From Lachnospiraceae bacterium (lineage in GTDB: Bacteria > Bacillota > Clostridia > Lachnospirales > Lachnospiraceae): a DNA stretch of 64,000 nucleotides. The stretch is taken from the NCBI GenBank assembly GCA_051877515.1, contig JBJEIY010000010.1, positions 27,000 through 90,999 of the forward strand. The letters run 5' to 3'. This document shows positions 1 through 64,000 of the stretch, one piece after another. The notes under the pieces were generated by a model, which saw only the letters and a list, made by a program, of their open reading frames with translations, did not search any database and was not told the DNA's origin. How positions within the stretch are numbered: the first letter of the stretch is position 1; every line of letters begins with the position of its first letter. The translations under genes were made by a program, and so were the position numbers.

Positions 1-2331
1 GATGCGATTGCGAAAGCGTTTGCAGCAACCGGAAAAGAGTACAATGATGATATTATCAATCTGTTGGTATTACGGGTGACTGCACATTTTCAGCCTAAGG
101 TTGAAAACGGACAGATTCATGTAGAGGATGTACAGGACAGTGTGGAAGCTGTTTTGGAGCAGACCGGGTATACGGATGTTGCCAAAGCATATATCCTGTA
201 CCGTAAACAGCGTGAAAAGATGCGCAATATGAAGTCAACGATTTTAGACTACAAGGAAATCGTAAACAGCTACGTAAAAGTAGAGGACTGGAGGGTAAAG
301 GAAAACTCCACCGTAACCTATTCTGTAGGAGGATTGATTTTAAGCAATTCCGGAGCAGTAACGGCAAATTATTGGTTGTCTGAGATTTACGATCAGGAGA
401 TTGCAGATGCACACAGGAATGCAGACATTCACATTCATGATTTGTCCATGCTTACAGGATATTGTGCAGGATGGTCCTTAAAACAGCTGATCCAGGAAGG
501 CTTGGGAGGTATTCCGGGTAAGATCACTTCTTCACCGGCAAAACATCTTTCCGTTCTGTGTAATCAGATGGTGAACTTCCTTGGAATCATGCAGAATGAA
601 TGGGCAGGAGCACAGGCATTTTCTTCCTTCGATACTTACCTTGCACCATTTGTAAAAGTAGATAATCTGTCTTATTATGAAGTAAAGAAATGCATCGAAG
701 CATTTGTGTATGGAGTCAATACTCCCAGCCGTTGGGGTACGCAGGCTCCGTTTAGTAATATCACCCTGGATTGGACAGTTCCTGCCGATCTGGCTGAACT
801 TCCTGCCATTGTGGGCGGTAAAGAGATGGATTTTAAATATAAGGACTGTAAGAAAGAGATGGACATGGTCAACAAGGCATTCTTAGAGACCATGATTGAG
901 GGAGATGCTAATGGCAGAGGATTCCAGTATCCGATCCCGACCTACTCCATTACAAAAGATTTTGATTGGTCCGATACAGAGAACAACAGATTATTGTTTG
1001 AAATGACTGCGAAGTACGGTACTCCGTATTTTTCCAACTATATCAACAGTGATATGCAGCCCAGTGATGTACGTTCCATGTGCTGCCGTTTAAGACTGGA
1101 TTTAAGAGAATTACGTAAGAAATCCGGTGGATTCTTTGGATCCGGCGAAAGCACCGGTTCGGTAGGTGTGGTAACCATCAACCTGCCGCGTATAGCATAT
1201 CTTGCAAACGATGAAGCAGATTTCTATAAGAGATTAGACTATCTGATGGATGTGGCTGCAAGAAGTTTAAAGATCAAGAGGGGCGTCATCTCCAAGTTGT
1301 TGGATGAGGGCTTGTATCCCTATACCAAACGCTATCTGGGAACCTTTAACAATCACTTTTCCACCATTGGTCTCATCGGTATGAATGAAGCGGGACTGAA
1401 TGCGAAGTGGTTACGCAAAGATCTGACACAGGAAGAAGCCCAGAAATTTGCCAAAGATGTGCTCAATCATATGAGAGAGCGTCTGTCTGATTATCAGGAG
1501 CAGTACGGGGATCTTTACAATCTGGAGGCTACTCCGGCAGAATCTACCACTTATCGTCTTGCAAAACATGATAAGGAGCGTTTCCCGGATATTATTACTG
1601 CGGGAAAAGAAGGGGATACGCCATACTACACCAACAGTTCCCATCTGCCGGTGGATTATACGGAAGATATTTTTGATGCTCTGGACATTCAGGATGAGTT
1701 GCAGACTCTTTATACATCAGGAACAGTATTCCATGCATTCCTGGGAGAGAAACTTCCGGATTGGCAGGCGGCTGCAAGTCTGGTGCGCAAGATCGCAGAA
1801 AATTATAAACTGCCTTATTACACCATGTCGCCAACCTATTCTATCTGTAAAGAGCACGGCTATCTGGCCGGAGAGCATTATAAGTGTCCTCATTGCGGGG
1901 CAAATGCCGAGGTTTACAGCCGTATCACCGGATATTACAGACCGGTGCAGAACTGGAATGACGGAAAATCCCAGGAGTATAAAAATCGAAAACTGTATGA
2001 TGTGGTGAATTTCAAGACCCGTCCCATAACACCGAAAAAGGTGACCATCACAGAAGAGGAGGTCACGATTTCCGGGGAAGACAGTGTAAAATATCTGTTT
2101 ACCACGAAAACCTGTCCTAACTGTGCACTGGCAAAAGAGGTGTTGCAGAAGGAGGATTATATCCTCATAGATGCGGAAGAGAATCTGGAACTGACCCGTA
2201 AATACAAGGTGATGCAGGCTCCTACACTGGTGGTGGTTAACGACCAGAAGGTTGAGAAATATGCGAACCTTTCCAATATTATCCGGTATGTGGAAGAAGG
2301 AGCAAAAGAAGAAAACTTAGTCACTCAGTAA
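1..2331 (+). CDS. nrdD: anaerobic ribonucleoside-triphosphate reductase (class III RNR), 5' end outside window, with C-terminal thioredoxin/glutaredoxin-like extension
   Basis: Frame 1 is open from base 1 (DAIAKAF...), so the listed start at 64 is internal. ATP-cone-like N-terminus, Zn ribbon CKEH...CPHCG, glycyl-radical motif SRITGYYRPV, then about 110 extra aa with KTCPNC and APTLVV. Confidence 0.93.
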   Translation, partial: DAIAKAFAATGKEYNDDIINLLVLRVTAHFQPKVENGQIHVEDVQDSVEAVLEQTGYTDVAKAYILYRKQREKMRNMKSTILDYKEIVNSYVKVEDWRVKENSTVTYSVGGLILSNSGAVTANYWLSEIYDQEIADAHRNADIHIHDLSMLTGYCAGWSLKQLIQEGLGGIPGKITSSPAKHLSVLCNQMVNFLGIMQNEWAGAQAFSSFDTYLAPFVKVDNLSYYEVKKCIEAFVYGVNTPSRWGTQAPFSNITLDWTVPADLAELPAIVGGKEMDFKYKDCKKEMDMVNKAFLETMIEGDANGRGFQYPIPTYSITKDFDWSDTENNRLLFEMTAKYGTPYFSNYINSDMQPSDVRSMCCRLRLDLRELRKKSGGFFGSGESTGSVGVVTINLPRIAYLANDEADFYKRLDYLMDVAARSLKIKRGVISKLLDEGLYPYTKRYLGTFNNHFSTIGLIGMNEAGLNAKWLRKDLTQEEAQKFAKDVLNHMRERLSDYQEQYGDLYNLEATPAESTTYRLAKHDKERFPDIITAGKEGDTPYYTNSSHLPVDYTEDIFDALDIQDELQTLYTSGTVFHAFLGEKLPDWQAAASLVRKIAENYKLPYYTMSPTYSICKEHGYLAGEHYKCPHCGANAEVYSRITGYYRPVQNWNDGKSQEYKNRKLYDVVNFKTRPITPKKVTITEEEVTISGEDSVKYLFTTKTCPNCALAKEVLQKEDYILIDAEENLELTRKYKVMQAPTLVVVNDQKVEKYANLSNIIRYVEEGAKEENLVTQ

Positions 2332-2338
2332 ATTTCAG

Positions 2339-2365
2339 GGGCTACGCAAGTGCGTAGCCCTTTTT
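2339..2365 (+). terminator. rho-independent terminator after nrdD
   Basis: GGGCTACGC / GCGTAGCCC 9-bp stem, 4-nt loop, followed by TTTTT. Confidence 0.8.
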
Positions 2366-2394
2366 CAAGAATAAAAGCAGGTAAGGAGAAAAGG

Positions 2395-3669
2395 ATGAAA
2401 ATTCTGATTCAAAACGGAAGAGTATTAGATCCGTCCTGTAACCGGGATGAGGTTACGGATATTCTGATTGAAAACGGTCTGATTAAGAAGGTGGGAAAAC
2501 AAAACGGTCCGGCACAGGAAGACAGCAGAGTGGTGGATGCCACAGGCTGTTATGTCATGCCGGGGCTTGTGGACCTTCATGTACATTTCAGAGATCCGGG
2601 TCTGACATATAAGGAAACGGTGGAAACCGGTTGTGCAGCGGCAGCCAATGGAGGGTTTACCAGTGTTTTTGCCATGCCAAATACCAAGCCGGTGGCAGAT
2701 GAGCCGTCCGTGATCAGGTATGTGCAGCAAAAGGCAGAACCAACCGGAGTTCATGTATATCAGGTGGGTTCCGTGACAAAAGGCATGCTGGGAAAAGAAT
2801 TATCCGATCTGGAGGGTATGTTTCAGGCAGGCTGTAAGGCGATTAGTGAAGACGGAAAATCCGTTATGGATTCCGGTATTTATAAAGAGGCTATGAAAAT
2901 CGCTGCTTCTCATAACATTCCGGTATTTGCCCACTGTGAAGACATCAACCTGGTAAAGGGTGGTGTGATGAATTTAGATGAACGCAGTAAAGAACTGGGC
3001 TTAAATGGTATCAGCAATGCAGTGGAAGATGTGATCGTGGCAAGGGATATCCTGCTTGCCAAAGAGACAGGGGTGAGGCTCCATTTATGCCATTGCTCCA
3101 CCAAAGACAGTGTGGAAATGATAAGACAGGCCAAGGCACAGGGGCTTTCAGTTTCCGGGGAAGTGTGTCCACACCATTTTACCCTGAGCAGTGGGGATAT
3201 TCCTTCGGATGACGGCAATTACAAAATGAATCCGCCGCTTCGTACCAAAGAGGATGTGGAGGCATTAAAGAGGGGATTACAGGAGGATATTATGGATGTG
3301 ATCTCCACGGATCATGCTCCCCATAGTGCAGAGGAGAAAAATGGATCCATGAGCAAGGCAGCATTTGGTATTGTGGGACTGGAAACTTCCGTTGCCCTTA
3401 CCATTACGGAATTGGTAAGGACGGGTGTGCTGACACCCTTACAGATGGCAGCCAAAATGAGTACAAATCCGGCAAGGATCGCAGGCATTCCGGGAGGAAG
3501 TCTGCAGGAGGGCAGTGTGGCAGATGTGACCATTATTGATCCGGAGTATAGTTACTGCATTGATCCGGAGCAGTTTTTCAGTAAAGGTCATAACACCCCC
3601 TTTGCAGGACGAAAGGTATATGGTAAAGTATGTTATACCATTAGTGAAGGAAAGATCATCAAAGAATAA
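2395..3669 (+). CDS. pyrC: dihydroorotase
   Basis: MKILIQNGRVLDP..., DLHVHFRDPG metal-binding motif, amidohydrolase fold. ATG at 2395 follows AGGAGAAAAGG; the listed GTG at 2350 lies inside the nrdD terminator. Confidence 0.93.
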   Translation: MKILIQNGRVLDPSCNRDEVTDILIENGLIKKVGKQNGPAQEDSRVVDATGCYVMPGLVDLHVHFRDPGLTYKETVETGCAAAANGGFTSVFAMPNTKPVADEPSVIRYVQQKAEPTGVHVYQVGSVTKGMLGKELSDLEGMFQAGCKAISEDGKSVMDSGIYKEAMKIAASHNIPVFAHCEDINLVKGGVMNLDERSKELGLNGISNAVEDVIVARDILLAKETGVRLHLCHCSTKDSVEMIRQAKAQGLSVSGEVCPHHFTLSSGDIPSDDGNYKMNPPLRTKEDVEALKRGLQEDIMDVISTDHAPHSAEEKNGSMSKAAFGIVGLETSVALTITELVRTGVLTPLQMAAKMSTNPARIAGIPGGSLQEGSVADVTIIDPEYSYCIDPEQFFSKGHNTPFAGRKVYGKVCYTISEGKIIKE

Positions 3670-3704
3670 CAGAAAGGAGAAGCGAGGCTCTCGCGACAGA
3701 ACCT

Positions 3705-4631
3705 ATGATCAGAAAACTTACTCAAAAGATACGACAGACCAATGCCCCCATCGTGGTGGGATTGGATCCGATGTTAAATTATATACCGGAGCATATTACC
3801 AAAGCAGCTTTCCGGGAGTATGGTGAGACTTTAGAGGGAGCAGGAGAAGCCATCTGGCAGTTTAATAAAGCCATAGTGGACGCTACCTGGGATCTCATTC
3901 CTGCGGTAAAACCCCAGATTGCCATGTATGAACAGTTTGGCGTTCCGGGGCTTGCAGCTTATAAGAAAACCCTGGATTACTGCCACGAAAAGGATCTTGT
4001 GGTGATCGCGGATGTGAAGCGGGGGGATATTGGTTCTACCTCCAAAGCCTATGCGGCAGGACATTTAGGCAAGGTTCAGGTAGGAAACCAGACATATGCA
4101 GGTTTTGATGCGGATTTTGCTACCGTAAATCCTTATCTTGGAAGTGACGGCATCGATCCGTTCCTGGAGGTGTGCAAAGAAGAGAATAAAGGAATCTTTA
4201 TTCTGGTAAAAACCTCCAATCCTTCCAGCGGAGAGTTTCAGGACCGTCTGATTGACGGAAAGCCCCTGTATGAACAGGTGGCTGAAAAAGTAGCTGCCTG
4301 GGGAGAACAGGTCATGGATGGCGACTACAGCAATGTAGGTGCTGTGGTAGGAGCAACTTATCCGGAGATTGGAAAAGCGCTTCGTAAGGTGATGCCAAAG
4401 AATTACATTCTGGTTCCGGGATATGGAGCCCAGGGAGGTAAAGGAGCAGACCTGGTGCATTTCTTTAATGAAGATGGTCTGGGAGCCATTGTCAACTCGT
4501 CAAGAGGAATCATTGCAGCCTATAAGCAGGAGAAATATGCGAAGTTCGGACCGGAGCATTTTGCGGATGCTTCCAGAGCTGCTGTACAGGATATGATAGA
4601 AGATATTTCCAATGCATTGAAGATGAAATAA
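3705..4631 (+). CDS. pyrF: orotidine 5'-phosphate decarboxylase (long, type 2 form)
   Basis: APIVVGLDP and ADVKRGDIGST motifs; sits in the pyr operon. Confidence 0.9.
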   Translation: MIRKLTQKIRQTNAPIVVGLDPMLNYIPEHITKAAFREYGETLEGAGEAIWQFNKAIVDATWDLIPAVKPQIAMYEQFGVPGLAAYKKTLDYCHEKDLVVIADVKRGDIGSTSKAYAAGHLGKVQVGNQTYAGFDADFATVNPYLGSDGIDPFLEVCKEENKGIFILVKTSNPSSGEFQDRLIDGKPLYEQVAEKVAAWGEQVMDGDYSNVGAVVGATYPEIGKALRKVMPKNYILVPGYGAQGGKGADLVHFFNEDGLGAIVNSSRGIIAAYKQEKYAKFGPEHFADASRAAVQDMIEDISNALKMK

Positions 4632-4644
4632 GCAGGAGAGAGTT

Positions 4645-5412
4645 ATGGAGGGAAAATATACTGGATTCGTTGAAATTATAGAACAAAAAGAAATCGCTGA
4701 CGGGATCTACAGTATCCGGCTACACTGCCCGGAGGTGGTAAAAGCAGCCCGGGCCGGGCAGTTTGTTTCTGTATACAGCAAGGATAAAAGCCGTCTACTG
4801 CCAAGACCCATCAGTATCTGTGAACTGGATCGGGAACATGGGGTATTTCGCATGGTCTATCGTGTGGCAGGGGAAGGCACCAGAGAGCTTTCTCAGGCTG
4901 TGGCAGGAGACCGTGTGCGGATCATGGGACCTCTGGGCAACGGTTACGAGCATAAAGGGGGCCGTGCCATGGTGATCGGCGGAGGAATCGGGATCCCGCC
5001 CATGTTGGAGCTCGCCAAGAGTATCGGGCAGGATGTAACGGCTGTGTTAGGTTATCGGGATCAGCAGTTTTTGCGGGAAGATTTTGAAAAGATCGCGAAG
5101 GTCTATGTTTCCACTGAGGATGGAAGCGACGGAACCAGAGGAAATGTGATCAATGCCATTGAAGAAAACAGATTGCAGGCCGATGTGATCTATGCCTGTG
5201 GTCCAACCCCTATGTTACGGGGAGTAAAGGATTATGCCCTGAAGCAGGGGATTCCCTGCTATGTGTCCCTGGAGGAACGGATGGGCTGCGGAATCGGTGC
5301 CTGTCTTGCCTGTGTGTGCAAAAGCAAAGAGGTGGATGCACATACCAACGTACACAATAAACGGATTTGTAAGGAAGGTCCGGTATTTGATGTAAGGGAG
5401 GTGGAGTTTTAA
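4645..5412 (+). CDS. pyrK: dihydroorotate dehydrogenase electron-transfer (FAD/2Fe-2S) subunit
   Basis: RPISI flavin motif, C-terminal CGIGACLACVC cluster motif, directly precedes pyrD. Confidence 0.92.
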   Translation: MEGKYTGFVEIIEQKEIADGIYSIRLHCPEVVKAARAGQFVSVYSKDKSRLLPRPISICELDREHGVFRMVYRVAGEGTRELSQAVAGDRVRIMGPLGNGYEHKGGRAMVIGGGIGIPPMLELAKSIGQDVTAVLGYRDQQFLREDFEKIAKVYVSTEDGSDGTRGNVINAIEENRLQADVIYACGPTPMLRGVKDYALKQGIPCYVSLEERMGCGIGACLACVCKSKEVDAHTNVHNKRICKEGPVFDVREVEF

Positions 5413-6314
5413 TGGATCTGTCGGTAACAATTGCAGGAGTTACATTAAAAAATCCTGTGATGGTGGCATCCGGAACCTTTGGTTCAGGAGAAGAATTCTC
5501 GGAATTTGTGGATTTGAATAAGCTGGGTGCCGTAGTCACCAAGGGTGTTGCCAATGTACCCTGGCCGGGAAACCCTACACCCCGTATCGCAGAAACTCCC
5601 AGCGGAATGATGAATGCCATCGGATTGCAGAATCCGGGTATTGACCTGTTTTTAAAAAGAGACCTTCCCTTTTTGGAAAACTATGATACCAAAGTGATCG
5701 TTAATGTGGTGGGGAAAAGTATACCGGAATACTGTGAGACGGTACAGAAGCTTTCTGACAGCAGGGCAGATCTTCTGGAGATCAACATCTCCTGCCCCAA
5801 TGTTAAAGAAGGGGGCATTGCTTTTGGACAGGATCCCAAAGCAGTGGAAGAGATTACCCGTGAGATTAAGAAAGTGGCGACTCAGCCGGTGATCATGAAA
5901 CTAAGTCCCAATGTAACAGATATTGCCGTGATGGCCAAGGCAGCAGAGGCAGGAGGAGCAGACGGAATCTCTCTCATCAATACCCTGACGGGCATGAAAA
6001 TCGATATACACAGAAGAACCTTTGCCATTGCCAATAAAACCGGAGGTCTTTCCGGACCTGCCATTCATCCCATTGCAGTGCGCATGGTATATCAGGCAGC
6101 CCATGCAGTTAAGATTCCCATTATCGGAATGGGAGGAATTGCCACAGCGGAAGATGCCATTGAAATGATGTTAGCCGGAGCGACGGCTGTCAGTGTGGGT
6201 ACGGCAAACTTCCATAATCCGGGGGTTACCATGGAGATTCTTGCAGGGATGCAGGAATATATGGAGAAGTACGGCATAAAAGATATCAAAGAACTCATTG
6301 GAGTGGTGGACTGA
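5412..6314 (+). CDS. pyrD: dihydroorotate dehydrogenase 1B catalytic subunit
   Basis: TAATG overlap with pyrK; NPVMVASGTFG, NISCPNVK and GMGGI motifs. Confidence 0.95.
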   Translation: MDLSVTIAGVTLKNPVMVASGTFGSGEEFSEFVDLNKLGAVVTKGVANVPWPGNPTPRIAETPSGMMNAIGLQNPGIDLFLKRDLPFLENYDTKVIVNVVGKSIPEYCETVQKLSDSRADLLEINISCPNVKEGGIAFGQDPKAVEEITREIKKVATQPVIMKLSPNVTDIAVMAKAAEAGGADGISLINTLTGMKIDIHRRTFAIANKTGGLSGPAIHPIAVRMVYQAAHAVKIPIIGMGGIATAEDAIEMMLAGATAVSVGTANFHNPGVTMEILAGMQEYMEKYGIKDIKELIGVVD

Positions 6315-6389
6315 TCCGCCACTCTTTTGTCAGATGCGCCTGACAGCGCATGTTTCCCACATTAGAACAGGAAAGAAGGAGAAACGAAA

Positions 6390-6653
6390 ATGGAAATCAA
6401 GGAACTCAGAGAAGAAATCGACCATCTGGACCGGGAACTTCTGAAACTTTTTTTGAAACGAATGCAGGTCAGTGAGGCTGTGGCAGAATATAAGATGGAA
6501 CATAACCTGGAGATCTTAAATGCAAAGCGGGAACAGGAAGTGTTGGATAAAGTAAGTGAACAGGCAGGGGATATGGGAGCCTATGCCAGAGAGCTTTTTG
6601 AAAAGATCATGGAGCTTTCCAGACACCGTCAGCAGGAGATGATGAAAAAATAG
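6390..6653 (+). CDS. small AroQ-type chorismate mutase domain protein
   Basis: 87 aa; LREEIDHLDRELLKLFLKRMQVSEAVAEYK...ILNAKREQEVL is typical of the CM_2 helical domain. RBS AGGAGA upstream. Confidence 0.7.
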   Translation: MEIKELREEIDHLDRELLKLFLKRMQVSEAVAEYKMEHNLEILNAKREQEVLDKVSEQAGDMGAYARELFEKIMELSRHRQQEMMKK

Positions 6654-6661
6654 TCTGAAGA

Positions 6662-6690
6662 TTGAAAATGAGGAATCGTTATGGTAATAT
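6662..6690 (+). promoter_or_regulatory. candidate sigma-A promoter upstream of pyrE
   Basis: TTGAAA, 17 nt, TAATAT, with TG two bases upstream of the -10 (extended -10). Confidence 0.4.
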
Positions 6691-6775
6691 TAAAAATGAT
6701 GTGTGAAACACAGGTTTATGTGTTATTTGATAGGTGCAGAGTCATAAGACTTTACATATAGGAGGTTTAATAAGG

Positions 6776-7450
6776 ATGGAACAGTACAAACAGGAATTTA
6801 TCGAGTTCATGGTAGACTGCGGAGTATTAAAGTTTGGTGATTTTGTAACCAAGAGTGGACGCAAGACCCCGTTTTTCGTAAACACCGGATTTTACCGCAG
6901 CGGAGCACAGATGAAGAAATTAGGACAGTACTACGCAAAGGCGATTCATGATAAGTACGGAACTGATTTTGATGTACTGTTTGGACCGGCATACAAAGGA
7001 ATTCCCCTGACGGTGGCCACAACCATGGAGCTAAGTAGTCAGTACGACGCCGAAATCCGTTATTGTTCCAACCGGAAAGAAGTGAAGGATCACGGAGACA
7101 AAGGAATTCTTCTTGGGTCTCCCATTGAAGACGGAGATCGTATCGTGATCATTGAGGATGTAACGACAGCCGGAACTTCCATCAGTGAAACTGTGCCGAT
7201 CCTTAAGGCGCAGGGCAATGTGGAGATAAAAGGTCTGGTAGTTTCCGTAGACCGTATGGAACGGGGAAAAGGGGAGAAGAGTGCGCTTACCGAGATCCGG
7301 GAAACCTATGGATTTGAAACCACAGCCATTGTAACCATGGCAGAGGTGGTAGAGCATTTGTATAACCGACCATACAAAGGAAAAATTATCATAGATGATG
7401 TTCAGAAAGCGGCCATTGACCGTTATTATGAACAGTATGGAGCAAAGTAG
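6776..7450 (+). CDS. pyrE: orotate phosphoribosyltransferase
   Basis: MEQYKQEFIEF..., PRPP-binding loop VIIEDVTTAGTS. ATG at 6776 follows AGGAGG. Confidence 0.93.
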   Translation: MEQYKQEFIEFMVDCGVLKFGDFVTKSGRKTPFFVNTGFYRSGAQMKKLGQYYAKAIHDKYGTDFDVLFGPAYKGIPLTVATTMELSSQYDAEIRYCSNRKEVKDHGDKGILLGSPIEDGDRIVIIEDVTTAGTSISETVPILKAQGNVEIKGLVVSVDRMERGKGEKSALTEIRETYGFETTAIVTMAEVVEHLYNRPYKGKIIIDDVQKAAIDRYYEQYGAK

Positions 7451-7460
7451 GGAGGCAGTC

Positions 7461-7613
7461 ATGAACGAGAAGATTTATAAAACCATGACAAGTTCGGGAG
7501 TCGCCGCAATCGTTGTAGGAATACTGGTATTTGTGATCGGTCTGGCATGCGGCATAGTATCAGTAGTATTCGGCGGCAGATTATTAAAGAAAAGAGAGAA
7601 AATAACATTTTAG
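7461..7613 (+). CDS. small (50 aa) single-pass membrane protein
   Basis: Strong RBS GGGAGG 7 nt upstream of the ATG at 7461; one hydrophobic helix AAIVVGILVFVIGLACGIVSVVFGG. No recognisable family. Confidence 0.5.
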   Translation: MNEKIYKTMTSSGVAAIVVGILVFVIGLACGIVSVVFGGRLLKKREKITF

Positions 7614-8059
7614 GGAATCAGGTAAAACAGGCCCCGGATGATAAGAGGAAGAAGGCGGCAGCATTTTGTCTTATTCTTTATCTGGCAATACTTTTATATT
7701 TTCTGTTGATCGCAGAACGGGGATTTTCTTTAGGGGGCTATAATGTTATACCATTCGCAGAAATCCGCAGATACCTTAAATATCGAAACATGCTGGGGAC
7801 CAGACTGGTATTGCTTAATCTGGGAGGAAATATCCTGGGTTTTGTTCCCTTTGGAGGTTTGTTACCGGTTTTGGGGCCCGGATTCAGACACTTTTGGACT
7901 GTGACAGGCAGATGTTTTGGAGCAAGTCTCATCATTGAACTGACCCAGTTGCTTACCTGTGTAGGTTGCTTTGACGTAGATGACATACTCATGAATACTC
8001 TGGGTGGCAGTCTGGGTTATGGAATCTGGGCGTTTGGCGTTTATTTGAGGAGACGATAA
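7547..8059 (+). CDS. VanZ-family membrane protein
   Basis: NVIPF, NILGFVPFG and D..DDILMNTLGG motifs are typical of VanZ. The only canonical start (7547) overlaps the preceding small ORF by 67 nt, so the start is uncertain. Confidence 0.75.
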   Translation: MRHSISSIRRQIIKEKRENNILGNQVKQAPDDKRKKAAAFCLILYLAILLYFLLIAERGFSLGGYNVIPFAEIRRYLKYRNMLGTRLVLLNLGGNILGFVPFGGLLPVLGPGFRHFWTVTGRCFGASLIIELTQLLTCVGCFDVDDILMNTLGGSLGYGIWAFGVYLRRR

Positions 8060-8060
8060 G

Positions 8061-8390
8061 GTGATACAAAGAAAGAAACGAAGAAGAGCAAAGTTTTCCG
8101 GCAGAAAGCAATCCGTAAGGGGATGTATCGGTTTTGGGATCGTGCTTTTTGCTTTCATAGGATTGTTGGGATTATTAAATCTTGCATTTGTGAAAAAAGG
8201 GAATGCCGGAGAAATTTTTGGAAGCTTTGGAATCCTGTCCATGCTACTGGCTTTTGTAGGGCTTATTCTAGAGCTGATGTCTTTAAAAGAAGAAGATATA
8301 TATAGGATTATACCGGGAATCGGAGTTTTTCTGGGTGTACTGACGTCATTATCCTGGGTGGGAGTTTTGTTGATCGGTATTTGCTGCTGA
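8061..8390 (+). CDS. hypothetical membrane protein (3-4 TM)
   Basis: GTG start after GAGGAG; basic N-terminus followed by hydrophobic helices. No family recognised. Confidence 0.55.
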   Translation: MIQRKKRRRAKFSGRKQSVRGCIGFGIVLFAFIGLLGLLNLAFVKKGNAGEIFGSFGILSMLLAFVGLILELMSLKEEDIYRIIPGIGVFLGVLTSLSWVGVLLIGICC

Positions 8391-8444
8391 TTCATTCCAT
8401 CTGACAGAGAGAGACACGAAAAGCCCGGAAAGGGAAGAAGAAAA

Positions 8445-10484
8445 ATGGATTATCAGAAATTGTTGAAAGAGGAAAATGAAAGAGTACGGGAGCGCAATGC
8501 TTTGATCGTCGAGCGCATCAAACAAATCGTTGATGAGAATACGGTTGAGGAGCAATACCGGGAGTATTTCCGGCAAGGGGCAGAGAAGTTGCTGCTGATG
8601 GAAGAGGTTTATGAGAGGAATTCTTCCGGTGAGTACAGGATGCTGTCGCTGGAAAGATTGCAGGATTATAACCGCAGGATCTATGAAGAGTTTTATGAGG
8701 AAAACTACGGTCATAGTTACGGAAATCCGGAATATGCGGTAAAGAAGCTGGGGGATATGGGCTGTATTCTGAGCCATCTGTATTATAAGATTGCTTCACT
8801 GCATGAAGCTGCCTTGACCGGAAAGAAACAGATCCTTACCATCTATGAAGAGCTGTTCGTGCAGATCTATAACCGGTTTGAGGAGAAAGATGTGGAGCCG
8901 GCGGAAATAAAGCAGATTGTCTCCGATTTTTATCATGATTATGTAGAGATATTCAGTGAAGTGGTAATGCGGGATTTGCTGGATCCGGAGTGGGATTATT
9001 ATACCGATCTTGTGAAAAACATAGATCTGAGTGATGTGCGCTATCTGTATTATATGGGACATCATGTGACAGAGAACGAGATCCGGACGGCGCAGTTTAT
9101 CAATGAGATGCCGGAAAAAGAGGTGCGTGCCATGGCACATACCTTTGTACAGGGCTTTCTCATTGGTTACTCCAAACTGGAAAAAGATATCCGTGAGAAG
9201 AAAAGTGTGCGCCTTCTTTATACCCTGGGATTTGAGCGCATGATGCGTTATGCCATGGAAGAGTTTGCAAAAGAGGCGGGCATTGTGTGTCTGATAGATG
9301 GTTGTTCTTTGGAAACTACCGAAGCAAACAGACAGTTTGGCTACGATCACAAAGAAGATGCAGCCTTATATTTGGATAAGGCTTATGTGGAACGTTTTAT
9401 CGAGACCAGAAGGGCAGCTTTGGAACAGGAAAAAGAAAATGCCAATGGTTATGCAGGACCGGCAGTCTTGGAAAGCTTCGGGGAGAAGGAATTCCATCCT
9501 GTCCAGAAGAAAGAAGCGGCATCTTATGATGAAAAACAGCAGAAGCTGAGTGTTCAGATGGATGCCATGCAGCAGGAACTTATCAGTGAGTATATTTTTC
9601 CGGAGGAACGAAGTTTCACTATTATTTCCTACCCAATCCCACAGATTGGACCGAAATTTAAAGAAATCTTTGCCCGGACCGTTAAGGTCAATACCCTGGA
9701 TTATCATAAGTATGAGACCATGCAGCAGAAGATCATTGATGTTCTGGATCAGGCAGATGTGGTACGGGTGACCGGCCGGGGAAAAAACAGGACAGATCTT
9801 ACCATTAAGATCTATGATCTTCAAGACCCGGAGCACGAAAGTGCATTTGAAAACTGCGTGGCAGATGTGAACATTCCTGTAGGAGAGGTGTTTACCTCAC
9901 CTGTCTTAAAGGGAACCAATGGACTGTTGCATGTGACACAGGTGTATTTAAACGGATTGCAGTTTAAGGACCTGGAAGTGGAACTTAAGGATGGAATGAT
10001 TGTCCGTTATGACTGCAGGAACTTTGAAACAGAGGAAGAGAATAAGAAATATATGCTGGATCATGTGCTTTTCCGGCATGAAAGTGTGCCGATAGGAGAG
10101 TTTGCCATCGGAACCAATACGGAAGCTTATAAGATGGGCGTGGAGTATGGCATTCAGGCCCAGTTGCCGATCCTGATCGCGGAGAAGACCGGACCGCATT
10201 TTGCCATGGGGGATACCTGTTATGCAAGATGTGAGGATATCAAGGTCTATAATCCGGATGGAAAAGAGATCGTTGCCAGGGATAATGAGGTTTCCTTATT
10301 ACGTAAGACAGACCGTTCTAAGGCATATTATAACTGCCATACCGATATTACCATTCCCTATAACGAACTGGATGGCATTACGGTAGTGAGAAAAGACGGA
10401 TCGACCATAGATATTATCCGCGAGGGAAGATTTGTTGTAGAAGGAACCGAGGAGCTGAATATTCCGTTGGATTCCATGGAATAA
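8445..10484 (+). CDS. M29 (AmpS/PepS-like) aminopeptidase with long N-terminal extension
   Basis: The C-terminal half (VADVNIPVGEVFTSP, EFAIGTN, GPHFAMGDTCY, CHTDITIP) resembles thermophilic metalloprotease M29. The N-terminal ~300 aa are unassigned. Confidence 0.6.
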   Translation: MDYQKLLKEENERVRERNALIVERIKQIVDENTVEEQYREYFRQGAEKLLLMEEVYERNSSGEYRMLSLERLQDYNRRIYEEFYEENYGHSYGNPEYAVKKLGDMGCILSHLYYKIASLHEAALTGKKQILTIYEELFVQIYNRFEEKDVEPAEIKQIVSDFYHDYVEIFSEVVMRDLLDPEWDYYTDLVKNIDLSDVRYLYYMGHHVTENEIRTAQFINEMPEKEVRAMAHTFVQGFLIGYSKLEKDIREKKSVRLLYTLGFERMMRYAMEEFAKEAGIVCLIDGCSLETTEANRQFGYDHKEDAALYLDKAYVERFIETRRAALEQEKENANGYAGPAVLESFGEKEFHPVQKKEAASYDEKQQKLSVQMDAMQQELISEYIFPEERSFTIISYPIPQIGPKFKEIFARTVKVNTLDYHKYETMQQKIIDVLDQADVVRVTGRGKNRTDLTIKIYDLQDPEHESAFENCVADVNIPVGEVFTSPVLKGTNGLLHVTQVYLNGLQFKDLEVELKDGMIVRYDCRNFETEEENKKYMLDHVLFRHESVPIGEFAIGTNTEAYKMGVEYGIQAQLPILIAEKTGPHFAMGDTCYARCEDIKVYNPDGKEIVARDNEVSLLRKTDRSKAYYNCHTDITIPYNELDGITVVRKDGSTIDIIREGRFVVEGTEELNIPLDSME

Positions 10485-10498
10485 AGAAAGGAGCAAGC

Positions 10499-11008
10499 AT
10501 GGCATTAGTTGGTATTGTTATGGGCAGTGATTCAGATCTGCCGGTTATGAGTAAAGCAGCTGATATTCTGGAGGAGTTGGGAGTCTCTTATGAGATGACC
10601 ATCATTTCCGCACACAGGGAACCGGATGTGTTCTTTGAGTATGCAAGGTCAGCAGAGGAAAAAGGGTTTAAGGTTATTATAGCAGGAGCAGGAATGGCAG
10701 CACATCTGCCGGGAATGTGTGCTGCGATTTTCCCGATGCCGGTTATCGGCATTCCCATGCACACCACATCCCTGGGAGGTAGAGATTCTCTTTACTCTAT
10801 CGTTCAGATGCCTTCCGGTATACCGGTTGCTACGGTGGCGATTAACGGAGGAGCCAATGCAGGACTTCTGGCTGCCAAGATACTGGCCACATCCGATCCG
10901 GAGCTTCTTGCCAGATTGAAAGCCTATTCCGCAAAGCTGAAGGAACAGGTGGAAGCAAAAGATGCAAAACTGAAAGAAATCGGATATAAGGCATATTTGG
11001 AAAAATAG
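10499..11008 (+). CDS. purE: 5-(carboxyamino)imidazole ribonucleotide mutase
   Basis: VGIVMGSDSD, ISAHR and GAGMAAHLPG motifs. Confidence 0.95.
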   Translation: MALVGIVMGSDSDLPVMSKAADILEELGVSYEMTIISAHREPDVFFEYARSAEEKGFKVIIAGAGMAAHLPGMCAAIFPMPVIGIPMHTTSLGGRDSLYSIVQMPSGIPVATVAINGGANAGLLAAKILATSDPELLARLKAYSAKLKEQVEAKDAKLKEIGYKAYLEK

Positions 11009-11057
11009 CTTAAATCCACAGAGTATATGGTTAGAAAAAACGGAGGAAGATAAATAA

Positions 11058-12083
11058 ATGGATTACAAGAAGGCAGGCGTCGATATCGAGGCAGGATACA
11101 AATCGGTGGAATTGATGAAAAAGTACGTAAAGGAAACCATGAGACCGGAGGTTCTGGGAGGATTGGGTGGTTTTTCCGGTGCTTTTTCCATGAAAGCTAT
11201 GAAGGATATGGAGAATCCCATTCTCTTATCCGGTACGGATGGAGTAGGAACAAAGATCAAACTGGCCTTTTTACTGGACAAACATGACACCATCGGTATC
11301 GATTGTGTGGCAATGTGTGTAAATGACGTGGCCTGTGCAGGAGGAGAGTCCTTATTCTTCTTAGATTATATTGCATGCGGAAAGAATTACCCGGAAAAGA
11401 TTGCAACCATCGTAAGCGGTGTGGCAGAGGGCTGCAAAATGGCAGGTGCTGCTTTGATCGGTGGTGAGACTGCAGAGCATCCGGGCCTGATGCCGGAAGA
11501 CGAGTACGATATTGCCGGATTTGCAGTAGGCGTAGTGGATGAAAAAGACCTGATCACCGGAGCACAGATCCGGCCGGGAGATACTCTCATCGGAATCGCT
11601 TCCTCAGGAGTCCATTCCAATGGCTTTTCTCTGGTACGCAGTGTGTTTGAAATGACGAAGGAAAGTCTTGAAACCTATTATGAAGAGTTAGGAACTACCC
11701 TTGGGGAAGCACTTTTGGTTCCCACAAGGATCTATGTGAAAGCCTTAAAAGAGATTCGGGATGCAGGTGTGAAAGTCAGAGGTTGCAGCCACATTACCGG
11801 AGGAGGGTTCTACGAGAATATTCCCCGTATGCTTCCGGATGATGTGAAGGCTGTTATAGAGAAAGACAGCTATCCGATGCCGCCTATCTTTGACCTGCTG
11901 AAAAAGACCGGAAATATTGAAGAACACATGATGTATAACACCTTCAATATGGGACTGGGCATGGTTCTGGCTGTGGATAAAAATGATGTGGACAAAGTGT
12001 TACAGGCTGTAGAGCGTGCAGGCGAAAAAGCTTATGTGGTAGGTCATGTTGAACAAGGTGAAAAGGGCGTGGAGTTATGCTAA
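11058..12083 (+). CDS. purM: phosphoribosylformylglycinamidine cyclo-ligase (AIR synthetase)
   Basis: [14 protein letters not shown] and GGETAE motifs. Confidence 0.95.
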
Positions 12084-12661
12084 AAACAGCTGTTTTGGTC
12101 TCCGGAGGCGGAACCAATCTGCAGGCTATCATAGATGCGAAAATCCCAAACGTGTCGCTGGAGCTGGTGATCAGTAACAATGCGGGGGCTTATGCACTGA
12201 CCCGGGCCAAAAAGGCAGGAATTACCGCCTGCTGTATCAGCCCGAAACAGTTTGTGGACAGGGAGCAGTTTCATGAGGAACTGATCCGCACTCTGAAAGA
12301 ATACGAAATTGAACTGGTAGTTCTGGCGGGGTATCTGGTGAATATCTCTCCGAAGATGGTGCAGGCTTTTCCCGGACGGATCATCAACATCCATCCTTCC
12401 CTGATCCCCTCTTTCTGCGGAAAAGGATATTACGGACTGCATGTACATGAGGCAGCCCTTGAGCGAGGAGTAAAAGTAACCGGCGCTACGGTGCATTTTG
12501 TGGATGAGGGAACGGATACAGGTCCCATCATCCTTCAAAAAGCGGTGGAAGTGCAGCCGACAGATACGCCGGAAACATTACAGCGCAGGGTAATGGAACA
12601 GGCGGAATGGGTGATTCTGCCTAAGGCCATTGAACTGATCGCAAACGGAGGAATAGAATGA
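12077..12661 (+). CDS. purN: phosphoribosylglycinamide formyltransferase
   Basis: [21 protein letters not shown] and [13 protein letters not shown] motifs; overlaps the purM stop. Confidence 0.93.
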
Positions 12662-13932
12662 GAGTATTGATCGTAGGCAGCGGTGGACGGGAACATGCCA
12701 TTGCTGCAAGCGTAAAAAAATCACCCAGGGTGTCGGAAATCTTCTGCGCTCCGGGCAATGCAGGAATTGGACAGATCGCCACACTGGTTCCCATTGGGGC
12801 GATGGAATTTGAGAAACTGGCGGATTTTGCAGAAAAAGAGCAGATCGATCTGACCATTATCGGAATGGATGATCCGTTGGTGGGAGGTATTGTAGATGTA
12901 TTTGAGGAGAGGGGACTCAAGGTATTCGGCCCCAGAAAGAATGCTGCGATCCTGGAAGGAAGCAAGGCATTTTCCAAGGATCTGATGAAGAAATATCATA
13001 TCCCCACGGCGGCTTATGAAACCTTTGAGGATTCTCAGAAGGCAGAGGAGTACTTAAAGACCTGTTCTTATCCTATTGTGTTAAAAGCGGATGGACTGGC
13101 ACTTGGCAAGGGTGTTTTGATCTGTGAGAATAAAGAAGAAGCTCTGGCTGGTGTGCAGGAGATCATGCTGGACAAAAAGTTTGGTACAGCGGGAAATGTC
13201 CTGGTGGTAGAGGAGTTTATGACAGGCCGGGAAGTTTCCGTGTTATCTTTCTGCGACGGAAAAACCATCCGGATCATGACCTCCGCACAGGATCATAAGC
13301 GGGCGAAAGATCATGACGAGGGATTAAATACCGGAGGAATGGGAACTTTTTCCCCAAGCCCTTTCTATACCTCTGAGGTAGATGCTATTTGCAGGGAGAG
13401 GATTTATCAGCCTACGGTGGATGCTATGGCCAGTGAGGGACGACCTTTTACCGGTATTATTTTCTTCGGATTGATGCTGACGGCGGAAGGACCGAAAGTG
13501 TTGGAGTACAACGCCCGTTTTGGGGATCCGGAGGCGCAGGTTGTACTGCCCCGTATGAAAAATGATATCATGGATGTCATGGAAGCATGTATCGAAGGAC
13601 GTCTTAGTCAGGTAGAGCTGGAGTTTGAAGACAATGCAGCCGTATGCGTGATCCTGGCTTCGGAAGGATATCCGGTTTCTTATGAAAAAGGATATGAGAT
13701 CACCGGGCTTGAGCAGTTTGAAGGAAAAGAGGACTATTACTGTTTCCATGCAGGAACGGCTTTAAAGGATGGTAAGTTTGTGACCAACGGCGGTCGTGTT
13801 TTAGGTATCACCGCGAAAGGGAAAGACCTGAAGGAAGCACGGGAAAAAGCCTATGAAGCCACTGACTGGGTTGGCTTTGAGAATAAATATAAGCGCAATG
13901 ATATCGGACAGGCTATTTTCGAGGCTGAGTAA
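12658..13932 (+). CDS. purD: phosphoribosylamine-glycine ligase
   Basis: [14 protein letters not shown]; ATP-grasp; ATGA overlap with purN. Confidence 0.95.
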   Translation: MRVLIVGSGGREHAIAASVKKSPRVSEIFCAPGNAGIGQIATLVPIGAMEFEKLADFAEKEQIDLTIIGMDDPLVGGIVDVFEERGLKVFGPRKNAAILEGSKAFSKDLMKKYHIPTAAYETFEDSQKAEEYLKTCSYPIVLKADGLALGKGVLICENKEEALAGVQEIMLDKKFGTAGNVLVVEEFMTGREVSVLSFCDGKTIRIMTSAQDHKRAKDHDEGLNTGGMGTFSPSPFYTSEVDAICRERIYQPTVDAMASEGRPFTGIIFFGLMLTAEGPKVLEYNARFGDPEAQVVLPRMKNDIMDVMEACIEGRLSQVELEFEDNAAVCVILASEGYPVSYEKGYEITGLEQFEGKEDYYCFHAGTALKDGKFVTNGGRVLGITAKGKDLKEAREKAYEATDWVGFENKYKRNDIGQAIFEAE

Positions 13933-13946
13933 AAAACGGATCGTGT

Positions 13947-13975
13947 CACCGGGAATTTTCCCGGTGGCTTTTTTT
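13947..13975 (+). terminator. rho-independent terminator after purD
   Basis: CACCGGGAA / TTCCCGGTG stem followed by GCTTTTTTT. Confidence 0.8.
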
Positions 13976-14001
13976 ATTCATGAAAAGAAAGTATAATACT
14001 A

Positions 14002-14030
14002 TTGTAAGAATTGTAATTATTTAGTAAAAT
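14002..14030 (+). promoter_or_regulatory. candidate sigma-A promoter upstream of comEA
   Basis: TTGTAA, 17 nt, TAAAAT. Confidence 0.3.
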
Positions 14031-14112
14031 ATAGGTAGCGTTTAAATGAAAAGTTGTAACATTTCTCCGGATGGGCAAAATCCTGCAAGGATCTGTCAGG
14101 AAAGGAGAAATT

Positions 14113-14718
14113 ATGCAAAAAGGCAGAGGAAAACTGTTGATGCTGCTGCTGGTGTGCAGTCTGGTGGCGGGGTGTGGGAAGGAAGCATCCCTTAGCGCAT
14201 CCTGGGAGGAAGAATCAACGGAGGAGAATACAGCGGATCCGGAAGCAGATGCCGAAACCGAAGAAGAACCGGATGAGGAATCTGACAGGATCTATGTACA
14301 GATCCTGGGGGCTGTGAAGAAACCCGGGGTATATGAAGTGCCGGAGAACAGCCGACTGTTTCAGGTGCTGGAACTGGCGGGTGGCTTTACGGATGAGGCT
14401 TGCACAGAAAGCGTGAACCAGGCAGGGATCGTGACGGACGAGCAGCAGATTTATGTGTATTCCAGGGAGGAAGCAGAGAAAATGCAGATGGAAACTTCCA
14501 CCGGGCAGAAGATGGATGCAGACGAGGGGAAAGTAAATCTGAACTCTGCAGACAGACAGCAACTGATGACCTTACCAGGTATTGGAGAATCAAAAGCAGA
14601 GAGCATTTTGAAATATCGGGAAGATATGGGAAAATTTTCCTCGATTGAAGAAATTATGAAGGTTGATGGAATTAAAGAGGGCGTATATAATAAAATAAAG
14701 GAACAGATTACGATTTAA
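14113..14718 (+). CDS. comEA: ComEA DNA receptor (lipoprotein signal, SLBB and helix-hairpin-helix domains)
   Basis: MQKGRGKLLMLLLVCSLVAGCG lipobox; IYVQILGAVKKPGVY (SLBB); VNLNSADRQQLMTLPGIGESKAESI (HhH). ATG at 14113 follows AGGAAAGGAG. Confidence 0.88.
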   Translation: MQKGRGKLLMLLLVCSLVAGCGKEASLSASWEEESTEENTADPEADAETEEEPDEESDRIYVQILGAVKKPGVYEVPENSRLFQVLELAGGFTDEACTESVNQAGIVTDEQQIYVYSREEAEKMQMETSTGQKMDADEGKVNLNSADRQQLMTLPGIGESKAESILKYREDMGKFSSIEEIMKVDGIKEGVYNKIKEQITI

Positions 14719-14745
14719 GTATCCTAAAAAAGAAAAGGTGGTAAC

Positions 14746-15435
14746 ATGGCAAAAAAAGTTCTTGTGGTAGACGACGAAAAGCTAATCGTGAAAGGAATCC
14801 GTTTCAGCCTGGAACAGGATGGAATGGAAGTGGATTGTGCCTATGACGGAGAAGAAGCATTGAACAAGGCAAAAGAGAATACCTATGACATGATGCTGTT
14901 AGATATCATGCTTCCAAAGATGAACGGATTTGAGGTCTGTCAGGCGGTCCGGGAATTTTCGGACGTACCCATTATCATGCTCACGGCCAAGGGAGATGAT
15001 ATGGATAAGATCCTGGGCCTGGAGTACGGGGCAGATGATTATATTACAAAACCTTTCAATATATTGGAAGTGAAGGCAAGGATTAAAGCGATCATGCGCC
15101 GCACTGTGCGAAAAGAGTCTTCCGGGGAGGAAAGGACGGTCATTGAAGCCGGTGACCTGAAACTGGATTGTGACAGCAGGCAGCTGTATGTACTGGAAAA
15201 AGCGGTGAATGTTACGGCCAAGGAGTTTGACCTGCTGGAGATTCTGGTGAAGAATCCGGGGAAGGTCTACAGCAGGGAAAAACTGTTGAATCTGGTGTGG
15301 GGACAGGATTATCCCGGAGATGAGCGTACGGTGGATGTGCATGTCCGTCGTCTGAGAGAAAAGATTGAGCCCAATGCCAGTGAACCGAAATATGTTCAGA
15401 CAAAATGGGGCGTAGGATATTACTATCAGGGTTAA
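14746..15435 (+). CDS. OmpR/PhoB-family response regulator
   Basis: Receiver VLVVDDE...LLDIMLPKMNG plus a winged-helix C-terminus (VDVHVRRLREKIE, TKWGVGY). Confidence 0.92.
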   Translation: MAKKVLVVDDEKLIVKGIRFSLEQDGMEVDCAYDGEEALNKAKENTYDMMLLDIMLPKMNGFEVCQAVREFSDVPIIMLTAKGDDMDKILGLEYGADDYITKPFNILEVKARIKAIMRRTVRKESSGEERTVIEAGDLKLDCDSRQLYVLEKAVNVTAKEFDLLEILVKNPGKVYSREKLLNLVWGQDYPGDERTVDVHVRRLREKIEPNASEPKYVQTKWGVGYYYQG

Positions 15436-15448
15436 TAAAGGAAATACC

Positions 15449-16879
15449 ATGTCGAAAGCAAGTAGAAAGAAATTTAGATTTAACAGCATACAGTTCAGGA
15501 TTTTTCTGATCATTCTGCTTTTAGGAACGCTGCCCATGCTGGTTATGCGTTATGGTGTTCTGCGGAATTTTGAGAGAAAAGCAGTTGCCTCCAAAACCAT
15601 AGAGATTACCAACCAGTCCAAGCTTTTGGCGACCCAGATCGCATCGGCACAGTATCTGGACGGAAAAGAGTCTGATGTCATTGATGCCCAGTTGATACAG
15701 CTTTCCGGTATTTATGATGGACGTATCATGCTGGTAGACCAAACTTTTACCATCGTAAAAGATACCTATGATATGGACGAGGGAAAGATCATAACTTCCC
15801 AGGAAGTCGTTACTTCTTTTCAGGGGGATACCAACAGTCAATACGATAAAGAATATGGATATCTGGAAATGACCCTTCCCATTACCAATCCTACCAATCA
15901 GGAGATCATTGGAGTCTTCGTGGTAAGTATGTCATCGGATGCCATTATGACCAATAAAGAAAGTTATAAGATCCAGGCGGATATTTTAGCCCTGATCATG
16001 ACGATCCTGATCTGTTTTGCAGCTGTGTTTTTTTCGGAAACACTGGTGGTTCCGCTGAAAAAACTTCAAACGGCATTGGAACAGCGAAAAAATGGGTTGG
16101 TGGATGAAGAAATCCATATCAGGGGATGCCGTGAGACGGAGGATATTTCCAATGAGATCAACGGCGTGATCAACAGCATGAAAGTACTGGATGAATCCCG
16201 TCAGGAGTTTGTATCCAATGTGTCCCATGAATTAAAGACGCCCATTACATCCATGAAGGTGCTGGCAGATTCCCTGCTTGCCCAGGAGGATGCACCGGCG
16301 GAGCTGTATCGGGAGTTCATGGAAGATATTGCAGCAGAAATCGAGAGGGAGAGCAAGATCATCAGTGATCTGCTTTCTCTTGTGAAGATGGATAAGTCGG
16401 CCAATAAGCCGGATATTTCTCTGGTCAATATGAATGAATTTCTGGAAGTGATCTTAAAGAGGATCGAACCCATTGCCCAGAAAGCGGGTGTGGAACTGAT
16501 TCTGGAGAGTTTCCGACCTGTAACTGCAGAAGTTGACGAGGTAAAAATGTCCCTGGCAATTTCTAACCTGGTGGAAAATGCGGTGAAATACAATAAAGAG
16601 GGCGGATGGGTACGGGTCATCCTGAATGCGGATCATCAGTATTTTTATATTACTGTAGAAGATTCCGGTATCGGAATTCCAAAGGAATCTTTAGAGCATG
16701 TGTTTGAGAGATTTTACCGTGTGGACAAATCCCACTCCAGAGAGATTGGAGGAACGGGACTCGGCCTGGCGATTGCGCGGAATGCCGTTTTATTGCATCG
16801 CGGCGCCATCAAGGTACACAGTGAATTGGGAGTGGGCACCACCTTTAGCGTGAGAGTTCCGCTAAACTATATTGCCTAG
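15449..16879 (+). CDS. membrane sensor histidine kinase
   Basis: Two TM segments, H-box SHELKTPITSM, N/G boxes NAVKYN and DSGIGIP...GGTGLGLAI. Confidence 0.9.
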   Translation: MSKASRKKFRFNSIQFRIFLIILLLGTLPMLVMRYGVLRNFERKAVASKTIEITNQSKLLATQIASAQYLDGKESDVIDAQLIQLSGIYDGRIMLVDQTFTIVKDTYDMDEGKIITSQEVVTSFQGDTNSQYDKEYGYLEMTLPITNPTNQEIIGVFVVSMSSDAIMTNKESYKIQADILALIMTILICFAAVFFSETLVVPLKKLQTALEQRKNGLVDEEIHIRGCRETEDISNEINGVINSMKVLDESRQEFVSNVSHELKTPITSMKVLADSLLAQEDAPAELYREFMEDIAAEIERESKIISDLLSLVKMDKSANKPDISLVNMNEFLEVILKRIEPIAQKAGVELILESFRPVTAEVDEVKMSLAISNLVENAVKYNKEGGWVRVILNADHQYFYITVEDSGIGIPKESLEHVFERFYRVDKSHSREIGGTGLGLAIARNAVLLHRGAIKVHSELGVGTTFSVRVPLNYIA

Positions 16880-16891
16880 GAGTAAACAAAA

Positions 16892-17824
16892 ATGAAAAAA
16901 GTGAGATTGCTCTGCCTGTTGGTACTTTGCTTCTTTCTTGTGGGATGTGGAATTGAAAAGGAGGAAGAGAGTACATCAGGCACCAGGATTTACTATTTGA
17001 ATAGCGACGGAAACCGGATTGAATCCATCACTTACAGGACAAAGGGTGTCACAACACAGGAGATTGTGGAGGAATACCTTGCCTGTTTCTGGACCCTGCC
17101 CAAAGATAGTGACTATCAGTTGGCCATGCCGGATAATGTTAAGCTGGCATCTTACGAGATTCAGGGAAATCAGCTGGCTCTGTACTTTAATGAAAGCTAT
17201 GAAAGTATGGATGTAACCAGAGAAGTTCTGGCCCGGGCAGCCCTTGTGAGGACCATGATCCAGGTAAAAGATATTGACTGTATTTCTTTTTATGTAAACG
17301 ACAAGCCCTTACGGGATGCCAAAGGAGAATATGTAGGACTTATGACAGAGGACTCCTTTGTGGAAAATGTAGGCCAGCAGATCAATGCCATTGTGGAGCA
17401 GCAGTTTACACTGTATTATCCCTCTTTTGATGGAAAAAGTCTTGTACCGATCGAAAAGAAGGTGCATACCAGCAGTAATATTTCCAGTGAAAAGATGGTC
17501 ATAGAGCATCTGTTTGAAGCAGACCCAAAGGGAGCCTACCAGTCACCTATCCCGGAGGGTACAAAACTCATCAGCGTATCTACTGTGGATGGCGTATGTT
17601 TCGTGAACTTTGATGATGGATTCCTGATGCAGAATTATGCCATCGAGGAGCCCATTGTCATCTATTCCATTGTGGATTCCTTATGCGAGCTTTCCAGTGT
17701 CAACAGGGTGCAGATCTCTGTGAACGGAAAGACGGATGTGGTGTACAGAGAGACATACTCTCTGGATGAATTGTATGAACGTAATCTGGATTTTCTCCAG
17801 AAAAAAAAGACGGAAGAACCGTAG
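16892..17824 (+). CDS. GerMN-domain lipoprotein
   Basis: Lipobox LVGCG. Two GerMN-like repeats by sequence character. Position after the two-component pair. Confidence 0.6.
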   Translation: MKKVRLLCLLVLCFFLVGCGIEKEEESTSGTRIYYLNSDGNRIESITYRTKGVTTQEIVEEYLACFWTLPKDSDYQLAMPDNVKLASYEIQGNQLALYFNESYESMDVTREVLARAALVRTMIQVKDIDCISFYVNDKPLRDAKGEYVGLMTEDSFVENVGQQINAIVEQQFTLYYPSFDGKSLVPIEKKVHTSSNISSEKMVIEHLFEADPKGAYQSPIPEGTKLISVSTVDGVCFVNFDDGFLMQNYAIEEPIVIYSIVDSLCELSSVNRVQISVNGKTDVVYRETYSLDELYERNLDFLQKKKTEEP

Positions 17825-17834
17825 AGGAACATAT

Positions 17835-20360
17835 ATGATAAAACGTCCTATGCTGGGGATGTTTCTGATGATGGCGGCAGGGGTTTTGCTGGGAAGGCAA
17901 GGATCCCGGCTGATGTTGCCGCTACTCTGGGAGAATGCCGGAAAAGGCGGTGGGACAGTGATCGCGTGGGGCATATTGCCGGCTCTGGCGGCTACCCTGT
18001 TTGTCATACTGTTGATGATGGCAGGAGTATATAGAAGCCGCTTTCGGAAAAGAAGGATAGTGGGCAGAACACGGGTCATATGCCTGCTGCTTCTGGGAGC
18101 TGTGCTGGGATTATTCCGGGGCAGTCAATATGAAATCCGTTATCAGAGGACGCGGCAGGCATTGGAAACTGCCGGTAAAGAAGCATGCAGGATCTATGCG
18201 GCAGGGCTGATCACGCAGACCCGACAGACAGAAACATCTACCGTTTATCAGTTAAGTCATTGCACCCTGGAAATGCAGGGTGCGTCAGGATCCATTCCGG
18301 ATCTAACTATTTTTCAAAAAGAAAAAACAGAATATGCAGTGGGTGATTATATCACTCTTTATGGCATTCCTACAGCCCTTTCCACGGCTACCAATGATGG
18401 TGGCTATGATGAGAGGAGCGCCTGCTATGAAAAAGGCATTGCAGGGAAATTTTTGACTCCCAAAATAAAAAAGACAGATACGCCCACCAATCTCATCCTC
18501 TGGGGGAAGATGGTGGCCGGGTTGGATCATCTTGTGCAAAGCTACCGGGAAATCTATGAATTGGAGTTGTCTGCAGAGAATCGGGGAATCCTGGAAGCCA
18601 TGTGTCTGGGGAAAAAGGAGCATCTTTTACAGGAACAGAAGGACAGCTTCAAGAATGCGGGGATATCACATCTTTTAGCTATTTCCGGTGTCCATGTCTG
18701 TGTGGTAGGCATGTTCCTTTTTCGGCGGATTCGAAAATTCCGGATTCCCATGGGTGCAGCCTGCATATTTACCATGATCATTTCGTTTTTCTTTGCAGTC
18801 AGTACGGGATCCGGCATCTCAGCTCTGCGGGCTGTGGTAATGTTTGGGGTTTTCCTGGGAAGTATCTTCTGGGGAAAGAGTTATGACGGATTTAGCGCCA
18901 TGGCTTTTGCGGGAATTCTTCTGCTCCTGACAGAACCATATTGTATTGCCGGAGCATCGTTTCAGTATTCTTTTGCTGCTGTGACAGGGATTTTCGGGGT
19001 CCAGGAGCTGATACGCGTGAAATACCAAAAATTGCATCCAATCCTGTCCTCTTTGCTGGTCAGTACAGCAGCATGGCTAACTACATTGCCACTAACTGCA
19101 TGGTATCAGTATCGGATCACAACTTTTTCTGCATTATTAAATCTAGTTATAATTCCTTTGGCATCGCCGGTTCTGGTGGGAGGTTTATTTGGCGGGGGAC
19201 TGAAGCTGATGGGAACATGCCTGGAGGTGTTTCATAATTTGCCGATCGGTTATCTTAGCAGAGGGATCGCCTGCATACTTTCTCTTGCAGGGAAGGGATT
19301 CTTAAAGATGGCAGAGTTTTGTATCCTTTTGCTGCGAGGCCTGGCAGAGGGATATGGAAGACTTCCGGGCGGAAATCTTCTGGTGGGAAAGCCTCACTGG
19401 GGCATTTGCCTAATCTTCTATGTTATATTATTTATTTGCTATTATATTGGGAAAAAGAAGAAATATTTCTTATATTTTTCGGGTATTATACCACTTATTG
19501 CGATCATGGCAGTGTGGAATCAGAGCTATGAGAACCGGGTGGTGTTCCTGGATGTGGGTCAGGGCGATGGGATTTATCTGGAAAGCGCGGATGGGAAAAG
19601 CTTCTTTATTGATGGTGGCAGTAGCAGTGAGAGTCAGATTGGAAGGTATACGCTGCAGCCTTTTTTGGAATACCATGCCAGAGACAGCGTGGATGTGTGG
19701 TTTGTTTCCCATTGTGACACCGATCATGTTTCCGGACTGTTGGAATTGCTGGAGTACGGCTATCCCATAGGCCGGATTGTATTTGCTGCGGATGTTGCAA
19801 AGGATAAAAATTATAACAGGATTAAAGAAAATGCGAAACAACGGGATATCAAGGTCTCACATATGAAAGATGGAGATTATATTCAGACGGAGGAGGTAAG
19901 GTTTCTTTCTCTCGGGGGTGAACAAGGCGGGGAGCCGGTTGCATTGGATGGAAATAGTAATGACCGTTGTCTGGTTTTGCTGGCAAGGTTTTTGAAGACG
20001 GGACAAACCTGTTTATTTGCAGGAGACAGCTCCTCTGATGCGGAACAGGAGTTTTTGCCGGCTTTGCAGGAACAACTATCCGGTCAGCCTCTTTTTCTTA
20101 TGAAAGCCAACCATCATGGTTCTAAGAATTCTAACGGGGAGCTCCTTTTACAGACAGCAAAACCAAAATTAGCGGTGATCTCCTGCAGTTTAACGAATAG
20201 CTACGGCCATCCTCATCCGGAAGCGGTCAAACGGCTGGAACAGGCCGGTGCAAAAGTTCTTTATACCATGAAAAGCGGACAGGTTACCATTCGTATGAAG
20301 GAAGAGGCAGCCTGGGTGGAAGAGGTAAATTCCTTGTACTTTAAGAGCAGAGTGTGGTAA
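17835..20360 (+). CDS. comEC: DNA internalisation competence protein ComEC/Rec2
   Basis: Polytopic membrane core with SHLLAISGVH motif and a C-terminal metallo-beta-lactamase domain (VVFLDVGQGDG...HCDTDH). ATG at 17835 lies just after the gerMN stop; the listed 17736 start overlaps the previous gene. Confidence 0.9.
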   Translation: MIKRPMLGMFLMMAAGVLLGRQGSRLMLPLLWENAGKGGGTVIAWGILPALAATLFVILLMMAGVYRSRFRKRRIVGRTRVICLLLLGAVLGLFRGSQYEIRYQRTRQALETAGKEACRIYAAGLITQTRQTETSTVYQLSHCTLEMQGASGSIPDLTIFQKEKTEYAVGDYITLYGIPTALSTATNDGGYDERSACYEKGIAGKFLTPKIKKTDTPTNLILWGKMVAGLDHLVQSYREIYELELSAENRGILEAMCLGKKEHLLQEQKDSFKNAGISHLLAISGVHVCVVGMFLFRRIRKFRIPMGAACIFTMIISFFFAVSTGSGISALRAVVMFGVFLGSIFWGKSYDGFSAMAFAGILLLLTEPYCIAGASFQYSFAAVTGIFGVQELIRVKYQKLHPILSSLLVSTAAWLTTLPLTAWYQYRITTFSALLNLVIIPLASPVLVGGLFGGGLKLMGTCLEVFHNLPIGYLSRGIACILSLAGKGFLKMAEFCILLLRGLAEGYGRLPGGNLLVGKPHWGICLIFYVILFICYYIGKKKKYFLYFSGIIPLIAIMAVWNQSYENRVVFLDVGQGDGIYLESADGKSFFIDGGSSSESQIGRYTLQPFLEYHARDSVDVWFVSHCDTDHVSGLLELLEYGYPIGRIVFAADVAKDKNYNRIKENAKQRDIKVSHMKDGDYIQTEEVRFLSLGGEQGGEPVALDGNSNDRCLVLLARFLKTGQTCLFAGDSSSDAEQEFLPALQEQLSGQPLFLMKANHHGSKNSNGELLLQTAKPKLAVISCSLTNSYGHPHPEAVKRLEQAGAKVLYTMKSGQVTIRMKEEAAWVEEVNSLYFKSRVW

Positions 20361-20432
20361 GATAATATTAAATGTGAACATATGGATGTAGAATGATTTT
20401 GTGAACAAAAGAGTGAACTCGGAGGCGGTTTA

Positions 20433-22910
20433 GTGGGAACGACACAATTTGAAAAAGAGATTGAGACATATAAGCAAAAGATTAAAATCATGGAGCATGC
20501 TCTTTCTGCCAGCGCAGGAGCATACTACAACATCAACATTACACAGAATCTTGTCCCCGGAACTATGTATCAGGTCATTGATGATAAGGAATACAGTATC
20601 AATGAGAAAATCGGCTTTCCGGATGACTGTCAGTATGAGGATGTGATCAAATATTGGGGAAATCAGCTGACGCACGAGCAGCAACCGGCTTACTTTGCTT
20701 TTTTTGACAGGAGTCACTTGACGGAGAGCTTTGAAAGAGGAGAGGACCACATCTCACATCGCTATTGGACGAAGGATTCTTTGGGCAATCCCATGTTGGC
20801 AGAACAGCATGTGGTAATGTACCGGGATATGGTGAATCAGGATCTTCTGGCGATCACTTATATTCTTGATCACACATTAATCGAAGAACTTCGGGCTAAG
20901 GATTCACAGCAGAGAAGACTTCTTGAAGAAGACATCCGAAAGATCGAGGGACTGGCAAGCCAGTATTCTGCTTTGTATTTTATCAATCTTGATACACAGG
21001 AATGTACAAAATATTGTCTGATTGAACGGATCCTGAAAGAAAAAATAGAAAGTCTGGATGATTTTTTCAGGATGTATAAAGAGTTGGTCCTTGCTTATAC
21101 GCATCCGGATTACAAAGAGGAAATGTTGCGGTTTGCTGATGTTGACCGGGTCAGGGAACTGCTTCAAAATCGAAAAAGATATGCCTACCGATTCTTGCAT
21201 ACCGGAAAGGATGGAGATTATCAATGGTTGGAGCTTACGTTGCATAAGTTTGCAAATGCAAATGAGGAAGCCACGTTGGTTGCTTTTGCTTTTCTGAATG
21301 TGGATGAAGAGGAACGGGAAAAAGAAGCACAGAGAAAGATGCTGGTGGATGCACTTGCGGCAGCAGAGCATGCCAATAGGGCAAAGACAGCATTTCTCAA
21401 TAACATGTCCCATGATATCCGAACGCCAATGAATGCGATCATCGGATATACTGCACTTGCGGCATCCCATCTGGATGATAAAGAATCCGTCAAGGATTAC
21501 CTGGAAAAAATTTCTGTTTCCAGCAGTCACTTGTTGAGTCTGATCAACGATGTTCTGGATATGAGCCGCATTGAAAGCGGCCGGGTGAAGATTGAAGAAA
21601 AGCAGGTACATCTGCCGGATGTCCTTCATGATCTGAGGATCATCATCCAGTCAAATATTACCTCGAAGCAGCAGGATCTGTTCATTGATGTGCAGGATGT
21701 TGTGCATGAGGATATCGTTACAGATAAATTGCGCCTGAATCAGGTACTGCTTAATATTGCCAGTAATGCTATCAAGTACACTCCGGTGGGAGGAACCATC
21801 AGTATTAAAGTTTCCGAAAAACCATGTAAACTCACCGGATATACCACCTATGAGTTCCGTATAAAAGATAACGGTATCGGTATGTCCGAGGAATTTCAGA
21901 AACATATATTTGAATCGTTCTCGCGGGAGCAGTCCTCAACAGCAAGTGGCATTCAGGGAACCGGACTGGGGATGGCGATCACAAAGAATATCGTGGACAT
22001 GATGGGCGGTACCATCTGTGTAAAGAGTGAAGAAGGAAAAGGAACGGAATTTGTTGTAACCATTGACTGTAAGCTATCAGATCACATTGTAAAATACGAA
22101 CCTATTCCGGAGCTTCAGGGATCCCGTGCACTGGTTGCTGATGATGATACAGATACCTGCATGAGCGTAAGCAAAATGCTGAAGCAGATAGGAATGAGGG
22201 CGGACTGGACGGTTTCCGGTAAGGAAGCCATTGTCAGAGCAAAAGAAGCTTTTGAGGAGGGAGACGAATTCAAGGCCTATATTATCGACTGGCTGATGCC
22301 GGATATGAATGGCATTGAGACGGTTCGCCGAATCCGCAAAGTGATCGGAGACAGTACGCCGATCATTATCCTGACTGCATATGACTGGTCAGATATTGAA
22401 CTGGAAGCAAAAGAGGCCGGTGTGACGGCATTTGTTGCGAAGCCGTTGTTTATGTCGGAATTACGGGAGGTGCTTTCCAGACCTGTCCGTACAGAGGTTG
22501 CAGCAAGACAGGAAGCCAAGACTGATTTTACAGGGAAGAAAGTTCTTCTTGTAGAAGATAATGAATTAAATCAGGAGATTGCGGCAGAAATCCTGACCGA
22601 GGCCGGATTTGTGGTGGATGTGGCAGAAGACGGGATTGTTGCAGTAGATAAGATGGCAGAGGCAGCTTCTGACCAATATGACCTCATCCTTATGGATATC
22701 CAGATGCCCAAAATGAATGGTTTTCTGGCCACAAGGGAGATCAGGACCTTAAGAGATAACCGGAAAGCCAATATCCCCATCATTGCCATGACAGCCAATG
22801 CCTTTGACGAGGATAAAAAGGATGCTTTTGAGGCGGGAATGAATGGATTTATCGCAAAGCCTATCGATATCAATGCGTTGCTGCGTACGCTGGCAGATGT
22901 GTTAAAATAG
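20433..22910 (+). CDS. soluble hybrid sensor histidine kinase with two C-terminal receiver domains
   Basis: No TM segment. About 300-aa N-terminal sensor region, H-box SHDIRTPMNAI, HATPase GTGLGMAI, two REC domains (ALVADDD...DWLMPDMNG; VLLVEDN...MDIQMPKMNG). GTG start, position uncertain. Confidence 0.88.
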   Translation: MGTTQFEKEIETYKQKIKIMEHALSASAGAYYNINITQNLVPGTMYQVIDDKEYSINEKIGFPDDCQYEDVIKYWGNQLTHEQQPAYFAFFDRSHLTESFERGEDHISHRYWTKDSLGNPMLAEQHVVMYRDMVNQDLLAITYILDHTLIEELRAKDSQQRRLLEEDIRKIEGLASQYSALYFINLDTQECTKYCLIERILKEKIESLDDFFRMYKELVLAYTHPDYKEEMLRFADVDRVRELLQNRKRYAYRFLHTGKDGDYQWLELTLHKFANANEEATLVAFAFLNVDEEEREKEAQRKMLVDALAAAEHANRAKTAFLNNMSHDIRTPMNAIIGYTALAASHLDDKESVKDYLEKISVSSSHLLSLINDVLDMSRIESGRVKIEEKQVHLPDVLHDLRIIIQSNITSKQQDLFIDVQDVVHEDIVTDKLRLNQVLLNIASNAIKYTPVGGTISIKVSEKPCKLTGYTTYEFRIKDNGIGMSEEFQKHIFESFSREQSSTASGIQGTGLGMAITKNIVDMMGGTICVKSEEGKGTEFVVTIDCKLSDHIVKYEPIPELQGSRALVADDDTDTCMSVSKMLKQIGMRADWTVSGKEAIVRAKEAFEEGDEFKAYIIDWLMPDMNGIETVRRIRKVIGDSTPIIILTAYDWSDIELEAKEAGVTAFVAKPLFMSELREVLSRPVRTEVAARQEAKTDFTGKKVLLVEDNELNQEIAAEILTEAGFVVDVAEDGIVAVDKMAEAASDQYDLILMDIQMPKMNGFLATREIRTLRDNRKANIPIIAMTANAFDEDKKDAFEAGMNGFIAKPIDINALLRTLADVLK

Positions 22911-22944
22911 AACAATCAGACTACCGGAATAGTAAGGAAGGATT

Positions 22945-23961
22945 ATGGCATACCCCAAGAAGGACAATCCCATTGAGTGCACCAGAGTCATTCATGACCT
23001 GATCGCCAAGGGGGAAGTAAAGCGGGCGTATCTTCTTTACGGAGAAGAGCGCTATCTGGTAAAACAGAATAAAGACAATCTGATGAAGTTTCTGAATCCC
23101 CAGGGGGACACCATGAACGTCAACGTGTATTCCGGAAGCGGCATCCATGTGCCGGAGGTCATTGATGTGGCGGAGACACTGCCGTTTTTGGCAGATCGCA
23201 GGATTTTGTTGCTGGAGGATACGGGACTGTTTAGCGGTGCCGGAGAGGAGTTAGCGGAGTATCTGCCTACCGCACCGGAGAGCACGGTATTTGTTTTTGT
23301 GGAGCAGTCAGCAGACGGGCGTTGCAAACTCATGAAAGCAGTCAAGGAGTGTGGTGTGGCGGTCAACTATGTACGCCAGACCCAGCAGACCCTGGAAACA
23401 TGGGTAAAAGGGCGGCTCCGACAGGAACATAAAACAGCACCTGCCAGTGTCATTGCCCATTTCCTAAATAAAACCGGGGACAATATGCAGCTGATTGAGC
23501 AGGAGCTGGAAAAGCTCATCTCCTATACCCTGGATAAAGAAGAGATCACGGTACATGATGTCAATGCAGTATGTACTACAACCATTGAGGATCATATTTT
23601 TGACATGATTGAGGCGGTGAGTATGAAAGACCAGAAAAAGACCCTGATGCTGTATCGGGATCTGCTGGCCTTAAAAGAAGCACCTGCCAAGATCCTGGCC
23701 TTGCTCAACGGAGAATTTGCAAGGCTTCTTACCATGAAGGATCTTCAGGGAAAAAGTTTAACCCGGACCCAGATGGCGGACCGCATGGGGATCAAAGAAT
23801 TTGTTGTGACGAAGCGAATGCCTGTTTTGGGAAAATATACAAAAGAACAGCTGGCAAACTGCCTGCGTCTGGGTGTGGAAACGGACCAGTCCTTTAAAGA
23901 AGGCCGGATCAACGACCGGCTGGCGGTGGAACTTTTATTGGTGCAGTTAACAGAGGCATAA
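22945..23961 (+). CDS. holA: DNA polymerase III delta subunit
   Basis: Size, YLLYGEERYL N-terminus and position after comEC as in Bacillus. Confidence 0.85.
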   Translation: MAYPKKDNPIECTRVIHDLIAKGEVKRAYLLYGEERYLVKQNKDNLMKFLNPQGDTMNVNVYSGSGIHVPEVIDVAETLPFLADRRILLLEDTGLFSGAGEELAEYLPTAPESTVFVFVEQSADGRCKLMKAVKECGVAVNYVRQTQQTLETWVKGRLRQEHKTAPASVIAHFLNKTGDNMQLIEQELEKLISYTLDKEEITVHDVNAVCTTTIEDHIFDMIEAVSMKDQKKTLMLYRDLLALKEAPAKILALLNGEFARLLTMKDLQGKSLTRTQMADRMGIKEFVVTKRMPVLGKYTKEQLANCLRLGVETDQSFKEGRINDRLAVELLLVQLTEA

Positions 23962-23970
23962 GCCTTTGGA

Positions 23971-24876
23971 CTACGCAAGATGCGGTCCAAAGGCTTTGTT
24001 TATGCCCTCCGAAAGGGTATAGGACAGACGCCGGATGGAGGAGTCAATGTCCTTGGGAGTGACAAACATGGAGTGCAGAGAAGGAAGCAACAGGGGACTG
24101 ACATCAAAATCCTCCACCATTGTTTCTGATAGGCTGTCGGAAACAATGGTGGCAGCATCTACCACCGTAGGGATCCCTAAGGACAGAACGGGAATTCCCA
24201 GAGTTTCTTCAGAGAGGGCGTTGCGATGATTGCCCACACCGCTGCCGGGGTGGATTCCGGTGTCAGAGATCTGGATGGTGCGGTTTAACCGCTTGATACT
24301 GCGGGCGGCCAGAGCATCAATGATAATGCACAGGGACGGTTTGCAGGTGGTGACAATGCCCTTTACGATCTCTAAGCTTTCCATGCCGGTTTGCCCCATT
24401 ACTCCGGGCACAATGCCGCTTAAAAGATAAGCGGAAGGTTCTTCAAAAGCTGATTGCCCGAATTCCCGAAACAGGTGACGGGAAATACAAAGCTGGTCCA
24501 CCACGTTGGGACCAAGGCTGTCCGGTGTGATATTGCGGTTTCCCAGTCCCACAACCAGAATGGATACGGGATGCTGGTAATTTCCGCCTCCCGGCAAAAA
24601 AGATCTCAGGCATTCCGAAAGAGCGCAGGAGATTTCTTCGTGGTGTCCTTCGTCTTCTTCGTTCATTTTGGGGGATTCCAGAGTGACGTAGGTCCCTTTC
24701 GGTTTTCCAATGGAGGCTGCGGCATTTTCTGTCAGGATATGCACAATGGTTTTCTTAATGTGTGTATTCCTGTCACTGGACTCTTCCACTTTTATGCCCT
24801 CGTTTTCATGAGGGGTGTGGGTCAGAGCCTCTTTGGCTTCCATGGCAAGGTCGGTTCGAATGTGATTCTGGTTCAT
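23971..24876 (-). CDS. gpr: GPR spore germination endopeptidase
   Basis: IRTDLAMEA, VVGLGNRNITPDSLGP and IDALAARS...ISDTGIHPGSGVGN motifs. Confidence 0.9.
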   Translation of the reverse strand: MNQNHIRTDLAMEAKEALTHTPHENEGIKVEESSDRNTHIKKTIVHILTENAAASIGKPKGTYVTLESPKMNEEDEGHHEEISCALSECLRSFLPGGGNYQHPVSILVVGLGNRNITPDSLGPNVVDQLCISRHLFREFGQSAFEEPSAYLLSGIVPGVMGQTGMESLEIVKGIVTTCKPSLCIIIDALAARSIKRLNRTIQISDTGIHPGSGVGNHRNALSEETLGIPVLSLGIPTVVDAATIVSDSLSETMVEDFDVSPLLLPSLHSMFVTPKDIDSSIRRLSYTLSEGINKAFGPHLA

Positions 24877-24911
24877 AAAAGCAGATCCTTTCTTCGTGAA
24901 CTTTTGTTACT

Positions 24912-24940
24912 TAGTGTGCGAAGAATTTTTTTATCTATGC
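24912..24940 (-). promoter_or_regulatory. candidate forespore (sigma-G/sigma-F type) promoter of gpr
   Basis: On the - strand: GCATA, 17 nt, CACACTA. This fits GHATR/CAHWHTA and lies about 35 nt upstream of the gpr ATG. Confidence 0.3.
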
Positions 24941-24951
24941 GCGGAAAACGG

Positions 24952-24980
24952 TTGACGGCAAAAAATAACTAGGCTATAAT
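24952..24980 (+). promoter_or_regulatory. candidate sigma-A promoter of the cbiM-Q-O operon
   Basis: TTGACG, 17 nt, TATAAT. Confidence 0.55.
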
Positions 24981-25066
24981 CTTTAAGAATGAGTGGCATG
25001 AAGTCAGTCGCAAGAGCACGAAGCTTTTGACAAAGTAAGATATCAAAAGAAAGGTAGGTATATGCT

Positions 25067-26143
25067 ATGCATATGGCAGATGCATTACTTGCTCCGGCTG
25101 TTGCGACGACAATGTATGTTACTTCAGCTGTTACAGCAGGTATTTCCATTAAGAATTTAAGAAAAGAAGAGAGATTAACACTGGAGCCAACTTCAAAGCG
25201 ACTTCCCACCATGGCAGTGATGTCTGCAATGGTTTTTGCAGGTCAGATGATCAATTATACCATTCCGGGAACCGGTTCTTCAGGACACCTTTGTGGTGGA
25301 ATGTTGCTAAGCGCTTTGTTGGGACCCTGGGCAGGATTTTTGTCCATGGCGGTCATTTTGGCGATACAGTGTCTTTTTTTTGCAGACGGAGGTCTTATGG
25401 CGCTGGGAGCCAATATCTGGAATATGGCTTTTTACGGATGTTTTGTAGGATATTATCTGATTTATAAACCGTTGATGGGAAGTTCCCTGTTTGCAGGAAG
25501 AGGGCAGCAGGCAGCAACCCGTATACGGATTGGTCTGGCATCCATTATAGGATGTGTATTGACCTTGCAGTTGGGAGCTTTTTCGGTAGTGATCGAGACT
25601 TCCCTGTCCGGAATCACAGAACTTCCTTTTGGCGCATTTTTGGGATTGATGCAGCCGATCCATCTGGCGATTGGTTTGGTGGAAGGTTTGATCACCACAG
25701 CGGTTCTTCTGTTCGTGTATGAGGCAAGACCGGAGCTCATCCGTGAACTTCCCCGGAACGGCGAAGAAAAGCAGAGATGCTCTTTTAAAACAACCCTGTT
25801 GATCCTTGGCACAGTTGTTTTGATCACGGGAGGCGGCTTGTCCCTGTTGGCAAGCTCTAATCCGGATGGTCTTGAGTGGTCCATGTTTGGGAATGAGCAG
25901 GAAGGCTATTCGGCGAACATGGGATTGGATGAAGAGAATTTTGGAGCAGAAAGTAAGGCGGCAGACAGAGCAGGTAAGATTCAGGAGAAAACAGCCTTTT
26001 TGCCGGATTATGCTTTTGCTTCTGATGCAGAAAATGTTTTAGGAACTTCCTTCTCCGGAATTGTAGGTTCAGCCATGGTAGCAGTCCTGGCGGCTATGAT
26101 TTGCATGGCGGGTGGTTTCTTCAGAAAGAGAGTACAGGAATAG
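25067..26143 (+). CDS. cbiM: ECF transporter substrate-capture component CbiM/NikM fused to a PDGLE-domain C-terminus
   Basis: MHMADALLAP N-terminus, polytopic core, C-terminal SNPDGLEWS plus a final TM helix. Confidence 0.8.
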   Translation: MHMADALLAPAVATTMYVTSAVTAGISIKNLRKEERLTLEPTSKRLPTMAVMSAMVFAGQMINYTIPGTGSSGHLCGGMLLSALLGPWAGFLSMAVILAIQCLFFADGGLMALGANIWNMAFYGCFVGYYLIYKPLMGSSLFAGRGQQAATRIRIGLASIIGCVLTLQLGAFSVVIETSLSGITELPFGAFLGLMQPIHLAIGLVEGLITTAVLLFVYEARPELIRELPRNGEEKQRCSFKTTLLILGTVVLITGGGLSLLASSNPDGLEWSMFGNEQEGYSANMGLDEENFGAESKAADRAGKIQEKTAFLPDYAFASDAENVLGTSFSGIVGSAMVAVLAAMICMAGGFFRKRVQE

Positions 26144-26156
26144 GAGGAAGTCGCCC

Positions 26157-26969
26157 ATGAATAAGGCGGAAAAAGCAGGAGCACAGTTTCGTGCTATGGA
26201 TGAACTGGCGTCAGAGAATTCGCCTCTTCATCAGGCAGATGCCGGATGCAAACTTTTTCTGACCATTGCTTATATTATTCTTGTGGTGTCTTTCCATAAA
26301 TATGATTTCACGGGGTTGTTTCCCATGGTGTTGTTCCCGGTGTTGGGATACCAGGTGGCAGGAGTGTCTGTCCGGACCTGTTTTTACAAGCTTCGGATGG
26401 TGTTGCCGCTTGTTTGTGCTGTGGGGATATTCAACCCCTTTTTTGATCATTCTGTAGCTTTTTATCTGGGACGTATTCCGGTTACCGGCGGAATGGTGTC
26501 TATGATGACACTCATGCTGAAAGGGATCTATACGTTAATGACTTCTTTTCTTTTAGCGGCCACCACCCGGATGGAATCCATCTGTGGTGCCTTGCGTAAG
26601 TTTCACTGCCCCAGAATGATCACTTCACTGTTATTGCTGACCGATCGCTACGTTTTGGTCATGCTGGAAGAGGTGGAGGTTATGACCACTGCCTATCAGC
26701 TGCGTGCACCGGGACAGAAAGGGATCCATATCTCTGCCTGGGGATCGTTTCTGGGACAGCTTCTTCTTCGGAGTATGGATCGGGCCCAGGCCCTGTATGA
26801 AAGCATGGTGGTGCGGGGCTATCACGGAGAGTTTCCCGAAAACACGGAAAAAGCAAGAGGGGGAGCATTCCTGCTGGTCACTGTCGTTGTATTTGCCCTG
26901 ATGCTACTGTTTCGTATGGTAAATGTAGCATCTTTGTTGGGTAGCTGGATGGTTTCGCACAGTGCATGA
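26157..26969 (+). CDS. cbiQ: ECF transporter transmembrane (T) component CbiQ
   Basis: CbiQ-like polytopic protein. ATG at 26157 follows AGGAGGAAG. Confidence 0.8.
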   Translation: MNKAEKAGAQFRAMDELASENSPLHQADAGCKLFLTIAYIILVVSFHKYDFTGLFPMVLFPVLGYQVAGVSVRTCFYKLRMVLPLVCAVGIFNPFFDHSVAFYLGRIPVTGGMVSMMTLMLKGIYTLMTSFLLAATTRMESICGALRKFHCPRMITSLLLLTDRYVLVMLEEVEVMTTAYQLRAPGQKGIHISAWGSFLGQLLLRSMDRAQALYESMVVRGYHGEFPENTEKARGGAFLLVTVVVFALMLLFRMVNVASLLGSWMVSHSA

Positions 26970-27015
26970 CAGAAACGCTGCAAAAGAGAAGAGGTTATGG
27001 TTAGGAGTGGAGAAA

Positions 27016-27762
27016 ATGCTTCAGTTTGAACAGGTTTGTATTTCTTATGATCATAAACATAAAATACTTGAAAAGCTCTCCTTTCATATTAAGCCCGGAG
27101 AACAGGTGGGGCTTATTGGGGCCAACGGAGCAGGAAAAAGCACCCTGTTAAAAGGGGCACTGGGTCTTTTGCCCTGGGAAGGCAGGATACTGGTGGATCA
27201 GATCCCTTTGAAAAAGGAGAATCTGGCAGTGATACGCAAAAAGTTAGGTTATGTCCTGCAGGATTCCGACAATCAGATGTTCATGCCTACGGTACAGGAA
27301 GACATGCTGTTTGGTCTGCTCAATTACGGAATGTCACGCATACAGGCGGAGCGTGTGGTCGACGAAACTTTGGAAGCATTGGGACTGGAACACCTGAAGC
27401 AGTGCCATAACCATAAATTATCCGGTGGGGAAAAGAAAATGGCAGCCATTGCCACGATTCTGGCTATGAAGCCGGAAGCATTGCTGATGGATGAACCGTC
27501 AGCAGCCTTAGATCCCAGAAATCGCCGCAATCTCATTCGGATCCTGCCAAAACTACCCCAGACCAAACTGATAGCCAGCCATGATCTGGATTTGATCTTA
27601 GAAATCTGTGACCGGGTGATCTTATTAGATCACGGACAGATTGTGGCAGATGGTCCCACGCAGGAGATCCTGCGGGATCAGGCATTGTTGGAGGCACATG
27701 GCCTGGAACTGCCTTTTTGTCTGACGGGATTGCCGGAGAAACTGCGAAATGCACAGAAATAA
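27016..27762 (+). CDS. cbiO: ECF transporter ATPase CbiO
   Basis: Walker A GANGAGKST, signature LSGGEKK, Walker B LLMDEP. ATG at 27016 follows GGAGTGGAG. Confidence 0.88.
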   Translation: MLQFEQVCISYDHKHKILEKLSFHIKPGEQVGLIGANGAGKSTLLKGALGLLPWEGRILVDQIPLKKENLAVIRKKLGYVLQDSDNQMFMPTVQEDMLFGLLNYGMSRIQAERVVDETLEALGLEHLKQCHNHKLSGGEKKMAAIATILAMKPEALLMDEPSAALDPRNRRNLIRILPKLPQTKLIASHDLDLILEICDRVILLDHGQIVADGPTQEILRDQALLEAHGLELPFCLTGLPEKLRNAQK

Positions 27763-27787
27763 AAAATATGAAATCCCAAGAAAACTA

Positions 27788-27816
27788 TTGACAGAATCAG
27801 GGAATTGGATTAAAAT
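27788..27816 (+). promoter_or_regulatory. candidate sigma-A promoter of rpsT
   Basis: TTGACA, 17 nt, TAAAAT. Confidence 0.55.
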
Positions 27817-27899
27817 ATCGTAGTATGTTTACATTAGCACGTCCGTGTCCGGCTATAATGTAACAGATGTGAAATTCATTCATAATGGAGGTGTACGAA

Positions 27900-28163
27900 T
27901 TGGCAAACATTAAATCTGCAAAGAAGAGAATCCTTGTAGCTGCGAAGAAGAATGAGAGAAATAAAGCTGCAAAGTCTAAAGTTAAGACTTATGTGAAGAA
28001 GGTAGAAGCTGCGATCGAAGCAAATGATAAGGCAGCAGCTCAGGCAGCATTAGTAGAAGCAACATCTGTGATTGACAAAGCTACCAAAAAAGGAATTTAT
28101 CATAAAAATACTTCTGCCAGAAAGATCAGCCGTTTATCCAAGGCTGTTAATAAATTAGCTTAA
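27900..28163 (+). CDS. rpsT: 30S ribosomal protein S20
   Basis: ANIKSAKKRI... The TTG start at 27900 is 6 nt after GGAGGTG; the listed ATG at 27885 overlaps the RBS. Confidence 0.92.
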   Translation: MANIKSAKKRILVAAKKNERNKAAKSKVKTYVKKVEAAIEANDKAAAQAALVEATSVIDKATKKGIYHKNTSARKISRLSKAVNKLA

Positions 28164-28190
28164 TTCTAATAGAATAGTAGAAGAACTTTC

Positions 28191-28223
28191 AAGAACCGGG
28201 ACCGTCATCCGGTTCTTTTTTTT
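28191..28223 (+). terminator. rho-independent terminator after rpsT
   Basis: AAGAACCGG / CCGGTTCTT stem followed by a T run. Confidence 0.8.
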
Positions 28224-28238
28224 GTTTCCCGGAATACA

Positions 28239-29543
28239 ATGAAGTATCAGAGACTTCTTTGCTCTGAAATGAAAAGGAACCTGGGACAAGTAACGATTAT
28301 GTATAAATGGAAGAAAAAACGCTTTCGGGGAAGCCTGATGCTTCTTTTGGGCGGCCTTGCCGTCCTGATCATTGTAAAAAACCTGATGACCATGAATACG
28401 GGACAAAGCCTGGCAAGGCGCATGAAAGATCTGGCTTGTGATAAACTGGCATATGCGCTGGTCAAGATCCAGGCTCCGGTACTGACCTGGCAGGTGGAAG
28501 AAAAGGAAGATTCTCTGTTTGCATGGATTGAGCAGTCGCTACTGGAGGGAATGCCCCTCTATACCTATTGCAGGGAAAAACAGCAGACAGAGACAGCACC
28601 GGAATCTGCCATTACCTTTGAAATGATCCAGGCCTCTTCCGGGGTAGCGGCAGGAGAGCTTTCGGAGGAGACGCCGGGAACGGTGGAAGAAAAAAAGACG
28701 GAGGAAGTTGGCAGCAAAAAACAGGAGGGAGAGGACTGCGAGGACTCTCTGGTTGCCTACAGTGGAGATTTCCGCAAAGATATTCTGAAGGTGTTTTCCG
28801 GGAAAAAGCTAAAGGACTATGAGTACCTGATATCCCATTTTTATCATGTGGATTCCACAACACAGCTTCCCCAAAGTCAGCTGAAGTTTGGCAAATTATT
28901 TGAAAAAGACCTCACCATTGAAAAAGAAGGAAAGGAACCAAAGATTTTAATTTATCATACCCATTCCCAGGAGGGGTATAAAGCCAGTTCCAAATCCAAA
29001 GGAAAAACGGTGGTGGATGTAGGAGATTATCTTACAAAGCTTTTGGAGGAGGAATACCATATCCCTGTTTTGCACCATACCGGAGAATATGATGTGAAAA
29101 GTCGGGATACGGCATATTCTACGGCTTTGCCCCACATTGAAAAAATCCTGGAGGAGAACCCATCCATTGAAGTGGTGATCGATCTGCACCGGGACGGTGT
29201 GAATGAGAAAACCAGGCTGGTTACACAGATTAATGGAAAAAAGATGGCCCAGATCATGTTTTTTAACGGGGTAAGTCGTTCGAAGGCTCTGGGAGCGCTG
29301 GATTATCTGGAAAACAAGAATCTTTCGGAAAATCTGGCTTTTTCCCTGCAGATGCAGTTGGCGGCCAGGGCATACTATCCATCGCTGACCAGGGATATCT
29401 ATATTAAGGGCTACCGTTATAACATGCATCTTAAGGGAAAGACTCTGCTGGTAGAAGTGGGAGCCCAGACCAATACCTATGAAGAAGCAAAGAATGCCAT
29501 GGAGCCGTTGGCAAAGTTGTTAGACCGGGTGTTAAATGAGTGA
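28239..29543 (+). CDS. spoIIP: stage II sporulation protein P
   Basis: N-terminal TM; ILIYHTHSQEGY, VIDLHRDG and FFNGVSR motifs. Start ambiguous (28239, 28269 or 28299). Confidence 0.85.
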   Translation: MKYQRLLCSEMKRNLGQVTIMYKWKKKRFRGSLMLLLGGLAVLIIVKNLMTMNTGQSLARRMKDLACDKLAYALVKIQAPVLTWQVEEKEDSLFAWIEQSLLEGMPLYTYCREKQQTETAPESAITFEMIQASSGVAAGELSEETPGTVEEKKTEEVGSKKQEGEDCEDSLVAYSGDFRKDILKVFSGKKLKDYEYLISHFYHVDSTTQLPQSQLKFGKLFEKDLTIEKEGKEPKILIYHTHSQEGYKASSKSKGKTVVDVGDYLTKLLEEEYHIPVLHHTGEYDVKSRDTAYSTALPHIEKILEENPSIEVVIDLHRDGVNEKTRLVTQINGKKMAQIMFFNGVSRSKALGALDYLENKNLSENLAFSLQMQLAARAYYPSLTRDIYIKGYRYNMHLKGKTLLVEVGAQTNTYEEAKNAMEPLAKLLDRVLNE

Positions 29544-29570
29544 CGGACAGGGGACGGTTCTCTGTCCGTC
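29542..29570 (+). repeat. palindromic element copy 1 (GGACAGGGGACGGTTCTCTGTCC core); also acts as the spoIIP terminator hairpin
   Basis: GACGGACAG...CTGTCCGTC starts inside the TGA stop codon; a T run follows at 29576-29582. Confidence 0.75.
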
Positions 29571-29625
29571 ACTACTTTTTTTATTGAAATGGATGATAAA
29601 TCTATTGAGAAATACGATAAAAGGC

Positions 29626-29654
29626 TTGATAAATCTTCGTCAACATAGTATGCT
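29626..29654 (+). promoter_or_regulatory. candidate sigma-A promoter of the selD operon
   Basis: TTGATA, 17 nt, TATGCT. Confidence 0.35.
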
Positions 29655-29684
29655 AAAAAGAAGAAAAAGCTAAGAAAAAGAGGT

Positions 29685-30731
29685 ATGAAGATGGCAGAAG
29701 AAAAACTATTTTGCAGTACCGGCGGATGCACCGCAAAGCTGGGGGCGGGCATTCTGAGCAGGGTATTGGAACGACTTCCGAAGGGTGAGCCGGATCCGGA
29801 TCTGCTCATTGGATTTGACAGCAAAGATGATGCGGCAGTGTACCGACTGTCTGATGATATTGCATTTGTCCAGACACTGGACTTTTTTCCGCCAATGGTG
29901 GAAGATCCTTATCTGTTCGGTCAGATTGCGGCAACCAATGCCTTAAGTGATATCTATGCCATGGGCGGCGAAGTGAAGACGGCATTGAATATCGTCTGTT
30001 TTCCCGAGCAGATGGACTTGAATATTCTGGGTGAGATCATGCGGGGTGGCTCTGAAAAAGTGATTGAGGCCGGAGGAACTCTGGCAGGCGGTCATTCCAT
30101 TGCTGATACCGGAGTGAAATATGGTCTGTCTGTAACCGGAGTGGTACATCCGGACAGGATACTTGCCAACAATGGCGTAAAACCGGGAGATGTACTGATC
30201 CTTACCAAACCGTTGGGAGTAGGTATTATCTGTACGGCAAATCGTGTGGGACAGGCTTCCAAAGAGGCTATGGATGCGGCCATGAAATCCATGACCACCT
30301 TAAATAAATATGCGGCAGAATGCATCCGTTCGTATCCGGTACATGGCTGTACGGATGTGACAGGTTTTGGCTTTCTGGGGCATCTTCATGAGATGCTGGA
30401 TGGACGGGCTTCCTGTATCATTTATGCAGATCAGGTACCGAAATTTGAGGAAGCGCTTTCCTATGCGGATGAGTTCCTGCTTACGGCAGCAGGCCAGCGT
30501 AACCGTAACTTTGCCCAGGACAGAGTGGTGTTTGAAGATGTGGATTTTGCAATGGAGGAGATCTTATTTGATCCTCAGACTTCCGGAGGTCTGCTGTTCA
30601 GTATCGACAAGCAGGAGGCACCAAAGCTGATGGAACAGTTAAAGAAAGTGGTTCCGGCAGCACGGATCGTGGGTGAAGTCATGGAAAAGGCCGATGTGGA
30701 AATCGTGGTAAAACCTACCGCGGGAAAGTAA
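29685..30731 (+). CDS. selD: selenide, water dikinase (selenophosphate synthetase), Cys form
   Basis: [10 protein letters not shown] (active-site Cys/Lys), PurM-like AIR-synthase fold (DDAAVY, DFFPP). No in-frame TGA. The start may be the second ATG at 29691. Confidence 0.92.
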
Positions 30732-30812
30732 CCGATACAACGCAGAGCCGGGATCCGGCCTGCAGAATAGAAAACAAAAACAGCGAAAGGCTGTACTTAG
30801 GAGGAAAAGAAA

Positions 30813-31436
30813 ATGATCAAAGTAAACGCAATGGGAGATACTTGTCCAATCCCGGTAGTAAAAACAAAGGATGCCATCAAACAGTTAGGAGGAGCAGGGG
30901 TGGTAGAGACTTCTGTAGATAACGAGATTTCCGTACAGAACCTGATGAAGATGGCAAAACAGAAAGGCTATGAAGCAAAATCTGAAAAGATTTCCAATAC
31001 GGAGTTTAAAGTAACCATGACCATCGGCGAGGAGCAGGCAGCAGCTGCGGCAACCGATAATGAGCCGGTAGACTGTCTGGTAACTCCGGGCGGCGGAAAG
31101 AAAAATGTAGTGGTAGCAGTTTCTTCCGCACAGATGGGTGAAGGCAGTGAGGAGCTTGGAAAAACCCTGATGAAAGGCTTCCTCTATGCATTAAGCCAGC
31201 AGGAGGAACTGCCAGGCACCATTTTATTCTATAATGGCGGAGCGAACATTACCTGCGAGGGAAGTGTTTCTCTGGAAGATTTAAAATCCATGGAGGCACA
31301 GGGCGTGGAGATCTTAACCTGCGGAACCTGCTTAAACTTCTATGGACTGTCCGAGAAGCTGGCAGTAGGTGAAGTAACTAACATGTATGACATCGTTGAA
31401 CATCTGGTGAAAGCAGATGTTGTGGTAAAACCATAG
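30813..31436 (+). CDS. yedF: YedF-like selenium-metabolism protein (TusA/SirA-like N-domain fused to DsrE-like C-domain)
   Basis: AMGDTCPIPVVKTKDAI (CPxP motif); C-terminal DsrE-like segment with LTCGTCLNFYG. Confidence 0.8.
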   Translation: MIKVNAMGDTCPIPVVKTKDAIKQLGGAGVVETSVDNEISVQNLMKMAKQKGYEAKSEKISNTEFKVTMTIGEEQAAAAATDNEPVDCLVTPGGGKKNVVVAVSSAQMGEGSEELGKTLMKGFLYALSQQEELPGTILFYNGGANITCEGSVSLEDLKSMEAQGVEILTCGTCLNFYGLSEKLAVGEVTNMYDIVEHLVKADVVVKP

Positions 31437-31439
31437 ATC

Positions 31440-31676
31440 ATGAGGCAGAAGAAATTACAACTGGTCATTTCCTTTGAGTCAACAGCTCATGCTATGGCCG
31501 TGGAAACCTTTTGTATGGAAAAAGGACTGCCCGGAAGACTGATCCCCATTCCCAAGGAGATCACGGCGGGATGCGGACTGGCCTGGAAGGCTGATCCGGA
31601 GGCAAAAGAAGAACTGCTGGGGGCGTTTGAACAAAACGGCATTTCCTATGACGGTGTCCATGAGATCATGATCTAG
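31440..31676 (+). CDS. DUF3343 (putative Se/S carrier-like) protein, copy 1
   Basis: 78 aa, ...FESTAHAMAVE...GRLIPIPKEITAGCGLAW. Starts 3 nt after yedF. Confidence 0.7.
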   Translation: MRQKKLQLVISFESTAHAMAVETFCMEKGLPGRLIPIPKEITAGCGLAWKADPEAKEELLGAFEQNGISYDGVHEIMI

Positions 31677-31699
31677 AATCTACAAAAGGAAAAAACAAT

Positions 31700-32479
31700 A
31701 TGAGTGTATATATCGGAATTGATATCGGTTCTACCTGTGCAAAAACCATTGTGCTGGATGAGGACCGAACCATCCTGCACCGCATTTTAATGCCCACAGG
31801 ATGGAGTAGTGTGGAAACAGCACAGACCATTAAGGAGAAGCTGGGCGAGTATTCCATTGATGTGGAAAAGGAAAATGTAGTGGCTACCGGATACGGCAGA
31901 ATTTCCGTGCCCTATGCGGATAAGTGCATTACAGAGATCACCTGTCATGGAAAAGGAGCCTGCCATCTTTTTGAGAAAGAAAATCTGCTTATCATCGATA
32001 TCGGCGGTCAGGACACCAAGATCATCCAGGTGAAGGACGGCGCAGTAAGCGATTTTCTGATGAATGATAAATGTTCGGCAGGAACCGGACGTTTCATGGA
32101 AGTTATGGCCAATACACTGGCTATACGTCCGGAAGAACTGTGCGAATTGGCTTCCCGGGGAGGAAATACCACCATCAGCTCTCTGTGTACCGTATTTGCA
32201 GAGTCTGAGGTGATCAGTCTTATCGGACGGGGAGAAAAACGGGAAAACATCGCCTATGCGGTGGTGGATTCCATCGCCAGCAAGGTGGTCAGTCAGGCAG
32301 GTCACATCAACCGGGGAACGATGCCGGTGTGTCTGACCGGCGGATTGTGTGAGTTTACCTATTTGTGTCAGAGCATTGGTACAAAGTTAGGAACACAGAT
32401 ATACAGCAAAGCCGACGGAAGATATGCGGGAGCCATAGGTGCTGCCTATTTCGCCGCCGGATTGGGAGAAAAGAAATGA
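31700..32479 (+). CDS. BcrAD/BadFG/HgdC-type ATP-dependent activase (archerase)
   Basis: GIDIGSTCAKT (ASKHA phosphate-1), DIGGQDTK, and cluster-bridging Cys contexts NDKCSAGTGRF and CTVFAESE. Confidence 0.85.
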   Translation: MSVYIGIDIGSTCAKTIVLDEDRTILHRILMPTGWSSVETAQTIKEKLGEYSIDVEKENVVATGYGRISVPYADKCITEITCHGKGACHLFEKENLLIIDIGGQDTKIIQVKDGAVSDFLMNDKCSAGTGRFMEVMANTLAIRPEELCELASRGGNTTISSLCTVFAESEVISLIGRGEKRENIAYAVVDSIASKVVSQAGHINRGTMPVCLTGGLCEFTYLCQSIGTKLGTQIYSKADGRYAGAIGAAYFAAGLGEKK

Positions 32480-33618
32480 TTTATTTAGATAATGCTGCTA
32501 CCACCATGGTAAAACCACAGTGCGTGGTAGATGCAGTTGCCAAAGCCATGTCATCCATGGGAAATGCAGGCAGGGGGGCACATAGCTCAGCTTTGGACGC
32601 ATCCCGTGTAGTCTATCAGACCCGGGCAAAGCTGGCTGAGTTTTTTCACTGCAAAAGACCGGATCATGTGATTTTTACCTGTAATGCCACGGAGAGCTTA
32701 AATATTGCCATTCGCGGAATCCTGGAACCGGGAAGCCATGTGATCACCACAGAGTTGGAACACAATTCTGTGCTGCGTCCTTTATACCTCATGGAACGGG
32801 AAAAAGGAGTAAAAATTTCCTTTGTGAAGGCGGATAAGCAAGGTAACGTTAGTCCGGGTCAGTTTGAAGAACTGATCCGTGAGGATACGAAAGCCATTGT
32901 TTGTACCCATGCTTCGAATCTTACGGGAAATGTGGTGGATATCGAAGCGGTGGGAAAGATCGCCAAAGCACATGATCTGCTTTTTATTGTGGATGCATCC
33001 CAGACAGCGGGTGCATTGCCCATTGATATGGAACGGATGAACATAGATATCTTATGTTTTACCGGACACAAAGGTCTCATGGGACCCCAGGGAACCGGTG
33101 GCATGTGTATCCGGGAGGGTGTGGAGATTCTTCCTTTTAAATGCGGAGGAAGCGGAGTCCATTCTTATGAGAAGGAACAGCCCAAAGAATATCCCACCAG
33201 ACTGGAAGCAGGAACCTTGAACAGTCATGGCATTGCAGGATTAAGTGCAGCCATTGATTATCTGAATGAGGTGGGAATTTCTGCCATTCAGGAAAAAGAA
33301 AGCCATCTGGCAAAGCGTTTTTATGAAGGGGTTTCAGCTATTGATGGCGTTACGGTTTACAGTGATATGCAGGCAAAAGAGCATACCGGCGTGGTAACCC
33401 TAAACATCCGGGATTATGATTCATCCATGGTATCGGATGCGTTATATACAGATTATGAAATTGCCACCCGGCCGGGGGCACATTGCGCGCCCAAAATGCA
33501 TCAGGCATTGGGAACAACCGAGCAAGGTGCAGTAAGATTCAGTTTTTCCTGGTTTAACACAGAGGAAGAGGCAGATGCCGCCATTGCTGCAGTAAAGGAA
33601 CTGGCGGAAGAAGAATAG
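32476..33618 (+). CDS. class V PLP enzyme, NifS/cysteine desulfurase or selenocysteine lyase-like
   Basis: IYLDNAATT, FTGHKGLMGPQG (PLP Lys), RPGAHCAP (catalytic Cys loop). ATGA overlap with the activase stop. Confidence 0.85.
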   Translation: MIYLDNAATTMVKPQCVVDAVAKAMSSMGNAGRGAHSSALDASRVVYQTRAKLAEFFHCKRPDHVIFTCNATESLNIAIRGILEPGSHVITTELEHNSVLRPLYLMEREKGVKISFVKADKQGNVSPGQFEELIREDTKAIVCTHASNLTGNVVDIEAVGKIAKAHDLLFIVDASQTAGALPIDMERMNIDILCFTGHKGLMGPQGTGGMCIREGVEILPFKCGGSGVHSYEKEQPKEYPTRLEAGTLNSHGIAGLSAAIDYLNEVGISAIQEKESHLAKRFYEGVSAIDGVTVYSDMQAKEHTGVVTLNIRDYDSSMVSDALYTDYEIATRPGAHCAPKMHQALGTTEQGAVRFSFSWFNTEEEADAAIAAVKELAEEE

Positions 33619-33648
33619 AATGACATAAAGAACATAGGAGGAGAAGAA

Positions 33649-34926
33649 ATGTCAGATTACGTAAAAATGTGGGAAGAGTTAGGAATGGACTTAGAGGCAC
33701 ATGACAATTTGTGCCAGGTATTGCCAACAGCAGTGGGGGATGTATTTTTAACTCAGGAGAATAGACCGAAGGCTATGGATTTCTGGGATATGGTAATCTC
33801 TGAAGTTCATGGTATCAGACCGGCGGAGCTGATCGAAGAACAGAAGAAGGGAAGAAAAGTATTCGGAACCTTCTGTGTATATGTGCCGGATGAAGTGATC
33901 ATTGCAGCCAACGGTATTGTTACCGGACTTTGCGGAGGCTCCCAGTTCTGGGTGCCGGATGGAGAAGCGGTACTTCCAAAGAATACCTGTCCACTGGTAA
34001 AAGCATCCGTGGGAGCAAGACTTGGAAAAACCTGTCCCTTCTTCCGCATTGCGGATATGTATGTGGGTGAGACCACCTGCGATGGAAAGAAAAAGGCTTA
34101 CGAAATCCTGGGTGAGGACGTTCCTATGTATGTTATGGATGTTCCACAGATGAAGAGAGAAAAAGACATCCTGAAATGGAAGGATGAAATCAAAGAATTT
34201 GCTGCAAAGGTTGAGGAATTTACAGGAAATAAGATTACAGCTGAGAAACTGGCGGAAGCCATTAAGATCGTAAATGAGAAGCGTAAGGCAATGCAGAGGG
34301 TATATGACTGCCGCAAAAGTAAATGTCTTCCCATCTCCGGAAGAGATACCCTGCTTATGACACAGATTTCTTTCTTTGATGATCCGGTACGTTGTGCCCA
34401 GATGTGTAACCGCCTGGCGGATGAATTGGAGCAGAGAATCAAAGACGGTGTCAGTGTAGTCAAAGAAGGAACCAAGAGAATCCTGGTTACAGGAACACCA
34501 TTGGCAGTACCGAACTGGAAGTTACATAACATCATCGAAACCAGTGGTGCGGCTGTTGTTTGCGAAGAAATGTGTACCGGAACCAGATATTTTGAGAATC
34601 TTGTGGATGAAACCGCAGACAATCTGGAAGATCAGTATATGGCTCTGTCACAACGCTATATGAAGACCAACTGTGCATGCTTTACACCGAATACCGGACG
34701 TATTGATGATATCCTTCGCATGGTAAAAGAGTATCAGGTAGATGGAGTCATTGACTGCAGCCTGAAATTCTGCTGTCTGTATGATACTGAGAAGTACTCC
34801 GTATCCAGAGCCTTAAAAGAAGCCGGAGTACCGGTGCTCAGTCTGGAAACCGATTATGCAGATACCGATGCAGAGCAGTTAAGAACCAGGATCGGAGCTT
34901 TTGTGGAGATGCTGAATGAGCAGTAG
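33649..34926 (+). CDS. 2-hydroxyacyl-CoA dehydratase / double-cubane-cluster (DCCP) family protein
   Basis: 425 aa, HgdB/BcrBC-like. Cys-rich (FCVY, GLCGG, NTCP, KTCP, TTCDG, ...CEEMCTG). Single subunit only. Confidence 0.75.
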   Translation: MSDYVKMWEELGMDLEAHDNLCQVLPTAVGDVFLTQENRPKAMDFWDMVISEVHGIRPAELIEEQKKGRKVFGTFCVYVPDEVIIAANGIVTGLCGGSQFWVPDGEAVLPKNTCPLVKASVGARLGKTCPFFRIADMYVGETTCDGKKKAYEILGEDVPMYVMDVPQMKREKDILKWKDEIKEFAAKVEEFTGNKITAEKLAEAIKIVNEKRKAMQRVYDCRKSKCLPISGRDTLLMTQISFFDDPVRCAQMCNRLADELEQRIKDGVSVVKEGTKRILVTGTPLAVPNWKLHNIIETSGAAVVCEEMCTGTRYFENLVDETADNLEDQYMALSQRYMKTNCACFTPNTGRIDDILRMVKEYQVDGVIDCSLKFCCLYDTEKYSVSRALKEAGVPVLSLETDYADTDAEQLRTRIGAFVEMLNEQ

Positions 34927-35188
34927 TGATGTCCGCTATTACATCCTGTTTGCCAATTACGAACACGGCATGGCGTTGCATGAACTGCTGGATCAAGAAG
35001 AGATCCCTAATCGGATCGCGCCGGCACCCAGAGCGATTCAGGGGGAGTTGTCCTGCGGTGTTTCCATTGTACTGGAGCCGGAGGCACTGGACGATGCCAG
35101 GCGCTGTATTGCAGAGCATCATGCAGACTATTACGACATCGTTCCTTTGGAAGGGCAGATGAAGCCCAGGCGGGATAAATACTGTTAA
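34916..35188 (+). CDS. DUF3343 (putative Se/S carrier-like) protein, copy 2
   Basis: 90 aa, YYILFANYEHGMALHELL...RIAPAPRAIQGELSCGVS. 11-nt overlap with the preceding gene. Confidence 0.65.
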   Translation: MSSSDVRYYILFANYEHGMALHELLDQEEIPNRIAPAPRAIQGELSCGVSIVLEPEALDDARRCIAEHHADYYDIVPLEGQMKPRRDKYC

Positions 35189-35200
35189 GGAAAATGAAAG

Positions 35201-35223
35201 GGGCGTCCCATTTTGGGACGCCC
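35201..35223 (+). terminator. GC-rich hairpin at the end of the selD operon (no clear U tract)
   Basis: GGGCGTCCCA TTT TGGGACGCCC, a perfect 10-bp stem. Confidence 0.45.
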
Positions 35224-35315
35224 AAATCGTTGTGCGCATTGGAATGCTAATGTTTGAATTTATTACGGATCCATGGTAGAATGAATAAGATAAGTTTTAA
35301 ATTGGAGGAAAGACC

Positions 35316-37121
35316 ATGGACCAGAGTAAGATCAGGAATTTTTGTATTATCGCTCATATTGATCACGGTAAGTCTACCCTGGCTGACAGAATCATAGAGA
35401 AAACAGGCTTGCTCACCAGCAGAGAGATGCAGGCACAGGTATTGGATAACATGGACTTGGAACGGGAGAGAGGAATTACCATTAAATCCCAGGCAGTCCG
35501 TACCGTATATAAAGCACAGGATGGACAGGAGTATATTTTTAACCTCATTGATACTCCCGGACATGTAGATTTCAATTATGAGGTGTCCAGAAGTCTGGCA
35601 GCCTGTGATGGTGCCATTCTGGTGGTAGACGCAGCCCAGGGTGTGGAAGCACAGACTCTGGCCAATGTGTATCTTGCCCTGGATCATGATCTGGATGTAA
35701 TGCCGGTCATCAATAAGATCGATCTGCCCAGCGCGGATCCGGACCGGGTAGTGGAAGAGATTGAGGATATCATTGGAATTGAAGCCCAGGATGCGCCCAG
35801 GATCTCGGCCAAAACCGGCTTAAATGTTGACGAGGTGTTAGAGCAGATCGTTACGAAGATTCCGGCTCCGGGAGGAGACCCCAAGGCGCCACTGAAGGCA
35901 TTGATCTTTGATTCGTTATACGATTCCTATAAGGGTGTGATTGTTTTCTGCCGTGTTATGGAAGGTTCCATGCGGGTAGGCACTAAAATGCATATGATGG
36001 CCACCGGAGCCACAGCGGATATAGTGGAGGTCGGATATTTTGGAGCAGGACAGTTTATCCCCTGCGAGGAACTTTCTGCAGGAATGGTAGGCTATGTTAC
36101 CGCATCACTGAAAAATGTGAAAGATACCCGGGTGGGAGATACCATTACCGATGCACAAAGACCCTGCAGCGAAGCGTTGCCGGGTTATAAAAAAGTAAAT
36201 CCCATGGTGTATTGCGGATTATATCCGGCAGATGCATCCAAATATCAGGATTTAAGGGATGCACTGGAGAAGCTGCAGTTAAATGATGCTTCCTTGCAGT
36301 TCGAACCGGAAACATCCATTGCGTTGGGCTTTGGATTCCGTTGCGGTTTTCTTGGTTTATTGCATTTAGAGATCATTCAGGAACGATTGGAACGGGAATA
36401 TAATCTGGATTTAGTAACCACTGCACCGGGTGTAATTTACAAGGTACACAAAACCGACGGCGAGGTGATCGAGCTGACCAATCCCTCCAATCTGCCGGAT
36501 CCAACTTATATTGATTATATGGAGGAACCGGTTGTATCTGCAGAGATTATGGTGAGTAGCGAGTATATTGGTGCCATCATGGATCTGTGTCAGGAACGCC
36601 GCGGAACTTACATTTCCATGGAGTATGTGGAAGAAACCCGTGCGGTGTTAAAATATGATATGCCGTTAAATGAGATCATCTACGATTTCTTTGATGCTTT
36701 AAAATCCAGATCCAGAGGCTATGCCTCCTTTGATTATGAGATCAAGGGCTACCAGCGTTCTGAACTGGTGAAGCTGGATATTTTGGTGAACAAAGAAGAA
36801 GTGGACGCCCTATCTTTTATTGTATTTGCAGGAACTGCTTATGAACGTGGCCGTAAAATGTGTGAGAAGTTGAAAGAAGAGATCCCGCGTCATTTGTTTG
36901 AGATTCCTATTCAGGCAGCAGTGGGAGGCAAAGTCATTGCCAGAGAGACCGTAAGGGCTATGCGTAAGGACGTGTTGGCCAAGTGTTATGGTGGTGACAT
37001 CACCCGAAAGAGAAAGCTGTTAGACAAACAGAAAGAAGGCAAGAAGCGGATGCGTCAGGTGGGAACGGTAGAGATTCCACAGGAAGCATTTATGAGTGTG
37101 CTGAGGCTGGATGAGGACTAA
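35316..37121 (+). CDS. lepA: elongation factor 4
   Basis: [26 protein letters not shown]-terminal LepA domain. Confidence 0.97.
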
Positions 37122-37201
37122 ATTCCGGCGGTACTGTAATGGTTGCCGTGGGCCGGCGCCCCGGGGTGCAGCCGGATGATGGAAAAGGGAAGGATTTGAT
37201 C

Positions 37202-38413
37202 ATGAAGAAAGAAGCAGAAATTTACATCCATATTCCCTTCTGCGTCCGTAAATGTGATTACTGCGATTTTTTATCTGCACCGGCAGGAGAAGAAGTCCGG
37301 GAGCAGTATGTACAATATCTTATTTCAGAGATTAAGAAAAGTCCGTGGGTAGCTGACCATGTCAGTGTACCCACGGTTTTTATCGGTGGAGGAACTCCTT
37401 CTATCTTAATGTCGCATCAGATTTCGCAGATCATGGAAGCAGTGGGAGAAACCTTCTATCTGCAGAAAGATGCTGAAATCACCATAGAAGCCAATCCGGG
37501 TACGCTTACAGAGGAGAAACTAAAGGCATATCGCAGTGCTGGTATCAACAGGATCAGCATGGGACTGCAATCCGCGCAGAACGAAGAATTGCAAAAATTA
37601 GGCAGGATACATACCTATGAGGAATTCCTGCGAAGCTTTGACCTTGCCAGAAAAGCTGGTTTTGATAACCTGAACGTAGATCTGATGAGTGCCCTGCCGG
37701 GGCAGAGATTTTCCACCTGGCAGGATACTCTTGAGAAGGTGTGTGCACTGGGACCGGAGCATGTTTCGGCATATAGTCTGATCATTGAAGAAGGTACCCC
37801 CTTTGCACAGCGATATATGAAAGATGAGATACTTCGTGAGAAAGGGGAAGAACCACAGGAACTCCCTTCGGAAGAAGAGGAGCGACGGATGTATGAGTAT
37901 ACAGGAGAATATCTGGCAGCCAAAGGTTATCACCGATATGAAATCTCCAACTATGCCAAAGAGGGCAGGGAGTGTAAGCACAACATCGGATATTGGACCA
38001 GATGCAATTATATGGGTTTTGGTCTGGGGGCAGCCAGTTTATATGACAACATCCGATATCGCAACGGGCCGGATCTTGTAAGTTACATGACGGGATGGGA
38101 GGAACAGGAGGCTGAGTGTCTTAGCACCAGGGCACAGGAGACTGAGAGTCTTAGCGTTAGGGCGCAGGAGACTGAGTGTCTCAGTGTCAGGGCACAGATG
38201 GAAGAATATATGTTTCTGGGATTGCGCCTGATTAAAGGGGTAAGTAAGCGGAAATTTAAAGAAAATTTTCGTAAATCTATGGATGAAATATATGGTGAAG
38301 TGATTGCAAAACTAAAGGCGGAGAAACTTCTTCAGGAAGAGGGCGACCGGATACGGCTCACCGACCGTGGCATTGATGTCAGCAATTATGTGCTGGCACA
38401 GTTTCTTTTCTAG
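37202..38413 (+). CDS. hemW: radical SAM heme chaperone HemW (HemN-like, oxygen-independent coproporphyrinogen oxidase family)
   Basis: IYIHIPFCVRKCDYCDF radical SAM motif; GGGTPS; HemN_C-like end. ATG at 37202 preferred over the listed 37139. Confidence 0.88.
   Translation: MKKEAEIYIHIPFCVRKCDYCDFLSAPAGEEVREQYVQYLISEIKKSPWVADHVSVPTVFIGGGTPSILMSHQISQIMEAVGETFYLQKDAEITIEANPGTLTEEKLKAYRSAGINRISMGLQSAQNEELQKLGRIHTYEEFLRSFDLARKAGFDNLNVDLMSALPGQRFSTWQDTLEKVCALGPEHVSAYSLIIEEGTPFAQRYMKDEILREKGEEPQELPSEEEERRMYEYTGEYLAAKGYHRYEISNYAKEGRECKHNIGYWTRCNYMGFGLGAASLYDNIRYRNGPDLVSYMTGWEEQEAECLSTRAQETESLSVRAQETECLSVRAQMEEYMFLGLRLIKGVSKRKFKENFRKSMDEIYGEVIAKLKAEKLLQEEGDRIRLTDRGIDVSNYVLAQFLF
38105..38194 (+). 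repeat. in-frame 3 x 30-bp tandem repeat inside hemW
   Basis: CAGGAG(G/A)CTGAG(T/A)GTCT(T/C)AG...AGGGC(A/G) three times. Encodes QEAECLSTRA QETESLSVRA QETECLSVRA. Confidence 0.9.
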
Positions 38414-38441
38414 CAGGATTTCTTTCTTAATATATATGTCG

Positions 38442-38789
38442 GCGCGAGAAAACCGGTCGGAAGGGCAAAAATTCGCTCCACGCCAACTGTCCTGCGCGAG
38501 AAAATCGATAGAAGGGACAATTTTTCGCGCAATCCCGCTTCGTCTGCGCGAGAAAACCGGTCGGAAGAGCAATAATTCGCTCCACGCCAACCATCCTGCG
38601 CGAAAAAATCGGTCGGAAGAGCAAAAATTCGCTCCACGCCAACCGTCTTGCGCGAGAAAATCGATAGAAGGGACAATTTTTCGCGCAACCCCGCTTCGTC
38701 GGCGCGAAAAAATCGGTTGGAAGGGCAAAAATTCGCGCCGCGCCAACCGTCTTGCGCGAGAAAATCGATAGAAGGGACAATTTTCGCGC
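38442..38789. repeat. array of seven head-to-tail 52-bp units (two flavours, order A B A A B A B; last unit truncated)
   Basis: Unit boundaries at 38442, 38494, 38546, 38598, 38650, 38702 and 38754. Every unit starts GCGCGA(G/A)AAAA. Confidence 0.92.
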
Positions 38790-38850
38790 ATGTGGCTCCG
38801 CCACCTGGTCGAGCGTGCAGGATCGCGGAGTATTCATTTGGAAATAGTTT

Positions 38851-38874
38851 GAGGCAGCGCCAATGCGCTGCCTC
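38851..38874. terminator. hairpin between convergent hemW and the DUF362 gene (possible bidirectional terminator)
   Basis: GAGGCAGCGC CAAT GCGCTGCCTC, a perfect 10-bp stem; T-rich tail on the + strand. Confidence 0.6.
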
Positions 38875-38928
38875 TTGTTATCCTTATATGAAATTAGAGC
38901 ATTCAGATCAGAACTGTCCAATCAGCCT

Positions 38929-40062
38929 TTAGAGATTGATCAACTCATATTGATCGGTTCCTAATCCAATCTTCACAGCATGAGAAATGCAGGCGCTCCA
39001 ATCCGTATCCGGATGAGTCATATGGAAGTGATCGTGGTTGCAGCAACCGTCATGCTGTGCATGGTCATGGGATTTTTCCATGTCACTCAGCACACTTCCA
39101 TCCAGCACCGGCATCTTATTGCACAGGTCTACACAGGCCTGGTCCAAAGCCACCGGATCAAAGGAAGCCAGCATTCCCACATTAGGAATGATAGGGATGT
39201 CGTTTTCGGCGTGACAGTCACAGTTAGGCGATACATCACAGATCAAAGAAATATGGAAAGTAGGGCGGTTCTGACAAACTGCCAATGCGTACTCTGCCAT
39301 TTTATAGTTTAAAACAGCTAAGGAATCGTTGAAGTCTGCTGCGATGGCATCCTTTGGACAAACCGCCAGACAACGTCCGCATCCTACACAGCGTTCATGA
39401 TCAATGGTAATCTTTCCGTTCTCCATGACCGGAGCACCGTGGGCACAGATCTTCTGGCAGGCTCCGCAGCCTACGCACAAAGAATGGTCTGCACTTGGTT
39501 TTCCGTCGCAGTGTTGCTCCATTTTACCGGATCTGGATCCGCAACCCATACCGATATTTTTTAATGCACCGCCAAAACCGGTCATTTCATGCCCCTTAAA
39601 ATGGGTCAGGGAAATAAAGATGTCGGCATCCATAATGGCCTGTCCGATCTTGGCTTCTTTCACATATTCTCCGCCTATCGGAACCAGAGCCTCATCCGTT
39701 CCTTTCAGACCATCGCCAATGATTACGTGACACCCGGTCTGCAACGGGGAGAATCCGTTAACATAGGCAGTATCCAAATGATCTAAGGCATTCTTTCTGC
39801 TTCCTACATACAGTGTATTACAGTCTGTTAAAAATGGCTTACCACCCAATTCTTTTACATAATCGGCTACAACCTTGGCATAGTTGGGGCGGAGAAAAGC
39901 CAGATTGCCATACTCTCCAAAGTGGATTTTTATGGCTGCATATTTTTCGTTAAAATCAATGGATTCAAAACCTGCAGTTTTCATGAGACGATGCAGTTTC
40001 TGAAGCAGGTTTTCCTGTCCGGTTGCCTTAAAAGTGGTAAAATAAACTTTTGATCTATCCAC
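38929..40062 (-). CDS. DUF362-domain iron-sulfur protein with 2x[4Fe-4S] ferredoxin insert
   Basis: GTG start 8 nt after GGAGGA; CVGCGACQKIC and CVGCGRCLAVCP motifs; His/Cys-rich C-terminal segment. Confidence 0.75.
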   Translation of the reverse strand: MDRSKVYFTTFKATGQENLLQKLHRLMKTAGFESIDFNEKYAAIKIHFGEYGNLAFLRPNYAKVVADYVKELGGKPFLTDCNTLYVGSRKNALDHLDTAYVNGFSPLQTGCHVIIGDGLKGTDEALVPIGGEYVKEAKIGQAIMDADIFISLTHFKGHEMTGFGGALKNIGMGCGSRSGKMEQHCDGKPSADHSLCVGCGACQKICAHGAPVMENGKITIDHERCVGCGRCLAVCPKDAIAADFNDSLAVLNYKMAEYALAVCQNRPTFHISLICDVSPNCDCHAENDIPIIPNVGMLASFDPVALDQACVDLCNKMPVLDGSVLSDMEKSHDHAQHDGCCNHDHFHMTHPDTDWSACISHAVKIGLGTDQYELINL

Positions 40063-40088
40063 AGCAGAGGTCCTCCTTATATAAGTAG

Positions 40089-40113
40089 CGGACAGGGGAC
40101 CGTCCCCTGTCCG
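40089..40113 (-). repeat. palindromic element copy 2 (perfect palindrome CGGACAGGGGAC C GTCCCCTGTCCG)
   Basis: Lies 5 nt downstream of the guaB stop on the - strand. Confidence 0.75.
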
Positions 40114-40118
40114 TATAA

Positions 40119-41600
<1,482 letters not shown>

Positions 41601-41690
41601 TTAATTATTTCATTTGTGTACAAAAAAGGCTCATATATACATGATTTTTTTATAAACTATACTAGCTTTTAATTCTAACAAACAAGCCTG

Positions 41691-41743
41691 GGAATGTCAA
41701 GGAAACCATAGGAAAATCAAGGGTTTTGCCTTCCCGACATTCC
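41691..41743 (-). terminator. hairpin downstream of typA
   Basis: GGAATGTC...GACATTCC inverted repeat with inner AAGG/CCTT pairs; T-rich tail on the - strand. Confidence 0.5.
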
Positions 41744-41761
41744 GTCTTGAGCAGAATGCGG

Positions 41762-43591
41762 TTATTTTTTCATATTCGCACGTTTTCTTAAGGTAGGATC
41801 CAGGATTTTCTTACGTATCCGTAAGGATTCCGGAGTGATCTCAAGCAGCTCATCGGTATCAATAAAGTCCAGTGCCTGTTCCAGGCTCATTTCACGCTTC
41901 GGTGTCAGAGTCAGTGCTTCGTCTGCGCTGGAAGAACGGGTATTGGTAAGGTGTTTTTTCTTACATACGTTTAATTCAATATCTTCCGTCTTGGCGCTTT
42001 GACCGATGACCATTCCGGCATACACTTTTTCACCGGGACCGATGAACAGAGAGCCTCTTTCCTGGGCGGAAAACAGACCATAGGTAACTGCTTCTCCGGA
42101 TTCAAAAGCAATGAGGGAACCCTGCTTACGATAGCTGATGTCTCCTTTGTAGGGAGCATAGCCATGGAAACTGGTATTAATGATACCGTTTCCCTTGGTG
42201 TCTGTTAAAAAATCACCCCGATAGCCAATGAGTCCACGGGAGGGAATGAGAAAATGCAGTCTGGTATATCCGCCGGCAATAGAACCCATATTCTGGAGTT
42301 CGCCTTTACGCTGGCCTAATTTTTCGATCACGGCACCGGTAAATTCGTCGGGCACATCCACATAGCAGTCCTCAATAGGTTCGGTAGTTTTTCCGTTTTC
42401 ATCCTTATGATACAGCACCTCTGCTTTGCTGACTGCGAATTCGTAGCCTTCCCGCCGCATGTTTTCAATGAGCACGGACAAGTGAAGTTCCCCGCGTCCT
42501 GATACTTTGAAGGTATCGGTATCTTCCGTATCTTCCACTCGGAGAGAAACATCGGTATTCAGCTCCCGCAAAAGGCGTTCCCGGATGTGGCGGGAAGTAA
42601 CGTATTTTCCTTCCATACCTGCCAGAGGACTGTCATTTACCATGAAGTTCATGGAAATCGTAGGCTCGGAGATTTTCTGGAAAGGAATTGCCTTAATCTC
42701 TTCAGGAGAGCAGATGGTATCACCGATATGAATATCAGCGATACCTGAAATGGCAACAATGGAACCTACAGAAGCTTCTGAAACTTCTACCTTCTGTAAA
42801 CCGTCAAATTCATAGAGCTTACTGATGCGGACCTTTTTAGCTTTGTCCGGCTCATGATGGTTTGCCAGAATGGCATCCTGATTGACGCGGATCACACCAT
42901 TATCCACTTTTCCCACACCGATACGGCCGACGTATTCGTTGTAATCAATGGTACTGATCAGAACCTGGGTGCCTGCATCCGGATCGCCTTCCGGTGCCGG
43001 AATGTAGTCTAAGATGGTTTCAAATAACGGAGTCATATCCTGATTGTTATCTTCTATATTATAGCGGGCATATCCGTCTCTGGCGGAAGCATAAAGAAAT
43101 GGGCAGTCAAGCTGCTCATCGGAAGCATCCAGATCCATGAGAAGTTCCAGGACTTCATCCACCACTTCGTCAGGTCTGGCCTCCGGACGGTCGATCTTAT
43201 TGATACAGACAATGACCGGCAGATCCAAAGCAAGTGCTTTCATGAGTACAAATTTTGTCTGGGGCATGGCTCCTTCGAAGGCATCCACCAGAAGGACCAC
43301 ACCGTTCACCATTTTCAGGACACGTTCCACCTCGCCGCCGAAATCCGCATGTCCCGGAGTGTCAATGATATTGATCTTGGTATCTTTATAATGAATGGCG
43401 GTATTTTTGGAAAGAATGGTAATTCCACGTTCACGCTCGATGGCATTAGAGTCCATAACACGCTCTGCAACTTCCTGGTTAGCCCGGAAGGTTCCGCTTT
43501 GCTTTAGCAGTTCGTCCACCAGGGTGGTTTTGCCGTGGTCAACGTGAGCGATAATGGCAATGTTGCGAATATCTTCTCTTTTTGTTATCAT
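41762..43591 (-). CDS. typA: translational GTPase TypA/BipA
   Basis: [31 protein letters not shown] at 43591 follows GAGGAAG; the listed start at 43636 is less likely. Confidence 0.95.
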
Positions 43592-43852
43592 AACTTCCTC
43601 TTTTCTAATAAATATGGCATAATAGCCGTAAAACATAGCTTGGTAAAAATGCTTTATAAATATACAGCCAATATATTATACTACAAATAATGACAAGCGC
43701 AAGTGGAAAATGTGCCTTCGGGTCATAATTGCGGGATTTGGGTCACAAAATGCGATAATTTAATGTTCTAGGAGGGGATATAGATTCATATACATGTAAT
43801 ACACAATGAGAAAAGTGTGGAAAAATAGCCAGAGAAGAAGGGAGAAAAATTC

Positions 43853-44476
43853 ATGGCAGATAAAATGTTTGACAACAATCAGGTAACTATTATGGGTAAG
43901 ATCGTGTCCGAGTTCCGTTACAGCCACGAAGTCTTTGGGGAGGGCTTCTATCTTATGGATGTATCGGTAAACCGGCTGTCGGAAAGCTGCGATGTGATTC
44001 CGCTGATGATTTCGGAAAGACTCATTGACGTGACACAGGATTACCGGGGAAAATTGATTTATGCCACAGGGCAGTTCAGATCCTACAACCGGCATGAGGA
44101 AAAAAAGAACAGGCTGGTACTATCCATTTTTATTCGTGAGTACGAGTTTGTAGAGGAAGAGATCGGCGGGGCCAAAAGCAATCAGATCTTTTTAGACGGA
44201 TTTGTGTGCAAAGAGCCGGTATACCGGAAAACACCTCTCGGACGTGAAATTGCAGATTTGCTTATTGCCGTAAACCGTTCCTATGGAAAGTCAGATTACA
44301 TACCCTGTATCTGTTGGGGAAGAAATGCCCGTTATGCAGCCGGTTTTGAAGTGGGCAGCAGATTGCAGATCCATGGCAGGATACAAAGCCGGGAGTATGT
44401 AAAGAAAATCAGTGAAGATGAAATTGAAAAGCGAATTGCTTACGAAGTATCTGTATCAAAAGTTGACTATGTGTAA
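43853..44476 (+). CDS. tandem OB-fold, SSB-like protein
   Basis: Two internally similar halves (NQVTIMGKIVSEF...GQFRSYN and NQIFLDGFVCKEP...GRIQSREY). No acidic SSB C-terminal tail. Confidence 0.5.
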   Translation: MADKMFDNNQVTIMGKIVSEFRYSHEVFGEGFYLMDVSVNRLSESCDVIPLMISERLIDVTQDYRGKLIYATGQFRSYNRHEEKKNRLVLSIFIREYEFVEEEIGGAKSNQIFLDGFVCKEPVYRKTPLGREIADLLIAVNRSYGKSDYIPCICWGRNARYAAGFEVGSRLQIHGRIQSREYVKKISEDEIEKRIAYEVSVSKVDYV

Positions 44477-44535
44477 AGAATGTGCTATTTTAGTGTAAGG
44501 TTCTTGCGCGACTTGTCTATGGTGAGAGGTGTCTT

Positions 44536-45021
44536 ATGAACGAATCAGTACAGATTTATTATGGCGAGGGAAAAGGCAAAACGGCGGCAGCACTGGGATA
44601 TGCCCTGCGGGCTGCAAGCAGCGGAAAAAATGTGATCATCATCCAGTTTTTGAAGGGAAACAACGTGGATGATTATGCTATATTAGAAAGGCTGGAGCCG
44701 GAAATCAGACTGTTCTGTTTTGAAAAATCAAACTCTTATTTTGCGGACCTTTCCGAACAAGAGCAGGCAGAAGAGGCAGCGAATATCCGGAATGCATTGA
44801 ATTATGCCAAGAAAGTTCTTTCTACCGGAGAGTGTGAGCTTCTGGTGCTGGATGAGGTCTTGGGACTGATCGATGAGGGACTTGCCACCAGTGATGAGGT
44901 TCTGCAGGTTCTGGCAAGTAAGACCGATTCCACGGATATACTCATAACGGGACTGACATTGGATGACAAGCTACGGGAAGTAGCAGATGCAGTATATAAA
45001 ATTGAGGTAGAAAAGGCATAG
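44536..45021 (+). CDS. cob(I)yrinic acid a,c-diamide adenosyltransferase-like (CobA/CobO/BtuR family) protein
   Basis: YYGEGKGKTAAALG P-loop, IIQFLKG, VLDEV. Confidence 0.7.
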   Translation: MNESVQIYYGEGKGKTAAALGYALRAASSGKNVIIIQFLKGNNVDDYAILERLEPEIRLFCFEKSNSYFADLSEQEQAEEAANIRNALNYAKKVLSTGECELLVLDEVLGLIDEGLATSDEVLQVLASKTDSTDILITGLTLDDKLREVADAVYKIEVEKA

Positions 45022-45035
45022 AAGGAGGCAGCTAT

Positions 45036-45926
45036 ATGTCAATTTTCAAAGGAGCCGGAGTTGCCATTGTAACTCCGATGAGACAGGATGGCAGTATATA
45101 TTATGAAAAACTGGAAGAACTGGTAAGGGAGCAGATCAAGAATCAGATCGATGCCATTATCATCTGCGGAACCACAGGAGAGTCCGCCACACTTTCTGAA
45201 CAGGAACATCGGGAGTGTGTGCGTACGGCAGTTTTGGCAGCGGACAAAAAAGTTCCGGTCATTGCAGGATGTGGATGTAACAATACCGCCCATGCAGTAG
45301 AATTGGCAAAAAGCAGCAAGGAATGCGGAGCAGATGCATTGCTTGTGGTAACTCCATATTATAATAAGGCAACGCAGAAAGGTTTAAAAGGGTATTATAC
45401 TACCATTGCTGCAGCAACGGACTTACCTATGATCATGTACAATGTTCCCTCCAGAACAGGATGCAATCTTTTACCGGCAACAGCGGTAGAGCTTGCAAGA
45501 GAAGTGGATAACATTGTGGCACTGAAAGATGCGTCCGGCAGTCTTAGCCAGACCGTGAGAACAGCAAGCCTGGCACAGGGATGTCTGGATATCTATTCAG
45601 GAAACGATGATCAGAATATCCCCATTCTTTCAGTAGGAGGAATCGGAGCAATTTCCGTTCTGGCCAATGTGGCACCCAGACAGACCCATGATATGGTTAT
45701 GGAGTATCTGGAAGGAGATCGCAAGAAGGCACTACAACTTCAGTTGGAGGCGATTCCGCTTATTGAGGCATTGTTCTGTGAGGTGAATCCTATTCCGGTT
45801 AAAACCGCTTTAAATCTTCTGGGAAAAGAAGTAGGAATCTTAAGAAGTCCTATGTGCGAGATGGAGCCGGGAAACGTGGAACGATTAAGAACAGCACTGA
45901 TAAATTATGGTTTATTAACAAAATAG
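45036..45926 (+). CDS. dapA: 4-hydroxy-tetrahydrodipicolinate synthase
   Basis: GVAIVTPM, CGTTGES, YNVPSRTG, ALKDASG (Schiff-base Lys). Confidence 0.95.
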   Translation: MSIFKGAGVAIVTPMRQDGSIYYEKLEELVREQIKNQIDAIIICGTTGESATLSEQEHRECVRTAVLAADKKVPVIAGCGCNNTAHAVELAKSSKECGADALLVVTPYYNKATQKGLKGYYTTIAAATDLPMIMYNVPSRTGCNLLPATAVELAREVDNIVALKDASGSLSQTVRTASLAQGCLDIYSGNDDQNIPILSVGGIGAISVLANVAPRQTHDMVMEYLEGDRKKALQLQLEAIPLIEALFCEVNPIPVKTALNLLGKEVGILRSPMCEMEPGNVERLRTALINYGLLTK

Positions 45927-45938
45927 AGCATAGAATAC

Positions 45939-45969
45939 GACCTCTGACATCTTGTCGGAGGTCATTTTT
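45939..45969 (+). terminator. rho-independent terminator after dapA
   Basis: GACCTCTGACA TCT TGTCGGAGGTC (11 bp, one G-U pair) followed by ATTTTTA. Confidence 0.8.
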
Positions 45970-46038
45970 ATATGGTATACTAGTGTGAAAAGAGAATTTC
46001 CCTTTGGAAAGCAAAGAATATACTAAGGAGCTGAAACT

Positions 46039-46809
46039 ATGATCAGAGTAATTATGCATGGATGTAATGGCCGTATGGGAAAGGTTATTACCAGATTAAT
46101 GGAAGAAGATAAACAAACTACCGTGGTAGCGGGAATTGATCCCTTTGACAATGGACAAAATGCATTTCCGGTGTATGAGAGTATGGCGCAGTGCGATGTG
46201 GATGCAGACGTTGTGGTGGATTTTTCCAATGCAAAGGCAACGGATGGACTGCTTAGCCAGTGTGTAAAAAGACGCCTGCCCGTAGTATTATGTACCACAG
46301 GATTAAGTGAAGAGCAGCTGGAAAAGGTGAAAGAAGCATCGAATACCATTCCGGTGCTCCGGTCTGCCAATATGTCTCTGGGTATCAATCTGCTGATGGA
46401 ATTAATAAAGAGGGCTGCAATAGTGCTGGCTGATGAAGGATTTGATATTGAGATCCTGGAAAAACATCACAGACATAAGCTGGATGCGCCCAGCGGAACG
46501 GCGGTTGCATTGGCGGATGCAATCAATGAAGCGCTGCCGCAGCCGGATGACTATACCTTTGACCGCAGTGGACAGCGCAGGGAACGAAATGACCATGAAA
46601 TCGGTTTTGCTTCCATTCGAGGAGGCAGCATTGTGGGTGAGCATGATGTTATTTTTGCCGGTATGGATGAAGTGGTCACCATTTCCCACCAGGCCCAGTC
46701 CAGGGATATTTTTGGAAAAGGCGCTGTGTCTGCCGCGAAGTTTCTGGCAGGAAAAAAAGCCGGCATGTATACCATGTCGGATGTGATCGCCCAAAAGGAG
46801 AAGAATTAA
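46039..46809 (+). CDS. dapB: 4-hydroxy-tetrahydrodipicolinate reductase
   Basis: GCNGRMG, EKHHRHKLDAPSGTA. Confidence 0.95.
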   Translation: MIRVIMHGCNGRMGKVITRLMEEDKQTTVVAGIDPFDNGQNAFPVYESMAQCDVDADVVVDFSNAKATDGLLSQCVKRRLPVVLCTTGLSEEQLEKVKEASNTIPVLRSANMSLGINLLMELIKRAAIVLADEGFDIEILEKHHRHKLDAPSGTAVALADAINEALPQPDDYTFDRSGQRRERNDHEIGFASIRGGSIVGEHDVIFAGMDEVVTISHQAQSRDIFGKGAVSAAKFLAGKKAGMYTMSDVIAQKEKN

Positions 46810-46845
46810 AAAGCCGACGGGAAACTAGGAAAAGGGGAAGCAAAA

Positions 46846-48786
46846 ATGGTAGAAAAGTATTTAAAGAGTCTCTCTAAGCTGTATCCGAACCGTGCCAGTG
46901 TTGCCACGGAAATGATCAATTTAAGTGCCATCTTAAATCTGCCCAAGGGTACGGAACACTATGTGACAGACTTACACGGTGAGTATGAGCAGTTTACGCA
47001 TATTTTGAGAAACGGTTCCGGTGCGATCCGGAGAAAGATCGATGATACCTTCGGAGAAGAACTCAGCCTGCAGGAGAAGAAACAGTTAGCAACGCTGGTG
47101 TATTATCCGGAAAAGAAAATGCAACAGATCTTAAAGAGTATTACGGATACGGAGGAATGGTATGAGGTTACCCTGAGGAGACTGGTACGTCTTGCCAAGC
47201 GGTGTTCCTTTAAGTATTCCAGATCAAAACTGAGAAAATCATTACCGAAAGATTTTTCTTATGTCATGGAAGAGTTGTTAAGTAACCGTTCACAGATCAG
47301 TGATCTGGAGGCTTATTATTCCGCGATTTTTGCCACGGTGATCCGAACCGGCAGAGCGCAGGAACTGATCATTGCTTTTGCTGATCTCATTCGCCGGCTG
47401 ACAGTAGATCAATTGCATGTGGTGGGAGATATTTTTGACAGAGGACCCTATCCGGATAAGATCATGGATGACCTTATGATGACCCATGATGTGGATATCC
47501 AGTGGGGAAATCATGATGTACTCTGGATGGGAGCTGCCTGCGGACAGTTGTCCTGTGTGGCTACCGTATTGCGTATCTGTGCCCGTTACGGAAATCTGGA
47601 TATTCTGGAAGACGGATATGGGATCAATGTCCTTCCGTTGGTGCGTTTTGCCCTGGACACTTATGGGGATGATCCCTGTGAGTGCTTTTCCATTCATTAC
47701 CGGCCGGAGGATTACAGTAAGAAAGAGATGGAACTGGATATGAAAATCCATAAGGCCATTTCCATCATTCAGTTCAAACTGGAAGGCCAGCTGATCAACC
47801 TGCATCCGGAGTATAAGATGCAGGACAGACTGCTGTTAGATAAAATTAATTTAGAGAAGAATACCGTGATCGTGGACGGAGCAGAATATCCCCTACTGGA
47901 CAGTAACTTCCCAACACTTGACCCACAGCATCCTTATGAACTGACAGAAGAGGAAGAGGATGTTATGAACCGTATGCAGCAGGCATTTCTGGGAAGTGAA
48001 AAACTGCAGCGTCATATCCGTTTTCTGTATGATAAGGGGAATCTGTATAAAATCGCCAACGGACAGTTACTGTTTCATGGCTGTCTGCCTTTGACAGAGG
48101 AAGGCACCTTTGCCCAGGTAAGGGTAGGACAGAATGTGTATGCGGGAAAAGCACTGTATGACTGTCTGGAGCAGGCGTTGCGTCTGGCTTATTATAACCG
48201 GGAACCCCATGAAGCCACCAAGAGTGACATACACTGGTTCTGCTGGACCGCAGCGGGATCGCCCTTATTCGGAAAAAGCAAGATGGCAACCTTTGAACGT
48301 TATTTTCTTGCGGATAAAGCTACCCACAAGGAGCATGGAAACCCCTATTACCGTTACATCGAGAATAAGGTGGTAGTGGAGAATATTCTGGCGGATTTTG
48401 GCCTTAGCAGCAAGGAAAGTCATCTGATCAACGGACATATGCCGGTGAAGGTTTCCAAAGGGGAATCTCCGGTAAAATGCGGTGGCCGGGTGCTGACCAT
48501 AGACGGTGGTTTTTCCAAGGCATATCAGCCGCAGACCGGTATCGCAGGTTATACGCTTACCTATAACTCTTACGGAATGGTACTGGTTTCCCATGAACCG
48601 TTTACCTCCATTGAAGATGCCATTGAGAAGGAAACGGATATTCATTCCCATAAGGTGTTGGTGGAACAGGTAACCAAGCGGAAGCTGGTAAAAGATACGG
48701 ATACGGGGCGGGAACTGGCCCAGATGATTGACGATCTGGAACAGTTGTTGGATGCATACCGCTACGGACGCCTTCCGGAAGCATAG
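46846..48786 (+). CDS. fbp: fructose-1,6-bisphosphatase class 3
   Basis: About 640 aa; YLKSLSKLYPN...VTDLHGEYE, VGDIFDRGP, WGNHD metallophosphatase motifs. Confidence 0.95.
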   Translation: MVEKYLKSLSKLYPNRASVATEMINLSAILNLPKGTEHYVTDLHGEYEQFTHILRNGSGAIRRKIDDTFGEELSLQEKKQLATLVYYPEKKMQQILKSITDTEEWYEVTLRRLVRLAKRCSFKYSRSKLRKSLPKDFSYVMEELLSNRSQISDLEAYYSAIFATVIRTGRAQELIIAFADLIRRLTVDQLHVVGDIFDRGPYPDKIMDDLMMTHDVDIQWGNHDVLWMGAACGQLSCVATVLRICARYGNLDILEDGYGINVLPLVRFALDTYGDDPCECFSIHYRPEDYSKKEMELDMKIHKAISIIQFKLEGQLINLHPEYKMQDRLLLDKINLEKNTVIVDGAEYPLLDSNFPTLDPQHPYELTEEEEDVMNRMQQAFLGSEKLQRHIRFLYDKGNLYKIANGQLLFHGCLPLTEEGTFAQVRVGQNVYAGKALYDCLEQALRLAYYNREPHEATKSDIHWFCWTAAGSPLFGKSKMATFERYFLADKATHKEHGNPYYRYIENKVVVENILADFGLSSKESHLINGHMPVKVSKGESPVKCGGRVLTIDGGFSKAYQPQTGIAGYTLTYNSYGMVLVSHEPFTSIEDAIEKETDIHSHKVLVEQVTKRKLVKDTDTGRELAQMIDDLEQLLDAYRYGRLPEA

Positions 48787-48804
48787 AGAATTGAGGAGAT
48801 TTAA

Positions 48805-50280
48805 ATGGAAAACGAGAACACAAAGGACTTGAAGTCCGGAGAGAATACAGAAGAAAAAGAGTATGAGGACGTGTGTTATATCTGCCGGCGACCGGAATCA
48901 CGCACAGGCAGGATGTTGCATATCCCACAGAATATTTCAATCTGTGTTGACTGTATGCAAAGAACGTTTGATACCATGAGTGGAGTGGGATTGTCTCCCA
49001 TGGATTTCGGAATGGATGCTCCGCTTCCGCCACAGATGCATACGTCCAGTGAGACGCAGCAGGAAACGGAAGAAAAGAACCGGGAAAACAAGATCCCGCG
49101 TATCAGCTTTCTAAATCTGGGTGATTTTGTGGGTATGGATGGGATACCCAGAAGCCAGCGTGTGAAAAAAACCAAAGAGAAGAAGAAAGAAAAGCCGGTA
49201 TTTGACATCAAGAACATTCCGCCGCCACACAAGATCAAAGAAGAATTGGATCAGTATGTGGTGGGTCAGGAACAGGCTAAGAGGGTAATGTCTGTGGCAG
49301 TCTATAACCATTACAAGAGGATCAGCCACCAGAATGAAAGCCCTGTGGAAATCGAAAAGTCTAATATGCTGATGATCGGACCTACCGGTTGCGGAAAGAC
49401 TTATCTGGTTAAAACTCTGGCCCGTCTGCTTGATGTGCCGCTTGCCATTACGGATGCCACTTCGCTTACAGAGGCCGGATACATTGGTGACGATATCGAG
49501 AGTGTGGTTTCCAAGCTTCTGGCAGCAGCGGATAATGATGTGGAAAAGGCGGAACACGGAATCATTTTCGTAGATGAAATTGACAAGATCGCAAAAAAGA
49601 AGAATACAAATCAGCGGGATGTATCCGGCGAAAGTGTACAGCAGGGAATGCTGAAACTGCTGGAAGGAGCTGAGGTAGAGGTTCCGGTGGGAGCTAACAG
49701 CAAAAATGCCATGGTACCGCTGGTGACCGTAAATACCAAGGACATTCTGTTTATTTGCGGCGGTGCATTTCCTGAGATGGAAAATGTTATCAAAGAACGG
49801 TTGAATAAATCTTCCTCTATGGGATTTCTGGCGGATCTGAAGGATAAGTATGACCAGGATCAGAACATCCTGCATCAGGTTACCACAGAAGATGTGCGTA
49901 ATTTCGGTATGATACCGGAATTTATCGGTCGTTTGCCGGTGCTGTTTGCTCTGGATGCATTGGATGAAGATATGATGATCCGTATTTTAAAAGAGCCCAG
50001 AAATGCCATCATTAAGCAGTACGAAGAACTGCTGGCCATGGATGGGGTGAAGCTTACCTTTACCGAAGGAGCACTGCGTAAGATTGCTCAGAAAGCTATG
50101 GAAAAGAAGGTAGGAGCGCGTGCCCTGCGGGCTGTTATTGAGGAATTCATGCTGGATATCATGTATGAAACTCCCAAGGATGACAACATTGGGGAAGTGG
50201 TGATCACCCAGGAATATCTGGAACATACAGGAGGACCCGAGATCCGAATGCGGGATTTCGGAAGGATTGAAGCACATTAG
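48805..50280 (+). CDS. clpX: ClpX-family AAA+ unfoldase, atypical long form
   Basis: Zn ribbon CYIC...CVDC, Walker A GPTGCGKT, pore loop GYIG, docking loop MGF, sensor/arginine-finger region. About 70-80 aa longer than canonical ClpX between the Zn domain and the AAA+ module. Confidence 0.85.
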   Translation: MENENTKDLKSGENTEEKEYEDVCYICRRPESRTGRMLHIPQNISICVDCMQRTFDTMSGVGLSPMDFGMDAPLPPQMHTSSETQQETEEKNRENKIPRISFLNLGDFVGMDGIPRSQRVKKTKEKKKEKPVFDIKNIPPPHKIKEELDQYVVGQEQAKRVMSVAVYNHYKRISHQNESPVEIEKSNMLMIGPTGCGKTYLVKTLARLLDVPLAITDATSLTEAGYIGDDIESVVSKLLAAADNDVEKAEHGIIFVDEIDKIAKKKNTNQRDVSGESVQQGMLKLLEGAEVEVPVGANSKNAMVPLVTVNTKDILFICGGAFPEMENVIKERLNKSSSMGFLADLKDKYDQDQNILHQVTTEDVRNFGMIPEFIGRLPVLFALDALDEDMMIRILKEPRNAIIKQYEELLAMDGVKLTFTEGALRKIAQKAMEKKVGARALRAVIEEFMLDIMYETPKDDNIGEVVITQEYLEHTGGPEIRMRDFGRIEAH

Positions 50281-50288
50281 AATATGAT

Positions 50289-50360
50289 AAGCCCCCTAAT
50301 ATTCCGGGCGCGCTGGTTGCTGACGCAAAATCGCTTGCCCTGGAATATTAGGGGGCTTTT
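50289..50360 (+). terminator. very long hairpin terminator after clpX-like gene
   Basis: AAGCCCCCTAATATTCC(GGGC) / (GCCC)TGGAATATTAGGGGGCTT: 17 perfect bp plus 4, loop about 27 nt, then TTTTGTGTT. Confidence 0.75.
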
Positions 50361-50482
50361 GTGTTCTAAGTCGCAATAGTGACGAAAAACCGTCTAGCCG
50401 GGAATTGTTACGGAGCTTTTGTGTTCTAAGTCGCAATAGTGATGAAAAAACGTCTGGCCGGGAATTGTTACGGAGCTTTTGT
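50355..50482 (+). repeat. 2.1 copies of a 60-bp tandem direct repeat
   Basis: 50355-50414 versus 50415-50474 differ at 3 positions. A partial third copy is GCTTTTGT at 50475-50482. Confidence 0.9.
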
Positions 50483-50508
50483 CATATAGTTTTAAAAAAA
50501 GAGGTTTT

Positions 50509-52239
50509 ATGGATTGTCCTTATGTTTACCGGGAGGATGTGTACGATTTTATCATAGATCAGGCTGATGATTACAATGGTGCTGTTCCCATCATTCCGGT
50601 ATGCGAAAAAAACATTGCAGATCAGTACACGATACAGTATATGGAACGGGCCGGGGCACCGGCCCTGTCTATTTATAACTATACGTACACTGCGATTCCC
50701 ACCGTGTACAGTCCTTTGGCAGAATTATATCTGGACGCCAGCTGCATTACACCGGTTTTAAACAATGAGACACTGGGGTTAAACGGACGTGGCGTGATCA
50801 TTGGGTTCGTGGATTCCGGAATCAATCTGACCAGTGAAAGCTTTCAATACGTGGGAGGAGGAACCCGTGTTGTGGCGCTGTGGGACCAGAACAAACCGGG
50901 GGAAGAGTCCCGCCCTGCGCAACAGACCGTCCCGGAAAACGTAACACAGCAGGGCGCACCTGAGGAAGTATCCGCTTCCCGGCCGCCGGAGGAAACCGGC
51001 TACCTGGGTTATGGCAGGGTCTATCGCCAGATACAGATCAATGAAGCACTGGAGAATCCGGAAACCACACGCATGTTACCCCGGGATGAGCTGGGACACG
51101 GAAGTTATCTGGCTGGAATCGTGGCAGGAACCAATGGAGGGATTGCGCCCCAGGCAGATATTGCGGTGGTGAAGCTAAAGCAGTGTAAACAGTATTTCCG
51201 CGAGTTTTACAAGATCCCTGCGGATACGCCCTGCTATCAGGAAAATGATGTGATGGCCGGTATTCAGTTTCTCAAAGATTATGCCAAAGAAGTGGGAAGG
51301 CCGCTGGTCCTGTGTTTTTGCCTCGGTACCAATATGGGCAGCCATACCGGGAATGCTTTTCTGGGGCAGATGTTAAACCGGATGAATCTGACCAATGGGA
51401 ACATGGTGGTGTGTGCGGCGGGCAATGAAGCGCTGAACAGGCATCATTACAGTGGCATGGTGGAGCAGCAGGGAGAAGGCGAAGAAGTGGAGATCCAGGT
51501 GGAGGAAGGATGTAAGGGATTCTGGGTGGAATGCTGGAGTCAGGTTCCACAGTCGTTTTTCATTCATGTGATCTCTCCCAGCGGAGAGAAAATGGAGGGC
51601 GTGGTGGCACAGGTAGCAGGAGAAAAAAGCCACCGGTTTGTGCTGGAAAACACCCTGGTGGTGCAGAGCGCACGTTATGTATATCAGGAAGGCGGGGAAC
51701 AGATCATTTTTACCTCCTTCGATCAGCCCACGGCAGGTATCTGGAAACTTCAGGTGTATGGCAAAGTGGTAACCACCGGGAACTACAATCTGTGGCTCCC
51801 TATGGAAGAACAGCTTTCTAAACCGGTGATCTTTCTGCAATCTGATCCGGACACCACCATCACAGAGCCGGGAAATGCATTGTCCATTCTGACAGTGACG
51901 GCTTATGATGGCAAAACCGGTGGCTTGTATATCCGGTCAGGAAGGGGTTATACTGCCAGCCAGCAGATCAAACCCGATCTGGCAGCGCCGGGAGTCAATG
52001 TGGTAAGTCCTTATGAAAACCGTTCCGATTCTTCTACCTGTGCGGCAACGGCCATTACTGCAGGGGCGGCGGTACTCTATATGCAATGGATCAATTATGT
52101 CAGACAGGGGCTTCCTGTAACAGGGAATGCCGTCAAACAGGGACTGATCTTGGGAACTAATACCAGACCGGATGAAAGCTATCCCAACCGGGAGTGGGGA
52201 TATGGGACCCTGTGCCTTTTGAATACCTTGCGCCTATAA
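50509..52239 (+). CDS. S8 subtilisin-family peptidase, Csp (germination protease)-like architecture
   Basis: Asp box GFVDSGI, His box LGHGSYLAG, oxyanion CAAGNE, but the Ser box reads SSTCAATAITAGAA. ATG at 50509 follows AAGAGG. Confidence 0.85.
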   Translation: MDCPYVYREDVYDFIIDQADDYNGAVPIIPVCEKNIADQYTIQYMERAGAPALSIYNYTYTAIPTVYSPLAELYLDASCITPVLNNETLGLNGRGVIIGFVDSGINLTSESFQYVGGGTRVVALWDQNKPGEESRPAQQTVPENVTQQGAPEEVSASRPPEETGYLGYGRVYRQIQINEALENPETTRMLPRDELGHGSYLAGIVAGTNGGIAPQADIAVVKLKQCKQYFREFYKIPADTPCYQENDVMAGIQFLKDYAKEVGRPLVLCFCLGTNMGSHTGNAFLGQMLNRMNLTNGNMVVCAAGNEALNRHHYSGMVEQQGEGEEVEIQVEEGCKGFWVECWSQVPQSFFIHVISPSGEKMEGVVAQVAGEKSHRFVLENTLVVQSARYVYQEGGEQIIFTSFDQPTAGIWKLQVYGKVVTTGNYNLWLPMEEQLSKPVIFLQSDPDTTITEPGNALSILTVTAYDGKTGGLYIRSGRGYTASQQIKPDLAAPGVNVVSPYENRSDSSTCAATAITAGAAVLYMQWINYVRQGLPVTGNAVKQGLILGTNTRPDESYPNREWGYGTLCLLNTLRL

Positions 52240-52243
52240 AAAA

Positions 52244-52269
52244 CAGGTCATACCATCCGGTATGACCTG
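52244..52269. terminator. bidirectional hairpin between the S8 gene and the cold-shock gene
   Basis: CAGGTCATACC ATCC GGTATGACCTG. The A run on the + side gives a U tract for the - strand csp transcript. Confidence 0.7.
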
Positions 52270-52301
52270 CTCTTTACTGCTAAACTTATTCTTACTGCGA
52301 T

Positions 52302-52505
52302 TTATGCAATAACGGATACGTTTACAGCCTGTGGTCCTTTGGAACCTTCTGTTACGTCGAACTGAACGGTTGCACCTTCTTCTAAGGTCTTGAATCCGTC
52401 CATGCTGATTCCGGAGAAGTGTACGAAAATATCCTGTCCTTCAGAATCGGAGATAAATCCGTAACCCTTTGTGTTGTTGAACCACTTCACTGTTCCCTGT
52501 GCCAT
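52302..52505 (-). CDS. cold-shock protein (CspA family)
   Basis: [18 protein letters not shown]...DIFVHFS (RNP1/RNP2). ATG at 52505 is 6 nt after GGAGGAA. Confidence 0.93.
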
Positions 52506-52621
52506 GTTTGTTTCCTCCATAATAACGAATATTTAGCAAAGTCATCATATCACAGTAAGTTGGCAAAGTAAAGCAATTTGCACAAAAATTCGACAAGAAA
52601 ATTTCATGGATAGTTCATTAT

Positions 52622-53116
52622 TTAAGATAACTGTTCAAAATTCAGGGAATTTTTTGTAAAAAAAACTCTGACCATCCGATCCCACTCCTGCTCCAGTGCT
52701 TTGTCTTTGGTGAAAACAGCATAGGAAACACCGGTAGTGGCAAGGATCTGGTCGTTCTGGTAGGTCAGGTTGATGTACATACCTGTAAGAGCTTCCGGAT
52801 TCAGGCTGCTGCCTGTGGTTTCCAGGGTTTTCGCCACATTTTCCGGGGAGAGACAGAACACGAACTTCATGTAGCTGGGAGTATGTGTTCCTTTCACCAT
52901 GTCATAAACATGCGACTGTATTTTCTCATAAGAAGCAAGTGCGTGAGGGTATTCATCCCGAAGGTCCGTTTCTTCCCTGCGCGTGATGTGACCGTCTACA
53001 GAATAGGTAACACCATTGACAATGGTAGCCTCCGACAGAAGAAAGTGATGGAACATATCTGAGGCCAGCAGTTTATTCATAAAAGGTTTTATTTCGGTAA
53101 ATTGTAATGCGATCAT
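52622..53116 (-). CDS. hypothetical protein (165 aa)
   Basis: ATG at 53116 follows AGGAGGA. No motif recognised. The listed longer ORF starting at 53242 lacks an RBS. Confidence 0.5.
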   Translation of the reverse strand: MIALQFTEIKPFMNKLLASDMFHHFLLSEATIVNGVTYSVDGHITRREETDLRDEYPHALASYEKIQSHVYDMVKGTHTPSYMKFVFCLSPENVAKTLETTGSSLNPEALTGMYINLTYQNDQILATTGVSYAVFTKDKALEQEWDRMVRVFFTKNSLNFEQLS

Positions 53117-53268
53117 AGGTTTTCCTCCTGTTTCATTATAGTATGGAAATAAATCCAATGTAAAGGGAAAGAGAAAAAGTGATAAATTTTGATGGTAGAA
53201 AATACCTTTGCGTGATAGAATAAGAGCATAGTACGAAGTCAAGGTTCGAGACGACAGTTGGAGGGAGT

Positions 53269-54561
53269 ATGACCAAGAAAGAGATCAACAAAAAACTATT
53301 TGAATTACTGGAGAAGGGAGTAACTCCGTTCCATGTGGTGGAGCAGGCGGAGGAGCAGCTTAAGGATGCCGGATTTAAGCCACTTGCCATGGAGGATCCC
53401 TGGACGATAGAAAAAGGAAAAACCTATTATGTCAATCATAACGGCTCTGCATTATTTGCTTTCCGCATCGGGCAAGATGTGCAGGAAAGGTCCATGATCC
53501 GGATGGCAGCAGCCCATACCGATCATCCCTGTTTCTGTATGAAACCGGAACCGGAAGTAGCAGCAGGGGGTTATGCTCAGGTAAACGTAGAAAGTTATGG
53601 GGGAGCTATTCTGAATACCTGGTTGGACAGGCCATTATCGCTGGCAGGAAAAGTTGCTATAAGAAGTAAGGATGCTTTCCATCCGGACATGCGCTTGATC
53701 CATGTGAAAAAACCTTTGATGACAATTCCAAATCTGGCCATTCATATGAATCCTGAAGTGAACAAGGGTGTGGAATTGAACAAACAGACAGATCTGTTGC
53801 CGATCCTTGGGATGTTGGGAGAAGACCGGGAAGAAAAGAGCTTTATGCAGACCTATCTGGCGGAAGAATTGAAGGTTGCAAAAGAGGATATACTGGATTA
53901 TGAGTTATTTGTATATAATACGGATAAACCACAGTTTCTGGGAATGAACGAGGAGCTGATCCAGTCCCCGAGACTGGATAATCTCACCGGTGTGCAGGCA
54001 CTGCTTTCCGGTTTGATCGACAGCAAAAACAAAGACAGCATTGAAGTCATCGCCTTGTTCAATCACGAAGAAATCGGCAGTAAAACCAAACAGGGTGCAG
54101 ATTCCATGGTTTTGAACCATATTTTGGAAAGAATACAGACGAATCTGGGACGTTCAGATCAGCAGCGGATAGCAGGCTTATATCACGGCATGCTGCTTTC
54201 TGTGGATGTGGCGCATGCATTGCATCCCAACCATCAGGGTAAGACGGATATTACCAACAAACCGGTTTTAAATAAGGGATTTGTGATCAAGGAAGCCTGT
54301 GGGCAGTCCTATGCCACAGATTGTGAAGCGGTGGGGATCATATGTCAGCTTTGCGAGGAAAACAAGATCCCTTATCAGAAGTTTGTAAACCGTTCGGATC
54401 TTCGGGGAGGAAGAACACTGGGGTCTTTGGCCTCTTCCATGACACCGGTGAAAACAGTGGATATCGGAGTTCCCATGTTGGCTATGCATTCAGCCAATGA
54501 ATGTATGGGCTCCGAGGACGAACTGGCATTATATCGCATCGTGTCTGCATTTTTTGCATAA
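53269..54561 (+). CDS. M18-family aminopeptidase
   Basis: TPFHVV, AAHTDHPCF, FNHEEIGS, HSANE motifs. Confidence 0.85.
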   Translation: MTKKEINKKLFELLEKGVTPFHVVEQAEEQLKDAGFKPLAMEDPWTIEKGKTYYVNHNGSALFAFRIGQDVQERSMIRMAAAHTDHPCFCMKPEPEVAAGGYAQVNVESYGGAILNTWLDRPLSLAGKVAIRSKDAFHPDMRLIHVKKPLMTIPNLAIHMNPEVNKGVELNKQTDLLPILGMLGEDREEKSFMQTYLAEELKVAKEDILDYELFVYNTDKPQFLGMNEELIQSPRLDNLTGVQALLSGLIDSKNKDSIEVIALFNHEEIGSKTKQGADSMVLNHILERIQTNLGRSDQQRIAGLYHGMLLSVDVAHALHPNHQGKTDITNKPVLNKGFVIKEACGQSYATDCEAVGIICQLCEENKIPYQKFVNRSDLRGGRTLGSLASSMTPVKTVDIGVPMLAMHSANECMGSEDELALYRIVSAFFA

Positions 54562-54620
54562 ATGCAATCATATTAGGCGGGGCATGAGTATTATTTCAAG
54601 TCTGTAACAGGAGGATAATC

Positions 54621-55556
54621 ATGGGATATGAAAAAATGACAGGAAGCTTCCTAAGTAATGATAAAAAGCATTCCATTGCCTACTATGTATATAAACCGGA
54701 AGGACAGATCCGGGCTATGTTGCAGATCTCTCATGGCATGTGTGAGTATTTGGAACGTTATGAACCGCATATCCGTGTTTTTACCGAACAAGGTTATCTG
54801 GTATTCGGAAATGACCATCTGGGACATAAGGGAAGTGTGACCTGCAAAGAGGAATTGGGCTACATGGGTCATAAAGATGGCTGGAAGTATATGTATGAGG
54901 ATGTCCATCAGCTCACCGGGCTTATGAAAAAAGAGTATCCGGAACTTCCCTGCTTTTTGTTTGGACACAGCATGGGATCTTTTGTTGCCAGGGAAGTGAT
55001 CGCTCATTATGGTCAGGAGTATCAGGGGGCAATCCTGTGTGGGACTGCCGGAACCAATAAAATGGCAGGTGCGGGTCTGAAACTGGTATCTGCGGTACGG
55101 ACACTTCGCGGGGAAAAGACCAGAAGCAGATTTCTGACCCGGCTGATGTTCGGTGCCTACAACAGTAAATACGATCCGGTTAGAACAGAGTATGATTGGC
55201 TGACCAGAGATGTGAACGTGGTAGATGCCTACCTGGCAGATGAGTATTGCAGGTTTACTTTTACCGCAGCAGGATATTCGGATTTAATGAGCATACTGGT
55301 AGATATCTCTTCAGACAGCTGGTATGATTCCATTCCCGGGCAATTACCTTTGCTCCTTTTAAGTGGTGATATGGATCCTGTGGGAGGCTGGGGAGAAGGC
55401 GTTAAAGAAGTCGATGCCAGAATCCGCCGGCGCAGACCGGAGAATTATGGAATGAAACTATATCCGGGAATGCGTCATGAGATCTTAAATGAAATAGGAA
55501 AAGAAGAAGTATATCAGGATATTTTGGAGTTTCTGACGGAGAATGGCCCGAAATAA
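54621..55556 (+). CDS. alpha/beta hydrolase (lysophospholipase / monoacylglycerol lipase-like)
   Basis: HGMCE, nucleophile elbow GHSMGS, C-terminal His region GMRHEI. Confidence 0.8.
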   Translation: MGYEKMTGSFLSNDKKHSIAYYVYKPEGQIRAMLQISHGMCEYLERYEPHIRVFTEQGYLVFGNDHLGHKGSVTCKEELGYMGHKDGWKYMYEDVHQLTGLMKKEYPELPCFLFGHSMGSFVAREVIAHYGQEYQGAILCGTAGTNKMAGAGLKLVSAVRTLRGEKTRSRFLTRLMFGAYNSKYDPVRTEYDWLTRDVNVVDAYLADEYCRFTFTAAGYSDLMSILVDISSDSWYDSIPGQLPLLLLSGDMDPVGGWGEGVKEVDARIRRRRPENYGMKLYPGMRHEILNEIGKEEVYQDILEFLTENGPK

Positions 55557-55582
55557 GAAACATGGATCAGAGAAAGTACAAA

Positions 55583-55645
55583 GAGCCTGCCATTTTGATA
55601 TGCCCCCTGTCTATTTAAGAGGGAACATATCAAAATGGCGGGCTC
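55583..55645 (+). terminator. long hairpin downstream of the hydrolase gene
   Basis: GAGCCTGCCATTTTGATATG / CATATCAAAATGGCGGGCTC, about 20 bp with one T-G pair, followed by TCTTTG. Confidence 0.6.
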
Positions 55646-55682
55646 TCTTTGCATCCCTGAGGATGTTAAATTTTTGTTTAGT

Positions 55683-55700
55683 GTGTGAACAAATTAACAA
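55683..55700 (+). promoter_or_regulatory. candidate Rex (redox-sensing repressor) operator upstream of the hydrogenase operon
   Basis: GTGTGAA CAAA TTAACAA compared with the consensus TTGTGAAnnnnTTCACAA / TTGTTAAnnnnTTAACAA. Lies in a very AT-rich leader. Confidence 0.35.
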
Positions 55701-55902
55701 AAAATTAATAAATAATTTTTATTATAAAGTTACAAGTATATTATCACAAACATCTGCTAAAATCAATGAGAAAGTTGCAAAAAATACATTTTTTATACAA
55801 AAAAATTTTGAAATCTATTGTGCAGATATGAATGAAATGTTAATATTAAATGAGCTGAAAGTTAAAACAGCCTAATGAACCTAATTAAGCGGGAGGGATA
55901 AC

Positions 55903-56394
55903 GTGAGAAAAAAAACAGGTGTTCCATTCAATGGGACAAAGGAGCAGGAAAAGGAACTGCTACAGGTTATCGAAGAATTACGGGATATCCCGGGATGCCT
56001 GATGCCGATCATGCAGAAGGCCCAGGACATCTATGGATACTTACCTTATGAAGTACAGAAGATCATTTCGGATAATCTGAGAGTTCCTATGGAAAAAGTG
56101 TACGGTGTTGCCACCTTTTATGCACAGTTCAATCTAAACCCCAAGGGAACCTATAAAGTATCGGTTTGCTTAGGAACAGCATGCTATGTAAAAGGATCCG
56201 GTCCGGTTTTAGAGGAACTGGAGAAAGAATTGGGAATTAAAGATGGTGAATGTACACCGGACGGATTATTTTCACTGGATACGTGCCGTTGTGTGGGAGC
56301 CTGCGGACTGGCACCGGTTATGCTGGTAAACGACGACGTTTACGGCAGGGTTACCGTGGATCAGGTTCCTGAGATTTTAGCAAAATATAGATAA
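55903..56394 (+). CDS. hydC: NuoE-like [2Fe-2S] subunit of NAD(P)H-linked [FeFe] hydrogenase
   Basis: GTG start after GGGAGGG. Thioredoxin-like 2Fe-2S motifs VCLGTACYVKG and CRCVGACGLAP. Confidence 0.88.
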   Translation: MRKKTGVPFNGTKEQEKELLQVIEELRDIPGCLMPIMQKAQDIYGYLPYEVQKIISDNLRVPMEKVYGVATFYAQFNLNPKGTYKVSVCLGTACYVKGSGPVLEELEKELGIKDGECTPDGLFSLDTCRCVGACGLAPVMLVNDDVYGRVTVDQVPEILAKYR

Positions 56395-56414
56395 GAGTAG
56401 CCGGAGGATGGAAA

Positions 56415-58307
56415 ATGAAATCAATTGAGAATTTAAAATCAATCCGTGAGTCGGTAGAGGCTCAGGTAGGTCTTAGAACTTCCGGTAATAAAACAGCCGG
56501 ACCGGTGGATGGATACCGCTGCCATGTTTTGGTCTGCGGAGGAACCGGCTGTACTTCATCAGGAAGTCAGCAGATCATACATAATTTTGAAGAAGAACTT
56601 GCAAAATATGGCCTGGATAAAGAAGTTGCCATTGTCAAGACAGGATGCCACGGCTTATGTGCCATGGGACCCATTGTAGTTATTTATCCTGATGCAACCT
56701 TCTATGCCAAAGTGCAGCCGGAGGATGTGACAGAGATCGTATCGGAGCATCTTGTAAACGGTCGTGTGGTAGATCGTCTGATTTACCGTGAAGCGGCAGA
56801 GGATGGCACACATGCCCACAAATCTATTCATGACACCAACTTCTATAAGAAGCAGCACCGTATTGCATTGCGCAACTGTGGTGTGATCAATCCGGAGAAT
56901 ATTGACGAGTACATTGCAACCAGGGGATATGAAGCCCTGGGTAAGGTATTGACCCAGATGCAGCCGGATGAGGTAATCCAGCTGATCTTAGACAGCGGAC
57001 TGCGCGGACGTGGAGGTGCGGGTTTCCCCACCGGTCTGAAGTGGAAATTTGCTTCCGGAAATCGCGGAAATGTGCAGAAATATGTTTGCTGTAATGCAGA
57101 TGAAGGAGATCCGGGTGCATTCATGGATCGTTCCGTTTTGGAAGGAGATCCCCATGTTGTACTGGAAGCTATGGCCATTGCAGGTTATGCCATCGGAGCA
57201 AATCAGGGTTATATCTACGTACGTGCAGAATATCCTATTGCGGTAGAGCGACTGAAGATTGCTATCGGTCAGGCAAGAGAATACGGTTTACTTGGAAAAG
57301 ATATTTTCGGAACCGGATTTGATTTCGATATCGACTTGCGACTGGGTGCGGGAGCATTCGTTTGCGGTGAGGAAACTGCACTTATGACTTCCATTGAAGG
57401 AAACCGTGGAGAGCCTCGTCCGAGACCACCTTTCCCGGCAGTGAAGGGTCTGTTCCAGAGCCCGACTATTCTGAATAACGTAGAGACCTGGGCAAATATT
57501 CCTCAGATCATTTTAAACGGACCGGAATGGTTTGCAGCCATGGGTACGGAAAAGTCCAAGGGAACCAAGGTATTTGCTTTGGGTGGAAAGATCAACAACA
57601 CCGGACTTGTGGAAATCCCAATGGGAACAACCTTGCGTACGGTTATTGAAGAGATTGGCGGAGGAATCCCCAATGGTAAGAAGTTTAAAGCAGCCCAGAC
57701 CGGAGGACCATCCGGAGGATGTATCCCGGCAGAGCATTTTGATATTCCTATCGACTACGATAATCTGATCAGAATCGGTTCCATGATGGGATCCGGTGGA
57801 TTGATCGTAATGGATGAAGATAACTGTATGGTGGATATTGCAAAATTCTTCCTGCAGTTTACCGTAGATGAATCCTGTGGAAAATGTACTCCCTGCCGTG
57901 TGGGAACCAAGCGTATGCTGGAGATCTTAGACAGGATCACAGAAGGCAAGGGAACCATGGAAGACCTGGATAAATTAGAGGAACTTGCTTATTACATCAA
58001 AGATAATGCATTATGCGGACTGGGACAGACAGCTCCGAATCCTGTATTATCCACATTACGCTATTTCAGGGATGAGTATGTTGCCCATATTCAGGAAAAA
58101 CGTTGTCCGGCAGGTGTATGTAAGGCGTTGACTCACTTTGAGATCGATCCGGAAAAATGTCGTGGATGTACCTTGTGTGCAAGAAACTGTCCGGTGGATG
58201 CCATCGAAGGAACCATTAAGAATCCTCACGTGATCAACACCGATAAGTGTATCAAGTGCGGAACTTGTATGGATAATTGTAAATTTGGCGCGATCAGTAA
58301 GAAATAA
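56415..58307 (+). CDS. hydB: NuoF-like flavoprotein subunit of NAD(P)H-linked [FeFe] hydrogenase
   Basis: N-terminal 2Fe-2S domain, GLRGRGGAGFPTGLKW (FMN), ESCGKCTPCR, two C-terminal 4Fe-4S motifs. Confidence 0.92.
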   Translation: MKSIENLKSIRESVEAQVGLRTSGNKTAGPVDGYRCHVLVCGGTGCTSSGSQQIIHNFEEELAKYGLDKEVAIVKTGCHGLCAMGPIVVIYPDATFYAKVQPEDVTEIVSEHLVNGRVVDRLIYREAAEDGTHAHKSIHDTNFYKKQHRIALRNCGVINPENIDEYIATRGYEALGKVLTQMQPDEVIQLILDSGLRGRGGAGFPTGLKWKFASGNRGNVQKYVCCNADEGDPGAFMDRSVLEGDPHVVLEAMAIAGYAIGANQGYIYVRAEYPIAVERLKIAIGQAREYGLLGKDIFGTGFDFDIDLRLGAGAFVCGEETALMTSIEGNRGEPRPRPPFPAVKGLFQSPTILNNVETWANIPQIILNGPEWFAAMGTEKSKGTKVFALGGKINNTGLVEIPMGTTLRTVIEEIGGGIPNGKKFKAAQTGGPSGGCIPAEHFDIPIDYDNLIRIGSMMGSGGLIVMDEDNCMVDIAKFFLQFTVDESCGKCTPCRVGTKRMLEILDRITEGKGTMEDLDKLEELAYYIKDNALCGLGQTAPNPVLSTLRYFRDEYVAHIQEKRCPAGVCKALTHFEIDPEKCRGCTLCARNCPVDAIEGTIKNPHVINTDKCIKCGTCMDNCKFGAISKK

Positions 58308-58324
58308 GTGGAGGAAAAAAGACC

Positions 58325-60073
58325 ATGGGAAATATTAACCTGAAAATAAATAATATGGATGTGTCTGCGCCGGAAGGCTCCACTATCCTGGAGGCTGCCA
58401 GATTGGCTCAGATCGAGATCCCGACCCTTTGTTATTTGAAGGAGATCAATGAAATCGGTGCATGCAGAATGTGTGTCGTTGAAGTAAAAGGGGCAAAAAC
58501 TCTGGTAACTGCATGTGTGTATCCGGTCAATGAGGGAATGGAGGTATTCACCAATTCACCGCGGGTACTGGAATCCAGAAAGAAAACACTGGAGTTGATC
58601 CTGTCTACACACAACAGAGACTGTCTTGCCTGTGTAAGAAGCGGAAACTGTGAATTGCAGACCCTTTGTAAGGAACTGGGTGTGGAAGAGTCCGGCCGTT
58701 ATGACGGAGCAAAACCGGAAGGACAGTTGGATGATTCTGCAGCGCATATGGTAAGAGATAACAGCAAATGTATCCTTTGCCGCCGTTGTGTAGCTGCCTG
58801 TGAGAAGACCCAGGGCATTGGCGTGATCGGTGCTAATGAGCGAGGATTTAAGACCTATATCGGAACGGCCTTTGACCTGCCTCTTTCCGAAACCAGCTGT
58901 GTAAGCTGCGGACAGTGTATTGCTGTATGTCCTACCGGTGCATTGTATGAAAAAGATTTTACCACTCAGGTATTCGAGGCGATTGCAGATCCTGATAAAT
59001 ATGTAGTGGTTCAGACGGCTCCCGCAGTTCGTGCGGCGTTGTCCGAGGAATTTGGTTATCCGGTAGGAACCAATGCGGAAGGCAAAATGGCAGCAGCACT
59101 TCGCCGCCTTGGATTTGATAAAGTATTTGATACCAACTTTGCGGCAGATCTTACCATTATGGAAGAAGCACATGAGTTTCTGGATCGGGTACAGAATGGC
59201 GGAACATTACCGCTGATCACATCCTGTTCACCGGGATGGGTAAAATACTGTGAGCATTACTATCCGGATTTGACAGATAATCTTTCCAGTTGTAAATCTC
59301 CCCAGCAGATGTTTGGTGCCATTACCAAATCCTATTTTGCCGAGAAGATGAACATCCCGAAGGAAAAGATCGTCGTAGTCAGTGTTATGCCGTGTACGGC
59401 AAAGAAATTTGAAATCGGAAGAGACGATGAAGCCGGAGCAGGCTTGCCGGATGTAGATATTGCTCTTACAACCAGAGAGTTGGCAAGAATGATCAAAAAA
59501 GCAGGAATCCGGTATGACGACCTTCCGGATGAGGAATTTGACAATCCATTGGGAGAGTACACAGGAGCAGGTGTCATCTTCGGAGCTACCGGTGGTGTTA
59601 TGGAAGCAGCCCTTCGTACTGCAGTAGAAACCCTTACCGGAGAAGAGCTGAAGAATCTGGATTTCACTGACGTTCGTGGAACCAAAGGAATCAAAGAGGC
59701 TACTTATAGTGTGGCAGGTCTGGATGTGAAGGTGGCAGTTGCCAGCGGACTTTCCAATGCCAGAGAGTTACTGGATAAGGTAGAGTCCGGTGAAGCACAA
59801 TATCACTTCATTGAGATCATGGGATGCCCGGGAGGCTGTGTCAATGGAGGCGGTCAGCCTCAGCAGCCTGGTTATATCCGCAATACGGTGGATATCCGTG
59901 CAAAACGTGCATCTGTGCTGTATGATCTGGACAAGGATGCACCAATCCGTAAATCTCACGAGAATCCGGAGATCAAGAAACTATATGCAGAATATCTGGG
60001 TGAACCGGGAAGTGAAAAAGCGCATCATCTGTTACATACAACCTACGTAAAACGGTGTGTGAACCAGGAATAA
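58325..60073 (+). CDS. hydA: [FeFe] hydrogenase catalytic subunit (CpI-like M3 architecture) with variant L1 motif
   Basis: 2Fe-2S N-domain, HNRDCLACVRSGNC, two ferredoxin motifs, L2 VMPCTAKKFE, L3 EIMGCPGGCVNGGGQP. L1 reads TSCSPGW. Confidence 0.92.
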   Translation: MGNINLKINNMDVSAPEGSTILEAARLAQIEIPTLCYLKEINEIGACRMCVVEVKGAKTLVTACVYPVNEGMEVFTNSPRVLESRKKTLELILSTHNRDCLACVRSGNCELQTLCKELGVEESGRYDGAKPEGQLDDSAAHMVRDNSKCILCRRCVAACEKTQGIGVIGANERGFKTYIGTAFDLPLSETSCVSCGQCIAVCPTGALYEKDFTTQVFEAIADPDKYVVVQTAPAVRAALSEEFGYPVGTNAEGKMAAALRRLGFDKVFDTNFAADLTIMEEAHEFLDRVQNGGTLPLITSCSPGWVKYCEHYYPDLTDNLSSCKSPQQMFGAITKSYFAEKMNIPKEKIVVVSVMPCTAKKFEIGRDDEAGAGLPDVDIALTTRELARMIKKAGIRYDDLPDEEFDNPLGEYTGAGVIFGATGGVMEAALRTAVETLTGEELKNLDFTDVRGTKGIKEATYSVAGLDVKVAVASGLSNARELLDKVESGEAQYHFIEIMGCPGGCVNGGGQPQQPGYIRNTVDIRAKRASVLYDLDKDAPIRKSHENPEIKKLYAEYLGEPGSEKAHHLLHTTYVKRCVNQE

Positions 60074-60099
60074 GACAGGGGGACGGTTCTCTGTCCGCC
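60074..60099 (+). repeat. palindromic element copy 3
   Basis: GACAGGGGGACGGTTCTCTGTCCGCC begins directly after the hydA TAA. Flanked by a 16-bp direct repeat. Confidence 0.8.
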
Positions 60100-60125
60100 T
60101 GAACCAGGAATAAGAACAAATATTG

Positions 60126-60157
60126 ATTGCAGGCAGTGTATTGCTGCCTGCAATTTT
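60126..60157 (+). terminator. rho-independent terminator of the hydrogenase operon
   Basis: ATTGCAGGCAG / CTGCCTGCAAT 11-bp stem, 7-nt loop, then TTTTAT. Confidence 0.8.
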
Positions 60158-60243
60158 ATCGCAGGGAAGAATTCCGGTAGCAGAGGAGCCAAAAGGTTTG
60201 AAGGCTGCTTTGCTGGGAAAATTTTCCCCAAAAGGAGGATTAT

Positions 60244-60540
60244 ATGGAAGATAAACAGATTCTGGCAAAAGAGGTACTGAATCAGGCAGTTGAAGAAACC
60301 ATTGCTTTTTCAGAAAAAACCAAGGCACCGATTGCGGATATGCTCTACAGCAGTGATCTTTCCGAAGGGGAGCCGGTCACCTTATATGTCCTGTTTGAGG
60401 ATGTAGCACAGCTTAAGGCTATGGAAGAAGAAAACTTGAAGGATGAATTCATGGGTACGTTTCTGCGGGCATTGAGCAGCCGGGAATATCCGTTTCCGGA
60501 TAGACCGCAGTTTCACTTTGAGTTCTCCATTCAACTTTAG
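60244..60540 (+). CDS. hypothetical acidic protein (98 aa)
   Basis: Strong RBS AAGGAGGA 5 nt upstream. No family recognised. Confidence 0.5.
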   Translation: MEDKQILAKEVLNQAVEETIAFSEKTKAPIADMLYSSDLSEGEPVTLYVLFEDVAQLKAMEEENLKDEFMGTFLRALSSREYPFPDRPQFHFEFSIQL

Positions 60541-60565
60541 GACAGGGGACGGTTCTCTGTCCGCC
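60540..60565 (+). repeat. palindromic element copy 4
   Basis: GGACAGGGGACGGTTCTCTGTCCGCC. Its first G is the last base of the TAG stop codon. Confidence 0.8.
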
Positions 60566-60684
60566 CTGACTCAAGAAAAATAACCTCTTAGGGCCGGATA
60601 TTTACCACTTGGGAAAAAGTACTGGTCTTTTTTTCAGAATAGATTATAATGCGTAATATCAAATCAGCAGACGGAGGTAGAGGA

Positions 60685-61146
60685 ATGAAGATTCGAATAG
60701 AAGTGGATCCAAACCTGGAAGAAGATGAAGTTCTCATTCGCTGCCGTTCTGTCACTGAGGAAGTTGTGAATGTGCAGCAGGCCGTAACGGATGCTGCAGC
60801 AGGCGGTCAGCGGTTCCTGTTTTACCAGGGTGAGAAAGAATACTATTTTTCCCTGGATGAGATCCTGTTCTTTGAAACAGATGCCAATCATGTGAATGCC
60901 CATACCAGGGATCAGGTTTATCAGGTAAAATACAGATTGTATGAACTGGAAGAATTGCTGCCGTCTTATTTTATCCGGGTTGCCAAGTCCACCATCCTGA
61001 ATATCCATCATGTATATGCCATTACTAAGAATCTTACGGGTGCCAGTGAGGTGGAGTTTGCAGGAACGCATAAACATATTTATGTATCAAGAGGATATTA
61101 CAAAACTCTGAAAGAGAGATTAGATGACAGGAGGTATAAGAAATGA
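60685..61146 (+). CDS. stand-alone LytTR-domain DNA-binding regulator
   Basis: No receiver domain. LytTR-like core (ILFFETDANHVNAHT...YQVKYRLYELEELL...FIRVAKSTILNI). ATG at 60685 follows GGAGGTAGAGG. Confidence 0.8.
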   Translation: MKIRIEVDPNLEEDEVLIRCRSVTEEVVNVQQAVTDAAAGGQRFLFYQGEKEYYFSLDEILFFETDANHVNAHTRDQVYQVKYRLYELEELLPSYFIRVAKSTILNIHHVYAITKNLTGASEVEFAGTHKHIYVSRGYYKTLKERLDDRRYKK

Positions 61147-61910
61147 AGAAAAGAACTAAGAGTATTGTCTGGGGAATCCTTTTGCTGGCAGTAGCAGCAT
61201 TATTGATCGCATCCCAGGTGGGATTTGAATTTACATTGGCAGGACTTAGCTGGTTTCAGATCATTGTGTTGGCCTGCTGCGCCTACGGTATCATTACCGG
61301 AATCCTTGAATTTCACTTGTGGGAGGCAGCATTTGGAGCAGGAATCGGATATTATATTTTAAGTGAACCCTTGGGATGGCCCCATATTTCCCTGTGGATC
61401 CTGCTTTTGTCCATCTGTGTGGCCGGTGCAGGTCTGCAGATGATCTTTCATAAGAAAGAATCTGCCATCAAATGGAGTGAGGATCATGACGGAAAATTTA
61501 CGGTGGAATATGACTCCGACGGTTTTAAAGATGGAGAAGATGTAGTGTTTGCCCATAGTGAGGGAGCATCTTTTTCCGATGAAGATTATTTAAAGGGAGA
61601 CCTTGTATTTTCTTCCACGGCTAAGTACATTGAAAGCCAGGATTTCAGGGGTGGAGATACCGATGTGGTATTCAGCCATGCAAAATACTATTTTGATCAT
61701 GCCAAACTGCATGAAAACAAGGCGGTTCTGAATCTGGATTGTGTTTTTTCCTCTGTGGACATTTATGTACCCCGGGAGTTCAATGTAGTCAGCAATGTCA
61801 GCCGTGTATTCGGTGGAGCTGATTATGCGGAAGTATTCCGGGAAGGAGCACCTACATTGGTGATCGAAGGGGATTGTGTGTTCGGAAGCATTAAGATCCA
61901 TCGTGTATAA
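61143..61910 (+). CDS. membrane protein with LiaF-like (cell-wall-active antibiotic response) C-terminal domain
   Basis: Four N-terminal TM helices; beta-rich C-terminus (VFSS..., VFGGADY, VFGSIKI). 4-nt overlap with the LytTR gene. Confidence 0.6.
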   Translation: MKKRTKSIVWGILLLAVAALLIASQVGFEFTLAGLSWFQIIVLACCAYGIITGILEFHLWEAAFGAGIGYYILSEPLGWPHISLWILLLSICVAGAGLQMIFHKKESAIKWSEDHDGKFTVEYDSDGFKDGEDVVFAHSEGASFSDEDYLKGDLVFSSTAKYIESQDFRGGDTDVVFSHAKYYFDHAKLHENKAVLNLDCVFSSVDIYVPREFNVVSNVSRVFGGADYAEVFREGAPTLVIEGDCVFGSIKIHRV

Positions 61911-61923
61911 GTTTCTACTCTCC

Positions 61924-61952
61924 GCGGACAGGGGGACGGGTCCGTGTCCGCC
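61924..61952 (+). repeat. palindromic element copy 5 (diverged)
   Basis: GCGGACAGGGGGACGGGTCCGTGTCCGCC, 13 nt after the stop codon. Confidence 0.7.
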
Positions 61953-62002
61953 CAATATCCTCCCCGGGTATAAAATCCGTTACATGTAGAAAATAATCGC
62001 CC

Positions 62003-62058
62003 AAAGAGTTTGCATGAGCAAATTCCCCGAAGGATTTGCATATGCAGGCTCTTTTTTT
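62003..62058 (+). terminator. structured terminator after the LytTR/LiaF-like pair
   Basis: AAAGAGTTTGCAT / ATGCAGGCTCTTT outer stem (two U-G pairs), inner GCAAATTC/GGATTTGC stem, then a T7 run. Confidence 0.65.
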
Positions 62059-62082
62059 GTGGGGGTTGAAATGGTCAAATAG

Positions 62083-62110
62083 TTGACACATTTTGTTGGT
62101 ATGATATGAT
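62083..62110 (+). promoter_or_regulatory. candidate sigma-A promoter of the pilus locus
   Basis: TTGACA, 16 nt, TATGAT. Confidence 0.45.
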
Positions 62111-62158
62111 AAAGTAAATGTTTTAAGGATAGAAATATAAAGTAGAAAGAGTGAAATA

Positions 62159-63868
62159 ATGGTACAGAGACGACTTGGTGAATTGTTGATTGCAGCCGGG
62201 ACGATTACGGAAGAACAACTGAATCAGGGACTTGCTTTAAAAAAAGGTACAAAGGAGCGTCTTGGCACGGTGCTGATTTCCAATGGAATCATTACAGAGG
62301 ACCAGTTGATTGAAGCACTGCAGATGCAGTTGGGTATCGAATATATTGATTTGACAAAAGCAACGATTCCTGTTGAAATGGCTCAAACAGTTCCGAAGAA
62401 TGTTGCAAAACAATATCAGGTAGTACCGGTGAAGATTCTCAAGGGAGAGCTCTATCTCGCTATGAGCGATCCACTTAATTTTTATGCGATCGAGGAGGTT
62501 CGCAAAGCTGTCCGGAAAAAAGTTGTTCCCATGGTTGCGACAGCATCGGCAATAGAGCATGCGATCCAGGTTTTGTATGGCAACGAGGGTGCAGCGAAAG
62601 CGATTGAGGATATGAAGCGTGAAGCTGCGACGACAGGTGATTCCTCAACTGTTACGGATGCGGCATTTGTCTCCAATCAGATCGGGGAAGATTCGGTAAA
62701 CAGTGCACCTACGATCCGGCTTGTGAATTCCATTATTGGGCGTGCTGTGGCAGAACGGGCCAGCGATATTCATCTGGAGCCGCACGAAAGTGAATATGGA
62801 GTCCGTATGCGTATCGATGGAGTGATGCAGGAGATTCTTACTGTACCGAAAAATCTCCAGAGTTCCGTTATTTCCAGATTTAAGGTTATGAGTGGAATGA
62901 ATATTGCGGAGCGTCGTATTCCGCAGGACGGACGTTTTCATGTCAAAGTAAAAGATAAGGACATCGATCTTCGTGTTTCTACACTTCCTACTATATATGG
63001 TGAAAAAATTGTAGCCCGTCTGCTTGATAAATCCGGCGGGCAGATCAGCAAAGAGGACATCGGACTTACCGGTGAAGATCTTGATAAATATGAAAAGCTC
63101 ATACATTGTAGAAGTGGTGTGATACTGCTTGTGGGGCCAACCGGAAGCGGAAAATCCACAACAATGTATGCCATGATCGAAGAACTGAATACAACAGAAG
63201 TGAATCTGGTGACACTGGAAGATCCGGTGGAATACAATATCGACGGGGTAAACCAGGTACAGATCAATGAAAAAACAGGAATGACTTTTGCAAACGGATT
63301 GCGTGCGATCCTGCGTCAAGATCCGGATATTATTGCCGTGGGTGAAATTCGTGACGGTGAGACGGCGGATATTGCCATGCGTGCAGCTATTACAGGACAT
63401 GTTGTTTTGTCAACGATCCATACAAATGATGCCATTGGTGTAATCGAACGTTTAGAGGATATTGGTGTGGAGACTTACCTGATCTCCAGTGCATTGAGAG
63501 GGATTATTTCCCAGCGTCTAGTACGCCGCATCTGTCCGCACTGCAGACAGGAATATAGCCCTACTGAGGATGAATTAGAGCAGCTTGGTATGAAACCGGA
63601 GTCAGGACTTAAATTTTACCGTGGAAGCGGATGCCCGAACTGCTTTAATACAGGATACCGTGGAAGAACGGCAGTGTTTGAGATCATGCCTGTTAACAGA
63701 CGGATCCGAACAGCCGTCGCTGAGAAAAAGGGACGTGCAGCAGTAGAGGAAATTTTAAAATCCCCGGAATATGGTTTTGTTTCGCTTCATGACAATGCGC
63801 TTCGGCTTGTAAAAGAGGGAATTACTACAAGTGATGAAATGCTTAGAGTAATTAATACGGAGGAATAG
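62159..63868 (+). CDS. pilB: type IV pilus assembly / type II secretion ATPase (GspE/PilB family)
   Basis: T2SSE N-domain, Walker A GPTGSGKST, Asp/His boxes, tetracysteine CPHC...CPNC. Confidence 0.92.
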   Translation: MVQRRLGELLIAAGTITEEQLNQGLALKKGTKERLGTVLISNGIITEDQLIEALQMQLGIEYIDLTKATIPVEMAQTVPKNVAKQYQVVPVKILKGELYLAMSDPLNFYAIEEVRKAVRKKVVPMVATASAIEHAIQVLYGNEGAAKAIEDMKREAATTGDSSTVTDAAFVSNQIGEDSVNSAPTIRLVNSIIGRAVAERASDIHLEPHESEYGVRMRIDGVMQEILTVPKNLQSSVISRFKVMSGMNIAERRIPQDGRFHVKVKDKDIDLRVSTLPTIYGEKIVARLLDKSGGQISKEDIGLTGEDLDKYEKLIHCRSGVILLVGPTGSGKSTTMYAMIEELNTTEVNLVTLEDPVEYNIDGVNQVQINEKTGMTFANGLRAILRQDPDIIAVGEIRDGETADIAMRAAITGHVVLSTIHTNDAIGVIERLEDIGVETYLISSALRGIISQRLVRRICPHCRQEYSPTEDELEQLGMKPESGLKFYRGSGCPNCFNTGYRGRTAVFEIMPVNRRIRTAVAEKKGRAAVEEILKSPEYGFVSLHDNALRLVKEGITTSDEMLRVINTEE

Positions 63869-63872
63869 CAGT

Positions 63873-64000
63873 ATGATGACAGTAGATAATTTGGTGGGAA
63901 AAGCAAAACAGGATGGTGCATCCGATATTCATCTGATCTGCGGTCTGCCGCCGAAGTACCGTCTGGACGGACAATTGGAAAATATGTCGGACGAGGTGCT
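63873..64000 (+). CDS. pilT: type IV pilus retraction ATPase PilT family, 3' end outside window
   Basis: Open frame from the ATG at 63873 after GGAGGA: MMTVDNLVGKAKQDGASDIHLICGLPPKYRLDGQL, typical of the PilT N-terminus. Only 42 codons visible. Confidence 0.7.
   Translation, partial: MMTVDNLVGKAKQDGASDIHLICGLPPKYRLDGQLENMSDEV

Follow-up and report, generated by a model that had tools for sequence, protein, structure and literature searches.

A seven-gene operon in a gut Lachnospiraceae bacterium brings together SelD, small selenium/sulfur carriers and an ATP-driven Fe-S reductase, the double-cubane protein DCCP. It lies in a 64 kb stretch of DNA, called the window below. All seven ORFs, from selD to the second DUF3343 gene, are on the + strand (Table 1), with intergenic gaps of 81, 3, 23, -4, 30 and -11 nt, and of the seven starts, six have a Shine-Dalgarno-like motif upstream. 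Genes, motifs and spacings are as the original prediction had described them: each gene matches its curated family, and the motifs that it quoted (GGCTAKLG, CPIP, GIDIGSTCAKT, NDKCSAGTGRF, GHK and GAHCAP) are all present in the ORFs. Its placement of the block between spoIIP and lepA was borne out by both flanking genes. The operon interrupts the otherwise conserved rpsT-spoIIP-lepA-hemN synteny, indicating that it was inserted, and its GC content is that of the flanks.

Table 1. Features of the selD operon and its boundaries (positions in the window; scores in bits)
Feature	Position	Strand	Evidence
spoIIP intrinsic terminator, operon upstream boundary	29539..29573	+	16-bp stem, 8 GC pairs, then T-run
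Candidate sigma-70-type promoter TTGATA-17-TATGCT	29626..29654	+	9/12 consensus match
selD, selenide water dikinase, Cys form (Cys15, Lys18 in GGCTAKLG)	29685..30731	+	TIGR00476 (388.6, cutoff 125), AIRS, AIRS_C
Long-form yedF, TusA-like domain fused to DsrE-like domain	30813..31436	+	TIGR03527 (215, cutoff 110), PF01206, PF02635
DUF3343a (DUF3343 copy 1), Se/S carrier-like	31440..31676	+	Se_S_carrier PF11823 (85, threshold 25)
Archerase-type ATP-dependent activase, putative electron donor to DCCP	31700..32479	+	TIGR00241 (233, cutoff 125), PF01869
Group-II class-V PLP lyase, SclA/EF2568 family (selenocysteine lyase / cysteine desulfurase)	32476..33618	+	TIGR01977 (456, cutoff 377)
Class-I DCCP, DUF3343-coupled gut subfamily	33649..34926	+	NF040772 (506.1, curated cutoff 350), 6ENO/7YYL match, AF2 model
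DUF3343b (DUF3343 copy 2), DCCP-coupled carrier	34916..35188	+	Se_S_carrier PF11823 (57, threshold 25)
GC-rich palindromic hairpin, operon end	35201..35223	.	10-bp stem, 8 GC pairs

The hairpin at 35201 is real; on the + strand it continues into AAATCG with no U-tract, and a T-run is found on the minus strand only, indicating an atypical + strand terminator. The promoter at 29626 matches the consensus at only 9 of 12 positions, and matches of this quality are no commoner in the region than in shuffled sequences (13 versus 11.4±3.5); its position between the strong spoIIP terminator and selD is plausible. An internal promoter or terminator separating selD from the DCCP gene had been named as evidence that would count against the proposal, and no convincing one was found in that interval.

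Besides scoring above its model cutoff, SelD has the N-terminal Cys/Sec-x-x-Lys loop. Of 26 related loci, 25 have a neighbouring SelD with Cys, and L026 has the Sec form. In YedF, the CPIP motif occupies residues 11-14. Both DUF3343 copies have a conserved internal Cys (AGCG in DUF3343a, SCG in DUF3343b), and DUF3343a has no C-terminal Cys tail. For the PLP lyase, ATG 32476 is the plausible start, the mechanical ORF opening at GTG 32365. The lyase scored 383 bits against the SclA-specific exception model NF040779, below the cutoff of 525, and may therefore be a cysteine desulfurase; in the PDB comparison it is SufS-like.

The DCCP matches 6ENO and 7YYL over its full length (E 1e-144; 6ENO alignment from residue 4), and its AF2 model superposes on 6ENO with a TM of 0.97 and an rmsd of 1.2 Å over 421 columns. 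Helices at residues 4-66 of the model are the N-terminal trait that separates class I from class II/YjiM; in class-I DCCPs these helices occlude the CoA funnel, and the channels are of small-molecule size. The 7-Cys motif, defined in published DCCP work as six cluster ligands plus a Cys beside the cluster (here C76, C95, C114, C144, C309, C342 and C375), is invariant across 235 homologues. Five extra invariant Cys (C22, C249, C253, C305 and C370) are particular to this DCCP subfamily, two of them 4-5 residues ahead of cluster ligands (C305 before C309, C370 before C375). The window DCCP is a member of a distinct, very slowly evolving class-I subfamily. The activase is the nearby partner expected of a DCCP; its PDB relatives include MbdQ, HgdC, DCCP-R (7YYL_E) and 4EHT, the HadI-type activator of 2-hydroxyisocaproyl-CoA dehydratase, and of these DCCP-R is more distant than MbdQ or HgdC.

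An acyl-CoA dehydratase pathway had been named as a refutation of the proposal. HgdAB, HadBC, BzdNO and MbdON belong to the same PF06050 superfamily and use the same kind of ATP-dependent activase, but the window DCCP is a single subunit that resembles these 2-hydroxyacyl-CoA dehydratases and class-I benzoyl-CoA reductases with a TM of only 0.74-0.79. The operon has one PF06050 gene only, and the CoA channel is occluded in class-I DCCPs. With this channel closed and no second subunit, an acyl-CoA dehydratase identity was rejected. Family scores led to the same rejection for the dehydratase and benzoyl-CoA reductase families (HadC 128 versus 700, HadB 32 versus 750, BzdN 101 versus 454 bits).

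The last 11 nt of the DCCP ORF, its stop included, are shared with DUF3343b, which has a Cys47 in a loop and, at its C-terminus (RDKYC-COOH), the invariant Cys90. The ending R-D-x-Y/F-C-COOH was found in all 77 loci, in 119 of 120 close homologues and, among distant relatives, in 67 of 72 tail-bearing 50% representatives. The tail is predicted to be disordered (AF2 pLDDT ~50). With start codons as called in this analysis, the DCCP and DUF3343b genes overlap in 56 of 77 pairs. When the look-up started from DUF3343b, a 424-425-aa HGD-D gene lay directly upstream with an 8-nt overlap in three of three cases, including Cloacibacillus (Synergistota). An adjacent DUF3343b is absent from locus L053.

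Conservation of the neighbourhood was assessed in 49 genomes, taken at species level and with sufficient flanking DNA, counting neighbours within 8 kb of the DCCP gene. DUF3343b directly follows the DCCP gene in all 49 loci, and the activase (37), the TIGR01977 lyase (35), yedF (24) and selD (15) recur nearby, the full seven-gene set being present in 14; DUF3343a adjoins yedF in 25. Adjacency to selD therefore extends beyond the source genome, as the original prediction required. LysR_Sec_metab, YedE, YqeB and Se-dependent XDH, likewise selenium genes, are further recurrent neighbours, and several clusters also encode an open-channel class-II DCCP paralogue. Next to the DCCP-DUF3343b pair, these neighbourhoods show no conservation of any transporter or auxiliary catabolic gene. 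Since the sole conserved neighbours handle selenium or sulfur, the chalcogen itself is suggested as the substrate. The pair is sometimes remote from selenium genes, as in Coprococcus comes. Across Bacillota and Synergistota and, according to the literature, in Actinomycetota, the gene set is met with in differing orders; synonymous sites are saturated, indicating that the similarity does not reflect recent transfer. The best explanation of this pattern is that DCCP, activase and DUF3343b form one module added to the known set of SelD, SclA-like lyase, YedF and DUF3343. A predominance of the DCCP in selD-lacking genomes, which would have spoken against the proposal, is contradicted by published phylogenetic profiling (Haft), in which 955 of 970 high-scoring DCCPs are in SelD-containing assemblies; this correlation spans the whole NF040772 family and not only selD-adjacent genes.

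The novelty of the association between the DCCP/activase pair and selenium had been overstated. In Lin et al. 2015, these same genes appear among STRING partners in Slackia, the Haft 2022 preprint discussed the DCCP-SelD link with 'processing selenium-containing compounds' as one listed explanation, and PMC10418091 labels DCCP and its reductase putative selenium-metabolism genes. The link was thus noted by Lin 2015, by Haft & Gwadz 2022/23 and in the mlp-cluster preprint, with no function assigned. In Slackia heliotrinireducens (Shel_25420-25470), an activase, DUF3343, a Sec-lyase family protein, YedF, a further DUF3343 and an HgdB-like DCCP are encoded side by side. This locus and the PMC10418091 clusters are the published form of the window's association, differing in gene order and host phylum, and their authors did not take up the pairing of DCCP with DUF3343, the terminal Cys or the split into subfamilies. 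New here are the class-I subfamily with its five extra Cys, the terminal-Cys tail of DUF3343b and its pairing with the DCCP, and the contrast with the Carboxydothermus type. The DCCP of Carboxydothermus hydrogenoformans (6ENO, 7YYL; Jeoung & Dobbek) has the same fold as that of the window at 50% identity and shares the 7-Cys motif, the N-terminal helical extension and a nearby archerase-type activase. However, Carboxydothermus-type loci are bare DCCP-activase pairs with no DUF3343, lyase, YedF or SelD nearby, indicating that the selenium context is specific to the window's subfamily. This subfamily also lacks the Cys257 of the Carboxydothermus type, and its DCCP is translationally coupled to DUF3343b, not to the activase. 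The conserved grouping suggests a testable role for this reductase.

Markers of the known SelD-dependent traits were sought across the 64 kb window. None was found for Sec (selA, selB, tRNA-Sec), SeU (selU) or Se-Mo (yqeB/yqeC/xdh), which agrees with the original prediction. The window holds no tRNA genes and hence no tRNA-Sec; tblastn gave no match for YqeB, YedE, XDH or LysR_Se; among EF-Tu-type GTPases there are just LepA and TypA, and the large ORFs belong to housekeeping families.

We favour, with rather less than even confidence, a conserved selenium-trafficking operon in which the lyase loads the carriers, the DUF3343b tail presents selenium and reduction at the DCCP frees selenide for SelD. 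The SclA-like lyase would strip selenium off selenocysteine as an enzyme-bound perselenide, and the cysteine carriers YedF and DUF3343a would relay it on to DUF3343b, where it may be held on Cys47 and/or Cys90. The flexible tail of ~13 residues could then offer the selenium at one narrow DCCP channel, where two electrons energised by the activase and ATP would reduce it to free selenide. Earlier work (Haft & Self 2008; SclA preprint) placed the action of YedF and TIGR01977 'prior to selenophosphate synthesis'. Conversion of selenide to selenophosphate by SelD is an established reaction, and the selenophosphate sinks would lie beyond the window. The idea that the activase and DCCP are a reductive step feeding SelD thus held as regards their functional grouping with selD, yedF and DUF3343, whereas the direction of flow is one that we infer.

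In the DsrC/DsrAB and TusA-TusBCD-TusE systems, a small carrier uses conserved Cys on its flexible C-terminal arm to present a chalcogen at the active site of a reductase. By analogy, the tail Cys of DUF3343b may act in this way, with TusA-like and DsrE-like domains upstream in the relay, but the DsrC system has a sirohaem reductase where a double-cubane protein stands here. DUF3343b has a ferredoxin-like β-α-β-β-α-β fold whose resemblance to PII/CutA/ACT is only generic, so homology to DsrC is not supported. Thiols or thioredoxin release selenide from perselenides in vitro, and an ATP-driven reductase of very low potential is therefore not obviously needed, which counts against the reductive release that we favour. 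Enterococcus faecalis selD-sclA(EF2568)-yedF(EF2566) has the same trio of SelD, TIGR01977 lyase and TIGR03527 YedF as the window. No DCCP or activase has been described among its selenium genes, and the cluster sits with yqeB/xdh sinks, whereas the window has no sink and a lyase below the SclA-specific cutoff. That SelD/SclA/YedF clusters of this type work without a DCCP also weighs against reductive release. So do the pairs that lie away from selenium genes, the absence of an adjacent DUF3343b at L053, the presence of DUF3343 proteins in SelD-lacking organisms and a lyase that may be a cysteine desulfurase.

The main rival reverses the flow. SelD, the lyase, YedF and the DUF3343 carriers would install selenium in the double cubane, for example as a Se-bridged [Fe8S8Se] cluster, with DUF3343b as a dedicated insertion chaperone; if true, this would be a fourth SelD-dependent trait. 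We regard it as unlikely, but the evidence fits it nearly as well as it fits release, and neighbourhood evidence taken alone fits it equally well. Genes for metalloenzymes commonly lie next to those for the dedicated chaperones and NifS-type desulfurases that mature them, and the gut subfamily comes with a lyase and carrier of its own, absent from the Carboxydothermus type. Selenium insertion would also account for the sink-free window, and Haft lists it as a formal possibility, the SelD correlation being family-wide. However, the C. hydrogenoformans DCCP obtained from E. coli is active with a sulfide-bridged [8Fe-9S] cluster, and type B clusters, which adjoin yqeB and Se-dependent XDH, already hold adequate sinks. 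Lin found only five orphan SelD genomes in 812 (two alphaproteobacteria, two Xenorhabdus and one methanogen); with no Clostridia listed, and judged by organism rather than by DCCP content, these give no sign of the DCCP as sole sink, and no DCCP-only sink is known. Reduction by the DCCP of a small selenium or sulfur metabolite instead of carrier-bound selenium, with DUF3343b capturing the freed selenide, also seems improbable. Candidates would be methylselenides, other organoselenium, elemental or poly-selenide and selenite-derived selenotrisulfides. The narrow class-I channels suit small molecules, and acetylene is reduced; DCCP and DCCP-R genes occur in methyl-selenide-linked mlp clusters (PMC10418091), DCCP genes lie beside SAO loci (Haft), and the open-channel paralogue points the same way. 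The lack of a conserved transporter or catabolic gene argues against such a metabolite, and the overlapping genes, together with the invariant terminal Cys, suggest a substrate that passes from protein to protein.

Explanations based on sulfur also have to be weighed. The lyase could be a cysteine desulfurase that, with DUF3343b, provides the bridging ninth sulfide or restores the double cubane, which is oxygen-labile, the proximity of selD reflecting a shared S/Se lyase-carrier pool. NifS is the classic case of a desulfurase reserved for a complex Fe-S enzyme, the lyase does not reach the SclA-specific cutoff and is about level with the activase as the commonest neighbour after DUF3343b, and the DUF3343 family is not selenium-specific. 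We nevertheless consider this quite unlikely, as the Carboxydothermus-type DCCP builds its cluster without such factors, and SelD co-occurrence and the recurrent YedF, YedE, LysR_Sec_metab and YqeB would be unexplained. A pathway in which persulfide carriers reductively release sulfide for thio-cofactor or Fe-S synthesis, with selenium uninvolved, would draw on the fact that TusA, DsrE, DUF3343 and SufS-like proteins have folds that belong basically to sulfur relays and that DUF3343 proteins are found in SelD-lacking organisms as well (Lin et al. 2015). It is very unlikely given that selD opens this operon and is found inside the 8 kb limit in 15 of the 49 loci, that curated selenium-specific families recur nearby, and that SelD-containing assemblies account for nearly all high-scoring DCCPs. 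Chance adjacency or a horizontal-transfer mosaic with no functional link might be read from the insertion into conserved synteny, but is hardly credible when the gene set recurs in differing orders across phyla, synonymous sites are saturated and the GC content does not depart from that of the flanks.

The selD-containing cluster had been predicted to comprise seven co-directional genes, and the ORF calls bore this out, with intergenic distances of 81, 3, 23, −4, 30, and −11 nt. Every gene assignment was likewise backed by curated models, including that of the double-cubane cluster protein (DCCP). For the PLP-enzyme (lyase) gene, the most plausible start was the ATG at 32476, giving a 4-nt overlap with the activase stop codon, and Shine-Dalgarno-like motifs were present at 6 of the 7 gene starts. 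A strong spoIIP terminator formed the upstream boundary of the operon, and no convincing internal terminator split the DCCP and activase genes from selD. The proposed promoter did match the consensus, yet such matches were no commoner here than in shuffled sequence; the proposed terminal hairpin was real but was not followed by a U-tract on the + strand. An Rfam scan of 27.5-36 kb for known RNA elements returned chance-level matches only, indicating no riboswitch or leader. The spacer between selD and yedF contained two small hairpins (GCCGG-GAT-CCGGC and ACAGC-GAAAG-GCTGT), both without a U-tract on the + strand. As judged from tblastn match boundaries, this spacer was about 24-27 nt in the close relatives L002-L004, and thus it is not a conserved element.

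Coordinates of the features, with curated-model scores and the number of loci carrying each gene within 8 kb of the DCCP gene (49 loci with adequate flanks). Plain positions are those of the window, with the operon genes on the + strand; L numbers are loci of DCCP relatives in other genomes.
Feature	Coordinates	Model	Bits (cutoff)	Loci
SelD	29685-30731	TIGR00476	389 (125)	15/49
YedF, long form	30813-31436	TIGR03527	215 (110)	24/49
DUF3343a (copy 1)	31440-31676	PF11823	85 (25)	25/49
Activase	31700-32479	TIGR00241	233 (125)	37/49
PLP lyase	32476-33618	TIGR01977	456 (377)	35/49
DCCP	33649-34926	NF040772	506 (350)	
DUF3343b (copy 2)	34916-35188	PF11823	57 (25)	49/49
All six neighbours together				14/49
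spoIIP terminator	29539-29573			
Candidate promoter	29626			
selD-yedF spacer	30732-30812			
Terminal hairpin	35201-35223			
comEC to hemN synteny	17736-38413			
Transporter cluster	25067-27762			
NuoF-like and [FeFe]-hydrogenase genes	56415-60073			
679-aa ORF	8445-10484			
Second DCCP paralogue	L007, L008, L012, L017, L020, L022, L070, L076, L086:4536-5675, L088:1678-2835			
DCCP-activase pair, Paradesulfitobacterium	L083:6847-10654			
CMD/AhpD-like gene, Cloacibacillus	L084:8306-8656			
DCCP locus without DUF3343b	L053:1618-4300			
Lone DCCP-DUF3343b pair, Coprococcus comes	L035:9995-11555			
Sec-form SelD	L026:719-1678			

The DCCP of the window is a class-I DCCP. Its alignment with the Carboxydothermus hydrogenoformans enzyme ran from residue 4 through the C-terminus, all seven DCCP-motif cysteines were present, and its AlphaFold model (pLDDT 91) superposed on the structure of that enzyme (6ENO) with a TM score of 0.97 and an rmsd of 1.2 Å over 421 columns. 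Class-I proteins have an N-terminal extension of helices that blocks the CoA funnel, with two narrow channels remaining (DCCP literature), which makes a CoA ester an unlikely substrate. An acyl-CoA dehydratase reading was rejected on the lack of a second subunit, on scores far under the cutoffs of the dehydratase and benzoyl-CoA-reductase models, and on the class-I architecture.

Within class I, the window protein and the characterised DCCP fall in distinct subfamilies. Sequence identity to the Carboxydothermus-type DCCP was only about 50%, and the subfamily of the window has five added invariant cysteines (C22, C249, C253, C305, and C370) but lacks the Cys257 of the C. hydrogenoformans type. 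C305 and C370 lie 4-5 residues ahead of cluster ligands. The gene context differed as well: in all three members of the Carboxydothermus-type clade checked (C. islandicus, Thermincola potens, and Paradesulfitobacterium), a bare DCCP-activase pair was found, with no DUF3343, lyase, YedF, or SelD gene nearby. In Paradesulfitobacterium, a divergent LysR regulator gene and one resembling ferredoxin:thioredoxin-reductase-β bordered the pair, a possible hint that this clade has a thiol/disulfide-linked role. A 624-aa "DCCP fusion" (P0023) on a 2.4-kb contig was treated as a chimera or gene-calling artefact, its N-terminal 200 aa appearing unrelated.

The subfamily DCCP evolves unusually slowly, with a median identity to the window protein of 88%, versus 48-70% for the six neighbouring genes. 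Lachnospiraceae and Synergistota DCCPs were 89% identical in protein and 74% in DNA, with saturated synonymous differences (pS 0.91). The dN between the two groups was 0.088 for the DCCP, compared with 0.28-0.31, about 3.5-fold higher, for its neighbours (activase, lyase, and DUF3343b). The nucleotide identity and the saturated synonymous sites rule out recent horizontal transfer as the source of the cross-phylum similarity, and together with the low DCCP dN they indicate strong purifying selection.

Scanning one genome per GTDB species yielded 203 DCCP relatives, the best 80 of which were 80-99% identical and came from Lachnospiraceae, Oscillospiraceae, Negativicutes, Tissierellia, and others. 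Neighbours recurred at the frequencies listed in the table, in two main gene orders, that of the window and activase-DCCP-DUF3343b-lyase-yedF-DUF3343a-selD(-yqeB). The other recurrent neighbours included the selenium genes LysR_Sec_metab (12 loci), Se-dependent XDH (6), YedE (5), and YqeB (4), as well as a second DCCP paralogue, class-II-like, with ~356-385 aa and 38% identity. The core of activase, lyase, DCCP, and DUF3343b also occurred in Cloacibacillus evryensis (Synergistota) and, as reported by Lin et al. 2015, in the actinobacterium Slackia, so the adjacency is not limited to the genome of the window. The operon type was abundant in gut and rumen Clostridia, with thousands of database clusters and over 200 genomes at species level; a single DUF3343b sequence occurred in 463 index blocks.

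Several loci departed from the common arrangement. The second DCCP paralogue, which lay within many of these selenium clusters and was absent from the window, scored 463 bits on NF040772 and usually adjoined the activase; it lacks the N-terminal extension, indicating a class-II/YjiM-like protein. The Cloacibacillus locus encodes, between the lyase and the DCCP, a CMD/AhpD-like protein of 116 aa that has a CC pair and a CxxC motif (KCEPC) and may be an extra thiol-redox component. L053 was the sole locus at which a DCCP (85% identical) had no adjoining DUF3343b; rubrerythrin and Fur/PerR-like regulator genes lay downstream. The Coprococcus comes pair stood among the unrelated genes GNAT, Uma2, antitoxin, and ECF-S component, and activase, lyase, and selenium genes were all absent within 10 kb. 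One cluster-adjacent SelD (L026) had an in-frame TGA at the Cys15 position and is the Sec form, while the other 25 were Cys forms. Cys/Sec swaps, sought as a marker of redox-active cysteines in DCCP, DUF3343, YedF, and lyase orthologues, were not found, the L026 SelD gene having the only such TGA.

The closest partner of this DCCP was DUF3343b. By our start calls, its gene overlapped the DCCP stop codon in 56 of 77 loci, and independent database gene calls gave an overlap of 8 nt. In all 77 loci the protein ended in R-D-x-Y-Cys-COOH, as it did in 119 of the 120 close homologues from the database. Of the 50%-identity representatives, which reached down to about 30% identity, 72 had a recognisable tail, and 67 of these ended in Cys. 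DUF3343a, the YedF-associated copy, has no Cys-terminated tail. The AlphaFold model of DUF3343b (pLDDT 75) predicted a β-α-β-β-α-β domain with the conserved Cys47 on a loop and an unstructured stretch of ~13 residues at the C-terminus. Foldseek returned only generic ferredoxin-like PII/CutA/ACT matches (E ≥ 0.01), and a PDB sequence search gave no match. No paper on the DCCP-DUF3343b pairing or the terminal cysteine was found in the literature searched, which lacked many subscription journals.

The association with SelD is correct, but it has been published. In Haft & Self 2008, SelD was tied to YedF and to the lyase EF2568/TIGR01977, "probably prior to selenophosphate synthesis". YedF and DUF3343 were suggested to be selenium redox/carrier proteins by Lin et al. 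2015, who listed, without comment, activase and HgdB-like genes among the partners in a STRING table for Slackia; in Kayrouz et al., the genes found to overlap selD most frequently included yedF and duf3343. A 2022 preprint by Haft (published as Haft & Gwadz, J Bacteriol 2023) found 955 of 970 high-scoring NF040772 proteins in SelD-containing assemblies and offered two readings, selenium-compound processing or a selenium-bridged cofactor, so the mechanism put forward earlier is one option already voiced. DCCP, its reductase DCCP-R, Sec lyase, and selD were drawn together in PMC10418091, where DCCP was "provisionally linked to selenium metabolism". Reviews of DCCPs, which were discovered in 2018, give their physiological function as unknown, and neither DCCP nor DUF3343 appears in a 2026 review of the selenoproteome. 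The operon is a further member of a published association lacking an assigned function and, compared with the only characterised DCCP, a distinct variant served by a dedicated carrier with a Cys tail. The original observation was confirmed and its interpretation partly supported; the value lies in sharpening a published association to a testable model rather than in its discovery.

By conservation, the functional nucleus consists of lyase, DUF3343b, DCCP, and activase, with YedF/DUF3343a and SelD as frequent additions. We tentatively favour a linear perselenide-to-selenide pathway from the lyase through carriers and DUF3343b to the DCCP and SelD. The lyase would generate perselenide, which cysteine carriers would pass along; the flexible Cys-terminated tail of DUF3343b, possibly bridged to Cys47, would offer it at a narrow DCCP channel, where electrons energised by the activase and ATP would reduce it to selenide for phosphorylation by SelD. 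Such a pathway employs every operon gene, with none left over. In its favour, only chalcogen-handling genes are conserved around DCCP-DUF3343b; the Cys tail and extra cysteines are subfamily-specific, and the characterised clade has no such context; the sinks vary between module-bearing genomes, with YqeB/XDH beside some clusters, a Sec-type SelD beside one, and Sec machinery in Coprococcus comes (Lin); and orphan-SelD genomes are almost absent, so nothing suggests the DCCP as sole sink. Against it, the same chemistry can be carried out in vitro by ordinary thiol systems, and selenium clusters of the E. faecalis type manage without a DCCP. In the Tus/Dsr sulfur relay, DsrC offers cysteines of its C-terminal arm to a reductase, and the operon arrangement resembles that relay by analogy, with no homology claimed.

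All five rival explanations ranked below the linear pathway. Selenium might instead flow in reverse, into the DCCP cofactor, which would account for Haft's family-wide SelD correlation and for the missing sink; however, C. hydrogenoformans DCCP produced in E. coli has an active sulfide-bridged cluster, and no genome is known with this DCCP as its only SelD-dependent trait. We consider reverse flow unlikely. Less probable again is a specific form in which the DUF3343-coupled subfamily would carry a selenium-containing double cubane, for example a Se-bridged [Fe8S8Se], set from selenophosphate or perselenide by SelD, lyase, YedF, and the DUF3343 proteins, with DUF3343b as insertase. If true, this would bring the SelD-dependent traits of selenium utilisation to four and give the first iron-selenium cluster enzyme in nature. 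That a small selenium or sulfur metabolite is the DCCP substrate seems as unlikely as reverse flow; sulfur-based cluster maturation or repair is more doubtful than either, a sulfur-only relay is improbable, and mere coincidence is very improbable.

The operon type joins two questions in one genetic unit, the natural substrate of DCCP and the reduction of zero-valent selenium, the (perselenide) level at which selenocysteine lyases release it, with hand-over to SelD. The DCCP-DUF3343b pair offers concrete reagents and mutants, above all through the Cys-terminated tail and the additional Cys close to the cluster ligands. Both possible answers would be without precedent: a physiological function for DCCP as a perselenide/selenium reductase, or a selenium-containing Fe-S cofactor.

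The DCCP of the window, whose source is a Lachnospiraceae genome, was 99% identical to that of the MAG JBJEKY01. The operon interrupts the Bacillus-like order comEC-holA-…-rpsT-spoIIP-lepA-hemN between spoIIP and lepA. This order is broken a second time by a transporter cluster of cbiM-type (CbiM/PDGLE) and ABC-ATPase genes. A genomic island was rejected, the GC content being 45-49% across the operon and flanks, without a compositional signal. The window had been described as lacking a selenium sink, and this holds: selA, selB, yqeB, yedE, xdh, and LysR_Se were not found within the 64 kb, nor was tRNA-Sec, the window holding no tRNA of any kind. Elsewhere in the window, a 679-aa ORF matched M29 peptidases in its C-terminal ~240 residues only, its N-terminal two thirds having no Pfam match. 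Genes for a NuoF-like flavoprotein (630 aa) and an [FeFe]-hydrogenase large subunit (582 aa) lay in succession; the pair resembles an electron-bifurcating hydrogenase of the HydABC type, which could plausibly supply the activase with reduced ferredoxin.
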